DNA of 64,000 nt, from contig JANWIW010000036.1 in assembly GCA_025449695.1 (NCBI GenBank), positions 320 to 64,319 of the forward strand, written 5' to 3'. This document shows, in pieces, positions 1 to 64,000 of the stretch. Both the position numbers and the translations under genes were made by a program. Origin of the DNA: Minisyncoccota bacterium. GTDB lineage: Bacteria; Patescibacteriota; Minisyncoccia; UBA6257; 2-01-FULL-56-20. The notes under the pieces are model-generated. The model saw nothing but the letters and a program-made list of their open reading frames with translations. It did not search any database and was not told the origin of the DNA. The stretch's first letter is position 1. The number at the start of each line of letters is the position of its first letter.

Positions 1-51
1 TGACAGAACTATTTGTTATACTTAGCGAAAAGGTCAAACAAACACATATTC

Positions 52-582
52 ATGAAACAGAAACTTATTGCAGTGTTCGCGGTCCTCGCGCTCTTCGCCG
101 GACTCATCGCCATCAGCACCCTTCAGGCCTCCGCGCATGAAGGGGAAGAACATGCGGTGACAGCCAAGCCAATGGAAGACAAGAAAGTAGCCGACTTCCT
201 GATGAAAGTAGGCGACGCAGTGAACAAGAAAGTGGGCGAGCAAGGAGAGCCCGGTCCTTCCTTCGGCATCAAGCCGTCCGGCGAGGTCATGCTCCAAGGT
301 GGCAAGGTGACCGCGGTCTCCGGCGCGTCCCTCACTGTAACTGTCATGGGCTTCAGCGTGCCAATGACGATGGATGCGAGCCTCACGACCGGCGTCTCTG
401 CGGTGGCACTCGCGGCCGGCGATACGGTCGGCGTACAGGGCAAGATCGATGCGGCGACTGGCGTTATCACCGCCACCATGGTCCGCAAGCATGCCGACCA
501 GAGGGCGATCGAAGCCCTGAAGCTGCAGATCCAGCAGCTCATGGAACAGCTGCGCAAGATGATGGGCGCCAAGATTCAGTAG
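52..582 (+). CDS. secreted hypothetical protein, DUF5666-like beta-rich repeat protein
   Basis: ATG at 52 gives MKQKLIAVFAVLALFAGLIAISTLQASA signal peptide. Repeated G-V-T-AVS-ASLTV-like beta segments resemble the paralog at 19446..20171. C-terminal coiled-coil. A stop follows at 582 and a promoter for the next unit. Confidence 0.5.
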   Translation: MKQKLIAVFAVLALFAGLIAISTLQASAHEGEEHAVTAKPMEDKKVADFLMKVGDAVNKKVGEQGEPGPSFGIKPSGEVMLQGGKVTAVSGASLTVTVMGFSVPMTMDASLTTGVSAVALAAGDTVGVQGKIDAATGVITATMVRKHADQRAIEALKLQIQQLMEQLRKMMGAKIQ

Positions 583-650
583 GAAAAGCGATCCCCGTCA
601 GTGGACCGGCGCCGTAAGGCGCCGGTTTTTGTTCCTCATCGATCGGGTCA

Positions 651-686
651 GTTGACGTGGTATTATTAATGTAGTACAATGCTTTC
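651..686 (+). promoter_or_regulatory. sigma70-like promoter (TTGACG-17bp-TACAAT)
   Basis: ttgacg tggtattattaatgtag tacaat read directly. It would drive the short unit that ends at the two-hairpin terminator at 1019..1080. Confidence 0.4.
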
Positions 687-751
687 CATCTGATGCTGCA
701 ACCTTAAGGAAGCAGCCTTCGGACTGCACCTTGGGATGTCACGGGAGATAT

Positions 752-952
752 ATGCCGAAAGTTGAGGTCTTTCCAGAAAGCGTATTGCGCAGTCGCGCAA
801 GCGTGAATCGAGCGGTTTTCCTTGGTCTGGCCGGACCTCTCTTCCGGAAGATCTACGGGCCGTTCGACCAGGTGCTGGCAACGGTACCGACCGGGGAAGT
901 GGACCGGATCAGGAAGATGCTGGAAGAACAGGGGCCGTCTTCGACCACCTGA
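752..952 (+). CDS. small hypothetical protein (66 aa)
   Basis: Internal ATG of ORF 731..952 preceded by GGGAGA 5 nt upstream. Lies between the promoter at 651 and the terminator at 1019. No recognisable domain. Confidence 0.25.
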   Translation: MPKVEVFPESVLRSRASVNRAVFLGLAGPLFRKIYGPFDQVLATVPTGEVDRIRKMLEEQGPSSTT

Positions 953-1018
953 CGACAGCGATCGGCCTGTGCGCGTGCCCTCCTCACGCGCGAAGGGTAC
1001 CACTCCCCAAATGTCTTT

Positions 1019-1080
1019 GGGCGGATCTGTCCGCCAGGGGCAGATCCGCCCGGAGCATATTGCTTCGGGCTTTTATTTTC
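1019..1080 (+). terminator. two-hairpin intrinsic terminator, copy A of a covarying structured repeat
   Basis: GGGCGGATCTG..CAGATCCGCCC stem, then CCCGGAGCA..TGCTTCGGG stem, then TTTTATTTTC tract. Confidence 0.6.
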
Positions 1081-1168
1081 AAAGCGCTTTTGAGCATCGG
1101 CCCTATAAGTAATGCTCGAGTCTTGACAAAGATATGTGAAAATGCTATTAACATAGCAGGAGGGTACC

Positions 1169-1360
1169 ATGGGACTTTGGCTTCTCCCCACTGGATTCGG
1201 CTGTTTCGTGGCCTTTCTCTCGTTTCTCGTGCTCCGTGAGCTGGGCGTGCGGAAGGAAGTGACGGCCGTGGTTGCGGTGATCGTTGTGATCCTGGTTGCG
1301 ATCATTTGCCACTACTTCGACAAAAAGGATGCCGAGCACGGGGAAAGTTCTTTCCCGTAA
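1169..1360 (+). CDS. small hydrophobic membrane protein (63 aa)
   Basis: AGGAGGG Shine-Dalgarno 6 nt upstream of the ATG. Product has two predicted TM helices. Followed by terminator copy B. Confidence 0.4.
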   Translation: MGLWLLPTGFGCFVAFLSFLVLRELGVRKEVTAVVAVIVVILVAIICHYFDKKDAEHGESSFP

Positions 1361-1387
1361 TCGAATTCCTGTATCACGCAGTCGCCC

Positions 1388-1450
1388 TGGCGGACCTATC
1401 CCGCCAAGGGATAGGTCCGCCCGAGGCATGATGCCTCGGGCTTTCCATTT
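1388..1450 (+). terminator. two-hairpin intrinsic terminator, copy B (compensatory changes relative to copy A)
   Basis: GCGGACCTATCCC..GGGATAGGTCCGC stem, then CCCGAGGCA..TGCCTCGGG stem, then CTTTCCATTT. Same architecture as 1019..1080, with base-pair covariation. Confidence 0.55.
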
Positions 1451-1574
1451 GAATCTTCAAAAGAGGCCAATGAACCTTAGGCTGGTTCAAGTGTCGGAGC
1501 AACCAGGGTAGTGGGATAATGGTATGGCTAGGGTAAAATAGGACTGTCATCCTGAACGAAGCGCCCATCCACCC

Positions 1575-2294
1575 ATGGAGATATTTTCCCGATTTCCGAC
1601 CATGCATGCCGCCCTTTCCGGTAAAGGCGATGGCTCATGTCGCCTGTGGCACTCGAAGCCGGATCTCGACAAGATAACCGCCGCAAACCGTGAACGCTTC
1701 TTCGAGACGCGGAATATCGATCCGGCCCGGGTCGTAAGCGTTCTTTCCGAGCACGAAGCGAATGTCCGCGCGGTCGGACATGCCGAGGCCGGACAGGCGC
1801 TGCCGCGGACCGACGGCCTCGTCACGCGTGAGCGAGACATATATCTCTCGCTTACGGTAGGCGATTGTCTTCCGATTTACCTTCATGATCCGAAAACCGG
1901 TACGATCGGCCTTCTCCACGGAGGCTGGCGCGGGCTCGCGGCGGGCATAATCCCCGGCGGTATCGAGGCGATGCGCTCGCTCGGCGCCGCGCCGGAGGAC
2001 ATCCATGCCGCGATCGGTCCCTCCATCGGTCCCTGCCACTTCGAAGGTAAAGAAGATGTTGCTGGTGCGTTCGCGGAGTTTCCCGACGCGCATGAGGTAC
2101 GGGAAGCCAAGCCGTTCCTCGACCTGCGCGCGATCGCCCGCGACATGCTTGCGGAAAACGGCGTGCTCGCGGAGCGCATCGCGATCAGCAAAGAATGTAC
2201 GGCCTGCCTGCCGGACAAATACTTTTCCTATAGGCGCGATAAGCCGGAGTTTGTGGAAACAATGGTCGCGGTCATAGGGATTCCTGACAAGTGA
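1575..2294 (+). CDS. pgeF: YfiH/PgeF family (DUF152 laccase-domain) purine nucleoside phosphorylase / peptidoglycan editing factor
   Basis: Family-typical HGGWRG motif, conserved His/Cys positions (GPCHFEG, ECTAC) and ~240 aa length. Confidence 0.8.
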   Translation: MEIFSRFPTMHAALSGKGDGSCRLWHSKPDLDKITAANRERFFETRNIDPARVVSVLSEHEANVRAVGHAEAGQALPRTDGLVTRERDIYLSLTVGDCLPIYLHDPKTGTIGLLHGGWRGLAAGIIPGGIEAMRSLGAAPEDIHAAIGPSIGPCHFEGKEDVAGAFAEFPDAHEVREAKPFLDLRAIARDMLAENGVLAERIAISKECTACLPDKYFSYRRDKPEFVETMVAVIGIPDK

Positions 2295-2312
2295 AAGCTG
2301 TATGCGCTGTCA

Positions 2313-2380
2313 TTCCCGCGCAGGCGGGAATCCACTCCTGCGTCGCTCTGCTTGATTCCCGCCTGCGCGGGAATGACAAA
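2313..2380. repeat. 68-bp palindrome between the convergent pgeF and gyrA 3' ends
   Basis: TGTCATTCCCGCGCAGGCGGGAATC ... GATTCCCGCCTGCGCGGGAATGACA, perfect inverted arms, each itself palindromic. Probable bidirectional terminator. Shares the TGTCAT core with the CTGTCATCCTGAG elements. Confidence 0.6.
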
Positions 2381-2398
2381 GTCTGCGGTGACTGGGTC

Positions 2399-4864
2399 CT
2401 ACAATAGTACGATCGCGGCCAGCTTGTCCCCCGAGTTCAGGTTGATGAGGCGGACGCCCTGGGCAGCGCGGCCGGTTTCCCGGATGGATGCGAGCTTGGT
2501 GCGGATGATCTGTCCTTTCGCGGAGAGCGCCAGGATCTCCGTCTCCACCGTCACCGCCCGGGCGGCGATGAGCTTGCCGGCCTTCGGGGTGATGTTCGCG
2601 GTCTTGATGCCGGACCCGCCGCGGCCCTGTATCTTGTAATCCTTGAGCGGGGTCAGCTTGCCGAAGCCGTTCTCCGTGACCACGAGGAGACGGGCGGTCT
2701 TCGCCGCCTCTTCGTTCGCGGAAAGGATGTCGAAGCCTGCCACGTGGTCGCCGCCCCGGAGACGTATGGCACGGGTGCCGCCGGCAGTCCGGCCCATCGG
2801 GCGGACCTGCGCTTCCTTGAAGCGGATGGACTGTCCCTTTTCGGTCGTGAGGATCATCTCATCCTTGCCGTGGGATACCCCCACCCATTGCAGGAGATCG
2901 CCCTTCTGGAGGTTCAGCGCGATGATGCCGTTCCGGCGGATGTTCGCGAACTGGGCAAGCGAGGTTTTTTTGATGACGCCGTTCCTGGTCACCATCACGA
3001 AGTACATGGCCTCTCCCTTCTTCTCCGCGGAGGCCTGCGCCGCCGCCTTGGCTTCCTTGGCGGAGTAGGTCACGATTGCGGAAATGTTCTCGCTCTGGGG
3101 CAGCTCCAGGAAATTCTGGATGGCCCGGCCCTTGGCGGTGCGGGAGGCCGCCGGGATCTCGTAGACTTTGGTTTGGAAGGCGCGACCGCGGTCGGTGAAG
3201 AAGAGTATGTCGTCGTGGGTGGAGGCCCGGTTGAATTGGGTCAGGAAGTCCTCTTCGCCGACGTTCGATCCGATCAACCCCTTGCCGCCCCGGTTCTGCG
3301 CCGAGAAGGAGTCCGGGGGCATGCGCTTCACATAGCCTCCCGCGGAAAGGGTGATAACCGTGCTCTCCTCCGGGATCAAATCCTCGTCCTTGAACTCGCC
3401 CACCCCACCGGCCACCACCGCCGTGCGCCGCTCGTCGCCGTACTTGTCCCTCACGGCCTTCAGCTCGCCCGTGACCTGCTTCAGTATCTTGGCCGGGCTC
3501 TTGAGGAGCGCCTCCAGATCGCGGATGAGAGCCTGCTTCTCTTGCAACTCGTTGTCTATCTTCTCGCGCTCGAGGGAGGCAAGGGTCTGCAGGCGCATGT
3601 CCAGGATGGCGTTCGTCTGGAGTTCGCTAAACTTGAACTGCTTCATGAGGTTCGTGCGCGCGTCGTCGCGGTCCTTGGACTTCTTGATGGCCGCGATGAT
3701 CTTGTCTATCTGGGAAAGCGCCTTGGCCAGGCCCTCTAGGATATGGGCGCGCTCCTTAGCTTTCTTCATGTCGAATTGGGCGCGGCGCTCCACCACTACC
3801 TTCCGCCATTCGATGTACTGGGCGAGGATCTCCTTCACGGAGAGAAGCCTCGGCTCGATGCCGTTCACGAGCGCGATCATATTGAAATGAAAGTCCTTCT
3901 GGAGATTGGTGTGCTTGAAGAGCTGGTTCAAGACCCTCTGCGGCGGGACCTCGTTCTTCAGTTCCACCACCACCCGCAGGCCATCGCGATCGGACTCGTC
4001 ACGGATGTCCTTGATGCCTTCGATCTTCTTGTCGGTCACGAGCTCGGCCATCTGCTTGATGAGCTCGGCCTTGTTGACCTGGTAGGGGATCTCGGTCACC
4101 ACGATATCCATCTGGCCCTTTTTGCGCTCGGCGATGTCGGTCTTTGCGCGCATAGTCACCGCACCCTTGCCGGTGACGTAAGCCTCCTTGATCGCCTTCT
4201 TGTCGAAAATGATGCCGCCGGTCGGGAAATCCGGGCCCTTAATGAACTCCAGCAGGTCTTCGCTCGTGGCTTTCGGATTCTCCGCGAGATGGGCGATGGC
4301 GTCCGCGATCTCGCCCAGGTTGTGTGGCGGAATGGACGTTGCCATGCCGACCGCGATGCCCATGGTGCCGTTCAAGAGAAGATTCGGAAGGCGGGCGGGA
4401 ACGACCTGCGGCTCCTCGCGGGTGCCGTCGTAGTTCGGCCCCCAGGTCACGGTCTCTTTGTCTATGTCCTCCAGGAGTTCGTCCGCGATCTTCGCGAGCT
4501 TGGCCTCGGTGTAGCGCATCGCAGCCGCGCCATCACCGTCCACCGAACCGAAGTTGCCCTGGCCGGTGATCAGCGGATAGCGCAAGGAGAAATCCTGGGT
4601 CATGCGCACCATCGCGTCGTAGATGGCGGTATCGCCGTGCGGGTGGTATTGGCCCATAGTGTCGCCCACAACCTTCGCCGACTTGCGGAACTTGGCGGTG
4701 GAGGTGACGCCCGTTTCCCACATATCCCAGAGGATGCGCCGCTGGACGGGCTTCAGGCCGTCGCGCACGTCCGGAAGGGCGCGCGAGACGATGACCGACA
4801 TCGCGTAGTCGAGATAGGACTGGCTCAGTTCCGACGTGATCTCGCGTTTCTCTATATTAGACAT
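2399..4864 (-). CDS. gyrA: DNA gyrase subunit A
   Basis: N-terminus ...[23 protein letters not shown]...AAMRYTE (active-site Tyr region). Length 821 aa. C-terminal beta-pinwheel repeats present. Confidence 0.97.
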
Positions 4865-4870
4865 GGGAGA

Positions 4871-4910
4871 AGTTCCTAGTTCCTAGTTCTTAGTTGCTAG
4901 TTGTGAGTTG
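4871..4910. repeat. tandem heptamer array (AGTTCCT/AGTTCTT/AGTTGCT units) in the gyrA 5' leader
   Basis: agttcctagttcctagttcttagttgctagttgtgagttg immediately upstream of the gyrA ATG (mRNA sense AACUAGGAACUAGGAACUUCUCCC-AUG). Confidence 0.85.
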
Positions 4911-4965
4911 ACACAAACATGGGGACGAAAGCGAATTTATTCACCGTATCATCTCTCTACGCACC

Positions 4966-4998
4966 AAGAACTAAGAACTAGCAACTAGCAACTATCTA
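4966..4998. repeat. inverted-orientation heptamer array (AAGAACT units)
   Basis: caagaactaagaactagcaactagcaactat is the reverse complement of the array at 4871..4910. Together they bracket a 55-bp spacer. Confidence 0.8.
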
Positions 4999-5225
4999 GT
5001 GCCGAATAGTGACTGGAACACCGACGCGGTACCGGACAGTTGCGGCTTCGGCGCCGGGTTCTCGGTCGTGGAAGGCGGCGCGAGCGCTACCATTGCGGGG
5101 AAGACCGCGATCCAGAGAGCCACGACGAGTATCATGGCAGCCGCGGAAATGGCGATCAGCCAGCGCATCTTGATGTGATGCGGCGAGTTCTGAATGCGGT
5201 GGAGGTGGGTTCCGGGAGTCGCCAT
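4992..5225 (-). CDS. small membrane protein (77 aa), hypothetical
   Basis: ORF with one strong TM segment (WLIAISAAAMILVVALWIAVFPAMVALA). Heptamer arrays lie on both sides. Coding status uncertain. Confidence 0.3.
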   Translation of the reverse strand: MATPGTHLHRIQNSPHHIKMRWLIAISAAAMILVVALWIAVFPAMVALAPPSTTENPAPKPQLSGTASVFQSLFGTR

Positions 5226-5228
5226 GGA

Positions 5229-5300
5229 TAGTTCTTAGTTCTTAGTTCTTAGTTCTTAGTTTCATGCTCGCAACTAGGAACTAACAACGCGGAACTATGC
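5229..5300. repeat. tandem heptamer array (AGTTCTT x4) plus inverted partial units
   Basis: gttcttagttcttagttcttagttcttagtttcatgctcgcaactaggaactaacaacgcggaactatg. Confidence 0.85.
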
Positions 5301-5307
5301 TGATATT

Positions 5308-5880
5308 CTACGCTTTTATACCCAATATGACAAGCTTCATGGCCTCCGGCGTGAGGTCCTTTTTCTTGAAAGTGAAGCGGTCTTCCACGGTTGCGGGCTG
5401 GCCGAGCTCTTTAGCGAAAGCCTTGGCGCTCTTGTCGTTATAGAGGGAAGGGATGACGACCGCGGGCTCCAGCTGGCGGGTCAGCGCGCCGGCCGCCTCC
5501 GGTTCCAAGAAGTGGTCCTCCTCCACCGGGATGATGAGGATGTCCGGCTCCCCTATCTTCTCGAGCACCTTCGCGTCCGGAGCATTGGAGATGGAACCCA
5601 AGACGCCTATCACGATGCCCTCCCATATGATCTTGTAAGCGGTCTTCGCAAGCTTAGGGGTGGACTCGTCCATGATCTGGATGCCCTCGATCTCGATGCC
5701 TTTCACTTCATACTCTCCCGCGAAGGCGACCACATCGGCAGTTCCCGGAATATCCTTGGGGTCCACCGTGGTCTTCAGGCTCACATCCGCTTTCAGGCGG
5801 TTACCGCTCGGGTCCACCAAAAGGGAAGTTTCCCCGCTCTGCAGGCGAAAGCATCCTTCGCCGAGGTAAGTGATCACCAT
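5308..5880 (-). CDS. MBL-fold metallo-hydrolase-like protein (degenerate metal-binding motifs)
   Basis: N-terminus MVITYLGEGCFRLQSGETSLLVDP matches the beta-lactamase-fold start (xIxxLGhsxfxIe...iDP). About 190 aa. The canonical HxHxDH motif is not evident. Confidence 0.5.
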   Translation of the reverse strand: MVITYLGEGCFRLQSGETSLLVDPSGNRLKADVSLKTTVDPKDIPGTADVVAFAGEYEVKGIEIEGIQIMDESTPKLAKTAYKIIWEGIVIGVLGSISNAPDAKVLEKIGEPDILIIPVEEDHFLEPEAAGALTRQLEPAVVIPSLYNDKSAKAFAKELGQPATVEDRFTFKKKDLTPEAMKLVILGIKA

Positions 5881-5995
5881 AATGGCTGAATGATACCCGA
5901 CTTTTCATGCTGCGTAAACGGTTTTCCGCTCATCTAACTTGATTTTTTATACAAATAATGTTATAATTTTCCCAGCGAACGGGAAGGTGAAACCT

Positions 5996-6466
5996 ATGGA
6001 CCCGAAGAAGTGGGCGTCCATCGCCCGGATTGTCCGGTTCATGCTCGGCTCCGCCGGCACATTGCACATGGGGGATGAACATTACCTCACGGAAATGATC
6101 AAGCTCGGTATGATCGTCCTCAGGATCACCCGCCTCGAACCGTGGGATGAGGTGAATGAAGGGCAGCCGAAAGGAGAGGTCACGCTCGAGCCCAAGTTCA
6201 CTCCGCATTACCGGAAGCTCGTCGACCTGGGACCGAAGTACGACAAGCTTCAGCAATTGGCTCTGATCCTGGGCACTGCCCGCATCAACGAGGCCGGTCT
6301 CTCTGAGGCTCAGGCCTTGCAGGTGAAGAAGCTGCTCAAGAACGCCCACATTCCCATCGGCGACTTCCTCGGCATCGAACGCACCGGCGAGGGGTGGGTA
6401 ATCACCACGATGAAGGGAACTCTTCTCGCGGCCGCCAGCCTCAAGACCTCGCGCCGCGCCCGCTGA
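5996..6466 (+). CDS. hypothetical protein (156 aa)
   Basis: ATG at 5996 preceded by GGGAAGGTGA (SD-like). No recognisable motif. Confidence 0.4.
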   Translation: MDPKKWASIARIVRFMLGSAGTLHMGDEHYLTEMIKLGMIVLRITRLEPWDEVNEGQPKGEVTLEPKFTPHYRKLVDLGPKYDKLQQLALILGTARINEAGLSEAQALQVKKLLKNAHIPIGDFLGIERTGEGWVITTMKGTLLAAASLKTSRRAR

Positions 6467-6596
6467 CGCGCAACACCGTTCGCAACCGTCAGCAGGCAGA
6501 TCATGCAAGGACCACGACGCGTCGTCGTGGTCCGCGCTGTTTCATTTGCATATTTGAATAGTTAATGATGTAATGCAAGCAGGAAGGGAGATAGAT

Positions 6597-6842
6597 ATGA
6601 AAATGTTGTGGACCGGGTCTCTCACCATCTTGCTCATCGCGGGCGGGCTCCTTATCGCCGCAGCGCAAGGGCAAGCGCCATCGTTCGTCGACCCTGCGAG
6701 CTCTGCCGGCAATGTCCTCCGGCTCGTCTTATTCGCGAGTTCGACCATCTGGGTCGCGCTCGAATTGGGCTACGGCCCCTTTCGCGGGCTGGAGCACGAG
6801 CCGGACTGCCCTATGGCCGCTCTGGAAAGGAGTTCGATGTGA
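6597..6842 (+). CDS. small membrane protein, hypothetical
   Basis: AAGGGAG SD before the ATG at 6597. Two predicted hydrophobic helices. Its stop overlaps the start of the next ORF. Confidence 0.3.
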   Translation: MKMLWTGSLTILLIAGGLLIAAAQGQAPSFVDPASSAGNVLRLVLFASSTIWVALELGYGPFRGLEHEPDCPMAALERSSM

Positions 6843-7087
6843 AAGTAGTACTGGAAGTAGATATCGAAAAGGGCCGCGGGGACCATCGGAGTCACCAGAC
6901 GACGCTCCTCTTCGAATGTGAGATCCGGAACGTCGGCGAGCTTCTCGGCGACGGGCTGCAGCTCCTCGCGGAGAGGCGCTATGCGGACTACGTCCGCACC
7001 AAGGACGTGAGGCACCCCGGCCTCCTCGGCAGCATCCGCATCCACTTCGACCGGCCGGCAGACCTGCCGGAATATGCGACTGAATGA
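6839..7087 (+). CDS. hypothetical protein (82 aa), GTG start
   Basis: AAGGAG at 6827..6832 lies 6 nt before the GTG at 6839. The stop of the upstream ORF (TGA 6840..6842) overlaps, which suggests translational coupling. Confidence 0.3.
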   Translation: MKVVLEVDIEKGRGDHRSHQTTLLFECEIRNVGELLGDGLQLLAERRYADYVRTKDVRHPGLLGSIRIHFDRPADLPEYATE

Positions 7088-7207
7088 ATCGTGCCCGCGA
7101 CGGGATCCCGTCGCGGGCACCGTCATATATTGCCTCTCCGAGTCCCATGTGGCGGACATGAAGCTCCCCTTGCCTTTTTGGTCATTCTCTATATAATTTT
7201 CGGCACT

Positions 7208-8299
7208 ATGGCCATGGAACAGGCAAGCGCCAAGACCAATCCCCTTTTGGCCCAAATGCTGAAGATCGAAGGCGGGCAGCGCCTCCGGGACGGGGAAGTG
7301 GTGAACGCGGTCCTCTTGAGCAAGAGCCCCCGCGCCGCCTTTTTCGATATCTCGAACTTCGGCACCGGCATCATCTACGGCGCCGAGCTCCAGAGCTCCA
7401 AGGAGATGATCAAGGGTTTGAACGTGGGCGACACGATCGCCGCCAAGATCGACTCCCTGGACGGCCATATGGGCTACGTCGAGCTCTCGCTCTCCGAAGC
7501 GGGCAGGCAGAAGGCCTGGCAGAAGGCCAAGCAGCTCGAAGAGACGGGCGAGGTGGTGAAGATCAAGGTGACGGCGGTGAACCAGGGCGGCGTGATCGGC
7601 GACCTGAACGGCCTGAAGGCCTTCGTCCCCGCCTCCCAGCTCGCCGCGGAGCACGCGCCGAAGATGGATGACCGCAGCCGCGTGGCGGAAGAGCTGAAGG
7701 GCCTGATCGGCCAGGAGCTGGCCGTGAAGGTCATCACCGTAACCCCGCGCGCGAACAAGCTCATCGTGTCCGAGCGCGAGACGGTGGCCCCTTCCGCCAA
7801 CACCAAGCAGCTCCTCGAGAGCTACCAGGTAGGCCAGGTGGTGCCCGGCCTCGTATCCGGCATCGCCGACTTCGGCATTTTCGTCCGCTTCGTGGACAAC
7901 CCGGAGATCGAGGGCCTGGTCCACATCTCCGAGATCGACCACCGCATCATCGACACCCCGAAGGAGATCGTAAACCTGAACGAGAACGTGCAGGTCAAGA
8001 TCATCGACATCAAGGAAGGCCGGGTATTCCTTTCCCTCAAGGCATTGAAGGCCGATCCCTGGGTGAACGTGGGCGAGAAATACAAGGAAGGCCAGGAGGT
8101 CTCGGGACGCATCTACAAGTTCAACCCGTTCGGCGCCATCGTGGACCTGGAAAGCGGCTTGCAAGGCCTCATCCACGTGTCCGAGTTCGGCGGCTCCGAA
8201 GAGATGAAGAATATGATCAAGGTGGGCGATTCCCGCGAGTTCGTGATCGGGAGCGTCCGTCCCGAGGAGAAGCGCATCGTGCTGAAACTGAAAAAGTGA
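7208..8299 (+). CDS. rpsA: 30S ribosomal protein S1 (four S1 RNA-binding domains)
   Basis: Repeated S1-domain signatures (GxVxGxVxxIxxFGaFV..., e.g. GQVVPGLVSGIADFGIFVRF, GQEVSGRIYKFNPFGAIVDL). Start chosen at MAMEQASAKT. A strong terminator follows. Confidence 0.85.
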   Translation: MAMEQASAKTNPLLAQMLKIEGGQRLRDGEVVNAVLLSKSPRAAFFDISNFGTGIIYGAELQSSKEMIKGLNVGDTIAAKIDSLDGHMGYVELSLSEAGRQKAWQKAKQLEETGEVVKIKVTAVNQGGVIGDLNGLKAFVPASQLAAEHAPKMDDRSRVAEELKGLIGQELAVKVITVTPRANKLIVSERETVAPSANTKQLLESYQVGQVVPGLVSGIADFGIFVRFVDNPEIEGLVHISEIDHRIIDTPKEIVNLNENVQVKIIDIKEGRVFLSLKALKADPWVNVGEKYKEGQEVSGRIYKFNPFGAIVDLESGLQGLIHVSEFGGSEEMKNMIKVGDSREFVIGSVRPEEKRIVLKLKK

Positions 8300-8304
8300 T
8301 CTCC

Positions 8305-8330
8305 AAAAACCGCCCAGCTGGGCGGTTTTT
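8305..8330. terminator. bidirectional intrinsic terminator
   Basis: AAAAACCGCCCAGCTGGGCGGTTTTT: GC stem flanked by an A-tract and a T-tract. Confidence 0.7.
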
Positions 8331-8368
8331 GGTACAGTGCTGTACACTGCGAAGCTTTAGCGAAGCAG

Positions 8369-8642
8369 TGCCGCGGGGGTGAATCGAACACCCGACGCCT
8401 TCCTCTTCCGAGGTTTGGACTATCTCATCTTCCCGAAGGAAGTTGGGCGCTTGTGCAGGATTATTGTTGGGACTCACCCGCTAGTCTCTACACCTTCCCC
8501 GCCACCTCTGCCCAGCGGGGCTTGGCTCGGGATTGTCCAAATATTGGAGTTTCCCCGAATTCACCCAATTATTCAATCCGCATTACTGCGGAAGGCCCCA
8601 AAGAGTACTTAGGGAAGCGCTCTGCCACTGAGCTACCGCGGC
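8369..8642 (-). tRNA. tRNA-Phe(GAA) interrupted in the anticodon loop by a group I intron (exons 8611..8642 and 8369..8408)
   Basis: 5' exon GCCGCGGTAGCTCAGTGGCAGAGCGCTTCCCT and 3' exon GAAGAGGAAGGCGTCGGGTGTTCGATTCACCCCCGCGGCA reconstitute a 72-nt cloverleaf: 7-bp acceptor stem, GTTCGATT T-arm, A73, loop CUGAAGA with anticodon GAA. The anticodon call depends on the inferred splice sites. Confidence 0.65.
8409..8610 (-). ncRNA. group I self-splicing intron (202 nt) in the tRNA anticodon loop
   Basis: Conserved group I elements read in the insert: P-like AAUUCGGGGAAAC, Q-like AAUCCCGAGCCAAGCC, R-like GUAGAGACUAGC and S-like AAGAUGAGAUAGUCC (P7 GACUA/UAGUC). The 5' exon ends in U and pairs with intron GGGG (P1 U.G). 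The intron ends in G. The 3' exon start GAAGA can pair with the P1 loop UCUUU (P10). Confidence 0.65.
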
Positions 8643-9343
8643 ATTTGAACCTGGCTTTTCAAACCGTCGATCCATCCCATGATGCGATGGTATAAAGACG
8701 TATCCGCAATTCTAATCTGAATCACCCCATAGGGCAAGCGATGAAATGGACGCTTTCTCCGGCTGGAGATGCTCACTCCTCGGTAAGTTTTCTCAAAATT
8801 CTGCAAGGGGATGCCAATCGCATTACTCCAAAATCCCTTGGCTTCTATCTCGTTGATGTGATCAAAGATACGCAGGCTCGCCTTTATCTTGTGCCTGGGA
8901 ACGCCGCAGGCATTTTCCAAAAAAATAACAAATGCCTTTGCTAGCATGGGATCGGAGTTGGTAAGACTTACCGGATGGAATGTGACCTCTTTCCCCTTCC
9001 TGATTATCGGACGCTTATATCCTTCCGCCCAGTATAACGCGGCGCCCAGTATGACCAGCTCCCAGGGAAGTAGTTGGCCAATTTCATGCGATGCTTTATT
9101 ACGGGTCGTACGAGCACGCTCAACTGCCAGTTTCGTCTGATTCCTATTGCGCTTTAATAATCCTTCTAAGGATCTACCTCTTGTCCTCTGCAAAATCCTT
9201 GTGCGCGCTGCCTCAGAAATGAGCACTCCGCTTAACCACGCAGATAGTGTCCCTTTGGAAATGGTTGGCATCGCCTGCTGTATTTCCGAATAACTTTTCC
9301 CTTGCAGTCGCAACCTAATTGCTACGTTTTTATCTGTCCTCAT
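8633..9343 (-). CDS. LAGLIDADG-type homing endonuclease-like protein with N-terminal HTH
   Basis: ILGAALYWAEGYK block resembles the single LAGLIDADG motif. N-terminal AIRLRLQGKSYSEIQQAM looks like a sigma-region-4-type HTH. The stop codon lies at tRNA nt 8-10 of the intron-containing tRNA. Confidence 0.5.
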   Translation of the reverse strand: MRTDKNVAIRLRLQGKSYSEIQQAMPTISKGTLSAWLSGVLISEAARTRILQRTRGRSLEGLLKRNRNQTKLAVERARTTRNKASHEIGQLLPWELVILGAALYWAEGYKRPIIRKGKEVTFHPVSLTNSDPMLAKAFVIFLENACGVPRHKIKASLRIFDHINEIEAKGFWSNAIGIPLQNFEKTYRGVSISSRRKRPFHRLPYGVIQIRIADTSLYHRIMGWIDGLKSQVQMPR

Positions 9344-9428
9344 GTTTAAAGCCTAGCGCACCAAGTTCAAGAAAGGATCAAGGTCGCTTTGCCAGATGGG
9401 AAGATTTTGGCGTAAAATCAACGCGATC

Positions 9429-9500
9429 GCCCCCGTAGTTCAATGGATAGAACTCCAGACTTCTAAGCTGGCTATGTAGGTTCGATTCCTACCGGGGGTA
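9429..9500 (+). tRNA. tRNA-Arg(TCT)
   Basis: Cloverleaf read directly: acceptor GCCCCCG/CGGGGGT, D-arm GTTC-AATGGATA-GAAC, anticodon loop CTTCTAA, T-arm GTAGG-TTCGATT-CCTAC, discriminator A. Confidence 0.85.
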
Positions 9501-9501
9501 C

Positions 9502-9572
9502 CGGGCCGTCGTATACCGGTAGTACGCCTGCTTTGGGAGCAGGTAGACTGGGTTCAATTCCCAGCGGCCCGA
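9502..9572 (+). tRNA. tRNA-Pro(TGG)
   Basis: Acceptor CGGGCCG/CGGCCCG, anticodon stem CCTGC/GCAGG, loop TTTGGGA (G37), T-arm CTGGG-TTCAATT-CCCAG. Starts 2 nt after tRNA-Arg. Confidence 0.85.
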
Positions 9573-9947
9573 CACCTGAAGACAACATCTCCAATGTCCG
9601 TGTTCTGCATGAGCCCTTCTGCCACAAGGGTTTTTTGTGATCGCGGCAAAAGTGGGCAGGAGTGACACCTTCTTGGCAGTTTAGCTTGACGGAACGGGCA
9701 TGAAGGGTAAGCTAATGGAGCTTCTGCGATGCTTGGTACCGGCATCGCCTATCGCTCGCGGCGGACTCCATCTGGCAGAGCTTAGTGCTCGGCTGCAGCG
9801 CGGGTCGGCAGTGATTCGTGGAGAAGCGGGGGTTGGTCCACGCCTTAGAGAGGGCGTGGCGCCCCTCTCTCGGCTTCACCGCCAAAGGTGCCCCATGCTG
9901 CCCCAGGCTTCCATGTCCTGGGGCTTCTTCTTTTTATAGAGTATCGG

Positions 9948-9977
9948 TTTACTGTTTACTGTTTACTGTTTACTATA
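9948..9977 (+). repeat. tandem heptamer array (TACTGTT x4) in the 5' leader of the dCMP deaminase gene
   Basis: actgtttactgtttactgtttactatatcc, 5 nt before the ATG at 9983. Confidence 0.85.
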
Positions 9978-9982
9978 TCCCC

Positions 9983-10519
9983 ATGAGTGAGGAAAGGATC
10001 CACTACCGGCCAAGCTGGGATGATTATTTCATGGCGGTCGTGAAGATAGTCGCCGCCCGCGGCAACTGCGACCGGCTCTATAGCGGCGCGGTGCTCGTGA
10101 AAAATAATCGCATCATAGCGACCGGCTACAACGGCGCCCCGGCGGGCCTCCCCACCTGCGACAAGGTAGGACACCTCCTCGAGGACGGACACTGCGTGCG
10201 CACCGTGCACGGCGAGCATAACGCCCTGCTCCAGACGGCGCGCATCTCCGGCCCCACCGCGGACGGCGCCACTCTTTATACCAAGTACAGTCCCTGCATC
10301 CACTGCGCCAAGTACATCGTCGCTGCGGGGGTCCACCGCATCGTGATGGGAAAGGTGTACCGCAATCCGCAAGCGATGGACATGCTGAAGGAAGCGGGCA
10401 TCACCGTCACCGTCTATAAGGAGGACCAGGAATGGCAGAAGGAACTTCTCGCGATCTTCGCGGAGGAGATCCCCGAGCGGGAGAACGAGGGAGTGATCAC
10501 TCTGGAAACCTCCCTCTGA
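9983..10519 (+). CDS. dCMP deaminase (cytidine/deoxycytidylate deaminase zinc-binding family)
   Basis: H-G-E-H-N-A zinc-binding and catalytic Glu motif (VHGEHNALLQ) plus SPCIHCAKYI (PCxxC). Start at MSEERIHYRP. The upstream part of the listed ORF 9818.. is repeat and leader sequence. Confidence 0.85.
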   Translation: MSEERIHYRPSWDDYFMAVVKIVAARGNCDRLYSGAVLVKNNRIIATGYNGAPAGLPTCDKVGHLLEDGHCVRTVHGEHNALLQTARISGPTADGATLYTKYSPCIHCAKYIVAAGVHRIVMGKVYRNPQAMDMLKEAGITVTVYKEDQEWQKELLAIFAEEIPERENEGVITLETSL

Positions 10520-10524
10520 CACAC

Positions 10525-10956
10525 ATGAAAATAAAAATTATCCGCGTGGATAAGTCGCTGCCTCTGCCGGAATACAAGACCGCCGGCGCGGTTGCGTTCG
10601 ATCTGTACTCCCGGGAGAAGGCCACTATCCCGGCGGGTGCCATCGTGGTCCTGCCCTCCAACTTCATCATCCAGGTGCCGGAAGGCTACGCGCTCATGCT
10701 GGCCTCGCGCAGCAGCACGATGAAGAAGGGCCTCTTCATGGTGAACGGGGTAGGCATCATTGATCAGGATTTCCACGGCCCCGAGGACGAGTTCAAACTG
10801 CCCATGCAGAACTTCACCAATCTGCCGGTGACCGTGGAGCGTGGCGAGCGCATCGGTCAGGGAATCATCCTCCCCATCATCAAGCCGGAATGGGAGGAAG
10901 TAGAGAAGATCAAGGACGAATCGCGCGGCGGCTTTGGCACGACGGGCGATCTCTGA
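10525..10956 (+). CDS. dut: dUTP diphosphatase
   Basis: MKIKIIRVDKSLPLPEYKTAGAVAFDLYS ... GFGTTG: dUTPase motifs 1-5. Begins 6 nt after the deaminase stop, so the two form an operon. Confidence 0.9.
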   Translation: MKIKIIRVDKSLPLPEYKTAGAVAFDLYSREKATIPAGAIVVLPSNFIIQVPEGYALMLASRSSTMKKGLFMVNGVGIIDQDFHGPEDEFKLPMQNFTNLPVTVERGERIGQGIILPIIKPEWEEVEKIKDESRGGFGTTGDL

Positions 10957-11079
10957 CACCCCGGTTGACCGGAGGCGTTTGACGTGCTTTCATTTTGCGG
11001 CACGTTGAAAGAAGGTGGACAGGTCCCTGGATATCAGAGGTATCCAGCGCGCTGTCCATCTGCAAAAGGAGGTCGGATC

Positions 11080-11310
11080 ATGAGAATGATCGACAGAGCC
11101 ATGATCGTTACCGTGCTCGTGGGACTCGGCTTGTCCTGGGTAGGCGTGGTGAGTTTCGTCCTGAACGTCTACAGCCGGAATCCCGTCGCTGGGCCAGTGC
11201 TGCTGGTCGTGATCGGGATCGTCGTGATGATCGTACCGGTCATCATCGGCTGCTCGCCGTGGTTCCAGGGCATGATCAAACGGGAAAAGGTTCGGACGTT
11301 ACGAACCTGA
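11080..11310 (+). CDS. small membrane protein (76 aa), hypothetical
   Basis: AAAGGAGG SD 6 nt before the ATG. Two TM helices. Confidence 0.4.
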   Translation: MRMIDRAMIVTVLVGLGLSWVGVVSFVLNVYSRNPVAGPVLLVVIGIVVMIVPVIIGCSPWFQGMIKREKVRTLRT

Positions 11311-11403
11311 AAGAAATTCCGGGATGAGTACATCCGCCCGGGCAGATATCTGCCTGCGGCGGATTTCTGTTTCCGGCAGAACAACAAAGAGCTTCACGCG
11401 CCT

Positions 11404-12282
11404 TCAGCCGGTGATCCAGGCGAGCGCGATGATCCCCAGCGCGACGAAGGCCGCCGCGATCTTCTGGTGCGGCTTTAAGCGCTCGTGGGAAACGAATAAC
11501 CCCAAAATAATGGCGATGATGATGTAGCTTTCGCCTATGGCCGTCGCGATGGCTATGGAGATGCGCGTCGAAGCCAGAGCGAACGCGATCCATCCGCAAG
11601 TCGCCAATGCGCCCACGGCAAAGAGCGTGCGAGGGGCCGCAACGAGGTCGCGTCGGAGCATCTTGCCCTCTCCACGCCAGAAGATAATCGCGAGCATGAT
11701 GAGTCCCTGGAGCGTCCAGACGAACCATACCGTAAAGAGCGCTCCGGCCTTCTGTGCTGATGCTCCTATGAGCAAAGAGACTATGGCGTTGCAGAGGGCT
11801 GCGGTGGTCGCGAACAGCATGCCCTTCTCGAACAACCGCTTGTGATAGTGGAGTTGGGCATGATGGCTCGTGGCGGCCAATGCGGTGCCCACGAATATCA
11901 ACGCGATGAGCGCCCAAGCGGCGAAGGTGAGCGATTCGCCCCAGAGCGCCACGGCAAGGATGGCGGCGATCGGCAATTCCGCGCTCGCGATCGGCTCCAT
12001 AACCGCAAGTTTCCCCTCCTTGAGTGCCTCCACATAGAAAAGGCTGGCGATGGTCATGGCGATGGTGGCGCCCAAGAGAAGAAATACGTTCCTCGGGACT
12101 GCGAGCATGGCGAAACCTTGCCCGATGAAGGGCGCGAGGACGATACTGCCTACAACACATATGAAAAAGGTGGGCCGCCAGATGCCGAACTTCCGGGAAG
12201 CCCTTTGGAGCAGGAAGTCCCCGAAGCCCCAGCCGAGCATGGCTCCGAAGGCCCAGAGCACCCCGATTGATTGCGGCGACAT
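11404..12282 (-). CDS. EamA/DMT-superfamily transporter (10 TM)
   Basis: Two EamA-like halves, each with about 5 TM helices. 292 aa, hydrophobic throughout. Confidence 0.8.
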   Translation of the reverse strand: MSPQSIGVLWAFGAMLGWGFGDFLLQRASRKFGIWRPTFFICVVGSIVLAPFIGQGFAMLAVPRNVFLLLGATIAMTIASLFYVEALKEGKLAVMEPIASAELPIAAILAVALWGESLTFAAWALIALIFVGTALAATSHHAQLHYHKRLFEKGMLFATTAALCNAIVSLLIGASAQKAGALFTVWFVWTLQGLIMLAIIFWRGEGKMLRRDLVAAPRTLFAVGALATCGWIAFALASTRISIAIATAIGESYIIIAIILGLFVSHERLKPHQKIAAAFVALGIIALAWITG

Positions 12283-12545
12283 GCACTGATTGTACTAAGT
12301 ATCGCCCTCGCCGTTTGCAATTTTGAACAGATTCTCTACACTGCTACCGTTCGCGTCTTTGTCTAATTTGATCAGAGCGGCTCATTTATCCCCGGTTTGT
12401 ACGAACCTTTAACTCGTCACCAAACCGCAATCCCGCCTAAAGCGCGTCCTTAGCTCCGACGCCGCATAGCGGGTCGGAGCCCCGACCGAAGCGTCGGGGC
12501 CCAGTGCTTTAGATGAATTTGAGAACGGTAAGGCAGGCTTGGTAA

Positions 12546-12806
12546 GTGGCTTGGATATACATCTTACGGAGTGGAAATGGCAGGCTCTACTTGGGAAGTA
12601 CTTCCAACCTTCGACATAGACTACTGCACCACATGGGCGGACATACCCCCAGCACAAAGAGGCTGGGCAAGGTCGAGCTTGTATTCTCACAACAATTCTC
12701 TACACTAGCAGAAGCGAGAAAAGTCGAACGCCGCCTTAAGATGCTCAAAAGAAAAGATTACCTGGAAAAGATAATACGAGACGGAGAAGTGAAGATGCGT
12801 CCTTAG
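12546..12806 (+). CDS. GIY-YIG nuclease family protein (YhbQ/UPF0213-like)
   Basis: WIYILRS..GRLYLGSTSNLRHRLLHH matches the GIY-YIG module of small YhbQ-type proteins. The last codons overlap the 5' end of tRNA-Val. Confidence 0.7.
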   Translation: MAWIYILRSGNGRLYLGSTSNLRHRLLHHMGGHTPSTKRLGKVELVFSQQFSTLAEARKVERRLKMLKRKDYLEKIIRDGEVKMRP

Positions 12807-12870
12807 CTCAGCTGGTTAGAGCGACTCGTTTACACCGAGTAGGTCGCAGGTTCGAGTCCTGCAGGACGCA
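12797..12870 (+). tRNA. tRNA-Val(TAC)
   Basis: GCGTCCT acceptor, GCTC-AGCTGGTTA-GAGC D-arm, anticodon loop TTTACAC, GCAGG-TTCGAGT-CCTGC T-arm, discriminator A. Confidence 0.85.
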
Positions 12871-13039
12871 CTAGACATAGCGATTGACGCAGAACTCTTA
12901 AGAAGTTCACCCATAATATCTTGAGGTAGCTTGAGTTTTATATGTATTCGGTCAGGGACGGGCGTGCACATTGTTTTTGGCATGTAAATGACAGCCCGCT
13001 CGACGGCAGGCCGTCAGAGCGGGTGTTTCTGTTCTCGCG

Positions 13040-13771
13040 TTACGCGGAGGCGAGGGTGGCGTGGAAACCTTGGAGCTGACCTGCCCACGCATCGAGCACC
13101 TTCGCCTGGGCCAATGCGGAGAAGTAGAGCACTTCTCCAGGCTGCCGGCGGGTATCGTAAGGGGCTGGATCGAACGGGCTCATGGTGTTGCGTGCGAGAT
13201 GCTTGAGGCGGTCGTTTCCCGCAGCGAACTGATCGAAGAGCTCATAAATCCGGAGAACGCCCCCGAGTCCGAGCTCCGTCCAAGTAACCCTGACGTGCCC
13301 GTGGTCTTCGACGATCTTGCGCACGATCTCCGGGGCGTCAGGGTGCAACTTCACGAGCGAGCGAAACATCTGCAGGTTGGCAGGAGATTCGCTAGCCGGT
13401 GAGAAGAATGTGCCGTGCGCGAGAGGAACCACGCCGATGCCCTGGCCTTTGGGATCCAGACTGAACCCCACGCACAATTGCATGACGAGATCGTCCGGCG
13501 GTCTTTCGTCGCGGCTTCTGAACCGGTAATTCCAGTAACCCTTGTGGGCGGCGATGGTGAGAACCCCGTCATCACGGAACTCGTGCTCGAAGCCCTGCGT
13601 CGATAGGAACTTCAGCGTTGCATCGTCGATGGGGTAGCTCACAATCGTTTCGGAGTGAGCCCTCTTGCCCCCTTCGTGATAGATCACGCCCACATGATCC
13701 GCCGCTTTGCGGATGAGATCGAGTAACGTGAAGCTATCTTGTCCAGCTTCGAGAATAAGTGGTCCTGACAT
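13040..13771 (-). CDS. hypothetical protein (243 aa)
   Basis: Long GC-rich ORF with a downstream hairpin (12985..13022). No recognisable motif. Confidence 0.45.
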   Translation of the reverse strand: MSGPLILEAGQDSFTLLDLIRKAADHVGVIYHEGGKRAHSETIVSYPIDDATLKFLSTQGFEHEFRDDGVLTIAAHKGYWNYRFRSRDERPPDDLVMQLCVGFSLDPKGQGIGVVPLAHGTFFSPASESPANLQMFRSLVKLHPDAPEIVRKIVEDHGHVRVTWTELGLGGVLRIYELFDQFAAGNDRLKHLARNTMSPFDPAPYDTRRQPGEVLYFSALAQAKVLDAWAGQLQGFHATLASA

Positions 13772-13896
13772 TCTGTGCCTCCTGACTTTTACCTCTTTTT
13801 CTACTTTGCAAAGTATTCTATAACTCCATCTCTGTCAATGCTCAATGTTTTTTCAAAGAAGTTCCCATAACGTCTCCCCCTCACGCGTACCAATGG

Positions 13897-13924
13897 AAAA
13901 GCGGCCGACTTGTCGGCCGCTTTC
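13897..13924 (-). terminator. intrinsic terminator hairpin
   Basis: AAAAGCGGCCGAC-TTGT-CGGCCGCTTTC, downstream of the gene ending at 13961. Confidence 0.5.
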
Positions 13925-13960
13925 ATGTGCGCGTTATCCTGCGAAGACGCGGAAATCGGA

Positions 13961-14347
13961 TTAGCATCGCCCCGGCCAGCGCAGCACGCTGTAAAGCTGG
14001 ACTTGCTCGGAGGCGCGGCGCCAAAGAATCATGTAGACCGGCACGGCGGCGGCAAGCATCGTCCACTTGATCCACGCGAGCGGCACCGCGAACGCCGCGG
14101 CGCCAAGCGCGATGGCGACGAGGCCGAGCACGCCCATGGTCGCGAGCTCTTTCGCGGCTCCGTAACAGCCGACGCAGGGACACTGCCGGACGGCGCGGCG
14201 TGCGCTGATAACGGCCCGCAGCGGCCAGCCAATCGCGGAGAAAAGAATTTCCAACAAACGCACGATTCCCACTCGGCACCTCCCCTTTTTTGATGCGGAT
14301 AGCGTTCTGAGCGAGGCGCCCATTTCGCTACCTACACGACATTGCAA
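13961..14347 (-). CDS. small membrane protein, possibly DUF2752-like
   Basis: Hydrophobic C-terminal half and a CPCVGC motif reminiscent of the CPxCG signature. Start codon uncertain. Confidence 0.3.
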   Translation of the reverse strand: MQCRVGSEMGASLRTLSASKKGRCRVGIVRLLEILFSAIGWPLRAVISARRAVRQCPCVGCYGAAKELATMGVLGLVAIALGAAAFAVPLAWIKWTMLAAAVPVYMILWRRASEQVQLYSVLRWPGRC

Positions 14348-14407
14348 CGTGCAGTTTACCTTTGTATGCCATGCCGGCCTCGCGAAGTCAACACGGCGCG
14401 AGCCAGC

Positions 14408-15511
14408 TCACGCTATGGCGAACACGCTCGGATGCTCCACGAGGAGCTCGTGGCCCATCTCCGTCACGAGCACCATGTCTTCGATGCGGATCCCGCCGTG
14501 CTCCGGATAGTAGAGGCCGGGTTCCACGGTGATGATGTGTCCCGGCTGGAGCGTGTCCGTGGACCGCTCTCCCACGCTTGGCGCCTCGTGAACCTCCAGG
14601 CCCACGCCATGGCCCGTGGAATGAGTGAATCCCTTGTCGCCAGTGTCGAACCCGCCCTCTCCAAGCTCGTGCCGCACGATGCCGTCGATTTCCCTGGCTG
14701 CGGCGCCGGGACGGACCGCCTTCATAGCACGTGCCTGCGCCTCCTTCACCGCGTCGAACATCGCCTGGAGCCGCGGGGATGGCGCGCCCTTCACGTATGT
14801 GCGGGTCAGGTCGGCGAAGTAGCCGGTCCGGCGGTCCAGCGGGAAAAGGTCGCACACGATGGACTCACCCGCCCGGATCCGCCCTTCGCCTTTATGATGG
14901 GGGATGGCGGCGTGCGGTCCCGAAGAGATAATCATCCCTTCAACGTCAGCGACACCGGCGCGCACGAAGGCTATCTCTACCTCTTCCTTCAGCCACTCCG
15001 AGGTGAGCGGCGCGCCCTGCCATGTGACCAGGCCGTCCTCGATCCCGGCTTCCCCCAATATCTTCTCGATACGCTCGAAGCCCTTCACGGTGCATGCGGC
15101 GGTATGCCGCATCGCGTCGATCTCTTCGTCCGTCTTCACCGCGCGCTCGGGAAAGAAAGGATGGCGGACGTCCACCACGAACCCGTGCAGGCGCAAATGG
15201 TCCGCCATGTCGAGCGGGAAACTGCGCGGGACGGTCAGGCTCTTCTCTCCCGGCGCGAACCGGGCAAGGAGGAAAACCATGAACTCCGCGCGGGTCCGCA
15301 CTCCTTCCGCGCGGGCGATATCGAGCAAGGTGGTAATGAGCACGGTCTCGAAGCCTGTTTTCCCAGCGTTCACCACGCCCATTTCCCGATGGTCCAGGAA
15401 AAGGTATTCCTTATCTCCCGCCCGGATCCATGGCACCGGGTCGGAAACCTCCGCTTTGATCTTCCAGCGCAGGTCTGCGTTCTTGGTCGAGTCGTAGATG
15501 AGATCAGCCAT
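14408..15511 (-). CDS. M24 family metallopeptidase (Xaa-Pro aminopeptidase/dipeptidase-like)
   Basis: Pita-bread fold metal ligands: HSTGHGVGLEVHE, ...GHIITVEPGLYYPEHGGIRIEDMVLVTE. Confidence 0.9.
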   Translation of the reverse strand: MADLIYDSTKNADLRWKIKAEVSDPVPWIRAGDKEYLFLDHREMGVVNAGKTGFETVLITTLLDIARAEGVRTRAEFMVFLLARFAPGEKSLTVPRSFPLDMADHLRLHGFVVDVRHPFFPERAVKTDEEIDAMRHTAACTVKGFERIEKILGEAGIEDGLVTWQGAPLTSEWLKEEVEIAFVRAGVADVEGMIISSGPHAAIPHHKGEGRIRAGESIVCDLFPLDRRTGYFADLTRTYVKGAPSPRLQAMFDAVKEAQARAMKAVRPGAAAREIDGIVRHELGEGGFDTGDKGFTHSTGHGVGLEVHEAPSVGERSTDTLQPGHIITVEPGLYYPEHGGIRIEDMVLVTEMGHELLVEHPSVFAIA

Positions 15512-15566
15512 GTATGCATTATAAACGACTGCGCCGGCCCTAGCGGGGTCCGGCGCGATGGTGAAG

Positions 15567-15785
15567 CTAAGCGGCTATGGTGATAAGCAACAGGATGAGG
15601 GCAAGTGTCCCCGCCCCGACGATCCTGATCCCCTGCCACTGAAGGGCGCTGAGGGCCCTGCTCTGATCCACCTTCTTCCCCATGCCGGGGAAGTTGCGGA
15701 CACGCGAACAGACCATGATGCCCTCCACGATGCTCCAAACGATACAGCCGACAGCGACACAACTTACGACCATGTCCCAGCGCAT
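15567..15785 (-). CDS. small membrane protein (72 aa), hypothetical
   Basis: GGAGGA SD 7 nt upstream. Two hydrophobic segments. Confidence 0.4.
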   Translation of the reverse strand: MRWDMVVSCVAVGCIVWSIVEGIMVCSRVRNFPGMGKKVDQSRALSALQWQGIRIVGAGTLALILLLITIAA

Positions 15786-15958
15786 AGGCTGTCCTCCTGG
15801 TGGCCAATATACGTAGATTGTGCAATTTGGTCAATATCGGGCCCGAACGGCATGCGATTGACTATTTCTTTATTTAAATGTATAATACAAGCGGCAAGTC
15901 TGATCGGAATATCTCTGGTTTCCGAAAGGATTTGACTATCAATTATAGGAGGCCATTT

Positions 15959-16234
15959 ATGGCCATGTCAGAAGAGCGGCAACATGCGGTCAAGTCTGCC
16001 CTGCTCAAATCTCTCATCGTGCGGGTGGGAGTGGAAGTCCGTTCGGCGGAGGATTTCCGCAGGTCGCTGAGGAGGGAATTCGGAAACGACGTCCAGCTCA
16101 AGAAGGCGGACGTTACCGAGGAAGAGATCCTCGAGGTGGCGGGTCGGATCCTCCCTGACCTCATCGGCGACATGCTCGACTTCTCGAAGCTGCCGAAACG
16201 CGAACGTGGCGGGCACGATGGCGGCGGTCACTGA
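15959..16234 (+). CDS. hypothetical protein (91 aa)
   Basis: AGGAGG SD before the ATG at 15959. A TATAAT-like box lies upstream. Followed by the hairpin at 16347..16374. Confidence 0.45.
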   Translation: MAMSEERQHAVKSALLKSLIVRVGVEVRSAEDFRRSLRREFGNDVQLKKADVTEEEILEVAGRILPDLIGDMLDFSKLPKRERGGHDGGGH

Positions 16235-16346
16235 CAAGCAGTAAAACGGGCAAGGTTGACGCGCAAGCGCGTCGGTAAAAGGGTAATTGTCTTCTCGTCC
16301 TACGGACCAGAAACAGGATAAGAACCTCCCCTCCCCGTTCATTCCT

Positions 16347-16374
16347 CGATGCCGCGCGTACAACCGCGCGGCAT
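16347..16374. terminator. bidirectional terminator hairpin between convergent genes
   Basis: GATGCCGCGCG-TACAA-CCGCGCGGCATC. Confidence 0.6.
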
Positions 16375-16380
16375 CCTTCG

Positions 16381-17706
16381 TTATGCTATGCCGGGCACCG
16401 GGAATCTCGCGGTGATCCCCGCGACCTCCGCGCGCACTTCTTTGACCACGCTATTACCTGCAAGCGTTTCCACGAAATCCTTCACCGCCTGGGGACGGGC
16501 CGATTTTTCTTCGGGTAGCTCCGTCGCGCTGAACTCCTTCACTATTTTCGCGATGAGCGTGCCTATGTGCGTCATTTCCGCTTCCTTCATGCCCCGCGTC
16601 GTGAGCGCAGGCGTGCCGAGGCGGACGCCGGATGGATAGAAGGGCGAGGAGGATTCGTTCGGCACCGTGTTCTTGTTCGCGGTGATATGCGCCGCGTCCA
16701 GGGCTTTTTCCAAAAAAACTCCGAGGCCTGGGCGGAAGGGCGTGAGGTCGAGGAGGAGCAGATGGTTCTCGCTGCCGCCCGCGACGAGGCGCAGGCCTTC
16801 CGCCTGGAGCGAGGTCGCGAGCGCCTGCGAGTTCTTCACGATCTGGGCCGCGTATTCCTTGAAGGCGGGGGTTGCGGCCTCTTTCAGCGCCGCGGCGATG
16901 CCGGCGATGGCGTGCTCATGAGGGCCGCCCTGCATGCCGGGAAAGACCGCCTTGTCTATAGCGTCGCCGTACTCTTCTTTAGAGAATATCATCGCCGCGC
17001 GCGGCCCCCGGAGGGTTTTGTGGGTGGTGGTGGTCACGACGTCCGTGAACGGGAAGGGTGAAGGATGCTGGCCGCCGGCGATAAGCCCCGTGATGTGCGA
17101 CGTGTCCGCCATGGAGATCGCGCCGGCCTCTTTGGCGATGTCGTGCATCTTCTTGAAGTCTATGATGTGCGAGTACGCGGTGTAGCCGGAGAGGATCAGC
17201 TTCGGCTTGTGCTCGCGCGCGAGCGACGCGATCGCGTCGTAATCGAGCAGCTCCGTCTTCGGGTCGAGCGCGTAGAACACGAACTTGTACGCCTTGCCGG
17301 AAAGGTTGACAGGCAATCCATGGGTGAGATGTCCCCCAAGAGGAAGGGGCAACGACATCACCGTGTCTCCGAAGTTCAAGAGAGCGAAGTAGACGGCGAG
17401 GTTCGCGGGACTTCCGGAAAGCGGCTGGACGTTCACGCGGTAACCTTCCGCACCAAAGAGTTCCAGGGCGCGGCGCTTGCAAAGATTTTCCACCTCGTCC
17501 ACGTTCACACAACCGCCGTAGTACCGCTTGCCCGGGTACCCTTCCGCGTACTTATTGGTCAGGATCGATCCCATCGCCTCGAGCACCGCCGGGGACACGT
17601 AGTTTTCGGAAGGGATCATCTCCAGGCCGTCCTTCTGCCTCTTCTGTTCCGCGTCGAGCCATTGGTAGAGCTCGGGGTCGTTGGCTTGTAAATTTGGGTA
17701 GTTCAT
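16381..17706 (-). CDS. glyA: serine hydroxymethyltransferase
   Basis: LEMIPSENYVSPAVLEAMGSILTNKYAEGYPGKRYYGG and the PLP-lysine region THKTLRGPR. 441 aa. Confidence 0.97.
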   Translation of the reverse strand: MNYPNLQANDPELYQWLDAEQKRQKDGLEMIPSENYVSPAVLEAMGSILTNKYAEGYPGKRYYGGCVNVDEVENLCKRRALELFGAEGYRVNVQPLSGSPANLAVYFALLNFGDTVMSLPLPLGGHLTHGLPVNLSGKAYKFVFYALDPKTELLDYDAIASLAREHKPKLILSGYTAYSHIIDFKKMHDIAKEAGAISMADTSHITGLIAGGQHPSPFPFTDVVTTTTHKTLRGPRAAMIFSKEEYGDAIDKAVFPGMQGGPHEHAIAGIAAALKEAATPAFKEYAAQIVKNSQALATSLQAEGLRLVAGGSENHLLLLDLTPFRPGLGVFLEKALDAAHITANKNTVPNESSSPFYPSGVRLGTPALTTRGMKEAEMTHIGTLIAKIVKEFSATELPEEKSARPQAVKDFVETLAGNSVVKEVRAEVAGITARFPVPGIA

Positions 17707-17778
17707 AAGAATAGTTCTTAGTTCTTAAGTTTCTAGTTGAGTAGCACTACAAACTGAAAACTCGCAACTGACAACTAT
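17707..17778. repeat. tandem heptamer array in the glyA 5' leader
   Basis: agaatagttcttagttcttaagtttctagttgagtagcactacaaactgaaaactcgcaactgacaactatg (mRNA sense ...AACUUAAGAACUAAGAACUAUUCUU-AUG). Confidence 0.85.
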
Positions 17779-17921
17779 GTTTTACACCATGGCCTCCATT
17801 TTCTCGCATTTTGCCGTGTTCGGCAAACTATTGTATTTACTGCTGAGCTTGTGGGAACTCGGCGGTAAGTTATCCTGGAGAGGTTCGTCTTCACGTAGTC
17901 ATCATTTTTCATCAAACATTC

Positions 17922-19310
17922 ATGATGAGGAAACATTCCAAGATACTGTCTATAGCGCTCGCGGCCGTCACGCTCGCCGGCATTGCGCCGGCGGTCGTCT
18001 ATGCCGCGCCGCCTTCACCTGTCGCCACTATCGCCGGCCCGGCGTGCGTGCTTTTCCCCCGTAACCTGACGATGGGCATGCAGGGCGAGGACGTACGCGG
18101 GCTCCAACAGTTCCTAAACTCCCATGGGTTCGCCGTCGCAGCCTCCGGTCCCGGCTCCGCCGGAGCGGAAACCACGCTTTTCGGGGCGAGGACGCGTCAG
18201 GCGCTCGCCGGGTTCCAGCGCGTGAACGGGATCTCGCCCCCCGCCGGATACTTCGGCGCGATCAGCCGGGCCAAAGTGTCTGTGCTCTGCATGGGCGCAT
18301 CGGTCTCCGGCTCCGGGCAGGGCCTCACGACCACGATCACCCCGCTTCCTCCGGCGGCCAAAGCCGGCATAGGCGGCGCGAACGGCGTTGCCTTCACCCC
18401 GACCGTAGTAACTCCGCCGCCTTCCACGGTGGTGACCCCTCCGGCGACAGCAGCGGCGGTCCCGGCAGGCTCCATCGCGCCCCAGAGCGTTGTCGGCGTG
18501 TTGTGCACCTACCGCTGGGGCAATCGCACCCAGCTCATGAAGGGCTCCGGCGTCATCGTGAGCTCGCAAGGCTACGTCCTGACCGCGCGCCATATCGTAG
18601 ACCCGCGCTGGACCTACGATGTCTATCAAAGCACGCTGAACGCTGAACAGCGGGATATGTACATGAACGCCGTCCTTGATCACTGCGAGATCGGCCTGCC
18701 GGAACAGGGTACAGCCTTACCGGGCGGCGGCGACATCCGCCGGCTGAACCCCGGCACGTTGATCACCGGCCATTTCCAGTACCGGGCGGAGCCGTACTTC
18801 CTGCCGGGCCGCAACGGCCTTTCCGCAAGCGAGTACAACACTGCGGATTTCGCCGTACTCAAGGTGAGCGGTCCCGTGCCCAACTGCTCCTCCTGGAACC
18901 GGGAGTGTAACCTGGCGGGCGCCTTCCCTTACACGCCGGTCATGACGACCCCCCTGCCTGCGGCGGCGAGCGATGAGATCTTGAGCTACGGGTACCCCTC
19001 CACGCCGGGCGTGAACGATGCGGCCTCGAACTTCATGGCTTTCTATTTGAAAGGCGCCGTCGGCACGGTAGGAATGTATCTCTCCGGCGACCAGCGCTTC
19101 GCGGGCATGCCCATGAATTTCTCTTTCGATGCCCAAGATATCCATAATGGGCGCTCCGGCTCCCCCATCTTCCATCGCGGCAAGGTGGTGGGCATCCTGT
19201 ACGGGTCTACCTCGAGCCAGCAGTCCTTCAACCTGAGCATGCCGGCCATCATGGCCATACTGAAGGACGCGGGCCTGGACTCCGTGGCGTCATTTTCTCT
19301 GTCATCCTGA
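17922..19310 (+). CDS. secreted trypsin-like (S1 family) serine protease with N-terminal peptidoglycan-binding domain
   Basis: Signal peptide. PG_binding_1-like LTMGMQGEDVRGLQQFLNSHGF...RTRQALAGFQ. Catalytic triad contexts GYVLTARHIV (His), DFAVLKV (Asp), NGRSGSPIF (Ser). Confidence 0.7.
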   Translation: MMRKHSKILSIALAAVTLAGIAPAVVYAAPPSPVATIAGPACVLFPRNLTMGMQGEDVRGLQQFLNSHGFAVAASGPGSAGAETTLFGARTRQALAGFQRVNGISPPAGYFGAISRAKVSVLCMGASVSGSGQGLTTTITPLPPAAKAGIGGANGVAFTPTVVTPPPSTVVTPPATAAAVPAGSIAPQSVVGVLCTYRWGNRTQLMKGSGVIVSSQGYVLTARHIVDPRWTYDVYQSTLNAEQRDMYMNAVLDHCEIGLPEQGTALPGGGDIRRLNPGTLITGHFQYRAEPYFLPGRNGLSASEYNTADFAVLKVSGPVPNCSSWNRECNLAGAFPYTPVMTTPLPAAASDEILSYGYPSTPGVNDAASNFMAFYLKGAVGTVGMYLSGDQRFAGMPMNFSFDAQDIHNGRSGSPIFHRGKVVGILYGSTSSQQSFNLSMPAIMAILKDAGLDSVASFSLSS

Positions 19311-19331
19311 GGTATTCCGAAGGATGACAGC
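19299..19331. repeat. CTGTCATCCTGAG palindromic element, overlapping the stop codon of the protease gene
   Basis: CTGTCATCCT-GAGGTATTCCGA-AGGATGACAG. It encodes the terminal ...LSS-stop. Followed by two more hairpins (19340..19388). Confidence 0.7.
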
Positions 19332-19445
19332 TTTTCGAAGCCCGGTGATTAAGCCGGGATGAAGGCGCCTGTAAGGGCGCCTTTTCGGCGGCGTCATATA
19401 TCACGTACAAAGGTCGTCCAAAGCAACCAAATTGGAAACCCAACA

Positions 19446-20171
19446 ATGAAAAAGATTATTGCGGCGGCGGGCCTTATCGCCGTCATCGCTCTCGCGGTTG
19501 CAGCGCCGGCCAGCGCGGGAACGAACGCTTCCGCGAATGGCAGCGCCCGCACGGCGGTGAGCATCAACCCTGCGGGCAAGGTGCATCTTGCGGGCGCCGT
19601 TACGGCCGTTTCCGCCAGCTCCCTTACGGTAGCGAGCTGGCTCGGCAATTGGACGGTGAACATCGGGGCTGATACCCGCTTGAGCGCCAACACGGACGGC
19701 AAGAACGGGAAAGAGCAGATCGCGATCGGACAGATCCGCGTGGGCGACCGCGTGGCAGTGGACGGAGCGATCGCTTCCGGCATGACGGTGAGCGCCAACT
19801 CGGTGATCGACGTTTCGCTGAACCCGAACGCGCCGAGAAAGATCCTTGCCGGCGTCATCTCGAATCTTAACGCCGCGGCGCGCAGCTTCACGCTGACGCT
19901 CAAGAACGACACCACGGCCACCGTGAACCTGGCTTCCGATGCGAGCCTGCGCATCGGCAAGACCGTCACTACGACCGTAGCGAGCCTTCAGAACGGCATG
20001 CGCGTAAGCGTGTCCGGCGAGTGGAACCAGAGCACCAACACGTTGCTCGGCAAGCAGCTTGTCGGCATCGACGCTGCGACTGCTGCTAAAGTTGAAGCCA
20101 AGCACGATCACGACGGCAAGGCGAACGGCGGCCTGAAGCTCTTGATGAAGAGGCTTCTCGGCTGGCGGTAA
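19446..20171 (+). CDS. secreted DUF5666-like beta-rich protein (paralog of 52..582)
   Basis: Signal peptide MKKIIAAAGLIAVIALAVAAPASA. Repeated VTAVSASSLTV / RVGDRVAVDG segments. Confidence 0.5.
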   Translation: MKKIIAAAGLIAVIALAVAAPASAGTNASANGSARTAVSINPAGKVHLAGAVTAVSASSLTVASWLGNWTVNIGADTRLSANTDGKNGKEQIAIGQIRVGDRVAVDGAIASGMTVSANSVIDVSLNPNAPRKILAGVISNLNAAARSFTLTLKNDTTATVNLASDASLRIGKTVTTTVASLQNGMRVSVSGEWNQSTNTLLGKQLVGIDAATAAKVEAKHDHDGKANGGLKLLMKRLLGWR

Positions 20172-20183
20172 CTGCCTCCCAAC

Positions 20184-20222
20184 GGACCAAAAACGCGCCC
20201 TGTTAGGGGGCGTTTTTGGTCC
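20184..20222. terminator. bidirectional intrinsic terminator
   Basis: GGACCAAAAACGCGCCC-TGTTA-GGGGGCGTTTTTGGTCC. Confidence 0.65.
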
Positions 20223-20308
20223 GTTCGCCGCGCTCACTTATTCACTTGCAGACGCGGACAATGCGTTATAACGTCAAAATAGATATTCGACGAAGGAGGA
20301 TAGTCCGG

Positions 20309-20734
20309 ATGAGAAAGCTCTACGTGCTGTGTGCCCTTCTCTGTGCCTGTTCCTTGCCCGCGCTCGCTGACAATCCCTCTCCCAAGCCCGTCCCTGCCAT
20401 GCGCTGCGCCCTCGGTACGCAGATCTGGCAGATCGAATGCGACGGGTTGAACGTGATCCCGGAGGTGCCGACCTGGCGAACTTACACTTCCAAAGACGGC
20501 GCCCTCGATCGCAAGGAGGGGAGGTTCGCCCGCCTGTCCATCGCCGGCGGATGGACGGTCGTCGAGATGTGGATCAGCGACCGCGCCGGCAATGTCATGG
20601 TCTTGCGCAATCAGCTGCGCCAGCGCGACGGGGTCCTCCAGCATCAAAAACATCCCGTGCCCGAAGAACACTGGTACGCGGACGGCAGGCACGTCATCTG
20701 CCCCTGTCCGGTCCCGGCAGTTGCCGAACACTGA
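20309..20734 (+). CDS. secreted hypothetical protein, possibly a lipoprotein
   Basis: GGAGGA SD. Signal peptide MRKLYVLCALLCACSLPALA with Cys near the cleavage region. Cys-rich C-terminus. Confidence 0.45.
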   Translation: MRKLYVLCALLCACSLPALADNPSPKPVPAMRCALGTQIWQIECDGLNVIPEVPTWRTYTSKDGALDRKEGRFARLSIAGGWTVVEMWISDRAGNVMVLRNQLRQRDGVLQHQKHPVPEEHWYADGRHVICPCPVPAVAEH

Positions 20735-20895
20735 GGGCGGGATGCCACTCGAACCAGGCGGCCATGTATTGGCCGCCTGAGATTTTTGGGAAAACAGGTT
20801 TCGCTGCAGGGTGTCTAGGATATACAAAACCGTACGGATCTGCAGATCACATTTTAATCTTGCGAATGCACTGGCGACCTGAGAGCAGTCATCTC

Positions 20896-21567
20896 TTACG
20901 GATCATTCCTGCCGTCGCCAGTGATGGGTATCTGCTCTCCCAAATATTTCGGCCTCCGTCCTCCTATCAGGTCAAGGACCGCCTTCTCGTCCGCGAACGT
21001 CTCGCGGATGTAGTTGCGGAACAGCACGTGGCCCCTATCGGCGGCCACCCCGGAGGCGTCTATACCAAGCTGGCGGGCGATAAAAACGGCGCGAGGCAGG
21101 TGGAACGACTGGGTGGTGACAAGTACCGAGGTGGCCTGGAAGATAGCGCGGGCGCGATACATGGTGCTGTAGGTGTCGAACCCCGCATGATCCAGGAAGA
21201 TATCACGGTCCGGGATGCCGCTCTCGAGAAGATACGTGCGGACGGGATTGACCTCATTGTGGCTCACGGTGCTGTTGTCGCCGGAGACAAGGATCTTCGA
21301 GACCTTCCCGGCCTTGTACAGCCGGATCGCCGCATCCGCGCGGTCCCGGAATATCCCGGAGAGCCCGCCGTTCCTCAGGATGGCGGCGCCGGGGATTATA
21401 GCTGCCTGGGCGGCCGGGGCTTCCGCGGCGCCGCTGTATATGTACGGCATGGTCCCGACCGCGATGACCGCGTTCGTGATGAGGATGAAAAGAACTACCG
21501 CTCCGCACCCGAATACGAGACAAAGAAGAAGGCGCTTCATTGCCATAAGTATAGCTTCCATGCTCAC
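20896..21567 (-). CDS. SanA/YdcF (DUF218) family protein
   Basis: N-terminal TM helix, then ILVSGDNSTVSHNEVNPVRTYLLESGIPDRDIFLDHAGFDTYSTMYRA, typical of DUF218/SanA. Confidence 0.7.
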   Translation of the reverse strand: MSMEAILMAMKRLLLCLVFGCGAVVLFILITNAVIAVGTMPYIYSGAAEAPAAQAAIIPGAAILRNGGLSGIFRDRADAAIRLYKAGKVSKILVSGDNSTVSHNEVNPVRTYLLESGIPDRDIFLDHAGFDTYSTMYRARAIFQATSVLVTTQSFHLPRAVFIARQLGIDASGVAADRGHVLFRNYIRETFADEKAVLDLIGGRRPKYLGEQIPITGDGRNDP

Positions 21568-21618
21568 GGTTACGCACTACTCTTCACAATCCTCCTTTCC
21601 TAAGGTTCAATTGAGCCA

Positions 21619-23136
21619 ATGCGCCCATTCCGGTTTTTTGCACTTTCACGTTTCGATCTCATCGCCTTCATAAGCGGCGCGGCGGTCATGGTCCTGGAAC
21701 TCGTCGGCTCGCGCCTGCTCGCCCCGTACGTGGGAACCTCGCTGCCGGTCTGGACCGCGCTCATCGGCATGATCCTCGCCAGCCTGAGCGTTGGCTACGC
21801 GATCGGCGGCCGGGCAGCCGACGCCCACCCGGAGCCTTCAGGCCTCGCATGGATCCTGGGATTTGCAAGCATCACCCTCCTCGGCATCGCCGCTTTCACG
21901 GACGTGGTCCTCGCGTGGATATTGAATTTCATCCCCGACCTGCGGGCAGCCGCGGTCATCGCCTCCGCGCTGCTTTTCAGCGTCCCGAGCATCCTCTTCG
22001 GCATGATCACGCCGTATATGGTACGTCTGAAGTTCGAGGCTCCGGAAAAGGTAGGCAAGACCACGGGCAACCTGTATGCCCTTTCCACGGTAGGCAGCAT
22101 CGCCGGCACGTTCGCGAGCGGCTTCTTCTTGATCCCCTATTTCGGCTCGCGTACGCTCATCATCATTCTGGGGTTCTGCGTCGCCTGCCTCATCTCTCTC
22201 ATTGACCCCAGGCGATACTGGAAAATCACCGCAGGCCTCTGCAGCCTGGCTGTTCTCGCCTACCTCGCCGTCACCGCGTTCTCCGCGATAGCGGCGGGAG
22301 CGGGCTTCGTCGAGCTCGATACCGGCTATAACCACGTCCGCATCATAAAGATGGAAGATGCGGCGACCGGGCGGCCCATTACGGTACTCCAGATGGGCAC
22401 GGAGACACATTCGGCCTCGTTCGAGGACAGCGACGAACCCGTGTTCCCCTACATAAGGTTCTATCGTCTGATCCGGCATTTGAACCCGGAAACGCAGAGG
22501 GCGCTCATGATAGGAGGAGGCGCATTTACGTACCCCCGGGACTACGCGGCCATGTTCCCCGAAGCGACGATGGATATCGTCGAGATCGACCCGGCGTTGC
22601 CCAAGCTCGCGGAGCAGTATTTCAGATTCTCGCCTTCGCCGCGACTACGGACCATCGCGGAGGATGGCCGCACCTTCGTGAACCGGGATCACGAGCCGTA
22701 TGACGCCATCTTCATAGACGCGTTCTCCTCGTACAATATCCCCTTCCACCTCACGACTCGTGAAGCAGTGGAGCGCTTCAGTCATCTCCTTGCTCCCGAA
22801 GGCGCGGTGCTCATGAACATCATCTCGCCGCTTGAAGGTCCGGAGACCAGGCTGCTCTCCGCGATCCACGCGACCTACCGTGCGGTGTTCCCCTACGTGT
22901 ATCTCTTCCAGGTCGAACCCCATAGCCCCCGGTCCCCGCAGAACCTCATGCTCGTGGCCATGGGGAAGGAGATCCCGCCGGCCAGGCTGGATACCTCGCT
23001 TGAGATATCGGATATGCTCGCCCTTCTTTACAAGCGCGATCTGGAAAGCGAGGTGCCCCCGCTCACCGACGACTTCGCGCCCGTCGAACAGTATGCGGCG
23101 GAGATCACCTCTTTGCGCAGGCGGTCGCCTTTTTGA
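21619..23136 (+). CDS. membrane-anchored spermidine/spermine synthase-family protein (fused polytopic N-domain plus aminopropyltransferase-like domain)
   Basis: N-terminal 7-8 TM region, then a Rossmann-type MIGGGAFTYPRD...IVEIDPAL...DAIFIDAFS motif as in spermidine synthase-like methyltransferase folds. Confidence 0.7.
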   Translation: MRPFRFFALSRFDLIAFISGAAVMVLELVGSRLLAPYVGTSLPVWTALIGMILASLSVGYAIGGRAADAHPEPSGLAWILGFASITLLGIAAFTDVVLAWILNFIPDLRAAAVIASALLFSVPSILFGMITPYMVRLKFEAPEKVGKTTGNLYALSTVGSIAGTFASGFFLIPYFGSRTLIIILGFCVACLISLIDPRRYWKITAGLCSLAVLAYLAVTAFSAIAAGAGFVELDTGYNHVRIIKMEDAATGRPITVLQMGTETHSASFEDSDEPVFPYIRFYRLIRHLNPETQRALMIGGGAFTYPRDYAAMFPEATMDIVEIDPALPKLAEQYFRFSPSPRLRTIAEDGRTFVNRDHEPYDAIFIDAFSSYNIPFHLTTREAVERFSHLLAPEGAVLMNIISPLEGPETRLLSAIHATYRAVFPYVYLFQVEPHSPRSPQNLMLVAMGKEIPPARLDTSLEISDMLALLYKRDLESEVPPLTDDFAPVEQYAAEITSLRRRSPF

Positions 23137-23230
23137 GGCGGTTTGGCGCGCTCATCTCCTAAGCCCATTACCTTATAACGGCCTTAGGGGACGGGGCAGA
23201 GGCAGTAAGGGCTGCGTACCCGTCTATATG

Positions 23231-23710
23231 TTACCTGCGGACGCGGAAAGCGAACCGGTACTCCGGGTCCAGCGCGTTCGGCGAACAGCGGGTATGAGTG
23301 GCCATGACGCTCCGAAAACCGGTGGCCGCATGCTGCACGCAGTACGCCTGCCAGAGCAGATGCGGGTCGACCGGATCCATGACGAAGCTCATGAAGGAAT
23401 GTCCGGTGGCCGTGAGCGCATGGTACTCGGCGATAGTGATGGCCGCGTTCCAGACGTGATCGATCTGCCGGTCGTTACACAGCCACTCAATCCACTCCAG
23501 GCCGGACAGTGCATTGGTGAAGGGATCCACAGCCAACTCGACGGGCTGGCCGTCCGCCGGGAGGACGCATCGCCCGAACTTGCTCTCGAAGGTGGAACAC
23601 ATCCTCCATCCTTTGAAGGCCACTGCACCGTGGAAGTCGCGCTCGGGAGTCACGGTAACCGTCTCATAGTGCTCCGCAGGCTGGACGAGAAGAGTGGTGA
23701 TCGATTTCAT
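23231..23710 (-). CDS. hypothetical protein (160 aa)
   Basis: GGAGGAG SD before MKSITT. No recognisable motif. Divergent from the first TrmB-like gene. Confidence 0.4.
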   Translation of the reverse strand: MKSITTLLVQPAEHYETVTVTPERDFHGAVAFKGWRMCSTFESKFGRCVLPADGQPVELAVDPFTNALSGLEWIEWLCNDRQIDHVWNAAITIAEYHALTATGHSFMSFVMDPVDPHLLWQAYCVQHAATGFRSVMATHTRCSPNALDPEYRFAFRVRR

Positions 23711-23900
23711 GAACTCCTCCATTGTTACGGGCAGGATTGCCCTTTTCTCTCGTCCCCTCGGACGAAACTGAGGATAAGATATCACCATTGGTTTAAATTG
23801 TCAATATTATATGACGCTTTTTAGCCTGAAAATAAAGTGTAAGAATGGATTCTGTGGAATTTAATTGACACAATTAAGACAAGGGTGTACTCTTCTCTAC

Positions 23901-24683
23901 ATGAGCCAACCATCTCGCGCGCTGAGGGCCTTGATGAACATGGGGTTCTCCGACCGGGAGGCATCGGTGTACCTGGCGCTCCTGGGGTTGGGCAAAGGTA
24001 CGGTTTCGGAAATAGCGAGGAGGGCCGCCATCAACCGGACCACAGGGTACGATATCCTCGATAGCCTGGTGGGCAAGGGCCTGGCCACCATCTCCGGCAA
24101 AGAACCGAAACAGGAATACGCGGCCGAATCCCCGGAAAAGATAAGGCGCTTCCTTGAATCACAACGGGACAAAGCTCAGGAAGCCCTTGCGGGAGCCGAA
24201 GAGATCATCCCCGAACTCAGATCTCTTTACAGCGTGAGGAGCAGGCCGCAGATACGGTTCTACGAGGGTAAAGAGGGCATGAAGGACGTCTATGAGGATA
24301 CCCTTTCCGCGGGCGAGGCCATCCGGGCATACGCCAACGTCGATGATATGCATAAAGCGCTGCCGGATTACTTCCCCCGGTACTACAAGCGCCGCTCCGA
24401 GAAAGGGATAAAAGTGCGGGCTATCGTTCCCGCGAACGCTGCGGGTATCGAGCGGGCCGGCCATGATACCGAGGAATCCCGGGAGACCGCGCTCGTCCCC
24501 GCGGACCAGTATTACTTCTCTCCCGAGATCAATATCTACGACAATAAGGTAGTGATCGCCTCCTGGCGGGAAAAACTGGGCATCATCATCGAAAGCGCGG
24601 AAATCGCCGACGCCATGAAAAAGATCTACGAGCTTGCCTGGACCGGAGCGAAAAACCTGGATGGTTCCGGACTCGGCGCCTGA
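23901..24683 (+). CDS. TrmB-family transcriptional regulator (paralog 1 of 3)
   Basis: N-terminal winged HTH (EASVYLALLGLGKGTVSEIARRAAINRTTGYDILDSLVGKGLA). C-terminal TrmB_C-like domain with R-F-YEGKEG. Confidence 0.7.
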   Translation: MSQPSRALRALMNMGFSDREASVYLALLGLGKGTVSEIARRAAINRTTGYDILDSLVGKGLATISGKEPKQEYAAESPEKIRRFLESQRDKAQEALAGAEEIIPELRSLYSVRSRPQIRFYEGKEGMKDVYEDTLSAGEAIRAYANVDDMHKALPDYFPRYYKRRSEKGIKVRAIVPANAAGIERAGHDTEESRETALVPADQYYFSPEINIYDNKVVIASWREKLGIIIESAEIADAMKKIYELAWTGAKNLDGSGLGA

Positions 24684-24788
24684 GCAGAAGCGTACCGGTC
24701 TCCGGCGCCGGGGACGCCCTCAAGGATGACGACTTGAGTACCTGGCGCATGGCCTTTTTTTGCGCCGTGCGCCTGCTATAATCCCGGC

Positions 24789-25772
24789 ATGGGAGCAAAG
24801 CACGAATCGCTCGATTATCCCGAGGGCTTGGAACCGGTCCCGCTGGACAAGAGAGAGGTTATGGGATCGACCCTCGATCGTCTTCTCACCAAGAATCAGG
24901 GCGTTATCTTCGCGGCGAGCGGGCGCACCGAGCGCATCCTCCGCAAGGAAGCCGTCGACCCGCTCGAGTTCACTGACGTTTTTCTTCCGGAAGAGATATC
25001 TGCGGACATGAGACAGACGACCCTCAAGGAGGCCGGTTTCAAGGTTGTTGCCGGTCCGCAGCTGCTCATGGAGAAATTGGCTTTCGCCGCTGAGGGCCTG
25101 CTCTATCACCAGATAGGCGTTGCGGACTGGCTTTCCAGCGAAGGCGTGCGGACCTATGTAGAAAAAGCCTCTAAGCCCGACGATATTCTGCGCGGGAACG
25201 ACCTGGTCGTGGAGTTCGACATGGGCGGAGACAAAGAGCCGCTGGCGCTGAGCGTCGACCTCGCGGTCGGCCCGGACGCTTTTCGCAAGAAGATAGGGCA
25301 CATCCGGGAGAAGATCGATGCAGGGACCCTGACCGAGGTCCGGTATCATATCGGCCCGGACGGCGCCCACAATCCCCTTTCCCGTACCCCGAAAGTGGTC
25401 GTAGGCATGTCCCCCGAGAAAGCCGTGGCCGTTTCCCGGCTATGGACCAGCGAGGACAAGAATGATACGGCCAGACTGAAGGAACATCCGATCCAAGTTG
25501 CGATCGTCAGGCAAATCGACCTGCAGCTCAAGGCGTACGAGCAGTACGCGCGCGCCAAAGGCAAGACTGAGCTTGCGGAGCGTTTCGCAAGAGCGGGCGC
25601 CGCTGTCGGGAAGATATTGAAGGAGAAGGAATCGAAGCTCAAGGACGACCCAACGGCCGCGGCCGGGGATACCGTTGCCCAGATCCGCCTGGCCCTTACA
25701 GAGCTCTCTCCGGCCAAGACCGGCGACCGGCCATACGAGACCAACGTCAGGGCGAACCGCTGGCACGTCTGA
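24789..25772 (+). CDS. hypothetical protein (327 aa)
   Basis: GC-rich ORF downstream of the TrmB paralog. No recognisable motif. Confidence 0.45.
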   Translation: MGAKHESLDYPEGLEPVPLDKREVMGSTLDRLLTKNQGVIFAASGRTERILRKEAVDPLEFTDVFLPEEISADMRQTTLKEAGFKVVAGPQLLMEKLAFAAEGLLYHQIGVADWLSSEGVRTYVEKASKPDDILRGNDLVVEFDMGGDKEPLALSVDLAVGPDAFRKKIGHIREKIDAGTLTEVRYHIGPDGAHNPLSRTPKVVVGMSPEKAVAVSRLWTSEDKNDTARLKEHPIQVAIVRQIDLQLKAYEQYARAKGKTELAERFARAGAAVGKILKEKESKLKDDPTAAAGDTVAQIRLALTELSPAKTGDRPYETNVRANRWHV

Positions 25773-25863
25773 CGGCGGAACTGCCTGGCCTGCTTCGTAT
25801 ATGGAGTATCGCCCCTCGAAGAAAGGAGGTGCGGTCAATTCCAGTTTTTAGTTTTCCAGCAAC

Positions 25864-26106
25864 CTAAATACTGTCGTAAGTTTTCTCGCTGCGGCGCTCG
25901 ATAAGCAGGATGAGAACCGCTCCCTCTTTCGCGCGGTACACGATTCGCAGATCTCCCTTTCTAACCCGGAAAATGTCGTCTCTACCTTGGAGCTTTTTGA
26001 TATCCAATCCCTGCAACTTACCCGCTGCCAGTTTAGTAAGCACGTCTTTAACGCGGCTTCTTTCCTTGGAGGTAAGCTTCTGTAAGGCTTTCTCGATTGC
26101 GTCCAT
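25864..26106 (-). CDS. type II toxin, RelE/ParE family
   Basis: 80 aa. ...IFRVRKGDLRIVYRAKEGAVLILLIERRSE... is the RelE/ParE C-terminal signature. Starts 1 nt after the upstream antitoxin ORF. Confidence 0.75.
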   Translation of the reverse strand: MDAIEKALQKLTSKERSRVKDVLTKLAAGKLQGLDIKKLQGRDDIFRVRKGDLRIVYRAKEGAVLILLIERRSEKTYDSI

Positions 26107-26328
26107 TTAAAGACGGCTGATCAGATCGGCGATTGCAGCGCCCCCCTTCTTGATCTTCGTAAAATCAATGACCGGCTGCCAGAGATCATCCTCATCTGGA
26201 GAAGAAATCTTGAATACTGGCTTGGACTTCTTCATGACAATAAAAGAGCCGCCTTCCTTGATCTTTTCAATGTAAGTCTCGATGTTTTCCCGCAACTCTT
26301 TAAGTCCGATGGTGTGGAGGTTTTTCAT
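26107..26328 (-). CDS. type II antitoxin (Phd/YefM-like)
   Basis: 73 aa. Abuts the toxin. MKNLHTIGLKELRENIETYIEKIKEGGSFIVMKKSKPVFKI resembles the YefM/Phd fold. Confidence 0.6.
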   Translation of the reverse strand: MKNLHTIGLKELRENIETYIEKIKEGGSFIVMKKSKPVFKISSPDEDDLWQPVIDFTKIKKGGAAIADLISRL

Positions 26329-26335
26329 GTCGGTA

Positions 26336-26364
26336 AGTTTAACTTAAGATAAACTTGATGTCAA
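26336..26364 (-). promoter_or_regulatory. sigma70-like promoter of the toxin-antitoxin operon (TTGACA-17-TAAACT), near-leaderless
   Basis: Minus-sense aaaaacTTGACAtcaagtttatcttaagtTAAACTtaccgacATG. Dyad symmetry around the -10 box may be the antitoxin operator. Confidence 0.4.
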
Positions 26365-26374
26365 GTTTTTATCA

Positions 26375-26397
26375 AACAAATATAGGGTCAGGAATAC
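26375..26397 (+). repeat. 23-bp direct repeat, copy 1 (GGGTCAGGAATACGCTCGTATAA)
   Basis: Perfect match to 26772..26794. The two copies bracket the GIY-YIG gene. Confidence 0.9.
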
Positions 26398-26415
26398 GCT
26401 CGTATAAGAGTGTTT

Positions 26416-26688
26416 TCAGCTGTGCTTATAACCTAATTCTTCAAAGCATTCCTCTAGCTGCACCTTCAACTCTGACTTTCCTTTGCCACCCTTCAAGAAT
26501 TTCTCCCGGCGCTTAGCGTCTATTTCGGAGAGGTATGATTCGTAATAGACTAATCTCACTGGACGCCGATTCCTAGTGGCAAGAACATAGCCATTTTTGT
26601 GTTTCTCGATACGGACCTTAAGATCCGGCGTGTAGCCGGTGTAAAGTTCGCCATCCTTCTCGCTAAATAAGATGTACACATAGTACAT
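26416..26688 (-). CDS. GIY-YIG nuclease family protein (YhbQ/UPF0213-like), second copy
   Basis: MYYVYILFSEKDGELYTGYTPDLKVRIEKHKNG is a canonical GIY-YIG N-terminus. Confidence 0.75.
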   Translation of the reverse strand: MYYVYILFSEKDGELYTGYTPDLKVRIEKHKNGYVLATRNRRPVRLVYYESYLSEIDAKRREKFLKGGKGKSELKVQLEECFEELGYKHS

Positions 26689-26771
26689 TGGCCCAGCTTA
26701 ACTGTTTTATATCAATACTATCTAAATTGCTTGGGTGGTCAGCTTAGCTGACCATAACCCACGCTAAGCGT

Positions 26772-26794
26772 GGGTCAGGAATACGCTCGTATAA
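26772..26794 (+). repeat. 23-bp direct repeat, copy 2
   Basis: Identical to 26375..26397. Preceded by two GC hairpins (GGTCAGCTTAGCTGACC and CCCACGCTAAGCGTGGG). Confidence 0.9.
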
Positions 26795-26935
26795 TAACCA
26801 TCCTGTCCGATTCGGCTTATATGGAGGACCTGCGGCAGAAGATGGCGAATGTGCTCGCTGCCTGAAAATGTCGGTTCTGTCGAAAATGACAGACCCCACG
26901 TGAACGTGAAGTCCGTCGTGGGGTAATAGTTACAG

Positions 26936-27886
26936 TCACTGTCCCCAGACTGTAATGGGTGCTTGAGGCGTGCCGACTGTCGCGAGATACGACACATCGC
27001 CGGTTTCTCGCGCACGTTGGACGAGCCACAAATCGCACTCTCGTTCGAACCGCTCGTAGTCCGTCAAGGTTGCGATTACCCGTGGCGTCGGCTTCCTCTC
27101 GGGACAGAAACGCGCAGGGAGGGCAGTGCCGATGACGATAAGCAACGTAGCAGCGGCGACGGTCAGCGCCTTCACTACACGACGGACAACTCGCGCTCGC
27201 GCCGTGAACTGGTCAAGGAAGTGGTAGCGCATCTCGAACGCCGTCTCCGCCGCTTCCATTGCGATCCGCAGCTCTTCTTCACTCGTGATGAACCGGTTGA
27301 GGAGCGTATCGAAAGCGTTGGAGTGCCCCTCTCCTTCGCCGTCCTCGTGCAGCTCGTCGTGGAGAAAGTGTGGCCAGTAAAACTGGGACTGCTCTTGAGC
27401 GAGGCCAAAGCGAGCGAGTTGCGGGCATACATGTCGGTAGGTTTCCCCCACCAACACTTCGCCTGCGATCCGCAACGTAACGAGCGCCGCGAGATCGTAG
27501 TGCTCCTGCGGATAGCGAACGAGCTCGTACATCCTTCGGACAGTCCTCCGGGTTGTGAAACTTGCCGGAGGGTTGAGAGCGATTGCAGCCGGGATGCCGA
27601 GCTGCTGTAGGTCCTCCAGTCGGTTCTCTTGATGCGTAGGGGCGTCGGCCGGGATTTCGTCTCGAAGAATGTTGCGGATCAGCTCTCGCGCCGATTCCGA
27701 GGCGAACCCCTGATTGGTTCGCTCGTACCATTTCACGAACTCGGCCGAGAGATAGCCCAACTGCAAGAGAAATGCGGCAAACTCCTTGCGCGAGGCAGAC
27801 GGCAGGTGCAGGAAGAAGGGGTGGTCTGCAAAACGGTCGATGAGCGTGCGCTCAAAGGCCATGTAGCGACGGGCGAACTCTGACAT
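26936..27886 (-). CDS. heme-oxygenase-like fold (TenA/PqqC/CADD-type, putative diiron) protein with C-terminal TM anchor
   Basis: Acidic/His clusters spaced as in HO-like diiron enzymes (VGETYRH, HFLHDELHEDGEGEGH). C-terminal hydrophobic helix. Assignment tentative. Confidence 0.4.
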   Translation of the reverse strand: MSEFARRYMAFERTLIDRFADHPFFLHLPSASRKEFAAFLLQLGYLSAEFVKWYERTNQGFASESARELIRNILRDEIPADAPTHQENRLEDLQQLGIPAAIALNPPASFTTRRTVRRMYELVRYPQEHYDLAALVTLRIAGEVLVGETYRHVCPQLARFGLAQEQSQFYWPHFLHDELHEDGEGEGHSNAFDTLLNRFITSEEELRIAMEAAETAFEMRYHFLDQFTARARVVRRVVKALTVAAATLLIVIGTALPARFCPERKPTPRVIATLTDYERFERECDLWLVQRARETGDVSYLATVGTPQAPITVWGQ

Positions 27887-28038
27887 GATCTATCCTTTCC
27901 GGGTTTTCAACCCTGCTTTTCTGCACACATCTTACCCTAAAGTTTCTATGTTGTCAATAATTTGTATACAGCTTTGTAGTATTGTTTTTACTACACTATC
28001 CGTGTAAAAATGAGATTGTTGTAAGATTGTTTTTACAC

Positions 28039-28788
28039 ATGCTCAATCCCTCAAAACTTAAGGATTTTGGCCTCGGTGACAAAGAAGCCAGAGTTTATCT
28101 AGCGCTCTTGGAGGTTGGAGAGGCCAAAGCTCACGAGATAGCGAGTAAGGCCGGTGTAGCTCGACCGGCCGTCTACGATCTACTGAACCGACTTACCGAA
28201 GAAGGATTAGTGGGAACAATCCAAAAAAACAAAGTCGCTTACTTCGTCGCCAATAGCCCGGAGACCATACGGCGCGGGCTAGAGGAAAAGCAACGGGTAT
28301 TCGATCAACTACTGCCCGAGCTGCGATCGGCATTCAACACTACCAAGTCCAAGCCAAGAATTCTTTATTACGAGGGGGTGGAGGGCATCAAAACCGTATT
28401 TGAAGATACGTTGACCGCGCATAATAAAACACTCCTCGGCATTCTCTCAATGGAAGATCTATTTAAAACTCCGGGCAAAGAGTACATGGATGATTATGTG
28501 GCAAGGCGCGTTGCGGCCGGATACACGCTTCGCGTGATCCGCAGCAAGCCGAAAGAGGTCGGCCATGCATGGCAATCTGCCCCTGGCGAGAAGCGCGAGT
28601 TGCGTTACCCACCGGCAAGTATGGTGTTCGACATGACAACCTACATTTACGACGACAAGGTGGGCCTGATCTCAACGGAAAAAGAGAATTTTGGTTTAAT
28701 AATCGAGAGTGTGGAGTACAGTAATAATATGCGCCATCTTTTCGAGGCTTTGTGGCAGATCAGTACCGCAGATAGACCCCATCAATAA
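28039..28788 (+). CDS. TrmB-family transcriptional regulator (paralog 2 of 3)
   Basis: ARVYLALLEVGEAKAHEIASKAGVARPAVYDLLNRLTEEGLV wHTH. L-YYEGVEGIK C-domain motif shared with the other two paralogs. Confidence 0.7.
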   Translation: MLNPSKLKDFGLGDKEARVYLALLEVGEAKAHEIASKAGVARPAVYDLLNRLTEEGLVGTIQKNKVAYFVANSPETIRRGLEEKQRVFDQLLPELRSAFNTTKSKPRILYYEGVEGIKTVFEDTLTAHNKTLLGILSMEDLFKTPGKEYMDDYVARRVAAGYTLRVIRSKPKEVGHAWQSAPGEKRELRYPPASMVFDMTTYIYDDKVGLISTEKENFGLIIESVEYSNNMRHLFEALWQISTADRPHQ

Positions 28789-29525
28789 TCTGAAATGCCT
28801 TCAAATACTTTTACCGCCGGACCGGTCATATAGATCTTGCCGTCCTTCTGCTCGATTACGAGCGTTCCTCCGGGAGAAATCACCCTGACGACATTTGAGA
28901 CCAGCCCTTTAGAAAGGGCGGCAGTTGCAGCCGCGCACGCGCCGGTGCCACAGGCCAAGGTATGTCCCACCGACCGCTCCCACGTTCTTATCTCGAGGGC
29001 GTCCCTGCTTCGAACCCACACAAAATCTACATTGGTCTTGTTGGGGAATAGATCTGTCCGGTGTTCCAATGCGCGGCCTTCTTCCTGCCAGTCAAAATCA
29101 AAATTCTTTACGAAAACTACTGCATGAGGCGTCCCTATCTGCATGGCGAAGATGTCCTTATGTTCTGTTATTGCCGGAATCGCTCCCATTTCAACCCTTA
29201 CATCCTTATCCCCTATTAAAGTTGCCTTCGTTATACCTGCGCGCGTCTCAATGGCAATATCTTTCCCTGCTTTCTTAGCCACACAGCGCAACGCATTCCC
29301 GCAGGTTTCTGCCTCTGTACCGTCCGGATTGAATATCTCCATGCGGCAATTCACCCCTGTGCTGGGACCTACTATCACAAGGCCGTCCGCGCCAACACCA
29401 AATCGCCTGTTACATAGTTGCCTGGCAAGCTCGGAGGTTGCGGGTAAGCGCTTCTGATTCCCCTCGATAAGTACGAAGTCGTTACCTGCAGCCTGCCATT
29501 TCTCGAATCTCAGAGGCATGCTCAC
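28782..29525 (-). CDS. dapF: diaminopimelate epimerase
   Basis: FEKWQAAGNDFVLIEG at the N-terminus and the catalytic Cys in CGNALRC. 247 aa. Confidence 0.9.
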   Translation of the reverse strand: MSMPLRFEKWQAAGNDFVLIEGNQKRLPATSELARQLCNRRFGVGADGLVIVGPSTGVNCRMEIFNPDGTEAETCGNALRCVAKKAGKDIAIETRAGITKATLIGDKDVRVEMGAIPAITEHKDIFAMQIGTPHAVVFVKNFDFDWQEEGRALEHRTDLFPNKTNVDFVWVRSRDALEIRTWERSVGHTLACGTGACAAATAALSKGLVSNVVRVISPGGTLVIEQKDGKIYMTGPAVKVFEGISDY

Positions 29526-30487
29526 AAAGGCCGTGCCAGGAACGCATAAGCTAAGTGGCCAACTCTCTTATCTTCATTCACAAGGCTATAAGCTTCTTCG
29601 GCATTGATCTCGGCTGATCTGATGATTTCCCTTATCGTCGGTTCGTCATAGCCATCAACGGTACCAGGGACATCTATGCCGGTTCTCTCTTTAAGCAGCG
29701 CGGTGGCTTGCTCGTACTTGTAGAATGAGAATTCTATTCCGTTCTCTTTCTCGTAAATGGCGTACTGCTCCAGGAATTGGGCATCGCTCTGCATCATGAA
29801 CACGATATCCGTGCGTTCATAGGCAAGCCCTGCACGCCTAAAGCATTCCGCGATAGCACTGGTCGGCACTCTGCCACCGATCAACGTAACAAGGGAGCCT
29901 CCGGGAAGAAGTTTTTCTTTAGCCGATCGCAAAAAGCCGAGTTGCGATAAGAGAGAATACTTTTTGAGAACGTCCTCTTCGCTTTCTGCAAGGTAAGCAT
30001 ATGGCCTTGCGTCAGTAAGGGTAGTGGTCGCGAGATTTTTTTCGAGCTTGCTAGAGTCCACCATCACCAAGGGAAGATTGCCGTAAATGAAGTCAACCTT
30101 CTCAGACAAAGGGTCACAATCTCTGCCTGCTAAATAGGTGATCTTTTTTCTTTCCAAAACATCTGACGGGACATTTTTCTCAATGTTTTTTCTTATATCA
30201 GGCAGAATCTCCGGGATGATGTCTGTAATGTAAAGATTTTCTATTTCGGGAAATATATTCAGCGCCGCTATCGCGTCAATACCATTGCCACAGCCAATGA
30301 TCGCCATGGAGCGGATACTCTTCTTCTCTACGGCCAAGCGCTTCATTGCCCGGAGAGCAAGATAGAGCCAATCATCCTTAGGGTTCGCTTCCAGCCCGGA
30401 CATATCATCGGAAACGGTGATCTCACCCTTGGCATCGATATCCACGGCCGTCATGAGGGCAGAAAAATCTATCGTCGTCATGCGCAT
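29522..30487 (-). CDS. class I SAM-dependent methyltransferase
   Basis: Motif I AIIGCGNGIDAI followed by an acidic beta-2 end (YITDI). 4-nt overlap with dapF. Confidence 0.6.
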   Translation of the reverse strand: MRMTTIDFSALMTAVDIDAKGEITVSDDMSGLEANPKDDWLYLALRAMKRLAVEKKSIRSMAIIGCGNGIDAIAALNIFPEIENLYITDIIPEILPDIRKNIEKNVPSDVLERKKITYLAGRDCDPLSEKVDFIYGNLPLVMVDSSKLEKNLATTTLTDARPYAYLAESEEDVLKKYSLLSQLGFLRSAKEKLLPGGSLVTLIGGRVPTSAIAECFRRAGLAYERTDIVFMMQSDAQFLEQYAIYEKENGIEFSFYKYEQATALLKERTGIDVPGTVDGYDEPTIREIIRSAEINAEEAYSLVNEDKRVGHLAYAFLARPL

Positions 30488-30609
30488 AGTCTAATTTTTC
30501 ACGCAAATCTGTAAATTTTCTTATTACAGCGCGGCCACAATTTGACAATAAAACCAATAAAATCTATGTTTATTAGTATCTTCTGTGTAAGTAACTAACT
30601 TACGACTTT

Positions 30610-31389
30610 ATGAACAAGATTGAAGAAATCCTTAAAAACCTTGAGTTGAACGAGAACGAGCGAAAGATCTTCTTAGCTTCTCTGCGCATCGGCTTGGCCC
30701 CAATAAGCCAGGTGGCACGCGAGGCCGGCCTTGGCAGGACATATGCCTATGAGCTGGTGGAGCAGTTGAAAGAAAAAGGTCTGCTCGCTGAAACTGAGGA
30801 GAAGGGTGTGCGAAAAATAGAAACTCTCGACTATGAAGGGGTCTTGGCCTATATCGGCCGGAAGCAGCGGGATATGGAGATCGTGGCAAGAGCCCTGATA
30901 AGGTCGGAGAAGGATTTCAAGGCTGCCCGCGCGGGGGTTCCGAGCAAGACGAAGGTTCGCTTTTTTGAAGGAGTCGAAGGAATAAAGAGCATCAACTCAG
31001 AAATCAGGAAAGACCTTGAAAAGCTGCGCCATCCCTATAAGTTTCACGTTGTGTTTTCGGCAGATCGCATGGAATCTGTCCTGCCGGGATGGATAGAACA
31101 GAACCAGCACATTTATTATGAACCCCACATGCGGAAGTACGCGATTGTAAGCGGGACCCCCTTGCTTCAAAAATTCATGGAGCAGGTACGGAACCGCGAA
31201 CAAAGAAATTTCTTTTCTAAAATATGGCCGAGCAGTAAAACTGAGTTCCCCACCGACACCTTGTGCTGGTTAGATAAGTTGGCCTATCTTGATATGGAAG
31301 GTCATCCTTCGGGCATAATTATCCAAAACAAGGCTATCGCGGACACCTTCGTAATGTGGTTCGAGCAGATGTGGACCAGCTTACGCTAG
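30610..31389 (+). CDS. TrmB-family transcriptional regulator (paralog 3 of 3)
   Basis: ERKIFLASLRIGLAPISQVAREAGLGRTYAYELVEQLKEKGLL wHTH. RFFEGVEGIKS C-domain. Confidence 0.7.
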   Translation: MNKIEEILKNLELNENERKIFLASLRIGLAPISQVAREAGLGRTYAYELVEQLKEKGLLAETEEKGVRKIETLDYEGVLAYIGRKQRDMEIVARALIRSEKDFKAARAGVPSKTKVRFFEGVEGIKSINSEIRKDLEKLRHPYKFHVVFSADRMESVLPGWIEQNQHIYYEPHMRKYAIVSGTPLLQKFMEQVRNREQRNFFSKIWPSSKTEFPTDTLCWLDKLAYLDMEGHPSGIIIQNKAIADTFVMWFEQMWTSLR

Positions 31390-31396
31390 TGCCTAT

Positions 31397-31801
31397 CTAC
31401 GACCAAAGAGAGAACTTCTTGGTCAGTTCATCAAGCGTACTTTTCTCCCCAACAATGCAGATGCCATAATACTCTAGTTCCAGCTCAGGGGTATCCTTGG
31501 ATCGCTCAACTTGCTCTTCCCATCCTCCAACTGTCATGGCGCTAGTAAACGACGCGAAAGGAATGCCTTTCTCGACACAAACATTACGAAGCGCCCGTAT
31601 CTTGTTGGAGTTATCGGCCCGGAGAATGATGTAAGGCCACTTCGAGGCCATGTGCATGCCTCCATCCTTGTCTGCATAGCTTATGACGCCCATATCAACT
31701 TCTGGATGCGAGTTCACTAGGCCCACTGTCATGTGAGCTAAGGCGTTCATTATTTTACCTGTTTCAATCTTCTTATTTAGAACGGCGACGAATTTAGTCA
31801 T
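31397..31801 (-). CDS. DUF2000-like small protein (134 aa), last gene of the AT-rich operon
   Basis: MTKFVAVLNKKIETGKIMNALAHMTVGL resembles the start of DUF2000 family proteins. Recalled from memory, not verified. Confidence 0.4.
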   Translation of the reverse strand: MTKFVAVLNKKIETGKIMNALAHMTVGLVNSHPEVDMGVISYADKDGGMHMASKWPYIILRADNSNKIRALRNVCVEKGIPFASFTSAMTVGGWEEQVERSKDTPELELEYYGICIVGEKSTLDELTKKFSLWS

Positions 31802-31825
31802 GATGATGTAGGTTCTTTGAGAAGT

Positions 31826-32959
31826 TTAGGGCATAGTTGGTATGAAATCGGCATCATCGAATGGATAGTAGCGATTTACGTAAACATTGTTCACAACAAT
31901 TTTTCCTTCTGTCTGTATATACTGCAAAGATATCTTCAGTTTTTTTTCTTCGTCTGCTCCGCGCATGCTTCTCATAAAGCCCGATTCGTAAGCGGTAACT
32001 CTGTTATAGATCAACCCCTTTTCACGCTCTTGAGTTTTACGTTGGATTACCTTGAGGCCTACATCAACATTAAAGATTCCTGGAGAATCTTCGCGGATAT
32101 CGAGTATGTTAAGTCCTAGAAAATCATATCCTCCTTTTACTAATTGGTCATCGGCAGTCTCTCCGAAAAAACTCATTTGTGTTCTAGATGCGTGCGCCCA
32201 AAAGTTATCTCTGCCTGGGCTTGTGACCAAAAGAGTATTTACCTGTAGCATAATTTCTCCGATTTTCCTTTTTATCTCATCTTCAACTAATGAGTGCTTT
32301 CTTTTCAACTCAAGATTTAAAACCAATTCTTTATCCAGATATTCTTTTAATTCGGGCAGGGTGCTCAAGATAGTAAGGCTGTTCTTTGAAAAAACTGCGA
32401 ATTCTTGGCTCAATTCGTCTACTTTAAAATCTTCTGTGTTATTTGTACAAAAAATATAGTGGCTTTCTTTATTCTCCTTAACATCGGCAAGAATAGTGAG
32501 CCAAATAAGCGTATCTTTAAATCCTTTGTCTCCTTTGTTTGCGAATGGAGGTATGTGACGCAGAGATCTTTCGACTAAGTCCTTGGTAGGAATTGTCGGC
32601 AGAGGAAGCAATGCTATATCGTTAGCCTTCAAAAACTTTGTTCCCTCTTCGCGCAAAGCTTTTTCCACATCACGTTCTGAGAGTTCTATCTTGTCCTCTT
32701 TCGTAGTAAATGGCTTCAGCTTTTCAACAGCATCTTCATGTTTTGCAATCACTGCCTGTACAACATCAAATCTCTGGGCAACTCTCTCTTCCAGGACTAC
32801 CGTGGGAACTTTAACCTCTACATTGCTCTTAAGATCGTTCTCATCTAGAAATGATAAAAGATCTTCAAAAGATGTGTTGAATATCTGGTCTAGTTTCTCC
32901 TCTCTGTCACGCCACAAAAAATTAGTATCCAGTACGACATTGAATTTCTTTTTATTCAT
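31826..32959 (-). CDS. PIN-like nuclease-domain protein (DUF4935-like N-terminus) with unknown C-terminal domain
   Basis: N-terminal VVLDTNFL...E...D...D acidic tetrad pattern of PIN-like folds. 377 aa. About 35% GC. Confidence 0.5.
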   Translation of the reverse strand: MNKKKFNVVLDTNFLWRDREEKLDQIFNTSFEDLLSFLDENDLKSNVEVKVPTVVLEERVAQRFDVVQAVIAKHEDAVEKLKPFTTKEDKIELSERDVEKALREEGTKFLKANDIALLPLPTIPTKDLVERSLRHIPPFANKGDKGFKDTLIWLTILADVKENKESHYIFCTNNTEDFKVDELSQEFAVFSKNSLTILSTLPELKEYLDKELVLNLELKRKHSLVEDEIKRKIGEIMLQVNTLLVTSPGRDNFWAHASRTQMSFFGETADDQLVKGGYDFLGLNILDIREDSPGIFNVDVGLKVIQRKTQEREKGLIYNRVTAYESGFMRSMRGADEEKKLKISLQYIQTEGKIVVNNVYVNRYYPFDDADFIPTMP

Positions 32960-32976
32960 GGTTTATCTAAGGATTA

Positions 32977-33690
32977 CTATGGAGTTCGCATTGCCCCTCC
33001 TTGATGCAAATTGATGTGCATGAATCTTTCTTCCTCCACGGAAATTGTACGACTTCTAAAGACATCTTCGATAACAAAATTCTTTGTATTGAAATCTTCT
33101 TGAAATTTTTTGGCGTAGAAATTTCTCAAAATGAAACCTATAAACATATTGGGGGTAATTGGAGAGCATAGAGGAAGACGACAATCTGCATATTGAGAAA
33201 TATGAAGATGACTTCTGGGATGAGCCATATTAACAAAGCTGTGAGGCGCGTAATCAAATCTCAGGGGGACTGGTAGCTCTACCATTGCAAGCGCCGAGCT
33301 TTCACCGGAAATATCTTCATTATCAACATCCAATTCGGCTTTTGGAATATAGCAAAGCCGATGTCCAAGAAGATCATTTCCATTGAACTGGTACATCATT
33401 TGCACCAAGGCTCCATCAAAAAGCTCGAAGTTATAGTTCTTTACTTTTATCAAAGCCTTATAAGCCTCCGCATAAGGAATGCCGCCCAACAAAGGCCCCA
33501 AAGAGGACTGTCCTGCCCAGGTTATCTCAATTTGACGCCCGTTCTGGCGAGCACTTGGAAAGTTCTGATTTACAACCCATCCTTTACCAATCAAATCTTC
33601 TGTTATCTTCTTAATCTCCTTAATAACTGCGGTGGGGGTGCTAGATATCCTCATCACCAAGAAATATTTTTTTAAGTTGTTCGCGAACAT
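32977..33690 (-). CDS. hypothetical protein (237 aa) translationally coupled to the upstream helicase
   Basis: Overlaps the helicase 3' end by about 50 nt. No recognisable motif; a DUF2290-type partner is only a guess. Confidence 0.45.
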   Translation of the reverse strand: MFANNLKKYFLVMRISSTPTAVIKEIKKITEDLIGKGWVVNQNFPSARQNGRQIEITWAGQSSLGPLLGGIPYAEAYKALIKVKNYNFELFDGALVQMMYQFNGNDLLGHRLCYIPKAELDVDNEDISGESSALAMVELPVPLRFDYAPHSFVNMAHPRSHLHISQYADCRLPLCSPITPNMFIGFILRNFYAKKFQEDFNTKNFVIEDVFRSRTISVEEERFMHINLHQGGAMRTP

Positions 33691-35740
33691 CAGGATCTAT
33701 ATTTTCAAATCTAATTTTTTCCTCATTTAGGTCTTGAATCAACTTTATTAAGTTTTTGTTGCTTCGATCTATCTCTCTATGTTCGTCTGTTGTTTTCTCG
33801 CGATTAAGAACGTTAATCTTTTCCATTGCCTTAAGGGTTGGGTACGTAAAATCCAATGTAAAGTTATTGGTCTTAACTTGCTCAAACTCTTCTATTAACA
33901 TATCCATCTTTGGCCCTACTCCATAGACTCTAACCCAGGCCTTGCTACGCGTCATCGCTGTAAAAAGAATATTTCTTCGCTTTATTATATCGGACCCAAT
34001 ATAAACATATTCTGCGTTGAGAACGTAAACCATTGGGGCTTCGTTCCCTTTCACACGATGAATACCAGAAAGTGTTACAGAATTGTCTTGGTAAAATTCA
34101 TCGCGAGAACTTGTAACTCCTACTATATGAGAATTTATTTTTTTCTTAAAAAGAATTTCAGATAATGGACCTAAGGCTTGAGGAGTAATAAAAGGGTCTG
34201 CGTTAATTACCACGATATCTCTAGTTTGAAGCTCTTCCTTTCTTAAGTTTTTTATAATCTCTTCCGCAACTGATTGAATTTGCTCGGTGTTATTTTTAAA
34301 AGTCTTAAAGACTATAATATCCTCTGCCGGAGAATGTTCTTGAAGAAAGATTGGGCTCGTATCATTAGTACGCTTAAGCCTTACTTTCCTACCATATCCC
34401 AAATCACCACTTTCCACTTGATATCCAATATCTCGCCACAAGGATGGATCATCGAACATCTGGACGAGACCTTCTTGGCGATATATTCCGAAACCTAGAG
34501 CATGGGCAGTTACCAGTACGGGGGCAGAATTTCTATAGCACTTCTCAAGAATAATGTCTTCTTTCGGTTTGTTTGGCTCATTATGAAGCTCGCGCCCCAA
34601 AACTTCTTTCGTGCTGCGCATCGAGGCTTCGTTTAACTTCTGAAGTTCATCGTAAGCCCAAATCAACCTTTTCGGTTTTCTCAATATTGCATAGCAAAGC
34701 TTAAGAAAAGAATCTGAAAAATCTTGCGCTTCATCAATTAGAATAGCGTCATATGTCTCTCTGAACTCATTTTTTTGCTCTAGCGCTTTACTGCAAACTA
34801 AGTCAAATTTATCTCTTCCCCAAGAAGCTGACTCCTTTGAAGTTCGTACATCCATGAACGAAATCCCGTTGTTTACACATATTTCAAAATAGATTCCCGG
34901 AGAACTTGCGCTTCCCCAGGCATGAAGTATCTTCACTTTTTCCCAGTCAGGCTCTTCGTTTTTTTGTTCAATTGTGAACTTAGTTATCAGATCCTTGAAC
35001 TGTCCTTTCAAGGATCTGGAGCTAAATGTTACAGCTATATTCCAATCGGGATGGGTCGAATGCAAGTAAGCAGCTTTTAATGCCAGGATGATGGTTTTTC
35101 CAGAACCTGCTAATCCTCTAATCCTCTGGGGACCCTCTGCGCTCTCAATCACAGCCGCACTCTGATGTCTGTCTAAATTCGCAATTGAATTCTCTAGGTT
35201 TCTAACTTTTGCTCCGCGAGAGTCGCTTTTTACAGTTTCCGGACGCTTTATACCTGCTCTCAATTTCGTAACCGCCTGTACTACAGAAACAAGATGCCTA
35301 AATGTGGTTTCTGACACAGGAACAAGCGTCGAAGACAAAAGGTCGCGCAATCCATCATTGTTTAAAAGTATGTCGGGATCAAGATTGGCCTGGCGACAGC
35401 CAGGTGCATAAGTAACTACATTGACTTCAACCTTCAACTTCCTTTTATCAACTAATTCTTTGTACTGAAGAAGCTTAGCATTTAAGTTATTGTATATTTC
35501 ATCCCTTTTCTGTAGATGATCACTTTGAATGCTGTCTCCCTCTACCAAGTCGAATACTACAAGGCCGTATTGGTTCGAAACGAACATCGCATCTAAAACC
35601 AATGCCCCATTGGGGGTCCCTACGATTGGATAGCCGGTGTACAGTATGCCGCTCAAATCAGCAGACCTACTTCTGAAATAGTCCAACAGTAATCCCGTAG
35701 ATACAGGCTTGGTGTTCGACCCATTGATGACCTCAACCAT
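33641..35740 (-). CDS. superfamily-1 helicase (UvrD/Rep-like ATPase core) with NERD-like N-terminal domain
   Basis: Walker A GLAGSGKT, Walker B ILIDEAQD, motif VI MTRSKAWVRVYG. N-terminal YPIVGTPNGALVLDAMFVSNQYGLVVFDL resembles the NERD nuclease-related domain. Confidence 0.8.
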   Translation of the reverse strand: MVEVINGSNTKPVSTGLLLDYFRSRSADLSGILYTGYPIVGTPNGALVLDAMFVSNQYGLVVFDLVEGDSIQSDHLQKRDEIYNNLNAKLLQYKELVDKRKLKVEVNVVTYAPGCRQANLDPDILLNNDGLRDLLSSTLVPVSETTFRHLVSVVQAVTKLRAGIKRPETVKSDSRGAKVRNLENSIANLDRHQSAAVIESAEGPQRIRGLAGSGKTIILALKAAYLHSTHPDWNIAVTFSSRSLKGQFKDLITKFTIEQKNEEPDWEKVKILHAWGSASSPGIYFEICVNNGISFMDVRTSKESASWGRDKFDLVCSKALEQKNEFRETYDAILIDEAQDFSDSFLKLCYAILRKPKRLIWAYDELQKLNEASMRSTKEVLGRELHNEPNKPKEDIILEKCYRNSAPVLVTAHALGFGIYRQEGLVQMFDDPSLWRDIGYQVESGDLGYGRKVRLKRTNDTSPIFLQEHSPAEDIIVFKTFKNNTEQIQSVAEEIIKNLRKEELQTRDIVVINADPFITPQALGPLSEILFKKKINSHIVGVTSSRDEFYQDNSVTLSGIHRVKGNEAPMVYVLNAEYVYIGSDIIKRRNILFTAMTRSKAWVRVYGVGPKMDMLIEEFEQVKTNNFTLDFTYPTLKAMEKINVLNREKTTDEHREIDRSNKNLIKLIQDLNEEKIRFENIDPDVREQLKKIFLGDEDI

Positions 35741-36163
35741 TTGCTACAGTACACATCATTTATCCTCAACTTGCAAGAATCGCATTTACATGCACGGTAT
35801 CTTGAGGAAGCAGAATTCGTAGCTAAGGTTATGACCTCTAACGTTCTCCTCGGTATAAGCGCAAATACCGCGCAATACTCAAGGATTAGGCTCCTCGTGG
35901 CAGGCGCAACTTTGTTGCTTTGCCTTGAAGTCCTGTCCATTTCGCCTGCCCATTTAAGTGCTTACCAGCGAAAACATGGAAAGCGAAATTTCCTTGTAAA
36001 GCCTAGAAATGTGCTCCGTTTCGCTTTCCACTCTTTGGAAATGGGTAACGCCTCATCGCCCGCTTTTATTGGTCGTACAAGTAAGAGGTCTGTCCCATCC
36101 CGCTTAAAACTGTATAGCGAAAAAGATTACAAAACTTATTAGTAATTTAATTTTGCTATACCT

Positions 36164-36664
36164 TTAGTTTTCTTTCAGTTTCACAAGTGCCGCGTCTTTC
36201 ATGGTTGTGCTGTTCGTTTGTACCGATTGGAACAGTGTCCCAATAATAGACTTGGCATCCGCAGCATTTTGTACATTACTTTTCTGGAACAACTCCACAA
36301 TTACAGGAACAACCTCTCGGAAGTTCTCTCGGGTAATTTGGGTTGCCTTAGCAAGCAATTCGACCACTTCTGAGGTGCTATCTACATCTTTGCCAAGAAC
36401 AGAGTACAGTGGACCGAAACCCACAGCGACTTCCTCAAAGTTCAATCCTGTAAGATTTGATATATCATTTATTTTTGCCTCGGCTCGTTCCACTTCTTCG
36501 GCGGTCATCCCCGTTCTGCCTTGAAGCGTAGCTATGGCTTCTTGGCGCTGTGCCGCTCCGACAAATCCCCAGATCAAGAACGCCACCACCGCTAACAAGA
36601 TTATTCCAGTGATGATCCGGTGACGGCCAAACCAGTTCGTAGTTTTTGTATTTTCTTTATCCAT
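36164..36664 (-). CDS. membrane-anchored hypothetical protein
   Basis: Start at MDKENTKTT. One TM helix (IITGIILLAVVAFLIWGFVGAA), then a soluble domain. Confidence 0.4.
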   Translation of the reverse strand: MDKENTKTTNWFGRHRIITGIILLAVVAFLIWGFVGAAQRQEAIATLQGRTGMTAEEVERAEAKINDISNLTGLNFEEVAVGFGPLYSVLGKDVDSTSEVVELLAKATQITRENFREVVPVIVELFQKSNVQNAADAKSIIGTLFQSVQTNSTTMKDAALVKLKEN

Positions 36665-36765
36665 TATTTTATTTTGGCTTAATTTGAATCTACGGTAGCG
36701 GCGACCTTGTAGCAAAAAACCCGCCACCAGTTGGCCTTTCGGCCTGCAGGAGTTTCCCCCTGCAA

Positions 36766-36806
36766 CGCAAGACGCGTCCCTGATGACGGGATCTTTGCGT
36801 CTTGCG
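36766..36806. repeat. 41-bp hairpin in the divergent intergenic region (CGCAAGACGC ... GCGTCTTGCG)
   Basis: 10-bp perfect stem with a structured loop. It sits where GC content shifts. Candidate operator or recombination site. Confidence 0.5.
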
Positions 36807-36906
36807 ATTTTGAGCCATGCCGTGCAGTCTTCCGCATCGGTTTAGGCTATCCAGCCGTATGTAGTTGTATTCAAATCCTATAGTGTTCCCGCGCTATAAT
36901 CAACGC

Positions 36907-37623
36907 ATGGGAATTGCTCCAATTAAGCTGAATACCGGCCTGGAAATGGAGTTCCTGCGCTGTTGCAAAAGAGAATCGTTCCAAAAGGAGGTCATGGAGC
37001 AGCGTAAGTTGTTGAACATTCCAGGCCAAGGTTTCGAATCCGCTGAGAAGTTTCTAATCCAACAGCTCTTAACTGCGAAATTAGTTGATGTGAACCAGAA
37101 ATACAAGAACTTGAACAAAGGAGCTGCTGAGATTTGTGAAAAACTAGGGTTGCCCATGTATCTGAACAATTTAGTAGAGGCCTATATGGTGCTTGGAGAT
37201 GGATTTAGGGAGTACACATACAACTCTTTTTGGTCTACGGAGGCCGGGTGTCAAATAGACAGCTTAGGAGCGCTAAGAATTGTAAAAATTTATCCTGGAG
37301 CCTCCCGACCGCGAGTACTTAAGTTTATAAATAAAAATTGGGAGATCCTTGCAGGAGGACCTACGTTCAAACAGAGAAATCAGCCCAAGTCGAAACAGCT
37401 TCGTAAACGGCCCAGGGAGGAGAGGGATGAGAAGATATATAAATACTATAAGGCCGGGCTGGTTAGGTATGATGGAAGACCGAATATAAAGAACATCCAG
37501 GAGTTAGTTAAGAAGCCCAACGACAGATTTGTCGGGTTAAAAGATGTAGATCCATTCTTCGCAAGTATGAGAACGGATACTATCCGCAACATTATCAAGA
37601 TCCAGCGCAAGAGACAGCGTTAG
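36907..37623 (+). CDS. hypothetical protein (238 aa), Lys/Arg-rich C-terminus
   Basis: ATG directly after a TATAAT box (possibly leaderless). No recognisable motif. Confidence 0.4.
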   Translation: MGIAPIKLNTGLEMEFLRCCKRESFQKEVMEQRKLLNIPGQGFESAEKFLIQQLLTAKLVDVNQKYKNLNKGAAEICEKLGLPMYLNNLVEAYMVLGDGFREYTYNSFWSTEAGCQIDSLGALRIVKIYPGASRPRVLKFINKNWEILAGGPTFKQRNQPKSKQLRKRPREERDEKIYKYYKAGLVRYDGRPNIKNIQELVKKPNDRFVGLKDVDPFFASMRTDTIRNIIKIQRKRQR

Positions 37624-37792
37624 GAATCTGTCTGGGGGACGTTAATCAGGTTCAAATAAGCAGCCTTCACGGCTACTCTTATTACTTTAAACTCGGCCTT
37701 AAAGGTCGAGATGGAACACAACGAACAAACAATTGAAGATGTTCTCGAAGAGCTGGCTCAACAGCTCGCGGACATCTTTATCGAACAAATAG

Positions 37793-38125
37793 ATGAAAAG
37801 TGCAAAACAGAAGATGAAACGCGAGATACTCCCATCTGACGCTGGAAGGCCAATGTCCGAAGAGGAAAAGGTAGGCTATCTCCAAAACTTGAATCCAATA
37901 TTGCGCACTATCGTTGAGGTGGGAGAGGCTATTCTTTCCTACCAGCCTTTTGTGCCTGTGGCCAACGATAGAGTAATTGGCGACTTGGATGAATTCCTTT
38001 TGCGGCAAAATATCTCCGAGGGATTCGAAAGCCTGGGAGCAGCCTACCGTGAGATCTCAACCAAATGCATGCTCCTGGCGGCGGCAGTAAATCTCTACAC
38101 AGACTACATAATTGATGAAGAGTAG
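37793..38125 (+). CDS. hypothetical protein (110 aa)
   Basis: Overlaps the next ORF. No motif. Confidence 0.3.
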   Translation: MKSAKQKMKREILPSDAGRPMSEEEKVGYLQNLNPILRTIVEVGEAILSYQPFVPVANDRVIGDLDEFLLRQNISEGFESLGAAYREISTKCMLLAAAVNLYTDYIIDEE

Positions 38126-38483
38126 CGCCGGAAGGTTCGTAATCCTTTACTGGTCAGCTCTGACAGATTTCGGACTTTCCATCCATGAAGCCGCGCTGCT
38201 CCAACTATACTGCAGCTTATCGAACAATAGGGGGTATTCCTACGCGAGCATAGTCACTTTGGCGCGGATCATGGGCCTGTCAAAGCAAACCATCCGCAAC
38301 CTCAACTGGTCGCTAAGCGAGGCAGAGCTGATAACTATCGCCTATCGGCAAGGGCAAAAGTTCAACCGCGTGGTGGTATCCTCCAAATGGAAATCTTACA
38401 TAGGCCTGGAGGGACATGGCGACGGTTCTTCCGTGCTTAACGAGGACCTTTGGGGAACGGACGAGGATGATAAAAAATCTTGA
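38112..38483 (+). CDS. winged-helix/HTH DNA-binding protein, replication-initiator or regulator-like
   Basis: YSYASIVTLARIMGLSKQTIRNLNWSLSEAELI is an HTH of the kind found in phage/plasmid replication-organiser proteins. Confidence 0.4.
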   Translation: MMKSSAGRFVILYWSALTDFGLSIHEAALLQLYCSLSNNRGYSYASIVTLARIMGLSKQTIRNLNWSLSEAELITIAYRQGQKFNRVVVSSKWKSYIGLEGHGDGSSVLNEDLWGTDEDDKKS

Positions 38484-38659
38484 GGGGTGTCGGAGAGAGT
38501 CAAAAAATTGGGGCTGGGGAGCTCAAAATAGTTTATGCGCCGGGCTCCAATTTCTTGAGCCAATATATATAAATGATAAGAATAAAAATAACTTGTAATT
38601 GCATCCTTCGGATCAATTACACTCTCTCTAATTTAAATTAGGGTGCCATCCCTTAAAAA

Positions 38660-40456
38660 GTGTTGGAAAATAAAAAGATGGAAAACAACAAAGTTGCGGC
38701 GATCTACTGCCGCGTCAGCACGGAGGACCAGGCCACCCATGGGATCTCCATAGAAGCGCAGGAGAGGGTGTGCGGCGAGGTCATCGAAAAAGAAGGGTAC
38801 GCCCTGCTTGAGGTCATCAAAGACGAGGGCAAGAGCGGCGGGAACCTGAACCGAGCAGGCATTAAGAGGCTAAAAGAACTCTGCGAGAAGAAGCTCATTA
38901 CCGCCGTTTTCATGGTCCATGCGGACCGCCTCTCCCGCAACACGGCCGACTACATCGGCATGATGGACTTCTTCAAAGAGAAAGGCGTCATGGTCCGCTT
39001 CGTATATCAGCCAACGATGGACCGCAGCACCGCCACCGGACAAACCATGGACACCGTGATGGCGGTGTTCAACGAACACTTCCGCCTGACCATCAAAGAG
39101 AAGACGAAGGCCACGCTCGACCAAAAGGCAAAGGCTGGGCTCTTCCCCGGCACCGCACCGTTAGGCTACATGAACGTGGACAATCCCTCGCCAACAAAGA
39201 TAGGCAAGCGCATCATCGCGCCTGACCCCGTAGGCGCTCCGTTCGTCCAGGAAGCCTTTAAGCTTTATGCCACAGGCAACTATAACGGCTTCGAGCTGAA
39301 CGAAATGATGTACCGGAAGGGTTTCCGCACCAAACGGGGCCTGAAGGTCCACCTAAGCCGCTTCTACGGCATGCTGGTGAACCCCATCTACGTCGGCGAA
39401 CTGCATTGGGGTGACATCCATCTCTCCAGGGCGCAGCACGAACCGCTTATAGACCGTGACCTGTTTGATAAAGTGCAGCGGGTCATGGCGGCGCATAACA
39501 AGCATGCCACTCGGAAGAGGAAATACACATTCCTCCTGCGAGGGTTCCTGAGGTGTCAGGAGCACCGGGACCGCAAGTACACGGCAGGACACACGGCCAA
39601 GCCCAGCGGCCTCATCTTTTCCTACTACCACTGTACGAACCGCTTCGGTTGTGCAGGCGGCTATGTGGACACGGATACACTGGAAGGTGAGGTGGCCTTG
39701 GAGTTTAAAAGACTGAAGTTTTCGGAAAGCTTCACAAACCGGGTCATCGGGAAAGCGAAGGCCGAGTTCGATGCCCGGCGCAAATCTTATGAACAGAAGA
39801 TAGCTCGCTTGGATGGCCAAAGGAATAAGCTATTTGCCCGCCGAAAGATCGCGGAGACCAAGATGTTCTCCGGCGTGCTTTCGGACGATGACTTTACCCG
39901 GATCAGGCAGGAGATAGCCGATGAGGTGAAGGTTATAGACGGCGAAAAGGCGAAGCTCGAGCAGCAGGACCACATACGGGTGGATATCGCTCAGGAGATA
40001 ACGGCTTTTATGCGAGATATGTACGCCACGTACAAAAAGGCTCATCCCATCCAGCAACGCCATTACCTAAACCTGTTCTTTGAACATCTGTTTGTCTATA
40101 AGGGCAAGGTCCAAGAGGTCGCGTGGAGCGGCCTCTTTGCTTCTTTGCTCAATTTGCAACATATAGAACAACAGAAAACCACAGGGAATATGGACCCAGT
40201 TAAAATAAGCTATGCCTGGGGTGCCCGACGGGATTTGAACCCGCAACCACTTCTGCCACAGAGAAGTGCTCTACCGTTGAGCTACGGGCACCATAGGTAC
40301 GGCGCAATTCTACCGCACCGCAGCCGATCCTTCAATCTTCATTCTGTATTAGGCCGTCTGCACTACGCTGGGGAATACGCGGAGGCCATCTGGACACCGC
40401 CTCGTGAAAAGTCCTACAATAGGAGGACTTCGCCGGACCGCACATCCCAAACATGA
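38660..40456 (+). CDS. large serine recombinase (resolvase/invertase N-domain, recombinase domain, zinc-ribbon); 3' tail reads antisense through tRNA-His
   Basis: AAIYCRVSTEDQ...S catalytic Ser region, YVGELHWGDIHLSRAQHEPLIDRDLFDKVQ recombinase domain, Cys cluster CQEHRDRKY...YYHCTNRFGC. No in-frame stop until the ATGA overlap with ftsH. The last ~80 codons lie antisense to tRNA-His and are low complexity. Confidence 0.75.
   Translation: MLENKKMENNKVAAIYCRVSTEDQATHGISIEAQERVCGEVIEKEGYALLEVIKDEGKSGGNLNRAGIKRLKELCEKKLITAVFMVHADRLSRNTADYIGMMDFFKEKGVMVRFVYQPTMDRSTATGQTMDTVMAVFNEHFRLTIKEKTKATLDQKAKAGLFPGTAPLGYMNVDNPSPTKIGKRIIAPDPVGAPFVQEAFKLYATGNYNGFELNEMMYRKGFRTKRGLKVHLSRFYGMLVNPIYVGELHWGDIHLSRAQHEPLIDRDLFDKVQRVMAAHNKHATRKRKYTFLLRGFLRCQEHRDRKYTAGHTAKPSGLIFSYYHCTNRFGCAGGYVDTDTLEGEVALEFKRLKFSESFTNRVIGKAKAEFDARRKSYEQKIARLDGQRNKLFARRKIAETKMFSGVLSDDDFTRIRQEIADEVKVIDGEKAKLEQQDHIRVDIAQEITAFMRDMYATYKKAHPIQQRHYLNLFFEHLFVYKGKVQEVAWSGLFASLLNLQHIEQQKTTGNMDPVKISYAWGARRDLNPQPLLPQRSALPLSYGHHRYGAILPHRSRSFNLHSVLGRLHYAGEYAEAIWTPPREKSYNRRTSPDRTSQT
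40217..40292 (-). tRNA. tRNA-His(GTG) with encoded G-1 and CCA
   Basis: G-1 + GTGCCCG acceptor pairing with C73, anticodon loop CTGTGGC, T-arm GCGGG-TTCAAAT-CCCGT, 3' CCA encoded. Confidence 0.9.
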
Positions 40457-42285
40457 GGAATTTCACCAAGAACTTCGCCTGGGCCATCGTCGCCCTCATC
40501 GCCATCGCGCTCGTCTTCTCCTTCCTGAACTCCACGGGCACTCCGACCCGCACCATCAGCCTGAACGACCTCGCCGCGAAGATAACCAACGGGCAGATCA
40601 AGGATATCAAGGTCTCCGGCGACGCCATCAACGTCACCCTGACCGACGACTCCAAGGCCGTGGCGAAAAAAGAGGACGGCTCTTCGCTCACCGAGACCTT
40701 CAGGAACCTCGGCGTGGAGCCCAACGCCCTGCAGCAGGTCAATTTCGAGGTGGCCTCGGAGTCAGGCATCCAGTTCTGGGCGGGCATCCTGGTCCCCACG
40801 CTCCTGCCCATACTTCTCATCGGCTTCATCTTCTGGATTATGTTCCGGCAGGCCCGCACGGGCGCGAATCAGGCGTTCAGCTTCGGACGCTCCGGCATCA
40901 AGCTCGGCGGCCTGGGCAAGGAAAAATACACTTTTGCGGACGTGGCCGGCCTGAAGGAGGCGAAAGAAGAGCTTATCGAGATCGTGGACTTCCTGAAGAC
41001 CCCGCAGAAGTTCCTTGACCTTGGCGCGAAGATCCCCCGTGGCGTCCTCATGGTCGGGCCTCCGGGCTCCGGCAAGACGCTTCTCGCGCGCGCGGTCGCG
41101 GGCGAAGCGGGCGTGCCGTTCTTCCACATCTCCGCCTCCGAGTTCGTGGAGATGTTCGTCGGCGTGGGCGCCTCCCGCACGCGGGACGCTTTCCAGACCG
41201 CCAAGAAAGCCGCCCCGGCCATCCTTTTCATAGACGAGATAGACGCCGTGGGACGCCAGCGCGGCACCGGCATGGGCGGCGGCAACGACGAGCGGGAACA
41301 GACCCTGAACCAGATCCTGGTGGAGATGGACGGCTTCGAGCGGGACACCCAGCTCATCGTGCTCGCGGCCACGAACCGCCCCGACGTCCTCGATCCAGCG
41401 CTCCTCCGTCCCGGCCGCTTCGACCGCCACGTGGTGCTCGACCTGCCGGACATCAACGACCGCGAGGCGATACTGAAGATCCACGCCCGCGGCAAGCCGC
41501 TCAAGGAAGGGGTGGACCTGCGCCGCATCGCCGTGCGCACGCCGGGCTTCTCCGGCGCTGACCTCGCGAACCTCATCAACGAGGCGGCGATCCTGACCGC
41601 CCGCCAGAACAAGAAAGAGATCGAGCTGCAGGAGCTCTTCAACGCCGTGGAGAAGGTCATTCTCGGGCCGGAACGCCGCTCCCGCTTCATCTCCCAGAAG
41701 GAGCGCGAGATCACCGCCTACCACGAGGGCGGCCATGCGCTGGTCGCGGCCTCGGTCATCGGCGCGGACCCCGTCCACAAGATATCCATCGTTTCCCGAG
41801 GCATGGCCGGCGGATACACCATGAAACTGCCCCTGGAGGACCGCCACCTGCGCACCAAGACCCAGTTCCTCGCGGACATCGCCATGGCCCTCGGCGGCTT
41901 CGTGTCCGAGGAGCTCACCTTCGGCGATGTCTCAACCGGTGCCTCGAACGACCTAAAGGAAGCTACCGCGCTCGCGAGAAAGCTCGTGACCCGCTACGGC
42001 ATGAGCGCCCTCGGCCCGCTCACCTTCGGCAAGGACGAGATGCACCCCTTCCTCGGGCGGGAGATCTCGGGCGACAAGGATTATTCGGAGGATACCGCCA
42101 GGCGGATAGACCAGGAGGTGCGGGCCTTCATCGATCGGGCGAACGTGGTGGCGCACAAAGTGCTGACCTCGAACAAAAAAGCCCTGAAGGTCCTGGCTGC
42201 GGCATTGATGGAAAAAGAGACCTTGGAGCAAGAGGAGTTCAACGAGATCCTGAAGCCGTTCAAGATAAAGCCGGTGGCCATATAA
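40453..42285 (+). CDS. ftsH: ATP-dependent zinc metalloprotease FtsH
   Basis: Two N-terminal TM helices, AAA+ Walker A GPPGSGKT, Walker B ILFIDEID, second region of homology, HEGGHAL zinc site. Confidence 0.97.
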
Positions 42286-42294
42286 AACGAAACG

Positions 42295-42321
42295 CCTCCG
42301 GTTGCACGTGCAGCCCGGAGG
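42295..42321. terminator. bidirectional terminator hairpin between convergent genes
   Basis: CCTCCGG-TTGCACGTGCAGC-CCGGAGG. Confidence 0.6.
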
Positions 42322-42374
42322 GTTCTGTTTCTGTGCGCTGCGGTGAACCGCAGCGCGACCGACGAACTCGCAAT

Positions 42375-43151
42375 TCAGCGGGAGTCCTGTCGGTCCTGCT
42401 CCACCTCATCCGCGACCGGGGATCCGGGATCGTCACTGGGCTCGGCATCGGTCTTCAGGGTCGCAACGACGACCTGGGTACCGCCCTGCAGCTTGATGTT
42501 GACGTCGGCGTTCAGAGCGGCGGTCGTGTCGGCATCTTGCGCAGGAGTAACCCGCAGCTCGGAACCGTTCACGTCAGCGACGTTCTCGGTGTCGGTCGCG
42601 GCGGCGGTCGTGTCGCGCGTCTCGGAATCGTTCTTCTTGTCCGCAGCGGCGACGTTGGCCGTCGCGTTATCCGGCGAAGCCTTCTGCACGATGTCGCGGG
42701 CGAGAGTGCCGTCTTCGCCGGCAGATTCGGTCTGCGCCTGGGTGCCATTGTTCACAGTTGTGTGATCGAAGAGGCTGTCCCGCGCGCGGTCCTGCTGCAT
42801 GAGCTCGCCCGAAGGAGAGGCGGCGGCGCTCGCCGCCGAGTCGTTGGGGGCAACTTCACCAGCCGCCGCGGGCTCGAGGGTCGTCGCCACGTTGAGGTGG
42901 TTGTTGGTGTTGCTGACAGGAGATGCGACGTAGGCCCTGGAAGCGGTGCCTGCCTTGTCGCTCGCCAAAGTGATTGCCGGGTTCGCGTCGAGACCGGCCA
43001 CAGGTGGAGTCGTGATCGTCGCCGAATTCCGCAGCGTCGTTGCCGGGGAGTTGTCGGAGGTCGCAGCCGTCGCGGCCAGCAGTACCGGCATTGCGGCGAG
43101 AGCGAGGGCGATCACCATGAGGGGAATGAGAAACCGTATCGTCTTCTTCAT
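42375..43151 (-). CDS. secreted low-complexity Ala/Thr/Asp-rich protein
   Basis: Signal peptide MKKTIRFLIPLMVIALALAAMPVLLAATAA, then compositionally biased sequence. Confidence 0.4.
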   Translation of the reverse strand: MKKTIRFLIPLMVIALALAAMPVLLAATAATSDNSPATTLRNSATITTPPVAGLDANPAITLASDKAGTASRAYVASPVSNTNNHLNVATTLEPAAAGEVAPNDSAASAAASPSGELMQQDRARDSLFDHTTVNNGTQAQTESAGEDGTLARDIVQKASPDNATANVAAADKKNDSETRDTTAAATDTENVADVNGSELRVTPAQDADTTAALNADVNIKLQGGTQVVVATLKTDAEPSDDPGSPVADEVEQDRQDSR

Positions 43152-43659
43152 GTTTCTCCTCGTACGGACGTTTAGTGTCATCGGGGATGTCGGCGTGGGT
43201 GGCGCGCCAGAGTGCGTTGGGTAGGTAAGTGAAACGTCAATCAAGTAACCCACTACTCAGTGCTCGGCATTAACGCGGCCGTCGCGTCAGCATCCTTTTC
43301 AGACAATCATATCTAGCGTCCTCCTATTTGTCAGACACACAACAATTCAGTTGTGAACGTACTCTGTGGCACCCATGCCCCCCAGATAGTTGAAAAGTAC
43401 CATGTATGCAAATTCCGTCAACCTTATGTATCCCCAGGTAATCCGGCAACCCGTTTGCCGGATACATATTCTGAAAATTCCTTGTATTTCCTACAAAGAA
43501 AGCATCTCCGTAACTCGATCGAAGGATGGATATTCGACAAAGCCCTCCTTCGCCAAGGCTTCGGAAGGACGCAGCGCGGGGCACAGCCCCACTTCGCTCT
43601 TTCGAGCTACGCGAGGCACAGCAAAATCTAAGCCTCGATTACTCGGCAAGATTTTTTAG

Positions 43660-43732
43660 TGCGCGTGCCTGGACTCGAACCAGGAACCGCCAAGGTATAA
43701 GCTTGGTGCTCTAACCATTGAGCTACACGCGC
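43660..43732 (-). tRNA. tRNA-Ile(TAT)
   Basis: GCGCGTG acceptor, GCTC-AATGGTTA-GAGC D-arm, anticodon stem CCAAG/CTTGG with loop CTTATAC, CCTGG-TTCGAGT-CCAGG T-arm, discriminator A. Confidence 0.75.
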
Positions 43733-43782
43733 AATTGCTTTCACTGCCGCGGCGGCGCGGAGCATCCGGCAAAGCGCATTTA

Positions 43783-43815
43783 CTATAAACTAAAAACTTT
43801 AAACTAAAAACTATC
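43783..43815. repeat. tandem heptamer array (AACTAAA units) abutting a stop codon
   Basis: actataaactaaaaactttaaactaaaaactat. Confidence 0.8.
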
Positions 43816-44407
43816 TCACTATTCCGTCGAAGCGATCCATGGCCTGGCCGGCCTGGCTGTTGAAGCTGTTGATGGCGCGCACTTCCGCATTGATGTTGGC
43901 CACAAGGATACCTATGTCGCTCGGCTTGCCCCGGCCGGTCTCGAAATGGGCCTCAAGGGCTATGATCAGGCGGCCTACCTCGTCGGTGTAACCGATCAGA
44001 CGGTTCTCGAGCGCGAGGCGGAGCGATATGGAATCCAGGGCCGCCTGCTGGGCGGCATCATTCGTGATGTCGGGAATGGCAAGAGTCATGACCTGCAGCT
44101 CCTTTGAGAGATCGATGGCGTGGGTACGGACACTGGCATTCTTGTCGCCCACCTCCTTGAGGATCGCGAGTGCTTCCTGGTACTGCCCTTGGCGGTCCAG
44201 CTCGTTCACCTTGGCGATGTCGGCCACAATGGCGTTCGATGAGTTCACGATATCCTGGGCGATCACCGCGCTTTTTGCACGCGCCTCATAAAACTGCTGG
44301 GGAACGCCCACATGGGGCGCGAAGACCACGCGCAAGACAAAGTAGGTGATGAGGCCCACGCCGAAGATCACGAAGAAAAGGATGAGCCGACGGTTTCTTG
44401 TTTTCAT
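43811..44407 (-). CDS. membrane-anchored hypothetical protein (198 aa)
   Basis: N-terminal TM helix (LILFFVIFGVGLITYFVL), then a soluble coiled region. Confidence 0.45.
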   Translation of the reverse strand: MKTRNRRLILFFVIFGVGLITYFVLRVVFAPHVGVPQQFYEARAKSAVIAQDIVNSSNAIVADIAKVNELDRQGQYQEALAILKEVGDKNASVRTHAIDLSKELQVMTLAIPDITNDAAQQAALDSISLRLALENRLIGYTDEVGRLIIALEAHFETGRGKPSDIGILVANINAEVRAINSFNSQAGQAMDRFDGIVR

Positions 44408-44612
44408 AAGATATCATTCGTAGCAGGTTATTTGTACGCGATTTCAGATGAAGAATCAAGGAGACTCGCTCCGCTTCTCATGGCATTGAGAAACGAGTCC
44501 GGAACGGTTAGAATCTACTGTTGAAAATGGTCCGCATTCGCGACGGACCGAAACCCTCCTTCGCGGTCATTCAGCGGGCTTCGCCCGCCGAAGCCCGCTA
44601 CGGCGGGCGAAG

Positions 44613-44683
44613 GCGGGTATCGTATAACGGTATTACCTCAGATTTCCAATCTGATGACAGGGGTCCGACTCCCCTTACCCGCT
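44613..44683 (+). tRNA. tRNA-Gly(TCC), atypical TCCGACT T-loop
   Basis: Near-identical in layout to enterobacterial tRNA-Gly(UCC): GCGGGTATCGTATAACGGTATTACCTCAGATTTCCAATCTGATGACAGGGGTCCGACTCCCCTTACCCGCT. T-loop has C at position 54 instead of U. Confidence 0.75.
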
Positions 44684-44684
44684 C

Positions 44685-44708
44685 AAAAAATCATAGGGAT
44701 GATTTTTT
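44685..44708 (+). terminator. AT-rich hairpin after tRNA-Gly
   Basis: AAAAAATCAT-AGGG-ATGATTTTTT. Confidence 0.5.
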
Positions 44709-44827
44709 GAGCGAGGCTCGCCCGGTACTCCATGGCGGCCCGCTCACTTATAAAATCTTGCCCATGTACTCAAGGCTTAGATTTTCTTAATACCCCGTAC
44801 TGCGGCACCAGGTGGTATACTGTGTCC

Positions 44828-45130
44828 ATGAGCGAATCGCTTTACGAGCCGACGCCCGCAGACCGCCCCTTTCAGGGCATGGACGTCGAACGGGTTCGCA
44901 AAGAGTTCGCCGGCGAGCTGGCGGCCGCCCTCGTGGGGAAGGCCGACAATTTGGAGTTGGATGTCGTGCGCCGCTTCGGGCAAGGGACTCTTATCCCCAC
45001 TTTGAGCGGAAAGGAGTTCGCGCTTATAGACGAGCTGATCGGCCGCGTCGAAGATCCCAACTTGCGCGCTTCGCTCCAGGAGCATTACGGCGGCATCCAG
45101 AGCCAGGACGTGGACCTGCTCACAAACTAG
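44828..45130 (+). CDS. hypothetical protein (100 aa)
   Basis: Start at MSESLYEPTP. No motif. Convergent with tyrS, with a 4-nt overlap. Confidence 0.4.
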   Translation: MSESLYEPTPADRPFQGMDVERVRKEFAGELAAALVGKADNLELDVVRRFGQGTLIPTLSGKEFALIDELIGRVEDPNLRASLQEHYGGIQSQDVDLLTN

Positions 45131-46329
45131 GCCGCGATCCGGAAAAAGTGGCGTTTGCCCACTTTGAGCGTCTCCCCTTCTTTAATGATCAGCTTTGCGC
45201 TGGGATCTTTCAGCACCTCATCACCCACCCTCACCGACCCCGCGCTTATCAGTCTGCGGGCCTCGCTCTTACTGGATACGACCTCCGTTTTCATGACGAT
45301 GTCCAAAACACGGATATCCTCACGCGTGTTGATCTTGAGCGGCGGAAGTTCCGCGGCGGCCATGTCCTTTTTCGAGAAGAGCGTCTCCCACTCTTTGGCT
45401 GCCTTCTTGGCGGCGGCCTCGCCGTGGTATAGCTTCACGACCTCGAATGCCAACCTCTGCTTGGAAAGCTTGGGGCTCTCTTTGGTAAGTTCGCTCTTCC
45501 ATGCCTTCTCGTCCACGTTCGTGACGCACTGGAAGTATTCCGCGATGAGCTCATCGCGCAACGCCATAGTCTTTCCGAACTGCTCCTGCGGCGCGTCCGC
45601 GATGTTGATGACATTGCCCCAAGTGGTGGACATCTTGCGGCCATCGGTGCCGACGAGCATGCCGGTGATGAGTACGTCCTGGGGGTTTTGCCCGTAATGC
45701 GCCTGGATCTTCCTGCCCGCAAGCAGGTTGAAGGTCTGGTCGGTGCCGCCCAGCTCCACGTCCGCCTTCACGGCAACGGAGTCGTAGCCCTGCATAATAG
45801 GATAGGTCAGCTCCCGCAAGCTGATCGATTTGTGGTTCGCCCAACGCTCCCTGAAATTTTCCCTTTCCATCATCTGCTGAATGGTGAATATTTCCGCCAG
45901 GTCCAATACATCCCGGAAGCTGAGTTTGCCGAGCCATTCGCTGTTGTGCCGCACTTCTGTCTTTTTCATGTCCAATATCTTGCCGATCTGGGGAAGGTAT
46001 GTCTTGAGGTTGGCTTTTATGTCCTTCTCGGCAAGCATTGGCCGCTTGGCAAGCTTATCGGAAGGATCGCCGATCAAGGCGGTATAGTCACCGATAATGA
46101 GGACGATTTGGTGGCCCAGGTCTTGGAACTCGCGCAGCTTCCACAGCACTACCGCGCGGCCGATGTGGATTTTCGCGCCCGTAGGATCGATGCCCAGCTT
46201 CACCCGGAGCTTCTTGCCGCTCCGGAGCGCTGCGGCGAGATGATCTCGCTCGACGATCTCTTCCACGTTGCGTGCGAGAAGGCGCTCTATCTGCCCTGCT
46301 TTGGACGCCATATGGCTCGATTGTAGCAC
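45127..46329 (-). CDS. tyrS: tyrosine--tRNA ligase
   Basis: HIG-type motif GIDPTGAKIHIGRAV, KMSTT (KMSKS variant), C-terminal S4 RNA-binding domain. Confidence 0.95.
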   Translation of the reverse strand: MLQSSHMASKAGQIERLLARNVEEIVERDHLAAALRSGKKLRVKLGIDPTGAKIHIGRAVVLWKLREFQDLGHQIVLIIGDYTALIGDPSDKLAKRPMLAEKDIKANLKTYLPQIGKILDMKKTEVRHNSEWLGKLSFRDVLDLAEIFTIQQMMERENFRERWANHKSISLRELTYPIMQGYDSVAVKADVELGGTDQTFNLLAGRKIQAHYGQNPQDVLITGMLVGTDGRKMSTTWGNVINIADAPQEQFGKTMALRDELIAEYFQCVTNVDEKAWKSELTKESPKLSKQRLAFEVVKLYHGEAAAKKAAKEWETLFSKKDMAAAELPPLKINTREDIRVLDIVMKTEVVSSKSEARRLISAGSVRVGDEVLKDPSAKLIIKEGETLKVGKRHFFRIAA

Positions 46330-46400
46330 AAAGGGACGCTGGTGGGCGTCCCTTCGTTTGAATCCTTCGCCGGGCCCCTAAAGGGACTTCCTGCGGTCGC

Positions 46401-47021
46401 TCAGGATGACAGAGGAGCTGATTTTTTGGTTACTTCGTTCTTCTTCACGATGCCGTCGATCAAGCCGTACTTCACGGACTCGTCCGCGGTCAGGAAGTAA
46501 TCGCGGTCGGTGTCCTTCTCGATCTTCTGGAGCGGCTGTCCGGTGTGCCTGGCGAGGATCTGGTTCAGGCGGTCTTTCATCTTCAGGATCTGCCGTGCGC
46601 CTATTTCAATCTCCGTGGCCTGTCCGCCGATGCCCTCAATCATGACCTGGTGGATCAGAATCTCCGAGCTCGGCAACGCGAAGCGGCGCCCTTTGGCCCC
46701 TGCGGCGAGAAGCACCGCGCCCATAGAGGCGGCGAGTCCCACGCATATCGTGGACACCTCGGAGCGGACGTACTGCATCACGTCGTAGATCGCGAGGCCG
46801 GCCGTGACCGAGCCTCCCGGCGAATTGATGTAGAGCTTGATCTCTTTCTTCGGATCCTCGTATTCAAGGAAGAGCAACTGCGCCATGACGTTGTTCGCGA
46901 GCTGATCGGTGATCGGCCCCCCGAGGAAGATGATGCGTTCCTTCAAGAGGCGCGAGTAGATGTCATAAGCGCGCTCGCCGAACTGGGATTTCTCGATTAC
47001 GGTCGGGATCAGGTATTCCAT
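46401..47021 (-). CDS. clpP: ATP-dependent Clp protease proteolytic subunit
   Basis: Ser-His-Asp catalytic context ([14 protein letters not shown], ...HQ...), about 200 aa. The terminal LSS-stop is supplied by a CTGTCATCCTGAG repeat copy. Confidence 0.95.
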
Positions 47022-47025
47022 GGGG

Positions 47026-47058
47026 TAGTTTTTAGTTTCAAGTTTTTAGTTGCGAGTG
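47026..47058. repeat. tandem heptamer array in the clpP 5' leader
   Basis: tagtttttagtttcaagtttttagttgcgagtg (mRNA sense AACUAAAAACUUGAAACUAAAAACUACCCC-AUG). Confidence 0.85.
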
Positions 47059-47126
47059 GGGAAGCGACATGGCCCACCGCACTATGGTATAGGATTGGCA
47101 ATCAAATGGCAAGATTGCCAATTCCC

Positions 47127-47211
47127 TGTCATCCTGAGTGCAGCGAAGGACCTTCTGTGTTTGGGAGAAAAGAAGGTCCTTCGCCCGCCTGCTGGCGGTC
47201 TCAGGATGACA
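47127..47211. repeat. 85-bp palindrome of the CTGTCATCCTGAG family between hppA and clpP
   Basis: TGTCATCCTGAGTGCAGCGAAGGACCTTCT ... AGAAGGTCCTTCGC..CTCAGGATGACA. Nested inverted arms. Preceded by the TTGGCAAGATTGCCAA hairpin. Confidence 0.75.
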
Positions 47212-47226
47212 ATAGATACGGATGCT

Positions 47227-49236
47227 TTACCTCAGGAACCTGACCATGAGCAGGGCGACGATGTTCGCCACCTTGATCATGGGGTTCACCGCGGGGCCGG
47301 CCGTGTCCTTGTAAGGATCGCCTACCGTGTCCCCCGTCACCGCTGCCTTGTGGGCATCCGAGCCCTTGCCGCCGAAATTCCCGGCCTCTATGTATTTCTT
47401 GGCGTTGTCCCAGGCAGCGCCGCCGGAGGTCATGGAGAGCGCCACAAAGAGACCAGAGACGATGGTGCCCATCAGGAAGCCGCCGAGGGCGGCCGCGCCG
47501 AGGAACCAGCCGACCAGGATGGTGAGCACGATGGGCAGGAGGGCGGGCACGATCATCTGCCGCAGGGCGGCGCGGGTCACGATGTCCACCGCCTTGCCGT
47601 ACTCGGGCTTCCCGGTGCCTTCCATGAGCCCTTTGATCTCACGGAACTGCCGCCGGATCTCTTCTACGATGGCGCCCGCGGCCACGCCGACCGCCTTCAT
47701 GGCGATGGAAGCGAAAAGGTACGGCAGGGCTGCTCCGAGGAAGAGGCCGATGACCACCATCGGGTTCGAAAGCTCGAACACGGCTGCGATCGCGTACCGG
47801 GAAAGCTCGTCCGCGTACCCCGCAAAGAGTGCAACCGCCGCGAGGCCGGCAGAGGCGATGGCGTAGCCCTTGGTGACCGCTTTGGTGGTGTTCCCCACCG
47901 CGTCCAGGGCATCAGTGATCTTGCGCACATCCTCCGGCGCGCCGCTCATCTCCGCGATGCCGCCGGCGTTATCGGTGATCGGCCCGAAGGAATCTATGGC
48001 CACCACGATGCCGGCCACGGAGAGCATGGAGGTCGCCGCGAGAGCGATACCGTACACGCCGGTCAGGGCGTAGGCGCCCCAGATCCCTGCCGCGATCACG
48101 ATGATGGGCAGGAAGGTGGATTCCATGCCCACGGAAAGCCCCATGATGATATTCGTCCCGTGGCCGGAGTTGGATGCCTCAGCGATGGACTTCACGGGGC
48201 GGAACTTCTTTGAAGTGTAGTAATCGGTGATGAGCACCATGAGCGCGGTCACGGCGAGACCGATCAGGGTCGTATGGAATATCTGCTCGGGCCCCGGTCC
48301 GCTCGAGCCGGCGATATGAAAGGTCCGAGCAACCCACCAGAAGCCCGCGGCGGAGATGACGAGCGAGGCGATGAGGCCCTTGTAGAGGGCGCCCATGATG
48401 TTCCCGTCTTGTCCTGAGCCCGTCGAAGGGCTCTTGCCGATACGCACGAAGAGGCCGCCGACGAGGGAGGCCACGATCGCGACGGCGCCGAGGAGGAGGG
48501 GCAGCTCCAGAGGGAACGAGGTGAGCCGCGAACCGAGGAGGAGGGCGGCGGTGAGCGTCACGGCGTAGGTCTCAAAGAGGTCCGCGGCCATGCCCGCGCA
48601 GTCGCCGACGTTATCGCCCACGTTGTCGGCGATCACGCCGGGGTTCCGCGGGTCGTCCTCGGGAATGTTCGATTCCACCTTGCCTACCAAATCGGTACCC
48701 ACGTCCGCGGCCTTCGTAAAAATGCCGCCGCCGAGACGCGCGAAGACGGATATCAAGCTGGCGCCGAAACCGAGACCGATCAGGGCGCTCACGTCATGCG
48801 TGTACATGAAGAAACCCCCGACCGAGAGAAGGCCGAGGGCGACCACCAGATAGCCCGTCACCGAACCCGCCCGGAACGCGAGCGTGAGCGCCGCGCCGAG
48901 GCCCTTCCTGGCCGCTTCCGCGGTTTTGGAATTGGACCGGACGGCGACGTTCATGCCGATATAGCCAGCCAGGGCGGACGCCACTGCGCCAATCAGAAAG
49001 CCGGCAGCCGTCGTCCAGCCGAGGGCCCAGCCGATGATGAGGAAGAGGACGAGAGCCACGACCCCGACCGCCCGGTACTGGCGATTCAGGTAGGCCGAAG
49101 AGCCCTCCTGGATGGCCCGCGAGATGCGCACCATCTCTTCGTTGCCCGAACTGCGGCCCTTCAGCCACTGCATGATTCCCAAGCTCCACACCACCGCGAG
49201 CGCCACCGCGCCGTACACGAGAAATGAGGTAGACAT
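47227..49236 (-). CDS. hppA: K(+)-insensitive/H(+)-translocating membrane pyrophosphatase
   Basis: About 16 TM helices. [18 protein letters not shown] and the conserved acidic loops of V-PPases. Confidence 0.95.
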
Positions 49237-49240
49237 CGGA

Positions 49241-49280
49241 CAGTTGTTAGTTTTTAGTTTGTAGTTGTTAGTGTAACAAA
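49241..49280. repeat. tandem heptamer array in the hppA 5' leader
   Basis: cagttgttagtttttagtttgtagttgttagtgtaacaaa. Confidence 0.85.
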
Positions 49281-49354
49281 GTATTGCGCCATCCTCTGTT
49301 GAAGTTTGTCCGCGGACGGAATCAGCGATGATTTCGTACCCTGATCCTCAAGCC

Positions 49355-50644
49355 TCAAACTGCATCATGCGTCGAAGGCGGCTCCATCTTCTCTTCGTTG
49401 TCGCGCGCTTCCGCCACGTCCGCTTCCGGCGCCTCAACGTCCCCCGCCACGCCGCCCTCCTGGGTTTCATCGGGGCGCGATTCGGAGCGGATATCTATCT
49501 TCCAGCCGGTCAGCTGGGCGGCCATGCGCACGTTCTGCCCGCCGCGGCCGATGGCGAGCGAGAGCTGGTCCTCCGGCACGTACACGCGGCACTCGCGCCG
49601 GGGCAGGATCTCCACGCGATCCACTTTCGCGGGCGAGAGGGCGTTCGCGATGAACGCCTCTGGGCTGTCCGCCCATTCGATGATGTCGATTTTCTCGTTG
49701 CCGAGCTCGTTGTTTACGGCCATGACGCGGGTGCCCCGCTGGCCGACGCACGCGCCGATGGGGTCCACGCCCTCCGAGTTCGAGGCCACTCCGATCTTGG
49801 TGCGGCTGCCCGGCTCGCGGGTGATGGCCTTGATCTCCACGGTGCCTTCGGCGATCTCCGGCACTTCCAGTTCAAAGAGTTTGCCCACGAAGCGCGGATG
49901 CGAGCGGGACAGGATGATGCCCGGCAGGCGGGTGTCCTCCTGCACGGCCACCACATAGAAACGCAGGCGCTCTCCCTGGCGATAGCGCTCGCCGGGGATG
50001 CTCTCGCTCGCGAACATGACCCCGACCGCGCGGCCGAAATCCACGTAGACGTGCCCGCGCTCGAAGCGCTGGACCACGCCGGAAACGATCTCCCCTTCCC
50101 GGCCCCGCCATTCGTTCAGGATGGATTCGCGCTCCGATTCACGGAGCTTCTGGAGCACCGTCTGCTTGGCGATCTGCGCCGCGATGCGGCCGAAATCCTC
50201 ATGCGCCTCGAGCGGGAAGGTGATCTCCTCCCCCAGTTCCGCATCCGCTTTTATCTCCTTCGCCTCGGCGAGCATGATGTGACGCTCCGGGTTATACCGG
50301 GGCAGCTGGCCCTCCTCGGGCACTTCCTGCTGCTGCGGCATCTCCCGGTCTCCCATCTTGCGGGCCTCGTCCGCCCGGGCATTGCCCTCGGCTTCCGCCG
50401 CGATCTCCTCTTCGCTCGGAATGCGGACGGTGGATTCATCCACCACGGTCTTCACGCGCCAGAACTGCACCTCGCCTGTCTTCCAGTCCATCTTGGACCT
50501 GACCACCTCGCCGCGCGTGCCGTACTCGCGCTTGTATGCGGCCGCGAGCGACGATTCGATCGCTTCGATGACCTGCTCCGGCTGGAGCCCTTTCTCCTCG
50601 GCCACCTGCTTCGCGGCCTTCATTATGTCTTTGACGTTGAACAT
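49355..50644 (-). CDS. nusA: transcription termination/antitermination factor NusA
   Basis: N-terminal RNAP-binding domain, S1 domain, two KH domains (GxxG loops), acidic C-terminal tail. Confidence 0.95.
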   Translation of the reverse strand: MFNVKDIMKAAKQVAEEKGLQPEQVIEAIESSLAAAYKREYGTRGEVVRSKMDWKTGEVQFWRVKTVVDESTVRIPSEEEIAAEAEGNARADEARKMGDREMPQQQEVPEEGQLPRYNPERHIMLAEAKEIKADAELGEEITFPLEAHEDFGRIAAQIAKQTVLQKLRESERESILNEWRGREGEIVSGVVQRFERGHVYVDFGRAVGVMFASESIPGERYRQGERLRFYVVAVQEDTRLPGIILSRSHPRFVGKLFELEVPEIAEGTVEIKAITREPGSRTKIGVASNSEGVDPIGACVGQRGTRVMAVNNELGNEKIDIIEWADSPEAFIANALSPAKVDRVEILPRRECRVYVPEDQLSLAIGRGGQNVRMAAQLTGWKIDIRSESRPDETQEGGVAGDVEAPEADVAEARDNEEKMEPPSTHDAV

Positions 50645-50694
50645 GCTTCTATTGTTATTGAGTTGTTATTTAATTTTGATGACCTTTATGCAGG

Positions 50695-50770
50695 GTTCTA
50701 ACTGTTGTAACCGTTGTAATTGTTCTAATGAAACAGGTAGAACAATGACAACATTTCCGATAACTAAAAC
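50695..50770. repeat. degenerate short-period tandem repeats (GTTGTAA/GTTCTAA units) in the nusA 5' leader
   Basis: gttctaactgttgtaaccgttgtaattgttctaatgaaacaggtagaacaatgacaac. Confidence 0.7.
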
Positions 50771-50850
50771 CCCCTTTTAAAGCGACAACCGCTCGTAGTG
50801 AGCGGTGTATGGGGCCATCATACGCTTCCAAGCCGCTTTGTCAAGCTGAA

Positions 50851-51497
50851 CTAGAATTTCTTTATGAAATCTCTCAGCTCCTGATTGTGGTTGTTCAAAT
50901 AAAAATTCATGTCTTCAGTGAACGTGCCCGGAAATTTCTTCATTTCGCTCTCTAGCTCATCTAACGAGTACCACAGTACCCCCTTTGCCTCGCGATCCAC
51001 GGGACGGATCCGCCCATTGTAAAGCCCCAAGTAGGTGTGCAATTTGTTCGCAATCTGAATATTTCACCATCGATGTTTCTTGTGAGTACTTGGATGTCGT
51101 CGTGATGGTGCTCGATAATGGCAATGGTTTCTAGGTAGTCATTCAATAACGACTTTGTTTTCTCGAAGCTAAGCTTTCCCCTGAGAACAACTGAAGGTAC
51201 CTGCAGCTCCTGTACGGTTTCTACCATAACGGCGTAGTCGGGAGTGTCACCAAAACGAATGTGCCCGCCTATCGACTTGTCGAGCAATCCGGGATTGTGA
51301 CTCTTTTCGAAAGATCTCTTCTGAATCAAAAGTTCATGATGCGAGTTAAATATAAAAACCGCGATAATGTCTGCCGCCTTAGTAGGCTCACCCGTAGTTT
51401 TGAAAGCCTCGACCTGCTCTCTATAAAACTCGGCGCGATCCATCGGGAACTCCTCATTTGGATCCGTCAGGGAACGCACGATGACTGTCTCGCTCAT
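50851..51497 (-). pseudogene. NUDIX hydrolase, frameshifted
   Basis: Nudix box GGHIRFGDTPDYAVMVETVQELQV lies in ORF 50961..51497. The protein continues in another frame (50851..51042: ...GVLWYSLDELE...) with the shift at a short A-run near 51043..51047. Confidence 0.5.
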
Positions 51498-51552
51498 GGA
51501 TACATGATAACAGGACCGGCTTGATCACTCGTTCTGGCGAGGCATAAGAGCC

Positions 51553-52299
51553 TCATTGCTTGTCGCTCCACTCTTTCTCCGCCTCGCGCACGAGGGCCAG
51601 ATATTGATCGTTCTTGAACAATGCCGCGACGACCTCACCCCCGAGCTGTTTGCCGGCAGCGCTGTCGGTCGGATAGTGAACTCCCGCCAGTTCACGATGA
51701 TAGGCCACCGCGTCGGCAAACTGCATCCATGCTTCCGCTCTTGCCGGTATTAGGCGGCTGAGCGCCGAAGCCACCGCGTGCGTCTGTCCCGCATGCGCGC
51801 TCGGATAGGCGGGATGGTGGGGCACCGGAATGGCCGGAGTGATGCGAGGATCCACTTGGTGCGGGCGGGCGCGTGAGTAATGCTTTTTCTCCCTCAGAAG
51901 AAACCACCCGGTTTCCGCAGCGGTCGCGTTGATGAGTTCCATGGTTCTCGGCATCTTGTAGGGATCCAACCCGAACTCGCTCAAAAAGAAAGGCATCGGG
52001 TTCTTCGCTTCCTTCTCTATGATCGCCACGTCCGCAGAAGTTCTCTTCGCCTGAATATCCAGCATGTACGCTACTTCCGTCTTGGTCGTGGGCGAGCCGG
52101 AGAAAGGCGCAGGGGGAATTCTTATCAGAAGGTCTGCCGGGAGGTAATGCGGTCCCCTGTTTAAATCTTCCACGAGGACAGGGTCCCAGTCCGCTGCGGA
52201 GTAAAGGAGGTTGTCCGAGTGTGAGGCGTTGCGATAAGCAACGATCGCTAGAGCGATACCGAAAAGAAGGGCTGCCACTACGATCCATTTCCTTCGCAT
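51553..52299 (-). CDS. PAP2-superfamily phosphatase (class A acid phosphatase-like), secreted/membrane-anchored
   Basis: Signal/TM start. The three PAP2 motifs YSRARPHQ (KxxxxxxRP), YPSAHA (PSGH), HRELAGVHYPTDS (SRxxxxxHxxxD). Confidence 0.7.
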   Translation of the reverse strand: MRRKWIVVAALLFGIALAIVAYRNASHSDNLLYSAADWDPVLVEDLNRGPHYLPADLLIRIPPAPFSGSPTTKTEVAYMLDIQAKRTSADVAIIEKEAKNPMPFFLSEFGLDPYKMPRTMELINATAAETGWFLLREKKHYSRARPHQVDPRITPAIPVPHHPAYPSAHAGQTHAVASALSRLIPARAEAWMQFADAVAYHRELAGVHYPTDSAAGKQLGGEVVAALFKNDQYLALVREAEKEWSDKQ

Positions 52300-52378
52300 C
52301 CCAACACTTTACAGTCCTTATGTGAAAAATGCTAAAATCCTGGCGCGCGAAACGGTTTTGTCTCATCACTGGCCGCAC

Positions 52379-52765
52379 TTACACATTCTGATAATGATTT
52401 ATTACACAATCTTTCTCTTGCTTAGACAGTGTTATCGTAATGGCATCCACTCGCCATCCTATCTTGTGGACGAGCTGGGGATTGCTATTGGCAAACATGT
52501 GGGCAAGTCTGTGTACCCGGTCTAACTTCTTCTGGGTAAGATGGTCCTCTGGACGAAGATATTTATGGTCACGCAAGGCTTTCACCTCGATAAATACAAG
52601 CGTCCCGTCAAAATCACGAGCAATCAGATCGATCTCGCCCAATTTTGTCCTGTAATTCTTGTGGAGAATAGTCCAACCCAGGTTTTTCAGGAAGTCGGCG
52701 GCAAGGTTTTCACCATGTTCTCCCACATTTGTCCCCAATTTGCGCTTTTCTCGATCCAGAAACAT
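52379..52765 (-). CDS. yraN: YraN family (UPF0102) endonuclease-like protein
   Basis: GEIDLIARD...TLVFIEVKAL core. The start was moved to MFLDREKRKLG because the longer ORF overlaps the divergent gene. Confidence 0.7.
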   Translation of the reverse strand: MFLDREKRKLGTNVGEHGENLAADFLKNLGWTILHKNYRTKLGEIDLIARDFDGTLVFIEVKALRDHKYLRPEDHLTQKKLDRVHRLAHMFANSNPQLVHKIGWRVDAITITLSKQEKDCVINHYQNV

Positions 52766-52804
52766 TTTTAGTATGTAATTCAACAAACACCGACCAACAA
52801 TGTA

Positions 52805-53236
52805 ATGGATTTTATGACTTATGATTATATTCGAGGACTTATAGAGAGAGAAGGCAGTTTCACGTTTTCCACAAATTACTCTCAAGAAAGAAAGGTGCCT
52901 GCCTTCTCCATATCAATGCATATCCGTGATAAAAATCTCCTAGAGGAGGCTAGGAATAGATTGGGACTCAAAAATAAGGTCTACAGCTACGATTATTCGG
53001 GCAAGGGGAGACTTGGCAAGGGGCCTATGTCATTTCTAATCGTTCGTGAGTTTTTATCGCTAAGGAATATCATCATCCCGCTTTGTTTCAATAGACTCCC
53101 AGGCAATAAAGGCCGCCAATTTGACCAATGGCTCGATAAGATCGAGATAGATCCAATGGTTTCAAACAGATTTAAAGTCCTCGCATATCTCCGAAAGCAT
53201 GGCTTTTATGAGAAACTAAGAGGAAGGTTCATTTAA
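52805..53236 (+). CDS. free-standing LAGLIDADG homing-endonuclease-like protein (single motif, 143 aa)
   Basis: YIRGLIEREGSFTFS (LAGLIDADG-type motif), then the FSISMHIRDKNLLEEARNRLGLKNKVY block typical of LAGLIDADG_1. About 40% GC in a 60% GC context. Confidence 0.55.
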   Translation: MDFMTYDYIRGLIEREGSFTFSTNYSQERKVPAFSISMHIRDKNLLEEARNRLGLKNKVYSYDYSGKGRLGKGPMSFLIVREFLSLRNIIIPLCFNRLPGNKGRQFDQWLDKIEIDPMVSNRFKVLAYLRKHGFYEKLRGRFI

Positions 53237-53414
53237 GTCTTTGCTGTGCTTGTTCGTCGCCAAACAATTTGTTTGTCGCCAAACAATCGGAAAAACATTT
53301 TTGTTTGTCAGGATTTAGGCTTATTTTGATGGTTCGGCAGCCTTTCCTGAAAGTTCGGCAATTGCCGGATTGCTTCATTGCGTCCCCTTTATACATTCAG
53401 GTAGAATTATCCCC

Positions 53415-53762
53415 ATGTTGACCGACCAAGAGATTGCAATGTATACACGGAGGCTTGAGGCGGAGCGGGAAAGGCTTTTGAAGGAGATTGGAGTCGACTC
53501 CGAGCCCCATAACCAGGGCAACGACGTGACCAAGGCAGGAGATGAAGAGGCGGATGAGGCGGAGGACTTCTCTAACAAGCTGGCCATTGCCCAGACCCTG
53601 CGGGACGAAGTGCAGGAGATCGATGCGGCCCTGGAGAAGATTCGCAAGGGAACCTACGGGAATTGCGAAAAGTGCGGCCTCGAGATACCGAAGCCCCTCT
53701 TGAGCATCGCCCCCGAATCCATCCTCTGCGAGAAGTGCAAGCTGGAAACGGAGAGGAATTAG
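53415..53762 (+). CDS. DksA/TraR-family C4 zinc-finger protein
   Basis: C-terminal GTYGNCEKCGLEIPKPLLSIAPESILCEKC (CxxC...CxxC), preceded by a coiled-coil with acidic tip residues. Confidence 0.75.
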   Translation: MLTDQEIAMYTRRLEAERERLLKEIGVDSEPHNQGNDVTKAGDEEADEAEDFSNKLAIAQTLRDEVQEIDAALEKIRKGTYGNCEKCGLEIPKPLLSIAPESILCEKCKLETERN

Positions 53763-53810
53763 TAATTGGTACTTAGGAACTACGAAGTCCTAGTTGTTGA
53801 TTACTGATAC
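53761..53810. repeat. degenerate heptamer-type repeat patch
   Basis: agtaattggtacttaggaactacgaagtcctagttgttgattactgatac. Confidence 0.6.
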
Positions 53811-53850
53811 CTTTTATCTTTTTTTGAGCTAGATTGGTCACAATTGCGAC

Positions 53851-55383
53851 ATGGGTGCGACTGTCGCCAAGATCCTCTCTGCGGAACTGGAAGGAGTGTC
53901 CGCGAATCTGATAGAAGTGGAGGTAGATCTGAACGCCGGGGGAGTGCCTGCGATCGCTATCGTCGGATTGGCGGACAAGGCGGTCGGGGAGGCGAAGGAA
54001 CGGGTGAATTCCGCGCTCGCCAATACCGGCGTGAAACCGCCGAACCGGGAGAATCGCCGGATTACCGTGAACCTCGCGCCGGCGGACGTGAAGAAGACCG
54101 GCTCGCACTATGACCTGGCCATCGCGATCGGCTATCTGCTCGCAACGGCACAGGTGTTGCCTTTCAGAACGGAGGAAGCGGTCTTCGCCGGAGAGCTTGC
54201 CCTCGACGGGCGGTTGCGGCCGGTTCCCGGCGCCCTGGCCATCGCGGAGATGTGCGCGAGGCTTAAAATCGCGTGGCTCTACCTTCCCCGCGAGAACGCG
54301 AACGAAGCGAGCGCCATCGATGGCGTGAAGGTTATTCCACTGGCCAACCTGCGGCAGGGGATCGATGTGCTCGAAAAAAGAACGGTCGTACTGCCGCATA
54401 CGATGATGGCGATAGAGAGCGCGCGAAGGCATATCCCCGATCTTTCCGAGATAAAAGGGCAGGGGCATGCCAAACGTGCGCTCATGATATCCGCGGCCGG
54501 AGGACACAACGTGCTCTTGACCGGTCCGCCCGGAGCGGGGAAGAGCCTGCTCGCGCAGGCACTGGTCGGGATACTGCCCGAACTTTCGCGCATGGAATCC
54601 ATCGAGGTCACGAAGATATGGAGCGCGGGCGGTCAGATGCCGCACGGATTGATTGCCGAACGCCCTTTTCGCGCGCCGCATCAGACCGCGTCTCTTGCCG
54701 CGGTGATCGGGGGAGGCGGCGATCCGAGACCTGGCGAGATCAGCCTGGCCCATCGGGGTGTGCTCTTCCTGGACGAGCTGCCGGAGTTTCCGCGCGCGGT
54801 CCTTGAAGCGCTGCGCGCGCCCTTGGAGGATGGCGTGGTCCGCATATCCCGGGTGCGCGGCACGCTGCTCTTCCCCGCACAATTTGCCCTGGTCGCCGCG
54901 ATGAACCCTTGTCCCTGCGGTTACTTCGGCGACCCGGAGAAAGACTGCCGGTGCGCGGCCTATGAGGTCATGCGCTACCAAGGCAGGATTTCCGGGCCTT
55001 TATTGGACCGCATCGACCTCCAGATCCATCTACCGCGGGTGGCGACCGCGGTCCTGCGGGAGCATGCACCGGACAGAGGTTCGGAGAGCCGGACCGCAAA
55101 ACAGCATGTGGAAGCGGCGCGGGCGGCGCAGCTTGCGCGCTTTCGCGGCCACTCCCGGGGCATCGTTTCCAATGCGGAGATGTCTGCGAGGGATACCGAA
55201 GGCGCCCTGCCGCTCGAGCGTGATGCGGAACGGTTCCTGGATACACTCTCGGAGAAAAACCTTTCCCCGCGGGGCTACTATCGTCTTCTCAAGACCGCGC
55301 GGACAATCGCCGATCTGGACGGCATGGAAAAGACAACCTCGGCACATCTGGCCGAAGCGTTCGGGTATCGCGTACGGGAATAG
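53851..55383 (+). CDS. comM: YifB/ComM-family Mg-chelatase-like AAA+ ATPase
   Basis: N-terminal Lon-like domain, Walker A LLTGPPGAGKS, sensor/arginine finger regions. 510 aa. Confidence 0.9.
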   Translation: MGATVAKILSAELEGVSANLIEVEVDLNAGGVPAIAIVGLADKAVGEAKERVNSALANTGVKPPNRENRRITVNLAPADVKKTGSHYDLAIAIGYLLATAQVLPFRTEEAVFAGELALDGRLRPVPGALAIAEMCARLKIAWLYLPRENANEASAIDGVKVIPLANLRQGIDVLEKRTVVLPHTMMAIESARRHIPDLSEIKGQGHAKRALMISAAGGHNVLLTGPPGAGKSLLAQALVGILPELSRMESIEVTKIWSAGGQMPHGLIAERPFRAPHQTASLAAVIGGGGDPRPGEISLAHRGVLFLDELPEFPRAVLEALRAPLEDGVVRISRVRGTLLFPAQFALVAAMNPCPCGYFGDPEKDCRCAAYEVMRYQGRISGPLLDRIDLQIHLPRVATAVLREHAPDRGSESRTAKQHVEAARAAQLARFRGHSRGIVSNAEMSARDTEGALPLERDAERFLDTLSEKNLSPRGYYRLLKTARTIADLDGMEKTTSAHLAEAFGYRVRE

Positions 55384-55389
55384 CCGTGA

Positions 55390-55740
55390 CTATGTTTCGT
55401 GCGCTTGATCGAAAAGCCTGTTGTCTTTGCGCTCCCTTTCATGCCTCAGGTGCAACTGCTCGAAATCTTCCTCGGAACCGTCGAAGAGAGGCTTTTGGTC
55501 TGCGCCCAGTATTCTGACCCTCGCTTCGCCCTGATCCACATAATGTTCCGGAGTAAACGCCTTCAAATCGATGCCTTCGAAGAGCGCGTTGCGAGCCCGC
55601 GCATCGGCAATGTATTCGCTCATCTTATAATCGACGCTTAGTACGCGTCTTAACTGTTCTTCTGCATCCTTGATGCGAGTCTCTGCAGACTCATCTGCAC
55701 TTCGCCAAGGCCCTACGCTATGTTCGAAGTGTTCTCCCAT
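55390..55740 (-). CDS. hypothetical protein (116 aa)
   Basis: ORF only. Acidic, no motif. Confidence 0.35.
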   Translation of the reverse strand: MGEHFEHSVGPWRSADESAETRIKDAEEQLRRVLSVDYKMSEYIADARARNALFEGIDLKAFTPEHYVDQGEARVRILGADQKPLFDGSEEDFEQLHLRHERERKDNRLFDQAHET

Positions 55741-55768
55741 GTCCAGTTGGCAAAAAGAAGACGGCCTC

Positions 55769-56461
55769 TTATTTCTTCGCGAAAGGATTCGTCGCGCCTT
55801 TCACCTCGAAATGGAGATGGCAGCCGGTGGCGCCGGTCGTGCGCCCCGAGTTGCCTATGGCGCCGATCTGCTCGCCCTGATCCACGCTGTCGCCGACCAG
55901 GACCGTGACCTGTGAAAGATGGGAGTACTTGGTCGCCGTCCCGTTCGGGTGTTCGATGTCCACGAAATTGCCGTAACCGCTATTCCAGTTTCCGGATCCG
56001 TCCGCTCCGGTGACCACGCCCTGGGCGGCGGCAATCACCCGCGTGCCGCAAACATTCGCGACGTCCACTGCGTTATGGGGGTGCAGTACGCCCCAGTTGA
56101 TGCCGGACGTGGGTTGGATAAAGTAGCGCTGCAGGCGAGGAAGGTTTTTGGGAGCTTCCTCGGCCGCCGAGCCGCCATCGTCCGGAACGGAGGGAGGGGG
56201 AGGCACGGTCAACCCTTCGGCGGGGGATGAAAGCGCTATAAAAGAGGCTTCCGCCTCGCCCATGCTCGCTTCCGCGTCATGATGGTGGTGTTCCTCCCCG
56301 GGAGCTATGGAGGCCACCCCGGCCAGGCTGGGCTCGGAGGCTGCGGTTGCAAGATCGGGCTCAAGGCCGGGACCGCCCAATATGCCGACGCCGCCCTTCT
56401 CCAGAGCGGCGGCTTGGCTGTGGGAGGCCAAGAAGCGCCCTCCCAAGACCATCATGACCAA
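55769..56461 (-). CDS. M23 family (LytM-type) metallopeptidase
   Basis: HxxxD...GxxVxIxHxNGxxTxYxHL...GxxVxxGxxIGxxGxSGxxTGxHLHFE pattern read in the C-terminal half. N-terminal hydrophobic anchor. Confidence 0.75.
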   Translation of the reverse strand: MVMMVLGGRFLASHSQAAALEKGGVGILGGPGLEPDLATAASEPSLAGVASIAPGEEHHHHDAEASMGEAEASFIALSSPAEGLTVPPPPSVPDDGGSAAEEAPKNLPRLQRYFIQPTSGINWGVLHPHNAVDVANVCGTRVIAAAQGVVTGADGSGNWNSGYGNFVDIEHPNGTATKYSHLSQVTVLVGDSVDQGEQIGAIGNSGRTTGATGCHLHFEVKGATNPFAKK

Positions 56462-56568
56462 AAGAAAGGCGATTCCTAGGGAGAGCGCCTTTTGGGAGGA
56501 CCTAAATTGGCGTACAATCGTACTAATAGAGAAAGTATAGCATATTCTTCACTCGAACTTCATTCCGT

Positions 56569-58554
56569 ATGGTCTCTAAAACCTTTACGAAATCAGGGAA
56601 AACCCAAGAAAACCAAGGATCGCCGGCTCTGAACCCCGATCAGGAGCGGGCGGTGAGGGCAGCGCCGGATAAGCCTCTCCTCATCGTGGCCGGAGCGGGG
56701 ACCGGCAAGACCGCCACCCTGACCAGCCGGGTGGCGTTCCTTATAAAAGAGGGGGTGCCCCCGGCTTCCATCTGCGCCATAACCTTCACCAACAAGGCCG
56801 CCCGGGAGATGGAAGAACGGATAGTTTCAAGTTTTAAGTTTTTAGCTTCTAGTGAAGACGAACCTCCAAAAACTAAAAACTACCCGCTGAAAACTAGGCC
56901 CTTTATCGGGACCTTTCACGCCTTCGGCGCGCGCATACTCAGGCGGCATGCGGCCCTCCTCGGCCGGACGCCGGGCTTCGTAATATTCGACGACCATGAT
57001 TCTTTCTCCCTGGTCAAGAAAATATTGAAGGACATGGACCGCCGCAAGGAAAGCCCGGCCATAATTCTCGGAAAGATCTCCGCGCTGAAGAACACTCCTT
57101 CCGGGGACCAGAAAGCCAAGCTAGATGCAGAGGCGCCGCTCGTGCAGTCTGTATTCGCGCGCTACGAAGCGGGGCTGGAGGAACAGAACGCTTTCGACTT
57201 TGACGACCTGCTGGCTAAAGTAGTGCTTCTCTTCCACAAGGCACCCGCCGTCCTCGACCGCTACCGGGCACAGTTCACCCACATCCTGATCGACGAGTAT
57301 CAGGACCTGAACGACCTCCAGTACGAGTTCACCCGCCTCCTTGTCGGAGACCGCGCCTCTATCTCGGTGGTCGGCGACGCGGAACAAACCATCTACGGAT
57401 GGCGGGGCTCCAATATCGAGATCTTCCTCCGTTTCCCGGACGATTGGGCGGAGGCGCACATGGTGACGCTGGACCAGAATTACCGTTCCACCCGGCACAT
57501 CCTGCGCGCGGCTTCCGGCGTGATCCAAAACAACGTGTACGACACGAAGGTCCAGCGCGCGACCGGCCTGTGGACTGAGAATGCGGAGGGAAAGAAAGTG
57601 GTCGCGCACGAGGCGCTGGGTGAAGACGCGGAAGCGGAGTGGATCGCGGAGCAGATAGGTTACAGGTTACAGGGTACAGGTTACAGAAAGAACGCGGACA
57701 CCGAGCCTGGAAGCCCAGGGCTGGAAGCTATAAGCTCGACTGCCATTCTCTACCGGACAAACGCGCAATCGCGCGCGCTGGAGCAGGCGCTCCTGCGACG
57801 GCGCATCCCGTACCGCGTGTACGGAGGATTGAAGTTCTACGAGCGCCGCGAGATCAAGGACATCGTCGCTGCCCTTCGTTATTCGCTGAACCCGAAGGAC
57901 CAACTCGCGCAGGAACGGCTGGAGAAGAACTTCTCGAAACGGATGTTCAGAACCCTGGCGGATGCGTTCGCGAACCATCCCGACCCGTCACCCCTGGCCC
58001 GCATCGACCTTTTCCTGAAGACAGCGGGCTACTTCGAGTACATGGAACGGAACATGACCAACCCCAGGGAACGCCGGGAAAACATAGAAGAATTGGTTCA
58101 CTTCGCCGCGGGCTACAAGGATATCGCGGAATTCCTGGGTGAGATCGCCCTCCTGCAATCCACCGACAACCTGAATGCGAACGGCCGCAGGATCAGAGCC
58201 GAGGCGCCGGGACAGACTCCGCAGGAGGAACATGCGGTTAGCCTGATGACGATCCATCTCGCCAAGGGACTGGAGTTTGACCGCGTGTTCGTGGCCGGGG
58301 TCGTAGAAGGGGTCCTGCCCCATGCGCGCTCCATGGGCAGCGTGGACGAGGTGCAGGAGGAGCGGCGGCTGATGTACGTCGCCATGACCCGTGCGCGCAA
58401 AGAGCTTTACCTGAGCTTCTACGAATTGCCTTCCCGTTTCCTGGGAGAAGTTCCCGAAGATACGCTGGAGTTCCAGAGCGAAACGGGCACCGATCGTAAG
58501 TCGCTCGATTACGACGGAGAAGAATATGAGGAGCGGTATATCAGCCTTGATTAG
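56569..58554 (+). CDS. UvrD/PcrA/Rep-family ATP-dependent DNA helicase carrying in-frame repeat-derived insertions
   Basis: Motifs I (AGAGTGKT), Ia (TFTNKAAREM), II (ILIDEYQD), III (GDAEQTIYGWRG), IV (YRST), V/VI (HLAKGLEFDRVF, MYVAMTRARK). Extra segments SSFKFLASSEDEPPKTKNYPLK and GYRLQGTGYRKN are encoded by heptamer repeat DNA. Confidence 0.9.
   Translation: MVSKTFTKSGKTQENQGSPALNPDQERAVRAAPDKPLLIVAGAGTGKTATLTSRVAFLIKEGVPPASICAITFTNKAAREMEERIVSSFKFLASSEDEPPKTKNYPLKTRPFIGTFHAFGARILRRHAALLGRTPGFVIFDDHDSFSLVKKILKDMDRRKESPAIILGKISALKNTPSGDQKAKLDAEAPLVQSVFARYEAGLEEQNAFDFDDLLAKVVLLFHKAPAVLDRYRAQFTHILIDEYQDLNDLQYEFTRLLVGDRASISVVGDAEQTIYGWRGSNIEIFLRFPDDWAEAHMVTLDQNYRSTRHILRAASGVIQNNVYDTKVQRATGLWTENAEGKKVVAHEALGEDAEAEWIAEQIGYRLQGTGYRKNADTEPGSPGLEAISSTAILYRTNAQSRALEQALLRRRIPYRVYGGLKFYERREIKDIVAALRYSLNPKDQLAQERLEKNFSKRMFRTLADAFANHPDPSPLARIDLFLKTAGYFEYMERNMTNPRERRENIEELVHFAAGYKDIAEFLGEIALLQSTDNLNANGRRIRAEAPGQTPQEEHAVSLMTIHLAKGLEFDRVFVAGVVEGVLPHARSMGSVDEVQEERRLMYVAMTRARKELYLSFYELPSRFLGEVPEDTLEFQSETGTDRKSLDYDGEEYEERYISLD
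56825..56896. repeat. intragenic inverted heptamer-repeat element (in-frame) inside the helicase gene
   Basis: tttcaagttttaagtttttagcttctagtg...aaaaactaaaaactaccc. The right arm is identical to the clpP leader repeat AACTAAAAACTACCC. Confidence 0.8.
57658..57687. repeat. intragenic tandem heptamer array (GGTTACA x4), in-frame inside the helicase gene
   Basis: ggttacaggttacagggtacaggttacaga encoding GYRLQGTGYR. Confidence 0.8.
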
Positions 58555-58625
58555 GTTCTAACCGTTCTAGCCGTTCCAGCGTTGTAGCGTTACGATTATC
58601 ACGACTAGAACGCTTAGCACATCTT
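58555..58625. repeat. 8/9-bp period tandem repeats between the helicase and ksgA
   Basis: gttctaaccgttctagccgttccagcgttgtagcgttacg...gactagaacgcttagcac. Confidence 0.75.
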
Positions 58626-58639
58626 GAACATTCTATTCT

Positions 58640-59440
58640 ATGCGTCAAAACCTTGGACAACACTTTCTGAATAATAAGGGGGTCCTCCGCCGGATCGCCG
58701 AGACGGTCGCCGCCGCCGATGCGGACACGATCATAGAGATCGGTCCCGGCCACGGGGAACTTACAGAGTTTCTAGTTGCTAGTTTTCAGTTTTCAGACAA
58801 GAACGAATCCCATCTCCGGCTTTTCCTTATCGAACGGGACCCCACGCTTGCGGAGGCGCTGCGAACGAAATTCGCCGATGACAAGCAGATCAGTGTCATT
58901 GAGGATGACGTCCTGGATGCCTTGGGCCCTATGACCCACGACCCACGACTTACGACTTACGCGATCTGCGGCAACCTGCCCTACTATCTCACCGGCCATC
59001 TTTTGCGCCTCATAGGAGAACTGCCGGAAATGCCCGCGGCGTGCGTGTTCACCATTCAAAAGGAAGTGGCGGAACGGCTGGCCGCCAAACCTCCACGCAT
59101 GAACAGGCTCGCGGCCGCAGTCCAGTTCTGGGCGGAGCCGAAGGTGATCGGGCTTATCTCCCGCAAGGATTTCTCACCGCCGCCGGAGGTGGACTCCGCC
59201 ACGGTGATGCTAAAGACGCGGCCCGGCGACCGCGGTGACGGTGACAGCTACTACCGCATGGTAAGGATCCTCTTTCAACAACCCAGAAAGACCATCGGCA
59301 ACAACCTCGCCGCTGCGGGCCTTTCAAGAGAAAACATCGCCGCAGGCTTCGCCAAGCTGGAGATAGATCCGGGAAACCGGCCTCAGGACTTAGGCATCGA
59401 GCAAATATCGAAAATCGCAGAGATCTTCCATGGTCTGTGA
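58640..59440 (+). CDS. rsmA: 16S rRNA (adenine1518/1519-N6)-dimethyltransferase KsgA/RsmA carrying in-frame repeat segments
   Basis: GQHFLNNKGVLRRI, SAM motif IIEIGPGHGELT, catalytic CGNLPYY. An insert FLVASFQFSD lies relative to the usual spacing between LT and LIE-D. Confidence 0.9.
   Translation: MRQNLGQHFLNNKGVLRRIAETVAAADADTIIEIGPGHGELTEFLVASFQFSDKNESHLRLFLIERDPTLAEALRTKFADDKQISVIEDDVLDALGPMTHDPRLTTYAICGNLPYYLTGHLLRLIGELPEMPAACVFTIQKEVAERLAAKPPRMNRLAAAVQFWAEPKVIGLISRKDFSPPPEVDSATVMLKTRPGDRGDGDSYYRMVRILFQQPRKTIGNNLAAAGLSRENIAAGFAKLEIDPGNRPQDLGIEQISKIAEIFHGL
58768..58798. repeat. intragenic heptamer array (AGTTGCT/AGTTTTC units), in-frame inside ksgA
   Basis: gtttctagttgctagttttcagttttcagac encoding FLVASFQFSD. 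Confidence 0.8.
58923..58952. repeat. intragenic heptamer array (ACGACCC/ACGACTT), in-frame inside ksgA
   Basis: gacccacgacccacgacttacgacttacgc encoding THDPRLTTY. Confidence 0.8.
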
Positions 59441-59490
59441 GGATCGGCTTGTAAAATGGGGAGAATATGGGGGTTTGATTCGGATTACCT

Positions 59491-59590
59491 GGGGATTATC
59501 CCGCATAACGGAGGTATATGTCGGGTGACCAGTCGGCACATGCGGGGATAGCGTAGGGATAATTTTTCGTCTCACTGGGGATAATCCACA
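59491..59590. promoter_or_regulatory. cluster of GGGGAT(A/T)AT motifs including one DnaA-box-like TAATCCACA
   Basis: ggggattatccc (59491), gggatagcgtagggataatt (59546), ggggataatccaca (59577), upstream of the large secreted protein gene. Confidence 0.3.
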
Positions 59591-59617
59591 ACATTCTTTG
59601 GATTTCCTGGGCATATA

Positions 59618-62152
59618 ATGAGAGGTGAAGAACTATACCTAATGCCCCATAGCGTTAAAAGCTTCGTAACGGCCTTCCTGGCAGTGGCCATCTTATTAAG
59701 TTCGACCTTCGTAGCCGGCTCTCTATATATAAATAGTAGACCGGTTCCCAAGGCCGTTCAGACCGCCCCTCACGTGACGAACGCCTTTGTGGACTCTTAC
59801 CCCGGGGGGGCGACCGATCCTGAAGTTCTGGCACTGCAACTGCGGGACGAGAACAACATGACCGGGCAGATCGCGAACGTCCTGGCGCAGGAACTGCTTA
59901 AGGCCAATCCCAACGGTCCGATTGATCAGAATGGAGAAAGCGTGATCGAGGTGCCGGGCAACCTGAACGTCTTAATTGACGAATATTTGCAGGGACATCC
60001 CAAATCGGAGGGACAGCTTGTGCCAAAGATAAGCGATAAGGATCTCGCGCTGACCGACGCCACCGACGCGCAGGCCATCACCCGCTATCTTGCCCAGGTG
60101 GAAGAAATCGTGAGCAAGCTTCCTCCGGAGCTGGAAGCGGTGGACGCCTCGACCGCCGAGTTTATGGTCAACCAGAACATTGAGATGTTCCACAAGACCT
60201 CGGGGCAGTTCAAATCGGTGAAGGTGCCGAGATCGATCGCTGACTTCCATAAATCGCTTTTGTTCTCCTTCCAGATATCCGCCAACTTCACACAACTGCT
60301 GGCCAGCGATCCCCTGGGAGCCGCCGCGCTCGGCGACACGTATCAAAGAGAGGTCACCAAAGCGCTGGATGATCTGACCGCAGAAGCGGAGCGGCTGCAG
60401 TCGGCCGGACTCATTCCCGCCCAAGAACGGCCCCTGGTGCAAAAACTGCTTGGCATTGAGACCGCTTACGCCTTCAGCGACGTTCCCGCATTCGCGCAAA
60501 GGGTCATCCAGATCGCTTACCAGATCAAGAAGTTCTACGACGATTACCTCAAGAAGTACATGGACATACTTCTTGAATACGCCAAGAACACCGTCCTTAA
60601 GGCGATGGCTGCGCAAGTGGTGAACTGGGTGGCGGGAGGCCCGGAACCGCAATTCGTAACGAATTGGGATGGCTTCTTAAGGCAGGCTGCGGATAACGGC
60701 ATCGGCAGGGTGCTGAACGAGGCCCTGCCCGCGGTGTGCGGAGGGCCCGACGACATCGGAAACCTGCTGACCAATGGCGCGCTTGGCCAGATGGCCCAGC
60801 TTATCCGGGACATCATGCAGCCCGTGAACACCCTGAACGGCAATTTGCCGTATGAACAATGCACGCTGAGCAAGGTGGTGCAAAACTTCAAAGACTTTGA
60901 ACGCGACCTAAGGAACGGCGGCTGGGTCGCGTACGCGGAACTCATGAAGCCCCAGAACACCCTGAACGGCAACCTGATCGCTATCGCCGACCGGAAACTC
61001 ACCATCGCCGGCAAACAGAGGGAAGAAGCCGAGAAACAAGCTGCGGCCGGCTCCGGATTCACCGGACAGCAGCTCTGCGACGACGGCAAGAAACCGCTCG
61101 ACAAGGGAGGTGCCGACGCCTACAACGCGCAGTTCATCGGCCCGGTCCAGCCGGGCAAGCAAAAGAATCCGGGAGATTGCGCCGATGGCAGCAGCCCCCA
61201 CGTCGCGACCCCCGGCATCTTCTCGAAGGACCTCACCAGCAAAGGATTCGATCATGCCTACGACAGGCTGGTCAATGCCCGCGATTGGAAGGCCATGCTG
61301 GCCTATGTCGCGGACATGGCGCTGAGCAACTTCATGAAAAAAAGCGCGAAAGGGCTTTTGAGCTACGCGCAAAGCACCAAGAGTTCCGGCGGGGGAGGAG
61401 GCAACGGAGGCCCGGTCACATCGCAGGCGCCCAACCCGGAACCAACAGCCACAAGCACCCTTGAGGAGGCTGGGCAGATACTGGCACGAAAGGAATCCTC
61501 CTTGGAAGACGCGCGCCGCTATGTGCAGTCGCTGACCGATACGGTCAACGCGCTGAATAACATACTGGGCGCGTGCAAGTCCGAGGCCAATGTTGTCGCC
61601 GACGCCAAAGTCCAGCTTCCTCCCCTCATGAGTCTGCGAGATACCATCAGCCTCAAGGTAGAAGACCTGAAGGCGGCGGTGGATGGACTCCGGCTCTTTA
61701 CCGCAACCCCGGGCAGCGCCGCCACGCTCCATACGCAGTTTGGAACTCTGGCCCAGGCGCAGACGGAAGCGGATAATCTCTCCATCCAACGCCAAAAAGC
61801 GGACGGGGTTACGCTCCAAACGCAAAATCTCTTCGTTGCCTGCAGCCAAAACTCCCTCTCCTTCCCGACGGACGGCGGCAATCCCGCGGAGACGAAGGTG
61901 GTCATCACCACGCCTGCCGACGGGGCAGCCGTGACAGGGACGGTGAACGTGAACGCCCAGGCCGTTGACGGCACCATCAAGCTCGAGATCTACATTGACG
62001 GAGCGCTGGCGGCTTCGCAAGAGAACGCAACCACGCTCACTCATCCATGGGACGCATCAGGGAGCGGTTCCCATACTATTTACGCCAAGGCTTATGACGC
62101 CGCGGCCACTGCGGCAACCTCAGCCACGGTAACTGTCACCTCGGGCCCATGA
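59618..62152 (+). CDS. large secreted/membrane-anchored protein (844 aa) with C-terminal Ig-like domain
   Basis: N-terminal signal anchor. C-terminus TKVVITTPADGAAVTGTVNVNAQAVDGTIKLEIYIDG...HTIYAKAYD resembles a bacterial Ig-like/BIG fold. Gly-rich linker. Confidence 0.55.
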   Translation: MRGEELYLMPHSVKSFVTAFLAVAILLSSTFVAGSLYINSRPVPKAVQTAPHVTNAFVDSYPGGATDPEVLALQLRDENNMTGQIANVLAQELLKANPNGPIDQNGESVIEVPGNLNVLIDEYLQGHPKSEGQLVPKISDKDLALTDATDAQAITRYLAQVEEIVSKLPPELEAVDASTAEFMVNQNIEMFHKTSGQFKSVKVPRSIADFHKSLLFSFQISANFTQLLASDPLGAAALGDTYQREVTKALDDLTAEAERLQSAGLIPAQERPLVQKLLGIETAYAFSDVPAFAQRVIQIAYQIKKFYDDYLKKYMDILLEYAKNTVLKAMAAQVVNWVAGGPEPQFVTNWDGFLRQAADNGIGRVLNEALPAVCGGPDDIGNLLTNGALGQMAQLIRDIMQPVNTLNGNLPYEQCTLSKVVQNFKDFERDLRNGGWVAYAELMKPQNTLNGNLIAIADRKLTIAGKQREEAEKQAAAGSGFTGQQLCDDGKKPLDKGGADAYNAQFIGPVQPGKQKNPGDCADGSSPHVATPGIFSKDLTSKGFDHAYDRLVNARDWKAMLAYVADMALSNFMKKSAKGLLSYAQSTKSSGGGGGNGGPVTSQAPNPEPTATSTLEEAGQILARKESSLEDARRYVQSLTDTVNALNNILGACKSEANVVADAKVQLPPLMSLRDTISLKVEDLKAAVDGLRLFTATPGSAATLHTQFGTLAQAQTEADNLSIQRQKADGVTLQTQNLFVACSQNSLSFPTDGGNPAETKVVITTPADGAAVTGTVNVNAQAVDGTIKLEIYIDGALAASQENATTLTHPWDASGSGSHTIYAKAYDAAATAATSATVTVTSGP

Positions 62153-64000
62153 ACCTCCTCTTGAACGCCGTAAAGACGCTTCGGACGCGCAAGGGAATCT
62201 GGATGCCTTTGATGGCCGCCCTGCTCATCGCGCCCCGGGTGACTCATGCGTTCACCCTGTTCAGCGTGGGCGACATCTTGAGCAAGGCCGTCATCTATCC
62301 TATATACGTGGTCGGCTGGATCGTGAGCCTCATCGGAGGCGTGTTCGTGGTCCTTGCCGCGTACCTCGTCCAGTTTATCCTGATCGTGAATATGCAGATC
62401 GTGCAGTCACCGGTGGTGGCGCTCGGCTATCCGGTCACGCTCTCCATCGCGAATCTCCTCTTCGTTCTCGGGCTCATCATTATCGCCGTCGCCACCATCC
62501 TGCAGCTCCAAAGCTACGGCATGAAGCAGGCGCTTTGGAAACTCATGGTCATCGCCATCGCGGTGAACTTCGGCCTGGTCATCGCCGGCACCATCCTGCG
62601 GGTTTCCGACAGCATCACCATGTATATGGTCCAATCCATTAATCCCTCCGGGAACACGGCGGGCGAGAGCTGGGGCGCCATGAAGGAGTTCGCGAGCACA
62701 TTAGCCGGAGCGTTCAATCCCCAGAAGGTCTTCAATGCGAGCCCCGATCTGGGCACCTTGAGCAAGGAAGAGATCACGACCTCCGCCGCCGCATTCAGCC
62801 TGAGCGCACCCGTAGCCCAGAACCTCCTGAAGCCGATCCTGGGCGTGATCCTTTCCGCGCTCACCTTGGCCATTATCATCATCTGCCTCCTCACCCTCGC
62901 GATCATGCTTATGATCCGCTACGTGAAACTGATACTTCTTCTCATTATGTTGCCCCTGAAGTGGGCGATGTGGCCTTTTCCCCTCTACAGCTCCAAGTTC
63001 ACCAAGTGGTGGACCGATTTCACCAAGCACGCGTTCTCGCCCATCCCCATCGTGTTCTCGCTCTGGCTCACCGTCATCGTCCTCCAGAGGATGAGCCAAG
63101 CTGATTCCAGCAACTTCAGCATCATGGGCCTCGACATGAGCGGCCAGGGCCAGAACAGCCTGGCGGCCGGCTTGCTCGGGCTCCTCGGCGGACTGGCGAT
63201 GCCGCTCGCGGATAACCTTCTGCGCATGGCCTTCGTGGGCGGCATCATGATGGCGGGGCTCGCGGGCTCGGCGGCGATGGGCGCGGAGTTCGCGAAGACC
63301 GCCGAGCGGGCCGTGCATGCGGGCGGCAAAGCCATGCGGCAGAACTTGGTACGCCGTGCCAATAATACCCGCCAGCGCGCCCAGAGCTGGGTGTCGGAGA
63401 AGACCATGCCAAAACTGCTCAAGCTGAAGCAAGGCGCGCAGCGTCTGAACGAGTTCAACCTGAGCGGCAAGGGCAGGAAAGGCATCGAGAAGGTTTCTAC
63501 GGAGAATGTCTTGCGCGATGAGCATGGCAACCTGCAGCTGAGCGAAGTGGCCACCAACGCAGCGGGCAAGCACGGCGTGCATGGCGATATAGTCACCGAT
63601 GCCGCAGGCAAGCAATACGCCGACTTCCAAACGAACACCGATGTCACGGGCGTAACCCAGTACATAGATAGCAAGACGGGTAAGGTGATTGTAGGTGCGA
63701 AAAACCCAACCCAGGCGTACATCACAAGGGATGGGGAAATATTCGATGTCGCAAGCGCGACCGACCGCCGGCTCGCTTACGCTACAGATCAGCGCAGCGT
63801 TGCAGAGGACATGAACGAGGTGCGGAACGGTAAGGTCGCGGTGGATGAGAGCGGCAACATAGTCAAAGCGGAGGAAGTGTTGACTATCCAGGGAAACCTG
63901 AAGAACACCTTCGTCGACAAGGACGGCAAGGGCCTTTCCGATGCCGAGGCGATGAAGAGATCCGGCCAAATCCTCACCAAGAAAAAGCTGGAAGAGGTTA
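62149..64000 (+). CDS. polytopic membrane protein (partial, runs off window end), TrbL/VirB6-like topology
   Basis: ATGA overlap with the upstream gene. No stop to the window end; my own hand translation gives at least 617 codons. At least 6 TM helices in the first 350 aa, then a soluble Lys-rich C-terminal domain. Not in the supplied ORF track because it has no stop. Confidence 0.5.
   Translation, partial: MNLLLNAVKTLRTRKGIWMPLMAALLIAPRVTHAFTLFSVGDILSKAVIYPIYVVGWIVSLIGGVFVVLAAYLVQFILIVNMQIVQSPVVALGYPVTLSIANLLFVLGLIIIAVATILQLQSYGMKQALWKLMVIAIAVNFGLVIAGTILRVSDSITMYMVQSINPSGNTAGESWGAMKEFASTLAGAFNPQKVFNASPDLGTLSKEEITTSAAAFSLSAPVAQNLLKPILGVILSALTLAIIIICLLTLAIMLMIRYVKLILLLIMLPLKWAMWPFPLYSSKFTKWWTDFTKHAFSPIPIVFSLWLTVIVLQRMSQADSSNFSIMGLDMSGQGQNSLAAGLLGLLGGLAMPLADNLLRMAFVGGIMMAGLAGSAAMGAEFAKTAERAVHAGGKAMRQNLVRRANNTRQRAQSWVSEKTMPKLLKLKQGAQRLNEFNLSGKGRKGIEKVSTENVLRDEHGNLQLSEVATNAAGKHGVHGDIVTDAAGKQYADFQTNTDVTGVTQYIDSKTGKVIVGAKNPTQAYITRDGEIFDVASATDRRLAYATDQRSVAEDMNEVRNGKVAVDESGNIVKAEEVLTIQGNLKNTFVDKDGKGLSDAEAMKRSGQILTKKKLEEV

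Follow-up and report, generated by a model that had tools for sequence, protein, structure and literature searches.

A putative Helicase+DUF2290 antiphage pair followed by a PIN_12 gene in a low-GC locus of a probable member of the Patescibacteria

Gene layout and base composition

Within the analysed window (the whole stretch of DNA, 64,000 nt), four ORFs lie side by side on the minus strand, as the first-pass annotation had placed them and as the ORF list confirmed. From upstream to downstream these are a helicase gene (33641–35740, 699 aa), a DUF2290 gene whose longest ORF spans 32977–33690 (237 aa; Pfam and PADLOC), a PIN_12 gene (formerly DUF4935; 31826–32959, 377 aa; Pfam) and a DUF2000 gene (31397–31801, 134 aa; Pfam PF09391). 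All four are co-directional and tightly packed. The overlap between the helicase and the 237-aa ORF, estimated earlier at about 50 nt, is indeed 50 nt at the ORF level, and it shrinks to 14 nt if the DUF2290 start favoured by homology is taken. The DUF2290 and PIN_12 genes are separated by 17 nt, and the DUF2000 start follows the PIN_12 stop after 24 nt, so the close spacing was correctly described, with each spacer one nucleotide shorter than the 18 and 25 nt given before. In a promoter and terminator scan, promoter-like sites in the locus were fewer than in shuffled sequences.

The region 31397–35740 has a GC content of 40.5% as compared to 58.4% in the remainder of the window, where the first-pass annotation had given 38% and roughly 60%, respectively. 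The AT-richness that it attributed to all four genes holds for three of them. The helicase, DUF2290 and PIN_12 genes have a GC of 0.39–0.41 and a GC3 of 0.37–0.41, lower than in any of 42 host ORFs, whereas the DUF2000 gene (GC 0.47, GC3 0.54) is similar to its left-hand neighbours. The low GC is thus restricted to the first three genes, with a compositional break before DUF2000.

The helicase and DUF2290 genes

The helicase matched the PADLOC model PDLC03002 (Helicase) with 961.7 bits (E 5.5e-290), its residues 1–693 aligning to profile positions 1–704 of 707, and it also matched UvrD_C_2 and UvrD-helicase in Pfam. It is built from an N-terminal domain of ~185 aa (35186–35740) and a UvrD-like SF1 core with intact ATPase/helicase motifs; the Walker A GSGKT (residues 212–216) and the DEAQD (residues 336–340) are invariant across 76 helicase homologs. 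Of the NERD-SF1 helicase proposed earlier, the NERD part is weak: the N-domain of the window helicase gave no Pfam match at E ≤ 1, NERD (PF08378) included, and 5 of 71 homolog N-domains gave weak NERD matches (best E 0.0012). Residues D50, E67 and Q79-D80 of this domain are conserved, although neither position 66 nor position 69 holds the conserved Lys of a PD-(D/E)xK-type D...ExK motif. The domain is divergent and possibly NERD-like. A PDB search with the N-domain profile returned nothing meaningful, and the full-length helicase matched the PDB in the Walker A region of PcrA alone. PHROGs yielded generic helicase matches and nothing more for the locus, and the PADLOC models of GajB matched the helicase weakly (32.8 bits at best).

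Such generic UvrD/PcrA-type similarities could point to a housekeeping function of the helicase in repair or recombination (RecD, AddAB or PcrA-like) and to a locus with no part in defence, a reading which we consider extremely improbable. The NCBIfam models for PcrA, Rep and RecD2 scored 16–30 bits against cut-offs of 500–950, whereas the best match, at 961 bits, was to a defence-system-specific model. Moreover, the helicase is of foreign composition, is strictly coupled to DUF2290 and, in other genomes, has restriction-modification (R-M), ATPase and integrase genes around it, with no conserved synteny with repair genes seen in relatives.

The second gene was assigned to DUF2290 by Pfam (PF10053, 136.8 bits, cut-off 25) and PADLOC (PDLC02999, 183 bits), which bears out the helicase-plus-DUF2290 link that had been offered tentatively. 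Homology favoured M13 (ATG at 33654) as its start, and the NCBI-derived product (P0001) has 225 aa; the junction with the helicase stop reads ATGAGGATATCTAG. No relatives were found when the reference genomes were scanned with the single DUF2290 protein. DUF2290 loci were identified by an alignment-based scan, and the comparative set comprised 76 helicases and 71–83 DUF2290 proteins. In 71 DUF2290 sequences, Y73, D92, G93, Q97, Y100, R144, D146, H157, H161, C170, R171, P173, P180, F186 and Y192 were invariant. Structure searches with DUF2290 gave no match.

Among 82 further loci from many phyla, 78 had the same helicase gene immediately before DUF2290, and on annotated plasmids the two genes form a strict two-gene cassette. 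At 29 DUF2290 loci, same-strand ORFs of at least 130 aa followed the pair; these were a mixed set of genes from defence systems or mobile elements, and HsdR occurred at 6 of the loci. It is most likely, from these full-length profile matches, that the first two genes represent the described two-gene Helicase+DUF2290 antiphage system, which DefenseFinder lists as Rst_HelicaseDUF2290 and PADLOC as Helicase-DUF2290; the suggestion of an uncharacterised system without a name can thus be dropped. The pair shares with the known system its gene order on the same strand, an overlapping or near-abutting junction, protein sizes of ~700 aa and ~220 aa, and intact ATPase motifs, in addition to the full-length match of both HMMs. 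Helicase+DUF2290 was reported to act against T7 in E. coli as two genes, from a P4-satellite hotspot (Rousset et al. 2022; PMC9122126). A published member gave phage-specific protection in PAO1, and a lactococcal homolog did not protect against the phages tested (PMC11381338).

On the other hand, the window pair is divergent, with 35–41% identity to any member found, and its host, judged from the labels of the homologs, is probably one of the Patescibacteria rather than the Enterobacteria. The pair is not in a P4 hotspot; a serine recombinase gene that adjoins a tRNA-His gene is located ~2.9 kb away, and a PIN_12 gene is packed directly downstream. By analogy, Hachiman (HamA nuclease and HamB helicase) and Gabija (GajA and the UvrD-like helicase GajB) would follow the same two-gene logic of a helicase sensor plus a partner. 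The partner families differ, as Hachiman has DUF1837 and Gabija OLD/TOPRIM where the window pair has DUF2290, and HamB belongs to SF2.

The PIN_12 and DUF2000 genes

Profile-HMM searches against Pfam, which the first-pass annotation had proposed as a check, placed the two remaining genes in PIN_12 and DUF2000, in agreement with the PIN-like nuclease and the DUF2000-like protein it had described. The match to PIN_12 (PF16289) scored 70.7 bits, above the gathering threshold. The protein carries an N-terminal VapC-group PIN domain in which the acidic residues D11, E58, D149 and D177 are conserved, and its C-terminus forms a curved beta-sheet domain of ~130 aa. It has the layout of the family, about 350–380 aa with an N-terminal PIN domain and a C-terminal alpha/beta region. 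A type II toxin-antitoxin of the VapBC kind was considered and rejected; the protein has 377 aa in two domains against ~130 aa for VapC, and it is preceded by DUF2290 where a small antitoxin ORF would be expected. No match to the PIN_12 protein was found in the plasmid database.

As the PIN_12 gene has the same deviant composition as the pair, lies 17 nt behind it and is not separated from it by a terminator-like site, it was likely co-acquired and is likely co-transcribed with the pair in this genome. The same observations, on the same strand and in three genes alike, could also speak for a lineage-specific variant in which PIN_12 was recruited as a third component, e.g. an RNase effector licensed by a helicase-DUF2290 sensor. 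The closest relatives of the helicase, DUF2290 and PIN_12 proteins are only 35–41% identical, and because of this there is no close sibling locus in which co-occurrence could be followed or the ancestral arrangement revealed. If true, the recruitment would be a new three-gene variant and a handle on the output of the system. We nevertheless regard it as unlikely, since co-occurrence was zero in both directions. In the 82 DUF2290 loci, a scan of the 10-kb flanks, with a PIN HMM made from 6 sequences that distant PIN families could escape, revealed neither a PIN_12-like nor a DUF2000 ORF, and no helicase, DUF2290 or DUF2000 was found in 84 loci of PIN_12 relatives (686 kb). On plasmids, moreover, the pair forms a self-sufficient cassette, and the published system was active as two genes.

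The PIN_12 family itself occurs in many unrelated defence contexts, with DUF4935 genes described as usually monocistronic (PMC5499597), and one of its members, Cosus (Brc24), has been reported as a single-gene defence from mobile integrons (bioRxiv 10.1101/2024.07.02.601719). Compared at the level of the Pfam family only, the window protein and Cosus share PIN_12, the conserved acidic residues, a standalone protein and a defence context, whereas the window protein has its C-terminal beta-sheet domain and is not an integron cassette. The PIN_12 gene is probably independent of the pair and not a conserved partner. Its relatives sit inside R-M loci or adjoin DUF4238, an anti-T7 gene in published work. 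DUF4238 was rejected as a regular partner of PIN_12, as it recurs in one lineage only (L001, L002 and L096).

The DUF2000 protein matched PF09391 with 111.8 bits over profile positions 1–132 of 133 and showed a weak PTH2 match (E 0.006). It had 592 homologs with up to 87% identity across Patescibacteria classes. For six of these proteins, the surroundings were inspected and proved varied and mostly of a housekeeping type: the gene adjoined that of ribosomal protein L27, one with a B3_4 domain or one for a GNAT acetyltransferase, and never PIN, helicase or DUF2290. From its relatives and because its composition equals that of its left-hand neighbours, DUF2000 is a resident gene, conserved in the Patescibacteria, that adjoins the defence system and is outside it. 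Its start shortly after the PIN_12 stop leaves little space for a promoter of its own, which counts against its independence.

This packing is also what could favour the earlier view of the four genes as a single system in which DUF2000 is integral, e.g. as a PTH2-like antidote or effector, and the weak PTH2 similarity could hint at tRNA-related chemistry beside a PIN RNase. We find this very unlikely given the spread of DUF2000 among other gene contexts, its native composition and its absence from all 166 helicase-DUF2290 and PIN_12 loci. The first-pass annotation had itself held that absence of the combination from other defence islands would refute its proposal; it was found in 0 of the 82 DUF2290 loci and 0 of the 84 PIN_12 loci, so the claim fails. 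The gene neighbourhood that is conserved is that of the helicase-DUF2290 pair, not of the four-gene set. The defence reading of the first-pass annotation is retained for part of the locus, without DUF2000.

Probable mobile-element context and proposed organisation

A large serine recombinase gene (38660–40216, plus strand) was identified by Pfam Resolvase (106.6 bits) and Recombinase (40.8 bits) and also carries a zinc-ribbon domain. Its open frame runs on to 40456, antisense across a tRNA-His(GTG) gene (40217–40291, minus strand; ARAGORN, and Rfam tRNA with 68.4 bits). The recombinase reported nearby and the presence of TrmB paralogs were both confirmed by Pfam. This was not the case for the toxin-antitoxin module: ORF 37793–38125 had no Pfam match at E ≤ 1, and HTH_36 was the sole Pfam match above threshold in ORF 38112–38483.

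The three AT-rich genes lie ~2.9 kb from the recombinase gene that abuts the tRNA gene, which suggests a mobile island. The recombinase is likely the mobility gene of the element bearing the defence genes, and tRNA-His is a candidate integration site and right border of the low-GC region. No tRNA-derived direct repeats, terminal inverted repeats or att repeats were found at the island ends.

Taken with the comparative data, the locus is best explained, and we think with good probability, as a small horizontally acquired defence cluster consisting of a canonical Helicase+DUF2290 pair and an independent PIN_12 gene downstream, with the resident DUF2000 abutting the insertion. It is most likely a fairly ordinary small defence island and not one new four-gene system. 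In such a cluster, DUF2290 would be translationally coupled to the helicase through the 14-nt overlap, and the two proteins could form a complex, by analogy with the helicase-plus-effector pairs HamAB of Hachiman and GajAB of Gabija. By the same analogy, the ATP-driven helicase would probably sense phage DNA or replication intermediates. Perhaps the output is provided by DUF2290, with the invariant residues D92/R144/D146/H157/H161/C170/R171 as its active cluster, or alternatively by an acidic site formed by D50/E67/D80 of the helicase N-domain. Acting on its own, the PIN_12 protein would be a nuclease that depends on metal and probably targets RNA, while the PTH2-like DUF2000 would merely happen to abut the insertion.

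Specialists are unlikely to be surprised by any of these results. The few defence systems seen so far in probable Patescibacteria/CPR genomes are joined by a divergent Helicase+DUF2290 member with a PIN_12 gene stacked onto it, and the repeated embedding of PIN_12/DUF4935 genes in R-M operons supports a general defence role for that family. The comparative set also gives candidate functional residues, namely D50, E67 and Q79-D80 in the helicase and D92, R144/D146, H157/H161 and C170/R171 in DUF2290.

The helicase and DUF2290 pair

The ORF list of the window contained the four minus-strand ORFs that the first-pass annotation had proposed as one uncharacterised defence system, encoding a helicase (33641-35740, 699 aa), a DUF2290 protein (32977-33690, 237 aa as the longest ORF), a PIN_12 protein (31826-32959, 377 aa) and a DUF2000 protein (31397-31801, 134 aa). 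The association with defence is real; however, the locus is not a novel four-gene system but a divergent Helicase+DUF2290 member, together with a probably independent PIN_12 gene and a resident DUF2000 gene. The reported overlap of about 50 nt between the helicase and the 237-aa ORF is 50 nt at the ORF level and 14 nt (junction sequence ATGAGGATATCTAG) from the DUF2290 start at M13 (ATG at 33654), which is backed by homologs and by the 225-aa NCBI-derived product P0001. The tight spacing of the remaining genes was also borne out, although the exact spacers are 17 nt between DUF2290 and PIN_12 and 24 nt between PIN_12 and DUF2000, rather than 18 and 25 nt.

The helicase matched the PADLOC model "Helicase" (PDLC03002) end to end with 961.7 bits, and the DUF2290 protein scored 183 bits against PDLC02999 and 136.8 bits against Pfam DUF2290. 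Thus, the helicase-plus-DUF2290 link, at first only a guess, holds, and both genes form a divergent new member of this known system. The system of an ATP-dependent helicase and DUF2290, named Rst Helicase+DUF2290 in DefenseFinder, came from a P4-satellite hotspot and inhibits T7 specifically (PMC9122126). Its deletion from P. aeruginosa MPAO1 had a phage-specific effect, and a lactococcal homolog gave no protection (PMC11381338). Our literature search found no mechanistic study of the system.

We compared 82 DUF2290 loci, 80 from reference genomes of many phyla and 2 from metagenomes, and a helicase of the same family was located directly upstream of DUF2290 in 78 of them. Three of the other four had no detected helicase ORF (in one, DUF2290 was at the contig edge), and the fourth had its helicase elsewhere in the locus. 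In E. coli and Nostoc, annotated plasmids carry the pair strictly as a two-gene cassette, and the genes that come next are unrelated and convergent. In several Latescibacterota genomes (loci L068, L077, L081 and L084; around position 10660), DUF2290 and the next ORF downstream overlap by 4 nt at the DUF2290 stop codon.

The PIN_12 and DUF2000 genes

The four-gene set recurred in neither the 82 DUF2290 loci nor the 84 loci (686 kb) encoding PIN_12 relatives. In the former, a narrow HMM detected no PIN_12-like ORF at up to 10 kb from DUF2290, and the latter had no helicase-family, DUF2290 or DUF2000 ORFs. When all ORFs of 130 aa or more that lie directly downstream of DUF2290 on its strand (29 loci) were searched against Pfam, heterogeneous defence and mobile-element genes were found, including AAA_15/AAA_21 ATPases, Schlafen/AlbA_2, methylases, integrases and, most frequently, the type I restriction-modification subunit HsdR (6 loci); the window's own PIN_12 was the only one in the set. 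It is very improbable that PIN_12 was recruited as a third component of Helicase+DUF2290, a reading which draws on local packing and shared composition. PIN_12 is probably an independent gene stacked on the pair, with no conserved partnership.

Relatives of PIN_12 were embedded in restriction-modification operons, which suggests a general defence association of the PIN_12/DUF4935 family. In two of the fetched loci, L103 (1196-2050) and L104 (6072-6929), they lie between hsdS and hsdR, while those in L099 (305-1423) and L101 (365-1492) are directly upstream of a methylase, the former with a Schlafen-like gene and a Res subunit nearby, and the latter with DUF6996/6997 alongside the methylase and DUF4209. 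In one lineage they adjoin DUF4238, which is a single-gene anti-T7 defence. [quoted passage not shown] The single-gene PIN_12 defence Cosus (Brc24), which we liken to the window's PIN_12 by their common domain family alone, blocks T7, and most of this activity is lost upon T12A, D14A or D96A mutation (bioRxiv 10.1101/2024.07.02.601719).

The span 31397-35740 has 40.5% GC, and the window without its 27.9-40.3 kb part has 58.4%, so the contrast between an AT-rich operon and a GC-rich core stands, whereas the value of 38% and the low GC of all four genes do not, as DUF2000 differs. The GC3 of PIN_12, DUF2290 and the helicase (0.37-0.41) is under the minimum of the 42 other long ORFs in the window (mean 0.69, SD 0.105, minimum 0.46); that of DUF2000 is 0.54 and that of its four left-hand genes 0.53-0.61, with the GC step located at about 31.8 kb. 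The five-gene block at 27982-31801 has an intermediate composition (GC 0.47-0.52, GC3 0.53-0.61), which could reflect an older acquisition or low expression. It consists of two TrmB-family regulators on either side of DapF and a 321-aa methyltransferase-like gene, with DUF2000 as the fifth gene.

DUF2000 scored 111.8 bits in Pfam, with weak PTH2 similarity. We detected 592 homologs with up to 87% identity (65-87% across Patescibacteria classes, an unusual degree of conservation), and all lineage-labelled named hits among the best 120 were Patescibacteria (Gracilibacteria, Peregrinibacteria, Peribacteraceae and Uhrbacteria). In relatives, it adjoined the gene for ribosomal protein L27, a B3_4-domain protein or a GNAT acetyltransferase, and never occurred with PIN_12, DUF2290 or the helicase in those inspected (loci L006-L011 and L092-L095). 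Its conservation, these neighbours and its composition mark DUF2000 as a resident gene adjoining the island and outside the acquired block. The protein is possibly a housekeeping enzyme of CPR bacteria with a role in translation. Since no terminator-like site was detected in the short gap after PIN_12, read-through transcription from the island into DUF2000 is plausible. On Peribacteraceae contigs, DUF2000 directly follows the ribosomal protein L27 gene.

Conserved motifs and proposed mode of action

The Walker A and DEAQD motifs of the helicase were invariant across the aligned homologs, in agreement with the annotated DEAQD-type core. Within the N-terminal ~185 residues, D50, E67 and Q79-D80 were near-invariant, with no conserved lysine at the expected (D/E)xK position. 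This domain had no Pfam hit in the window helicase; NERD was the most frequent hit among homologs, weak and in 5 of 71 (best E 0.0012), which makes a NERD-like domain plausible but unproven. The alignment of DUF2290 revealed 15 invariant residues, including D92, R144, D146, H157, H161, C170 and R171, a pattern that suggests an active or metal-binding site.

Hachiman and Gabija provide an analogy. By this analogy, the tightly coupled helicase and DUF2290 would form a complex in which the helicase may survey DNA, and DUF2290, the helicase N-terminal domain or both may deliver the output. PIN_12 would act independently as a putative metal-dependent nuclease.

The surrounding island

The helicase is followed on its right by a 423-nt spacer and a small membrane-protein ORF. 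Next come a LOOT RNA, three unassigned ORFs, of which one has an HTH_36 domain, and the large serine recombinase that had been noticed nearby. The recombinase frame (38660-40456, plus strand) runs antisense across the whole tRNA-His (40217-40291, minus strand); its recognisable domains are followed by about 80 further open codons, and its C-terminus is tentative. The region resembles an integrative element. Searches for att repeats and for terminal inverted repeats at the element were negative, and the GC content climbs gradually in the direction of the recombinase, so we only infer its borders.

The LOOT RNA (RF03000; 36733-36848, minus strand) is a full-length Rfam match (72.7 bits versus a gathering threshold of 46.4, E 2e-12) in the low-GC region. 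On the minus strand, it lies 6 nt upstream of the 187-aa membrane-protein ORF (36164-36727), which shows weak tape-measure/minor-tail similarity. Elsewhere, a perfect 23-nt direct repeat, GGGTCAGGAATACGCTCGTATAA, occurs at 26385-26407 and 26772-26794, 387 nt apart, in a low-GC patch (0.46 for 26-27 kb) with no long ORF assigned. The minus-strand ORF 52379-52885 (168 aa, GC 0.42, GC3 0.46) lies in another low-GC patch at 52-54 kb and may represent a second, small acquired segment.

Follow-up and report, generated by a model that had tools for sequence, protein, structure and literature searches.

The window, i.e. the whole 64,000-nucleotide stretch of DNA that was analysed, contains an intact tRNA-His gene just upstream of ftsH, with a large serine recombinase gene converging on it from the left and a series of foreign-looking genes beyond. 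The following features are relevant:

26416-26688, minus strand: GIY-YIG gene, marking by synteny how far left the island could at most extend (match in the relative L241)
31397-35740, minus strand: probable cargo operon (PADLOC and Pfam matches, GC content 0.36-0.44)
31397-31801, minus strand: DUF2000 protein (Pfam)
31826-32959, minus strand: PIN_12 protein (Pfam)
32977-33690, minus strand: DUF2290 protein (PADLOC PDLC02999, 1.2e-54)
33641-35740, minus strand: UvrD-like helicase (PADLOC Helicase PDLC03002, 5.5e-290)
36164-36727, minus strand: 187-codon ORF for a membrane-anchored protein, the first gene downstream of LOOT, with a probable ATG near 36665
36733-36848, minus strand: LOOT RNA (Rfam RF03000, 72.7 bits; fold z = -6.1)
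36865-37623, plus strand: 252-aa protein of a small family, the first gene right of LOOT, with a probable start at 36907
37793-38125, plus strand: 110-aa hypothetical protein (ORF listing)
38112-38483, plus strand: winged-helix protein of 123 aa directly upstream of the integrase (HTH_36/DnaD_N-like)
38660-40456, plus strand: large serine recombinase (integrase) ORF, 598 aa (Resolvase, Recombinase and phrog_95 matches)
40192-40246, no strand: putative attR junction, P arm plus tRNA 3' end (placed from the breakpoint and motif of relatives)
40217-40292, minus strand: intact tRNA-His(GUG) with G-1 and CCA encoded (ARAGORN, Rfam and reading of the sequence)

The identity of the long ORF as a large serine recombinase, proposed in an earlier sequence-only reading, is borne out by matches to PF00239 Resolvase (2.1e-30, residues 13-160) and PF07508 Recombinase (3.4e-10) in Pfam and to the phrog_95 integrase in PHROGs (3.3e-83); the best match to a solved structure is the N-terminal domain of TP901-1, and PF13408 is on record for many homologs. 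In an alignment of integrase homologs (A1) the catalytic residues R18/S20 and D89/R90/R93 and the zinc ribbon columns C299, H302, C325 and C331 are invariant, and the protein is full length with no frameshift. The start in the public record is the ATG at 38678, giving a protein of 592 aa (P0001). The ORF listing of the window places the first in-frame stop at 40454-40456, and reading of the sequence shows this TGA overlapping the ATG of ftsH (FtsH_ext, AAA and Peptidase_M41 domains in Pfam) at 40453; the two agree with the earlier description of an ORF that stays open, antisense through tRNA-His, as far as an ATGA overlap. The tRNA itself is called by ARAGORN at 40217-40291 on the minus strand and scores 68.4 bits in Rfam; its CCA reads as TGG at 40217-40219 and G-1 at 40292 pairs with C73 at 40220, as had been seen from the sequence. 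Integrase homologs are usually 515-545 aa long, and the conserved part of the protein stops at about residue 519-521 (40216-40222). Residues 520-598 are a tail read from host DNA, comprising antisense tRNA-His and the spacer to ftsH. The tail in the window is unusually long; that frame happens to have no stop.

Between the integrase and LOOT lie the winged-helix gene and two hypotheticals, all three already recognized in the earlier reading. The 123-aa protein matches HTH_36 in Pfam and replication-initiator and DnaD-like PHROGs, and proteins of the same family occupy the same position in L002, L084, L375 and L004; it may serve as a replication initiator, a regulator or a directionality factor. 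The 110-aa protein has no family match in Pfam, PADLOC, PHROGs or other profiles, and the 252-aa protein is likewise assigned to no family of known function; the latter has 28 distant relatives, is weakly similar to the same-position genes in L002 and L016, and gave no fold match with an AF2 model of pLDDT 85. The core of the closest clade consists of LOOT, an approximately 250-aa protein without assigned function, a small ORF, the winged-helix DnaD_N/HTH_36 protein and the integrase, with a RepA- or primase-like protein replacing the winged-helix protein in some relatives.

A strong 41-bp hairpin at 36766-36806 had been noted at the left of this gene group. It is real, and the Rfam match identifies it as the central helix of a LOOT RNA, which scores 72.7 bits against a gathering score of 46.4 over model positions 1-121, folds far better than shuffled sequences, and has compensatory changes in 17 of 27 alifold pairs in a five-sequence alignment. 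In the literature found, LOOT (RF03000; Weinberg et al. 2017) figures only as an sRNA from metagenomes whose function is unknown. It precedes the recombinase by 1.6-3.6 kb in the window and in 15 relatives, among them L001-L005, L014, L016, L017, L081, L083-L085, L373 and L375, and it also occurs in seven IMG/VR contigs bearing terminase or portal genes. It is transcribed leftward, away from the integrase, and a co-oriented gene always comes next. LOOT belongs to the element family; its context, in serine-integrase islands at tRNAs and beside packaging genes in viral contigs, adds to that description.

The run of the recombinase ORF into a tRNA gene is a trait of the family and not chance. A complete ORF is available for 60 relatives. 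In 39 of these an antisense tRNA lies where the ORF ends, overlapped by the ORF in every case (39/39; 21 tRNA-His and 11 tRNA-Asn), and a same-strand tRNA was found there in none of the 60; in three further relatives (L002, L003 and L081) group I introns interrupt the tRNAs in this position. Where a tRNA is adjacent, the integrase gene always converges on its 3' end and the frame always continues into it. The C-terminal tails of database homologs are likewise reads of antisense tRNA (ESNPxP, GFEPGP, DSNLEP). The nearest relatives, L373 and L375/L376 (50-56% identity), are also at tRNA-His, and dozens of unrelated genomes have members of the recombinase family at the 3' ends of tRNAs. The elements occur mostly in CPR bacteria, with further hosts among Melainabacteria, Elusimicrobia, Armatimonadota and Dehalococcoidia. 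The family is a widespread, uncharacterized group of large serine integrases whose target is the 3' edge of tRNA genes, above all those for His and Asn.

Comparison with host relatives revealed empty sites, since in L241-L245 the order tRNA-His (minus strand), ftsH (plus strand), tRNA-Ile(UAU), a 198-aa gene, tRNA-Gly, TyrRS and ClpP is kept without the recombinase; the recombinase is not core to the lineage. Homologs of the genes of the module were absent from the empty-site relatives compared, and a motif search did not find LOOT at their loci. The FtsH proteins of these genomes are 74-78% identical to that of the window; at only this level of identity, variation in the DNA upstream of tRNA-His is to be expected anyway. 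The empty sites, together with the presence of the family at tRNA 3' ends elsewhere, sustain the earlier proposal of an integrated element or its remnant using tRNA-His as its attachment site.

The position of the junction can be approached through pairs of relatives. L091 and L093 share 95.8% identity across 11.7 kb, ending ...ACCGTTTGGGGTG; they are identical up to ...TTGGGGTG and divergent beyond, and the breakpoint is exactly ...TGGGGTG, i.e. the first bases of the tRNA 3' end. Beyond it L093 continues into tRNA-His and L091 into unrelated DNA, such that the same integrase carries two different tails. Because the two diverge at this point, the crossover probably falls within the last codons of the integrase. 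L026 and L028 part about 7 nt into tRNA-Asn, and the motif GTTATATTA/ATAATAAG is conserved in relatives 18-21 nt ahead of the tRNA body. In the window, tRNA-His would be the attachment target and form the B' arm of attR, the P arm (...CAGTTAAAATAAGCTATGCC) lying in the last codons of the integrase and followed by the tRNA 3' end (TGGGGTGCC...), with a predicted crossover near 40217-40223, a position taken from relatives at about 36% protein identity and not from the window's own element. L091 may represent a second insertion site or a misassembly instead of attP. An approximately 40-nt tRNA-like piece follows the integrase in L377, and some members could have a longer stretch of tRNA mimicry, with the crossover further inside the tRNA.

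Taken together, we consider it likely that a genomic island has inserted at the 3' end of tRNA-His in this Liptonbacteria-like Patescibacteria genome, that the region is its integrase-proximal end (attR side), and that this island belongs to a family of tRNA-edge serine-integrase elements. In such an element attP would overlap the integrase gene over its final ~25 bp, with a 2-bp crossover at about the CCA, discriminator and first acceptor bases. Integration would leave the tRNA intact and duplicate at most a few bases, so that no long repeat would arise, and would take away the integrase's own 3' end and stop codon. The ORF in the integrated state in the window crosses the antisense tRNA to a chance stop at the ftsH start, 79 codons on. 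The element's cargo would lie on the far side of LOOT, here probably the helicase-DUF2290/PIN_12/DUF2000 operon.

That operon is probably element cargo on the analogy with relatives and on GC content only. The arms left of LOOT in relatives carry restriction-modification, Abi-like and terS-like genes, and the cargo beyond LOOT is common to L091 and L093 at 96% identity. The helicase and DUF2290 genes of the window overlap on the same strand and both PADLOC models matched, suggesting a candidate defence pair; the 187-codon ORF gave only sub-threshold tape-measure matches in Pfam. GC content is ~0.36-0.50 from ~26 kb to 38.6 kb, compared with 0.56-0.67 (~0.60) in the flanks, and the low-GC island runs on leftward of LOOT without a break, as far as ~31.4 kb or 26.7 kb. 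The island probably has its right end near 40217-40223 and its left end beyond LOOT, at ~31.4 kb or 26.7 kb. The outermost marker is the GIY-YIG gene, 80% identical to a GIY-YIG gene of L241, an empty-site relative in which 89 bp separate that gene from tRNA-His; the window's gene may itself be mobile, because 23-nt repeats flank it. The small 3.7-kb module of 36728-40456 that had been outlined from the sequence is not supported: its final 234-240 bases, which comprise the tRNA, the spacer and the beginning of ftsH, belong to the host and are merely read into by the ORF, the low-GC island runs past LOOT, and the left limit at 36728 separates off nothing meaningful, the hairpin there being an RNA of the element family transcribed leftward.

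The earlier failure to find a direct repeat of the tRNA 3' end was repeated here, a search of the window giving only chance matches of 11-14 nt, and no displaced tRNA fragment or direct repeat was found at the far end in the window or in 27 relatives; crossover by the serine integrase at the very 3' edge of the tRNA would account for this. Nor was attL recognized, as the window holds no inverted or direct copy of attR above chance: the best attR-like match (27/55) lies inside the intact helicase ORF, and 4 of 30 shuffled sequences reached the best local alignment score. Serine integrases have att arms too degenerate for detection by self-similarity, and this failed search therefore says little.

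It is quite conceivable, if on balance not what we would expect, that the element is grounded, i.e. its integrase end is fixed at tRNA-His, its far end lost or scrambled and excision lost, with the read-through ORF decaying or of low activity. The lack of a recognizable attL in the window would fit such a state, as would the demonstrable left truncation of relatives such as L006 and the seemingly composite make-up of the island, whose stretch from 26.9 to 31.4 kb holds TrmB-like regulators, DapF and a gene of 57% GC. Set against this, the integrase is full length with all catalytic and zinc-ribbon residues kept and no frameshift, and the degeneracy of the att arms leaves the missing attL with little weight. 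A grounded element would in any case be a state of the tRNA-edge island and not a different identity for it.

A self-contained mini-element of ~3.4-3.7 kb, made up of three small genes and the integrase with the LOOT hairpin as its left terminus and the helicase-DUF2290 genes as an older, separate insertion, appears improbable. The fairly constant distance from LOOT to the recombinase would suit it, but LOOT points outward to a co-oriented gene, the cargo of relatives, including that shared by L091 and L093, lies beyond it, and the low-GC island is unbroken leftward. L006 has only a 3.1-kb block (two ORFs and the integrase) beside host-like genes; its left edge, however, truncates a conserved element ORF, which indicates a deletion rather than an att site. 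A weak inverted stretch resembling the tRNA T arm (36861-36899, just right of LOOT) is within chance, and no such site recurs by LOOT in other loci.

The prevalence of the recombinase beside tRNA-His in CPR genomes (21 of the 39 adjacent tRNAs) might suggest that the host has domesticated the enzyme for a cellular function at tRNA-His/ftsH, e.g. a regulated rearrangement, and that it is no element integrase, but this is very improbable given that the nearest host relatives lack it, that different lineages use different tRNAs and have variable cargo, that its composition is foreign to the host, and that it co-occurs with LOOT, an RNA that viral contigs carry as well. That an ordinary recombinase gene lies beside the tRNA and lacks a stop by coincidence, or through an artefact of ORF calling, which a single locus with a tail long only for want of a stop could not exclude, is scarcely credible and is ruled out by the 39/39 antisense, ORF-overlapped tRNAs, with none on the same strand, and by tRNA-antisense tails in database proteins from many sources.

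The tRNA-edge integrase resembles the phiC31, Bxb1, TP901-1, A118/LI and CcrB integrases in having a resolvase catalytic domain, a recombinase domain and a zinc ribbon with a putative coiled coil in the same order, and it shares with the large serine integrases of phages and islands the absence of long att repeats, as expected for a 2-bp crossover. These enzymes are nevertheless only distant kin (the CcrB model gives 117 bits against a cutoff of 900), and characterized members of the phiC31 type have protein-coding or intergenic targets and an attP outside the gene, whereas here the target would be a tRNA 3' end and the att site would lie within the integrase's last codons. Genome engineering favours serine integrases over other enzymes, and the general assumption is that they avoid tRNA genes.

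Use of tRNA targets by serine integrases was described in 2020 as unreported and needing proof: Mageeney et al. (2020; TIGER) predicted 14 of 297 S-Int islands at tRNA/tmRNA genes and called them unproven, and a preprint by Hackl et al. (2020) reported a large serine recombinase in 27 of 937 tycheposons. Those islands and tycheposons, like the present family, have a large serine recombinase at a tRNA; they bring along genes for replication, cargo for defence or adaptation and at times terS. Among the relatives of the window's element, AAA_25/RepA-like or primase-like genes, terS-like genes and restriction-modification systems occur. Compared with tycheposon or PICI-like modules, the window has only the DnaD_N/HTH_36-like winged helix and no packaging gene. 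Tycheposons are delimited by partial tRNA repeats, whereas none was seen in the window. In the literature found on these islands, the CPR family, the ORF-through-tRNA layout and the LOOT link are not described.

An integrase ORF that spans attP and acquires a new 3' end on integration is known from phage Mx8 (IntP/IntX) and SSV-type tyrosine integrases, and the integrase ORF here may do likewise: it crosses the predicted att junction, as do those of 39 of 39 relatives. The Mx8 and SSV enzymes, unlike the window integrase, are of the tyrosine family, which is unrelated to the serine family; SSV integration cuts the integrase gene into two parts, while the exchange here would affect no more than a short tail. 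Mx8 also inserts at a tRNA 3' end, that of tRNA-Asp. The altered C terminus changes activity in Mx8. It is a speculative and rather unlikely extension that free and integrated integrase isoforms with different C-terminal tails (element-encoded, as against antisense-tRNA-encoded or non-stop) act as a switch of activity or stability, that LOOT is the element's regulatory RNA heading a cargo/packaging arm, and that a new class of tRNA-edge-targeting elements shapes CPR genomes and is a source of tRNA-directed integrase tools. Such a switch would parallel, in a serine recombinase, Mx8 IntP/IntX or integration-dependent immunity.

A large natural clade of conserved layout at the 3' ends of tRNA-His and tRNA-Asn would provide many candidate integrases, and nearly every bacterium of a lineage would have their attB. 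Over-long 'recombinase' proteins that end in tails of the ESNP or DLNP type are explained as read-through into tRNA genes, and such tails could serve for the automatic location of att junctions. LOOT, an orphan Rfam family, gains its first genomic context. The mobile elements of CPR bacteria are poorly mapped, and this integrase family would explain part of the genomic variability of the CPR.

The enzyme encoded upstream of ftsH in the window is a genuine large serine recombinase, with Resolvase and Recombinase domains and a match to a PHROG integrase family (3.3e-83); all characterised large serine recombinases are only distantly related to it. Its ORF is intact and, as the sequence-only reading had described, meets no stop before the ftsH overlap (TGA at 40454-40456, ftsH ATG at 40453), passing antisense through tRNA-His. 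The ORF list, ARAGORN, Rfam and inspection of the sequence agree on this arrangement:

38660-40456, plus strand, recombinase ORF, 598 aa with a GTG start (ORF list)
40217-40291, minus strand, tRNA-His(gtg) (ARAGORN; Rfam, 68.4 bits)

The public record starts the recombinase at an ATG at 38678, giving 592 aa. Both the CCA of the tRNA (TGG at 40217-40219) and its G-1 (G at 40292, paired with C73 at 40220) are encoded. The winged-helix protein and two hypothetical proteins reported upstream are also present; the former (123 aa) is of the HTH_36/DnaD-like replication-initiator type, and the latter (110 and 252 aa) have no family match. The 252-aa protein, whose gene adjoins the LOOT RNA described below, has 28 distant relatives and a confident structure model, for which a fold search gave no match.

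Comparison with relatives indicates that the recombinase locus is an insertion and not a core gene. By its FtsH the host belongs with Liptonbacteria-like Patescibacteria, and three relatives with FtsH 74-78% identical (L241/L242, L243 and L244/L245) share with the window the order tRNA-His (minus), ftsH (plus), tRNA-Ile(UAU), a 198-aa gene, tRNA-Gly, TyrRS, ClpP and H+-PPase, with no recombinase left of tRNA-His. The empty site that was to be sought in relatives thus exists, and the possibility that the recombinase belongs to the core genome of the lineage finds no support in these loci; the proposal of an integrated element or remnant at tRNA-His was right in kind. On the left, an SHMT gene (16387-17700) and a DUF5666 gene (19521-20051) are conserved anchors, and a GIY-YIG gene 80% identical to that at 26416-26688 lies 89 bp from tRNA-His in L241 and 13.5 kb from it in the window. 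The GC content is 0.36-0.50 over about 26-38.6 kb versus about 0.60 outside.

Some further features of this region deserve mention. The tRNA-Ile (43659-43732, minus strand) has the rare UAU anticodon and occupies the same place in L241-L245. The 90-aa GIY-YIG gene is flanked by perfect 23-nt direct repeats (26385-26407 and 26772-26794; 0 expected by chance) and has after it small hairpins whose loops read GCTTAGC/GCTAAGC (26738-26775), a hairpin type that abuts tRNA-His in L241; together, gene, repeats and hairpins could form a small mobile cassette. Just outside the island lies an 80-aa ParE-like toxin gene (25864-26106, minus strand).

Read-through into a tRNA characterises the recombinase family as a whole. 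Homologs in the databases, mostly from Patescibacteria and typically of 515-545 aa, align with the window protein to about residue 520, after which many continue as tails (ESNPEP, GFEPGP or DSNLEP) that are antisense translations of tRNA T-arms. Among 60 relatives with a complete ORF, drawn from species-representative genomes, metagenomes and viral contigs, 39 have an opposite-strand tRNA whose 3' end meets the ORF end, and no same-strand tRNA occurs there in any. All 39 ORFs overlap their tRNA, with the stop inside it in 30 cases and beyond it in nine; the targets are His (21), Asn (11), Glu (3), Leu (2), Ala (1) and Val (1). Those closest to the window protein (L373, L375 and L376; 50-56% identity) are likewise at tRNA-His. 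The hosts comprise Patescibacteria, Gastranaerophilales, Elusimicrobia, Fimbriimonadales and Dehalococcoidia, and close relatives of the recombinase are almost absent from the viral collection. Since its length and sequence differ between loci, the tail seems to be a by-product, with a regulatory role as a conceivable alternative.

Three loci, L002, L003 and L081, are apparent exceptions in which the tRNA at the ORF end is split by a group I intron. The tRNA genes of these CPR genomes often contain such introns, some of which carry LAGLIDADG ORFs, and because ARAGORN misses intron-split tRNAs, the target of some integrases is hidden. Examples are:

Window, 8399-8620, minus strand, group I intron
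L002, 11580-11764, group I intron
L003, 11609-11884, group I intron
L081, 11600-11848, group I intron
L375, 12236-12471, group I intron

A half-tRNA in the attP of L002-L004 was considered and rejected for L002 and L003, which have whole tRNAs split by introns; L004 resembles them, with no intron called there. In L377 (10250-10330), a degenerate piece of about 40 nt resembling the tRNA-His 3' end comes after a close homolog (P0005) and before an ABC transporter gene; no tRNA is called.

Pairs of related elements point to where strand exchange may occur. Over 11.7 kb of cargo, small genes and integrase, L091 and L093 share 95.8% identity, which ends at ...GGTTATATTAGATACCGTTTGGGGTG; past this breakpoint L093 continues with tRNA-His and ribosomal-protein genes, and L091 (from 11685) with unrelated DNA. 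L091 may be misassembled, may represent the free form with its attP, or may sit at a second target site. In the pair L026 and L028, the point of divergence is about 7 nt inside tRNA-Asn. CPR members share a motif, GTTATATTA, that precedes the tRNA body by 18-21 nt regardless of which tRNA it is, with the variants GTTAAAATAAG in the window and ATTATAATAAG and GTATAATAAG in L373 and L375. This spacing is that expected of the outer recognition motif in a serine-integrase half-site. From these divergence points and the motif spacing, we infer an attP inside the integrase end, overlapping the gene's final ~25 bp, with strand exchange at the CCA, discriminator and first acceptor bases. Integration would then leave the tRNA intact, displace no tRNA fragment and cost the integrase its own stop codon; past the putative junction (attR), the window's ORF has 79 further codons, read from host DNA. 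In the empty sites, the sequence immediately downstream of tRNA-His (L244 9711-9735; L241 6985-7005) seems faintly to resemble the integrase-encoded P arm of attR (window 40192-40216), with the shared pattern ACCC..GT.AA..GCTA..GGGG, a likeness expected if the same enzyme binds both.

The strong hairpin picked out earlier is a real structure, and more exactly the long central helix of a LOOT RNA (Rfam RF03000), in a region with a fold z of -6.1:

36733-36848, minus strand, LOOT (Rfam, 72.7 bits over the full model)

LOOT was found in every close relative with enough upstream sequence, lying 1.6-3.6 kb upstream of the recombinase (L001-L005, L014, L016, L017, L081, L083-L085, L373 and L375). 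With few exceptions it is encoded on the other strand from the integrase and has a co-oriented gene after it, with restriction-modification, Abi-like and terS-like genes beyond. It is absent from a more distant tRNA-His subgroup (L006, L007, L088, L093 and others) and, by motif search, from the empty-site loci. A loose pattern search gave chance hits only; a stricter pattern gave seven hits in IMG/VR contigs (L366-L372), all seven Rfam-confirmed at 76-94 bits. These copies adjoin terminase, portal, terS-like or serine-recombinase genes, a neighbourhood that suggests carriage by phage-like elements. The literature searched describes LOOT as a metagenomic sRNA of unknown function, and no more. 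Given the context in the relatives and the IMG/VR neighbours, LOOT appears to belong to CPR phages and phage-like islands, heading an arm divergent from the replication/integration module.

The extent proposed earlier, 36728-40456, was wrong: the right end would be at about 40217-40223, not 40456, and the left end beyond LOOT. Downstream of LOOT the minus-strand run is unbroken (GC 0.36-0.44), encoding a 187-codon membrane protein, a UvrD-like helicase, DUF2290, a PIN_12 protein and a DUF2000 protein. The helicase and DUF2290 match both PADLOC candidate-defence models end to end (5.5e-290 and 1.2e-54):

31397-35740, minus strand, helicase-DUF2290, then PIN_12 and DUF2000, in one operon-like run

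By analogy with relatives, this run would be cargo, with a left end near 31.4 kb. Synteny with L241 allows an end as far as 26.7 kb; the stretch at 26.9-31.4 kb, which encodes TrmB-like regulators, DapF and a methyltransferase-like protein, may belong to the host or be older.

As the sequence-only reading had noted, the window has no direct repeat of the tRNA, as would follow from the enzyme class and crossover position. The search for partial tRNA-His copies as att sites (repeat finder, blastn-short) gave only chance hits of 9-14 nt in the window, and nothing consistent in 27 relatives. The far end (attL), sought as an inverted image of attR, did not rise above chance (ungapped 55-mer scan; local alignment with shuffles). 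Two candidates, an inverted match at 34914-34937 and an 11-mer at 31674-31684, were rejected, since each falls within an intact ORF with full domain matches. An intergenic gap of L375 (about 6101-6155) has an inverted match of 28/55, a borderline candidate for attL; the finding did not extend to other loci. A seemingly crisp left homology boundary among L006, L007, L088 and L093 was dropped; homology is lost gradually within a conserved ORF, the point at which L006 is truncated. As attL was not found, and L006 shows left truncation of such elements, the element in the window is quite possibly a grounded remnant, despite its intact integrase.

tRNA targeting by large serine recombinases has hitherto been predicted only rarely. 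TIGER predicted 14 of 297 S-Int islands at tRNA targets, calling such targeting unreported and in need of experimental proof, and 27 of 937 tycheposon-type elements in Prochlorococcus have a large serine recombinase. Like tycheposons and PICI-like satellites, the elements of this family appear modular, combining an integrase, a replication gene and terS or cargo at a tRNA, although the window itself has only the winged-helix protein of replication-initiator type and no packaging gene; unlike them, they use a serine integrase throughout, lack tRNA-fragment repeats and carry LOOT. A precedent for a new integrase 3' end comes from a tyrosine integrase, that of Mx8, whose int gene contains attP and on integration receives a different 3' end, with altered enzyme behaviour; Islander makes explicit provision for integrases that 'extend across attP'. 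The single locus is of moderate interest; it is the family-level pattern, of integrases that target tRNA edges with a putative attP inside the gene, and their association with LOOT, that is worth pursuing.

Follow-up and report, generated by a model that had tools for sequence, protein, structure and literature searches.

How do tandem repeats with a 7-nt unit, a length that is not divisible by three, come to lie within the coding sequences of two conserved enzymes? The locus that raises this question belongs to an uncultivated CPR/Patescibacteria bacterium and was analyzed within a window of 64,000 nt, the whole stretch of DNA under study. The initial annotation had described four repeat patches in the genes for a UvrD/PcrA-type helicase and KsgA, and TRF confirmed a period-7 array in every one of them (helicase loops H1 and H2, KsgA loops K1 and K2; Table 1). 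On balance, the four coding patches appear to be members of a family of short tandem heptanucleotide arrays spread over the genome. The explanation that we regard as the best, with a probability of roughly 0.55, is that this dispersed family turns over by slippage and copying and is admitted to coding DNA by a filter of loop tolerance.

Period 7 is the sole non-triplet period enriched in the window. When the whole window was scanned for 21-nt stretches with at least 18 self-matches, 49 positions were found at period 7 and none at periods 3–6 and 8–12; a 35-nt self-match scan gave 12 strong arrays at period 7 and at most four at any other period. The family resides mainly in spacers (8 of the 12 strong arrays are intergenic), and the coding arrays recovered by the 35-nt scan comprise four in the helicase and ksgA genes versus none in other coding sequence. 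Because a peptide repeat cannot yield a 7-nt period, the patches are repeats at the level of DNA. Most units consist of AG followed by five A/T-rich bases on one strand, mostly AGTTnnT or its complement, with a variety that includes AAGAACT, AGGAACT, AAAAACT, GTTTACT and others; no TAACTGA array is among the period-7 arrays listed for the window. Both host genes are intact open reading frames with Pfam matches that span the patches, and therefore the reading frame is preserved, as had been proposed. The patches are translated in frame with stop codons avoided: TAG arising from a unit of the form xAG falls out of frame, and xAG in frame is always AAG, GAG or CAG.

Repeats may be collapsed or wrongly joined in metagenome assemblies, and the protein cluster size is 1 for both window proteins, with no second copy of either exact sequence, so that an assembly artefact or chance low-complexity sequence had to be considered. 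The probability of this is close to nil. The frames are intact, both proteins model well on either side of the patches, the same architecture recurs at the same loops in independent assemblies (NCBI, JGI, ENA and Logan), and period 7 alone is enriched. The intact frames, the independent assemblies and the specificity for period 7 effectively refute the artefact.

Table 1. Features of the window. TRF arrays have period 7 unless another period is given.
Feature	Position	Strand	Evidence and remarks
Three arrays of the AG-type heptamer family, forming two hairpins	4865..5288	-	RNA fold z = -6.0 (4865-5003) and -3.2 (5224-5292)
Start codons adjoined by arrays	gyrA 4864 (-); small ORF 5226 (-); dCMP deaminase 9983 (+); glyA 17706 (-); clpP 47021 (-); H+-PPase 49236 (-)		
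ClpP gene	46401-47021	-	Pfam 1.3e-81
clpP leader array, mRNA sense GCAACTA AAAACTT GAAACTA AAAACTA CCCC-ATG	47022..47051	-	directly upstream of the ClpP ATG
Degenerate period-7 stretch upstream of comM (Mg-chelatase-like, 53851-55383; Pfam)	53747..53824	+	35-nt self-match scan
UvrD/PcrA-type helicase gene, 661 aa, host of H1 and H2	56569..58554	+	intact ORF; Pfam UvrD-helicase 3.7e-74, UvrD_C 4.7e-61; PcrA 1pjr E = 3e-108
H1, in-frame palindromic heptamer element, 77 nt: left arm 56822-56856 (TAGTTTC AAGTTTT AAGTTTT TAGCTTC TAGTGAA), spacer 56857-56867, right arm 56868-56898 (AAAAACT AAAAACT ACCCGCT GAAAACT AGG)	56822..56898	+	TRF 56823-56842 (AGTTTTA x2.9) and 56868-56882 (AAAAACT x2.1); RNA fold, AlphaFold, structure alignment
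H2a, (GGTTACA)x4 array encoding GYRLQGTGYR, right after the EAEWIAEQI helix	57658..57686	+	TRF 57657-57686 (AGGTTAC, 4.3 copies, 91% match)
H2b, degenerate period-7 stretch CTGGAAG CCCAGGG CTGGAAG CTATAAG CTCGACT	57707..57741	+	read from sequence; missing from the initial annotation
Helicase-ksgA spacer, two 8-9-nt arrays in inverted orientation that extend up to the ksgA ATG, units GTTCTAACC GTTCTAGCC GTTCCAGC GTTGTAGC ... GACTAGAAC GCTTAGCAC ATCTTGAAC	58555..58639	+	TRF period 9; RNA fold z = -2.0; missing from the initial annotation
KsgA/RsmA 16S rRNA dimethyltransferase gene, 266 aa, host of K1 and K2	58640..59440	+	intact ORF; Pfam RrnaAD 1.1e-40; structures 6ifs, 3tqs
K1, AGTTTCT AGTTGCT AGTTTTC AGTTTTC AG, encoding EFLVASFQFS	58767..58796	+	TRF 58781-58796 (AGTTTTC x2.3); alignment to 6ifs
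K2, CCTATGA CCCACGA CCCACGA CTTACGA CTTACG, encoding PMTHDPRLTTY, immediately before GNLPYY	58928..58961	+	TRF 58933-58949 and 58945-58961; alignment to 6ifs/3tqs

Many of the arrays are paired in inverted orientation, giving palindromes of ~70–140 nt with the downstream arm adjoining a start codon. At all six start codons of Table 1 the arrangement is (xxxAACT)n, then a short pyrimidine-rich stretch and then the ATG, in one orientation relative to the gene. The two hairpins at the beginning of the window, one upstream of gyrA (GyrA by Pfam) and the other upstream of the small ORF, provide the intergenic prototype for H1; a further intergenic palindrome copy lies at 17707-17780. The stretch upstream of comM is part of a local cluster of arrays at 53.7–59 kb. 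An arm shared by H1 and the clpP leader, reported initially, proved to be exact over the 15-mer AACTAAAAACTACCC, found at 56871-56885 (+) in H1 and at 47023-47037 (-) in the leader. It takes in the array terminus ACTACCC, and other arrays carry three copies with two mismatches (expected 0.05). Judged by this shared 15-mer and by its size and architecture, which are those of the intergenic leader palindromes, H1 alone among the four patches looks like an inserted element. The array units of H2 and K2 differ from the leader-type units.

A trans-mobilized miniature palindromic element (MITE, REP or RPE-like), with a preference for certain sites and kept in coding DNA only when in frame, might explain the resemblance of H1 to the intergenic copies at 4865-5003, 5224-5292 and 17707-17780. 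The long H1 loops of four relatives (L001, L088, L167 and L169) are in-frame palindromes as well, and such insertions are documented for RPEs (PMC10969869). We nevertheless consider mobilization in trans unlikely, as no full-length consensus is present: the copies have only the unit type and short stretches in common, and their arm units, spacers and lengths differ. H1 is not flanked by a visible target-site duplication, and Pfam analysis of ~20 window ORFs identified no transposase nearby. Furthermore, H2, K1 and K2 are not palindromes, the register of the K1 and K2 arrays follows the native codons, and deep lineages have unrelated sequences at the same loops.

The placement of the patches in the two proteins bears on what these positions tolerate. 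The helicase motifs flanking the loops are present, and both the N- and the C-terminal UvrD-helicase domains were found (Pfam; alignment to 1pjr and 2is1). H1 encodes the peptide VSSFKFLASSEDEPPKTKNYPLKTR between motif Ia (TFTNKAA) and GTFH and contributes ~13 extra residues relative to PcrA (1pjr) and 12 relative to UvrD (2is1). The H2 loop, with H2b as its remainder ahead of AILYRTNAQ, has a period-7 autocorrelation (p7) of 0.51 over its whole length and ~13 extra residues relative to PcrA, fewer relative to UvrD. AlphaFold pLDDT is below 50 at helicase residues 95–106 (H1) and 371–386 (H2). In KsgA the RrnaAD fold, the GPGxG SAM motif and the NLPY motif are all present, and the mean pLDDT is 92.4. 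The first two bases of K1 are the AG of the conserved GAG codon that follows GPGHGELT; the array covers the end of a helix and the beginning of a 9-residue insertion relative to the B. subtilis enzyme (6ifs), with a pLDDT of 66 at residues 51–60. The K2 stretch, by contrast, is confidently modeled (pLDDT 90–93) and brings no net gain in length, because its loop is three residues shorter than in B. subtilis. The statement that the repeats add or replace residues is thus borne out, with residues added at H1, H2 and K1 and none at K2. A location in poorly modeled loops between conserved motifs holds for H1, H2 and K1; the K2 stretch is well modeled.

We compared the locus with those of relatives (~38–67% helicase identity), of which L004 and L006 are candidate-phyla MAGs and the others were retrieved by relatedness to the window helicase. 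Arrays of 7–9 nt occupy the same loops in many of these patescibacterial lineages, with different lineage-specific units and often as in-frame palindromes. The helicase H1 loops compared numbered 152: p7 stayed below 0.44 in all 140 loops under 30 aa, and period 7 was the best period in 6 of the 12 loops of at least 30 aa (p7 0.44–0.59). In L164 and L166 the loops are short and no arrays were found across 13–19 kb. The K1 arrays of six lineages (the window, L001, L168, L169, L170 and L171) share their register at the conserved GAG codon. At the K2 site, arrays occur also in L001, L002, L165, L088, L004, L168 and L169; those of the first four look seeded on native AAG CTC codons, which they extend. 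KsgA has a length of 265–266 aa in three lineages. The unit GAGAGCG/GAGAGCT is common to H1, K1 and K2 of L001, and AATTYTC to H2 and K1 of L169; the units are genome-specific yet common to several loci within one genome. The patches are not simple lineage-specific insertions of the kind proposed in the initial annotation: relatives have arrays at the same loops, the register of K1 is common to six lineages and K2 adds no residues, although H1 looks inserted. The initial interpretation is partly supported. Judging from the sequence comparisons, the patches seem to be long-lived repeat-built loops and not one-off insertions.

The in-frame palindromes raise the alternative of functional nucleic-acid structures, by which hairpins and a long-range K1–K2 helix would regulate or process the helicase–ksgA unit through mRNA or single-stranded DNA. 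The position of the H1 hairpin, but not its sequence, is conserved in L001, L088, L169 and L167 (RNA fold z of -4.5, -3.5, -5.4 and -5.8, respectively), and K1 complements K2 almost perfectly in L001 (z -5.0), with pairing of the two also in L168. Against this, the window copies are weak or unstructured: H1 has a z of -2.0, and H2, K1, K2 and the K1–K2 pairing gave z of at least 0, with no hairpin signal at H2. The long H1 loops of L002, L004 and L035 did not fold, K1–K2 pairing within a lineage was no better than across lineages except in L001, and no Rfam family was matched. Template switching can also yield complementary arms mechanically. We find a functional structure very doubtful.

The arrays are concentrated in two genes. 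In the relatives' loci, 14 strong arrays fall in 23.4 kb of helicase and ksgA versus one in 109 kb of other coding sequence, an enrichment across lineages of ~65-fold in which the helicase/ksgA count is inflated by the selection of some loci. Together with 7-nt units inside both ORFs, several arrays per gene and sites that persist while the units turn over, this would agree with contingency loci. As in such loci, a non-triplet unit lies in coding sequence, so that a change by one unit would switch the gene off or on; second-order selection would keep the arrays for this reversible frameshift. An OFF helicase would amount to a hyper-recombination or mutator state and an OFF KsgA to switched ribosome methylation; in model bacteria the loss of KsgA leads to kasugamycin resistance. 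The helicase and KsgA orthologues are dispensable in E. coli, and hence OFF states could be viable. However, we judge contingency loci distinctly improbable. The tracts are short and imperfect (at most two identical adjacent units in H1, K1 and K2; 4.3 copies at 91% in H2), and low slippage rates are therefore expected. Their loops are in the middle of the gene rather than close to its 5′ end, and a repair helicase and an rRNA methyltransferase, neither of them a surface or restriction-modification gene, are atypical classes for phase variation. L002 and L003, two assemblies with the same helicase protein, have identical arrays, and no frameshifted (OFF) H1 allele was found in 171 loci, a count that covers helicase loop 1 only and comes from consensus assemblies, which cannot show minority alleles.

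We return to the dispersed family. The heptamer arrays probably spread by slippage, template switching and ectopic copying. Slipped-strand mispairing would create arrays and drive their turnover, and arm complementarity would be maintained through template switching between inverted copies close to each other. Now and then an array elsewhere in the genome would be copied ectopically, which would furnish H1 with a leader-type palindrome and K1 with the AGTTnnT units of this genome. Selection would act as a filter alone, requiring a length that is a multiple of three, the absence of in-frame stops and a loop that tolerates any sequence. With such turnover and such a filter, the loops would be old, self-renewing "microsatellite loops" whose peptide content has no dedicated function. 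Tolerance is supported by the mapping of H1, H2 and K1 to gaps relative to the solved PcrA, UvrD and KsgA structures and to coil of low pLDDT within models that are confident elsewhere.

Several considerations weigh against a purely neutral filter. It leaves the helicase/ksgA enrichment unexplained, as many other proteins must have tolerant loops too. Each 7-nt slippage step shifts the frame, so that the build-up of an array within a gene would be expected to pass through null alleles. Finally, 7-nt periodicity at the same sites across 40–50%-identical proteins outlasts what is expected for unselected microsatellites. The very stable H1 palindromes of several lineages (z -4.5 to -5.8) could reflect selection on structure. 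Active maintenance of the arrays in helicase and ksgA across Patescibacteria, as frameshift switches or regulatory in-frame hairpins, would explain the enrichment and why site and register are conserved although the repeat sequence has turned over completely; all the same, we hold it to be quite unlikely. Were the gene specificity due to selection, it would represent a level of control that has not been described so far, in organisms that have very few regulators, perhaps in the form of DNA-repair and ribosome-modification genes that can be switched or of regulatory hairpins in frame. Should the neutral account be true, the locus is a natural example of non-triplet repeats building and rewriting surface loops in small-genome uncultivated bacteria, and would partly explain the lineage-specific helicase and KsgA inserts seen here in Patescibacteria. 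For annotation, it would then mean that the low-complexity loops of these helicase and KsgA proteins are DNA-driven.

In the literature searched we found no description of such heptanucleotide arrays in Patescibacteria, and related systems are known elsewhere. Among the long simple repeats of prokaryotes, heptanucleotide arrays are the most common (PMC4679880), and this source and PMC4692102 describe STRR/heptanucleotide LSSR as arrays of 2–5 copies of a 7-nt, genome-specific unit, dispersed, related and mostly intergenic. The window family resembles LSSR and cyanobacterial STRR in its short arrays of tandem 7-nt units, which are genome-specific, dispersed, related and mostly intergenic. It differs in that the arrays often are inverted pairs forming palindromes, and in that several are translated inside conserved housekeeping genes, with recurrence at the same loops in deep lineages. 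The TAACTGA repeats of marine Beggiatoaceae, cyanobacteria and Bacteroidetes (MacGregor 2015) lie within a few nt upstream of start codons; copies within ORFs are rare, occur only at positions tolerated by the protein and only in the stop-free orientation, and are found at protein termini or in hypothetical proteins, with a single indirect repeat among 170 sets (PMC4679880). The window leader arrays likewise end a few nt from the start codon, and their units contain AACT. Unlike the TAACTGA repeats, however, the window units are variable and do not include TAACTGA, the inverted-pair architecture is common, and the copies within ORFs lie mid-gene, between the catalytic motifs of two conserved enzymes. 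RPEs (Ogata et al. 2000/2002) are palindromic DNA inserted in frame in housekeeping genes, where they add a fold-compatible peptide; PMC10969869 gives ~150 bp, ten families, a conserved encoded peptide per family and dozens of unrelated host genes. The window elements differ from RPEs in their length of 30–77 nt, their 7-nt units and their lack of a conserved full-length consensus, and elements of this type are concentrated in two genes, where other lineages have unrelated sequences in their place. H1 alone is like an RPE, being an in-frame palindrome at a tolerant site of a conserved gene.

The UvrD/PcrA-type helicase and KsgA/RsmA genes are both intact, with ksgA 85 nt downstream of the helicase. 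The initial annotation had placed heptamer repeats at two sites in each gene, and Tandem Repeats Finder confirmed a period-7 array at all four. In self-match scans of the window, at least 18 matches per 21 nt were reached by period 7 only, among periods 3-12. A 35-nt scan window gave 12 arrays for period 7 and at most four for any other period, the other periods that gave arrays all being multiples of three or seven. The repeats are therefore real and far beyond chance.

Positions of the repeat arrays and of other features, in window coordinates unless a relative's locus (L number) is named
Feature	Position	Strand	Description
Leader array, gyrA	4865-5003	-	ends a few bases before ATG
Leader array, small membrane-like ORF	5224-5292	-	ends a few bases before ATG
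ORFs flanking the intron	6770-8347; 8633-9343
Group I catalytic intron	8399-8620	-	Rfam RF00028, 68.6 bits
Leader array, dCMP deaminase	9944-9978		ends a few bases before ATG
Leader array, glyA	17707-17780		ends a few bases before ATG
Low-GC island	26000-39500		GC 0.39-0.50
PIN_12 protein	31826-32959	-	low-GC island
DUF2290	32977-33690	-	low-GC island
Second UvrD-like helicase	33641-35740	-	low-GC island
LOOT RNA	36733-36848	-	low-GC island
Large serine recombinase	38660-40456		low-GC island
tRNA-His	40217-40291	-	bounds low-GC island
Leader array, clpP	47022-47051	-	ends a few bases before ATG
Leader array, H+-PPase	49237-49273	-	ends a few bases before ATG
UvrD/PcrA-type helicase	56569-58554		661 aa
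H1	56822-56898		77-nt arm-spacer-arm palindrome; between motif Ia and GTFH
H2	57658-57741		(GGTTACA)4 and degenerate CTGGAAG-type stretch; before AILYRTNAQ
KsgA/RsmA	58640-59440		266 aa
K1	58767-58796		AGTTTCT AGTTGCT AGTTTTC AGTTTTC; end of helix after GPGHGELT
K2	58928-58961		CCCACGA/CTTACGA units; stretch before GNLPYY
Protein with C-terminal Big_7	59618-62152		844 aa
K1-K2 reverse-complementary arrays	L001 9545-9721; L168 5126-5337
Further KsgA inserts that are 7-nt arrays	L169 5592-5621; L170 3243-3274
Type IV secretion-like cluster	L002 10824-17923; L164 3724-12872; L165 12725-21640
LAGLIDADG_1 gene	L001 2513-2986; L165 6510-6989; L167 2829-3290

Among the coding copies, H1 adds 13 residues relative to PcrA (1pjr) and 12 relative to UvrD (2is1), H2 about 13 relative to PcrA, and K1 nine relative to B. 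subtilis KsgA (6ifs), while K2 leaves the length unchanged. AlphaFold confidence (pLDDT) falls below 50 at residues 95-106 (H1) and 371-386 (H2), and stands at 66 at residues 51-60 (K1) and 90-93 at K2; outside the repeat loops both models are confident, with a mean of 92 for KsgA. The earlier description of in-frame repeats within loops was right, given the intact frames and the low-pLDDT loops that hold H1, H2 and K1. Units of AGTT-oriented arrays usually start with TAG. The coding copies carry this TAG out of frame only, and their in-frame positions read AAG, GAG or CAG; from this avoidance of stops, read off the sequence, the coding arrays are evidently translated. Translational bypass of H1 was rejected because an open frame runs through the element, with no in-frame stop and no matched take-off and landing codons.

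Among named organisms, the helicase has its best relatives in Candidatus Liptonbacteria, Paceibacterota and other Patescibacteria; identity reaches about 67% in the nearest relatives, locus L001 among them. The outgroups were mostly helicases of 35-39% identity, the best among the matches listed reaching 45% and 51%. The order ComM, M23 peptidase, helicase, KsgA is kept in relatives. In L001, H1 is an (AGAGCTT)n...(CGCTCTT)n palindrome, H2 is (GAAGTTTG)4 with an inverted arm, and arrays also occupy a third helicase loop, K1 and K2, all with units wholly different from those of the window. Arrays were present at the same loops in L002, L004, L005, L006, L088, L089, L093, L165, L167, L168, L169 and L170 as well; L164 and L166 had none in 13-19 kb, and short loops. 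Reads for L001 are in SRR22388145, and array-bearing lineages include the assemblies GCA_016853205.1, GCA_964505005.1 and GCA_041487555.1. The initial annotation had taken the repeats for simple lineage-specific insertions, a reading that we changed because relatives carry arrays of different units at the same loops. The independent assemblies exclude an artefact, whose probability is negligible. Among 152 helicase H1 loops, 7-nt periodicity was confined to those of at least 30 aa, where six of 12 had it; the other 140, all shorter than that, lacked it. K1 arrays of six lineages share a common register, starting at the AG of a conserved GAG codon, and in several lineages the K2 arrays are extensions of the native AAG CTC codons. 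Three lineages have a KsgA of 265-266 aa, so that arrays there replace sequence without adding length relative to those relatives. Units are common to several loci within one genome, as with GAGAGCG/GAGAGCT at H1, K1 and K2 of L001 and AATTYTC at H2 and K1 of L169. The loops are thus recurrent, repeat-encoded and probably ancient. Five KsgA proteins of other Patescibacteria (P0132, P0134, P0213, P0224 and P0145 in alignment A2) have additional lineage-specific low-complexity inserts in loops elsewhere; examples lie in the C-terminal half and behind PPR/MNRL. At least some of these inserts are 7-nt arrays.

Strong period-7 arrays were counted by location across the gene-called loci of ten relatives. 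Helicase and KsgA coding sequence held 14 in 23.4 kb, a count inflated by the choice of some loci for their long loops; all other coding sequence held one in 109 kb, a near-absence that this choice does not affect, and intergenic sequence held six in 10.6 kb. In the window, four coding arrays lie in helicase and KsgA and none in other coding sequence. Such a gene bias, together with the non-triplet unit, would fit selected phase-variable switches, an explanation that we nevertheless regard as quite improbable: the tracts are short and imperfect, and no frameshifted (OFF) alleles were found at H1 (helicase loop 1) among the compared loci, a single match being a spurious second motif.

Intergenic sequence contains eight of the 12 strong arrays of the window. 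Their units are mostly AGTTnnT (TAGTTCT, AGTTCCT, AGTTGCT, AGTTTTT and others) or its complement. Arrays abut the start codons of six genes and, read in the direction of the gene that follows, give (xxxAACT)n, then a few pyrimidines, then ATG, with no obvious GGAGG between array and ATG; they may constitute a leader or translation-initiation element. Between glyA and its divergent neighbor lies one palindrome, each arm of which faces one gene. Several intergenic arrays form inverted pairs, giving long hairpins with 5-bp stems broken every seven bases (fold z, more negative being more stable, of -6.0 and -3.2). No Rfam family matched any array at the gathering threshold. The (U)n...(rcU)n layout prompted us to consider a telomerase-like mechanism in which a single fixed unit is added from a template at breaks; this was rejected, since the units are not constant in a genome or even in a single array. 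H1 has the size and layout of the intergenic hairpins, and its right arm holds the clpP-leader 15-mer AACTAAAAACTACCC exactly, array terminus included; three more copies with two mismatches occur in other arrays (0.05 expected). A trans-mobilized RPE/MITE-like palindrome would account for H1, but not for K1, K2 or H2, and with neither consensus nor target duplication we think it unlikely.

Long H1 loops form stable in-frame palindromes in L001, L088, L167 and L169 (z -3.5 to -5.8), and the fold test gave no stable palindrome for those of L002, L004 and L035. The K1 and K2 arrays are mutually reverse-complementary in two relatives, L001 (GAGAGCG and AGCTCTC) and L168 (AGGTTTT and AAAACCT), where they are predicted to pair with some 130 nt of conserved coding sequence between them (in L001, z -5.0). 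Even the native codons show this complementarity, GAGCTT at K1 being the exact reverse complement of AAGCTC at K2. Pairing of the two arrays is absent from the window (z +1.3), and in a cross-lineage control K1-K2 self-pairing was no better than pairing with the arrays of other lineages, L001 excepted. As a general feature of ksgA, long-range K1-K2 pairing into a conserved RNA helix was accordingly rejected. That the arrays serve as functional hairpins would agree with the keeping of position rather than sequence; considering the failed control and that the window's own copies scarcely fold, we hold it to be very unlikely.

Several other features of the region are of note. The low-GC island (about 0.58 GC elsewhere) looks like an integrated element and possibly carries a defense module. 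The group I intron lies just upstream of tRNA-Arg and tRNA-Pro. Downstream of ksgA, relatives carry a conserved, type IV secretion-like cluster of TrbL_3, PrgI, TraC-like and TraG/DUF87 ATPase genes, the first position of which is held in the window by the Big_7 protein. A free-standing LAGLIDADG_1 homing-endonuclease-like gene adjoins the UPF0102 gene in three relatives, and one helicase relative (P0063, 1020 aa) contains an intein domain.

The most economical account, to which we assign a probability of roughly 0.55, is a family of dispersed heptanucleotide arrays that turns over through slippage, with ectopic copying and filtering by selection. Template switching between inverted neighbors would maintain arm complementarity, and occasional ectopic copying would yield the leader-type H1. 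Selection would act as a mere filter, passing arrays that keep the frame, contain no stop and sit in a tolerant loop. The loops would be old "microsatellite loops", and the peptide they encode would be incidental. We go no higher because this account leaves unexplained the gene specificity and how 7-nt steps build up without null intermediates.

A literature search found no paper that describes heptamer repeats in Patescibacteria, CPR or Parcubacteria. The window arrays are akin to STRR/LSSR arrays, to TAACTGA leader repeats and, as in-frame palindromes, to RPEs. Rare in-ORF copies of the TAACTGA repeats occur in the stop-free orientation only, at tolerant positions (PMC4679880). The arrays described here follow the same pattern as heptanucleotide simple repeats in general and as these repeats of Beggiatoaceae and cyanobacteria.
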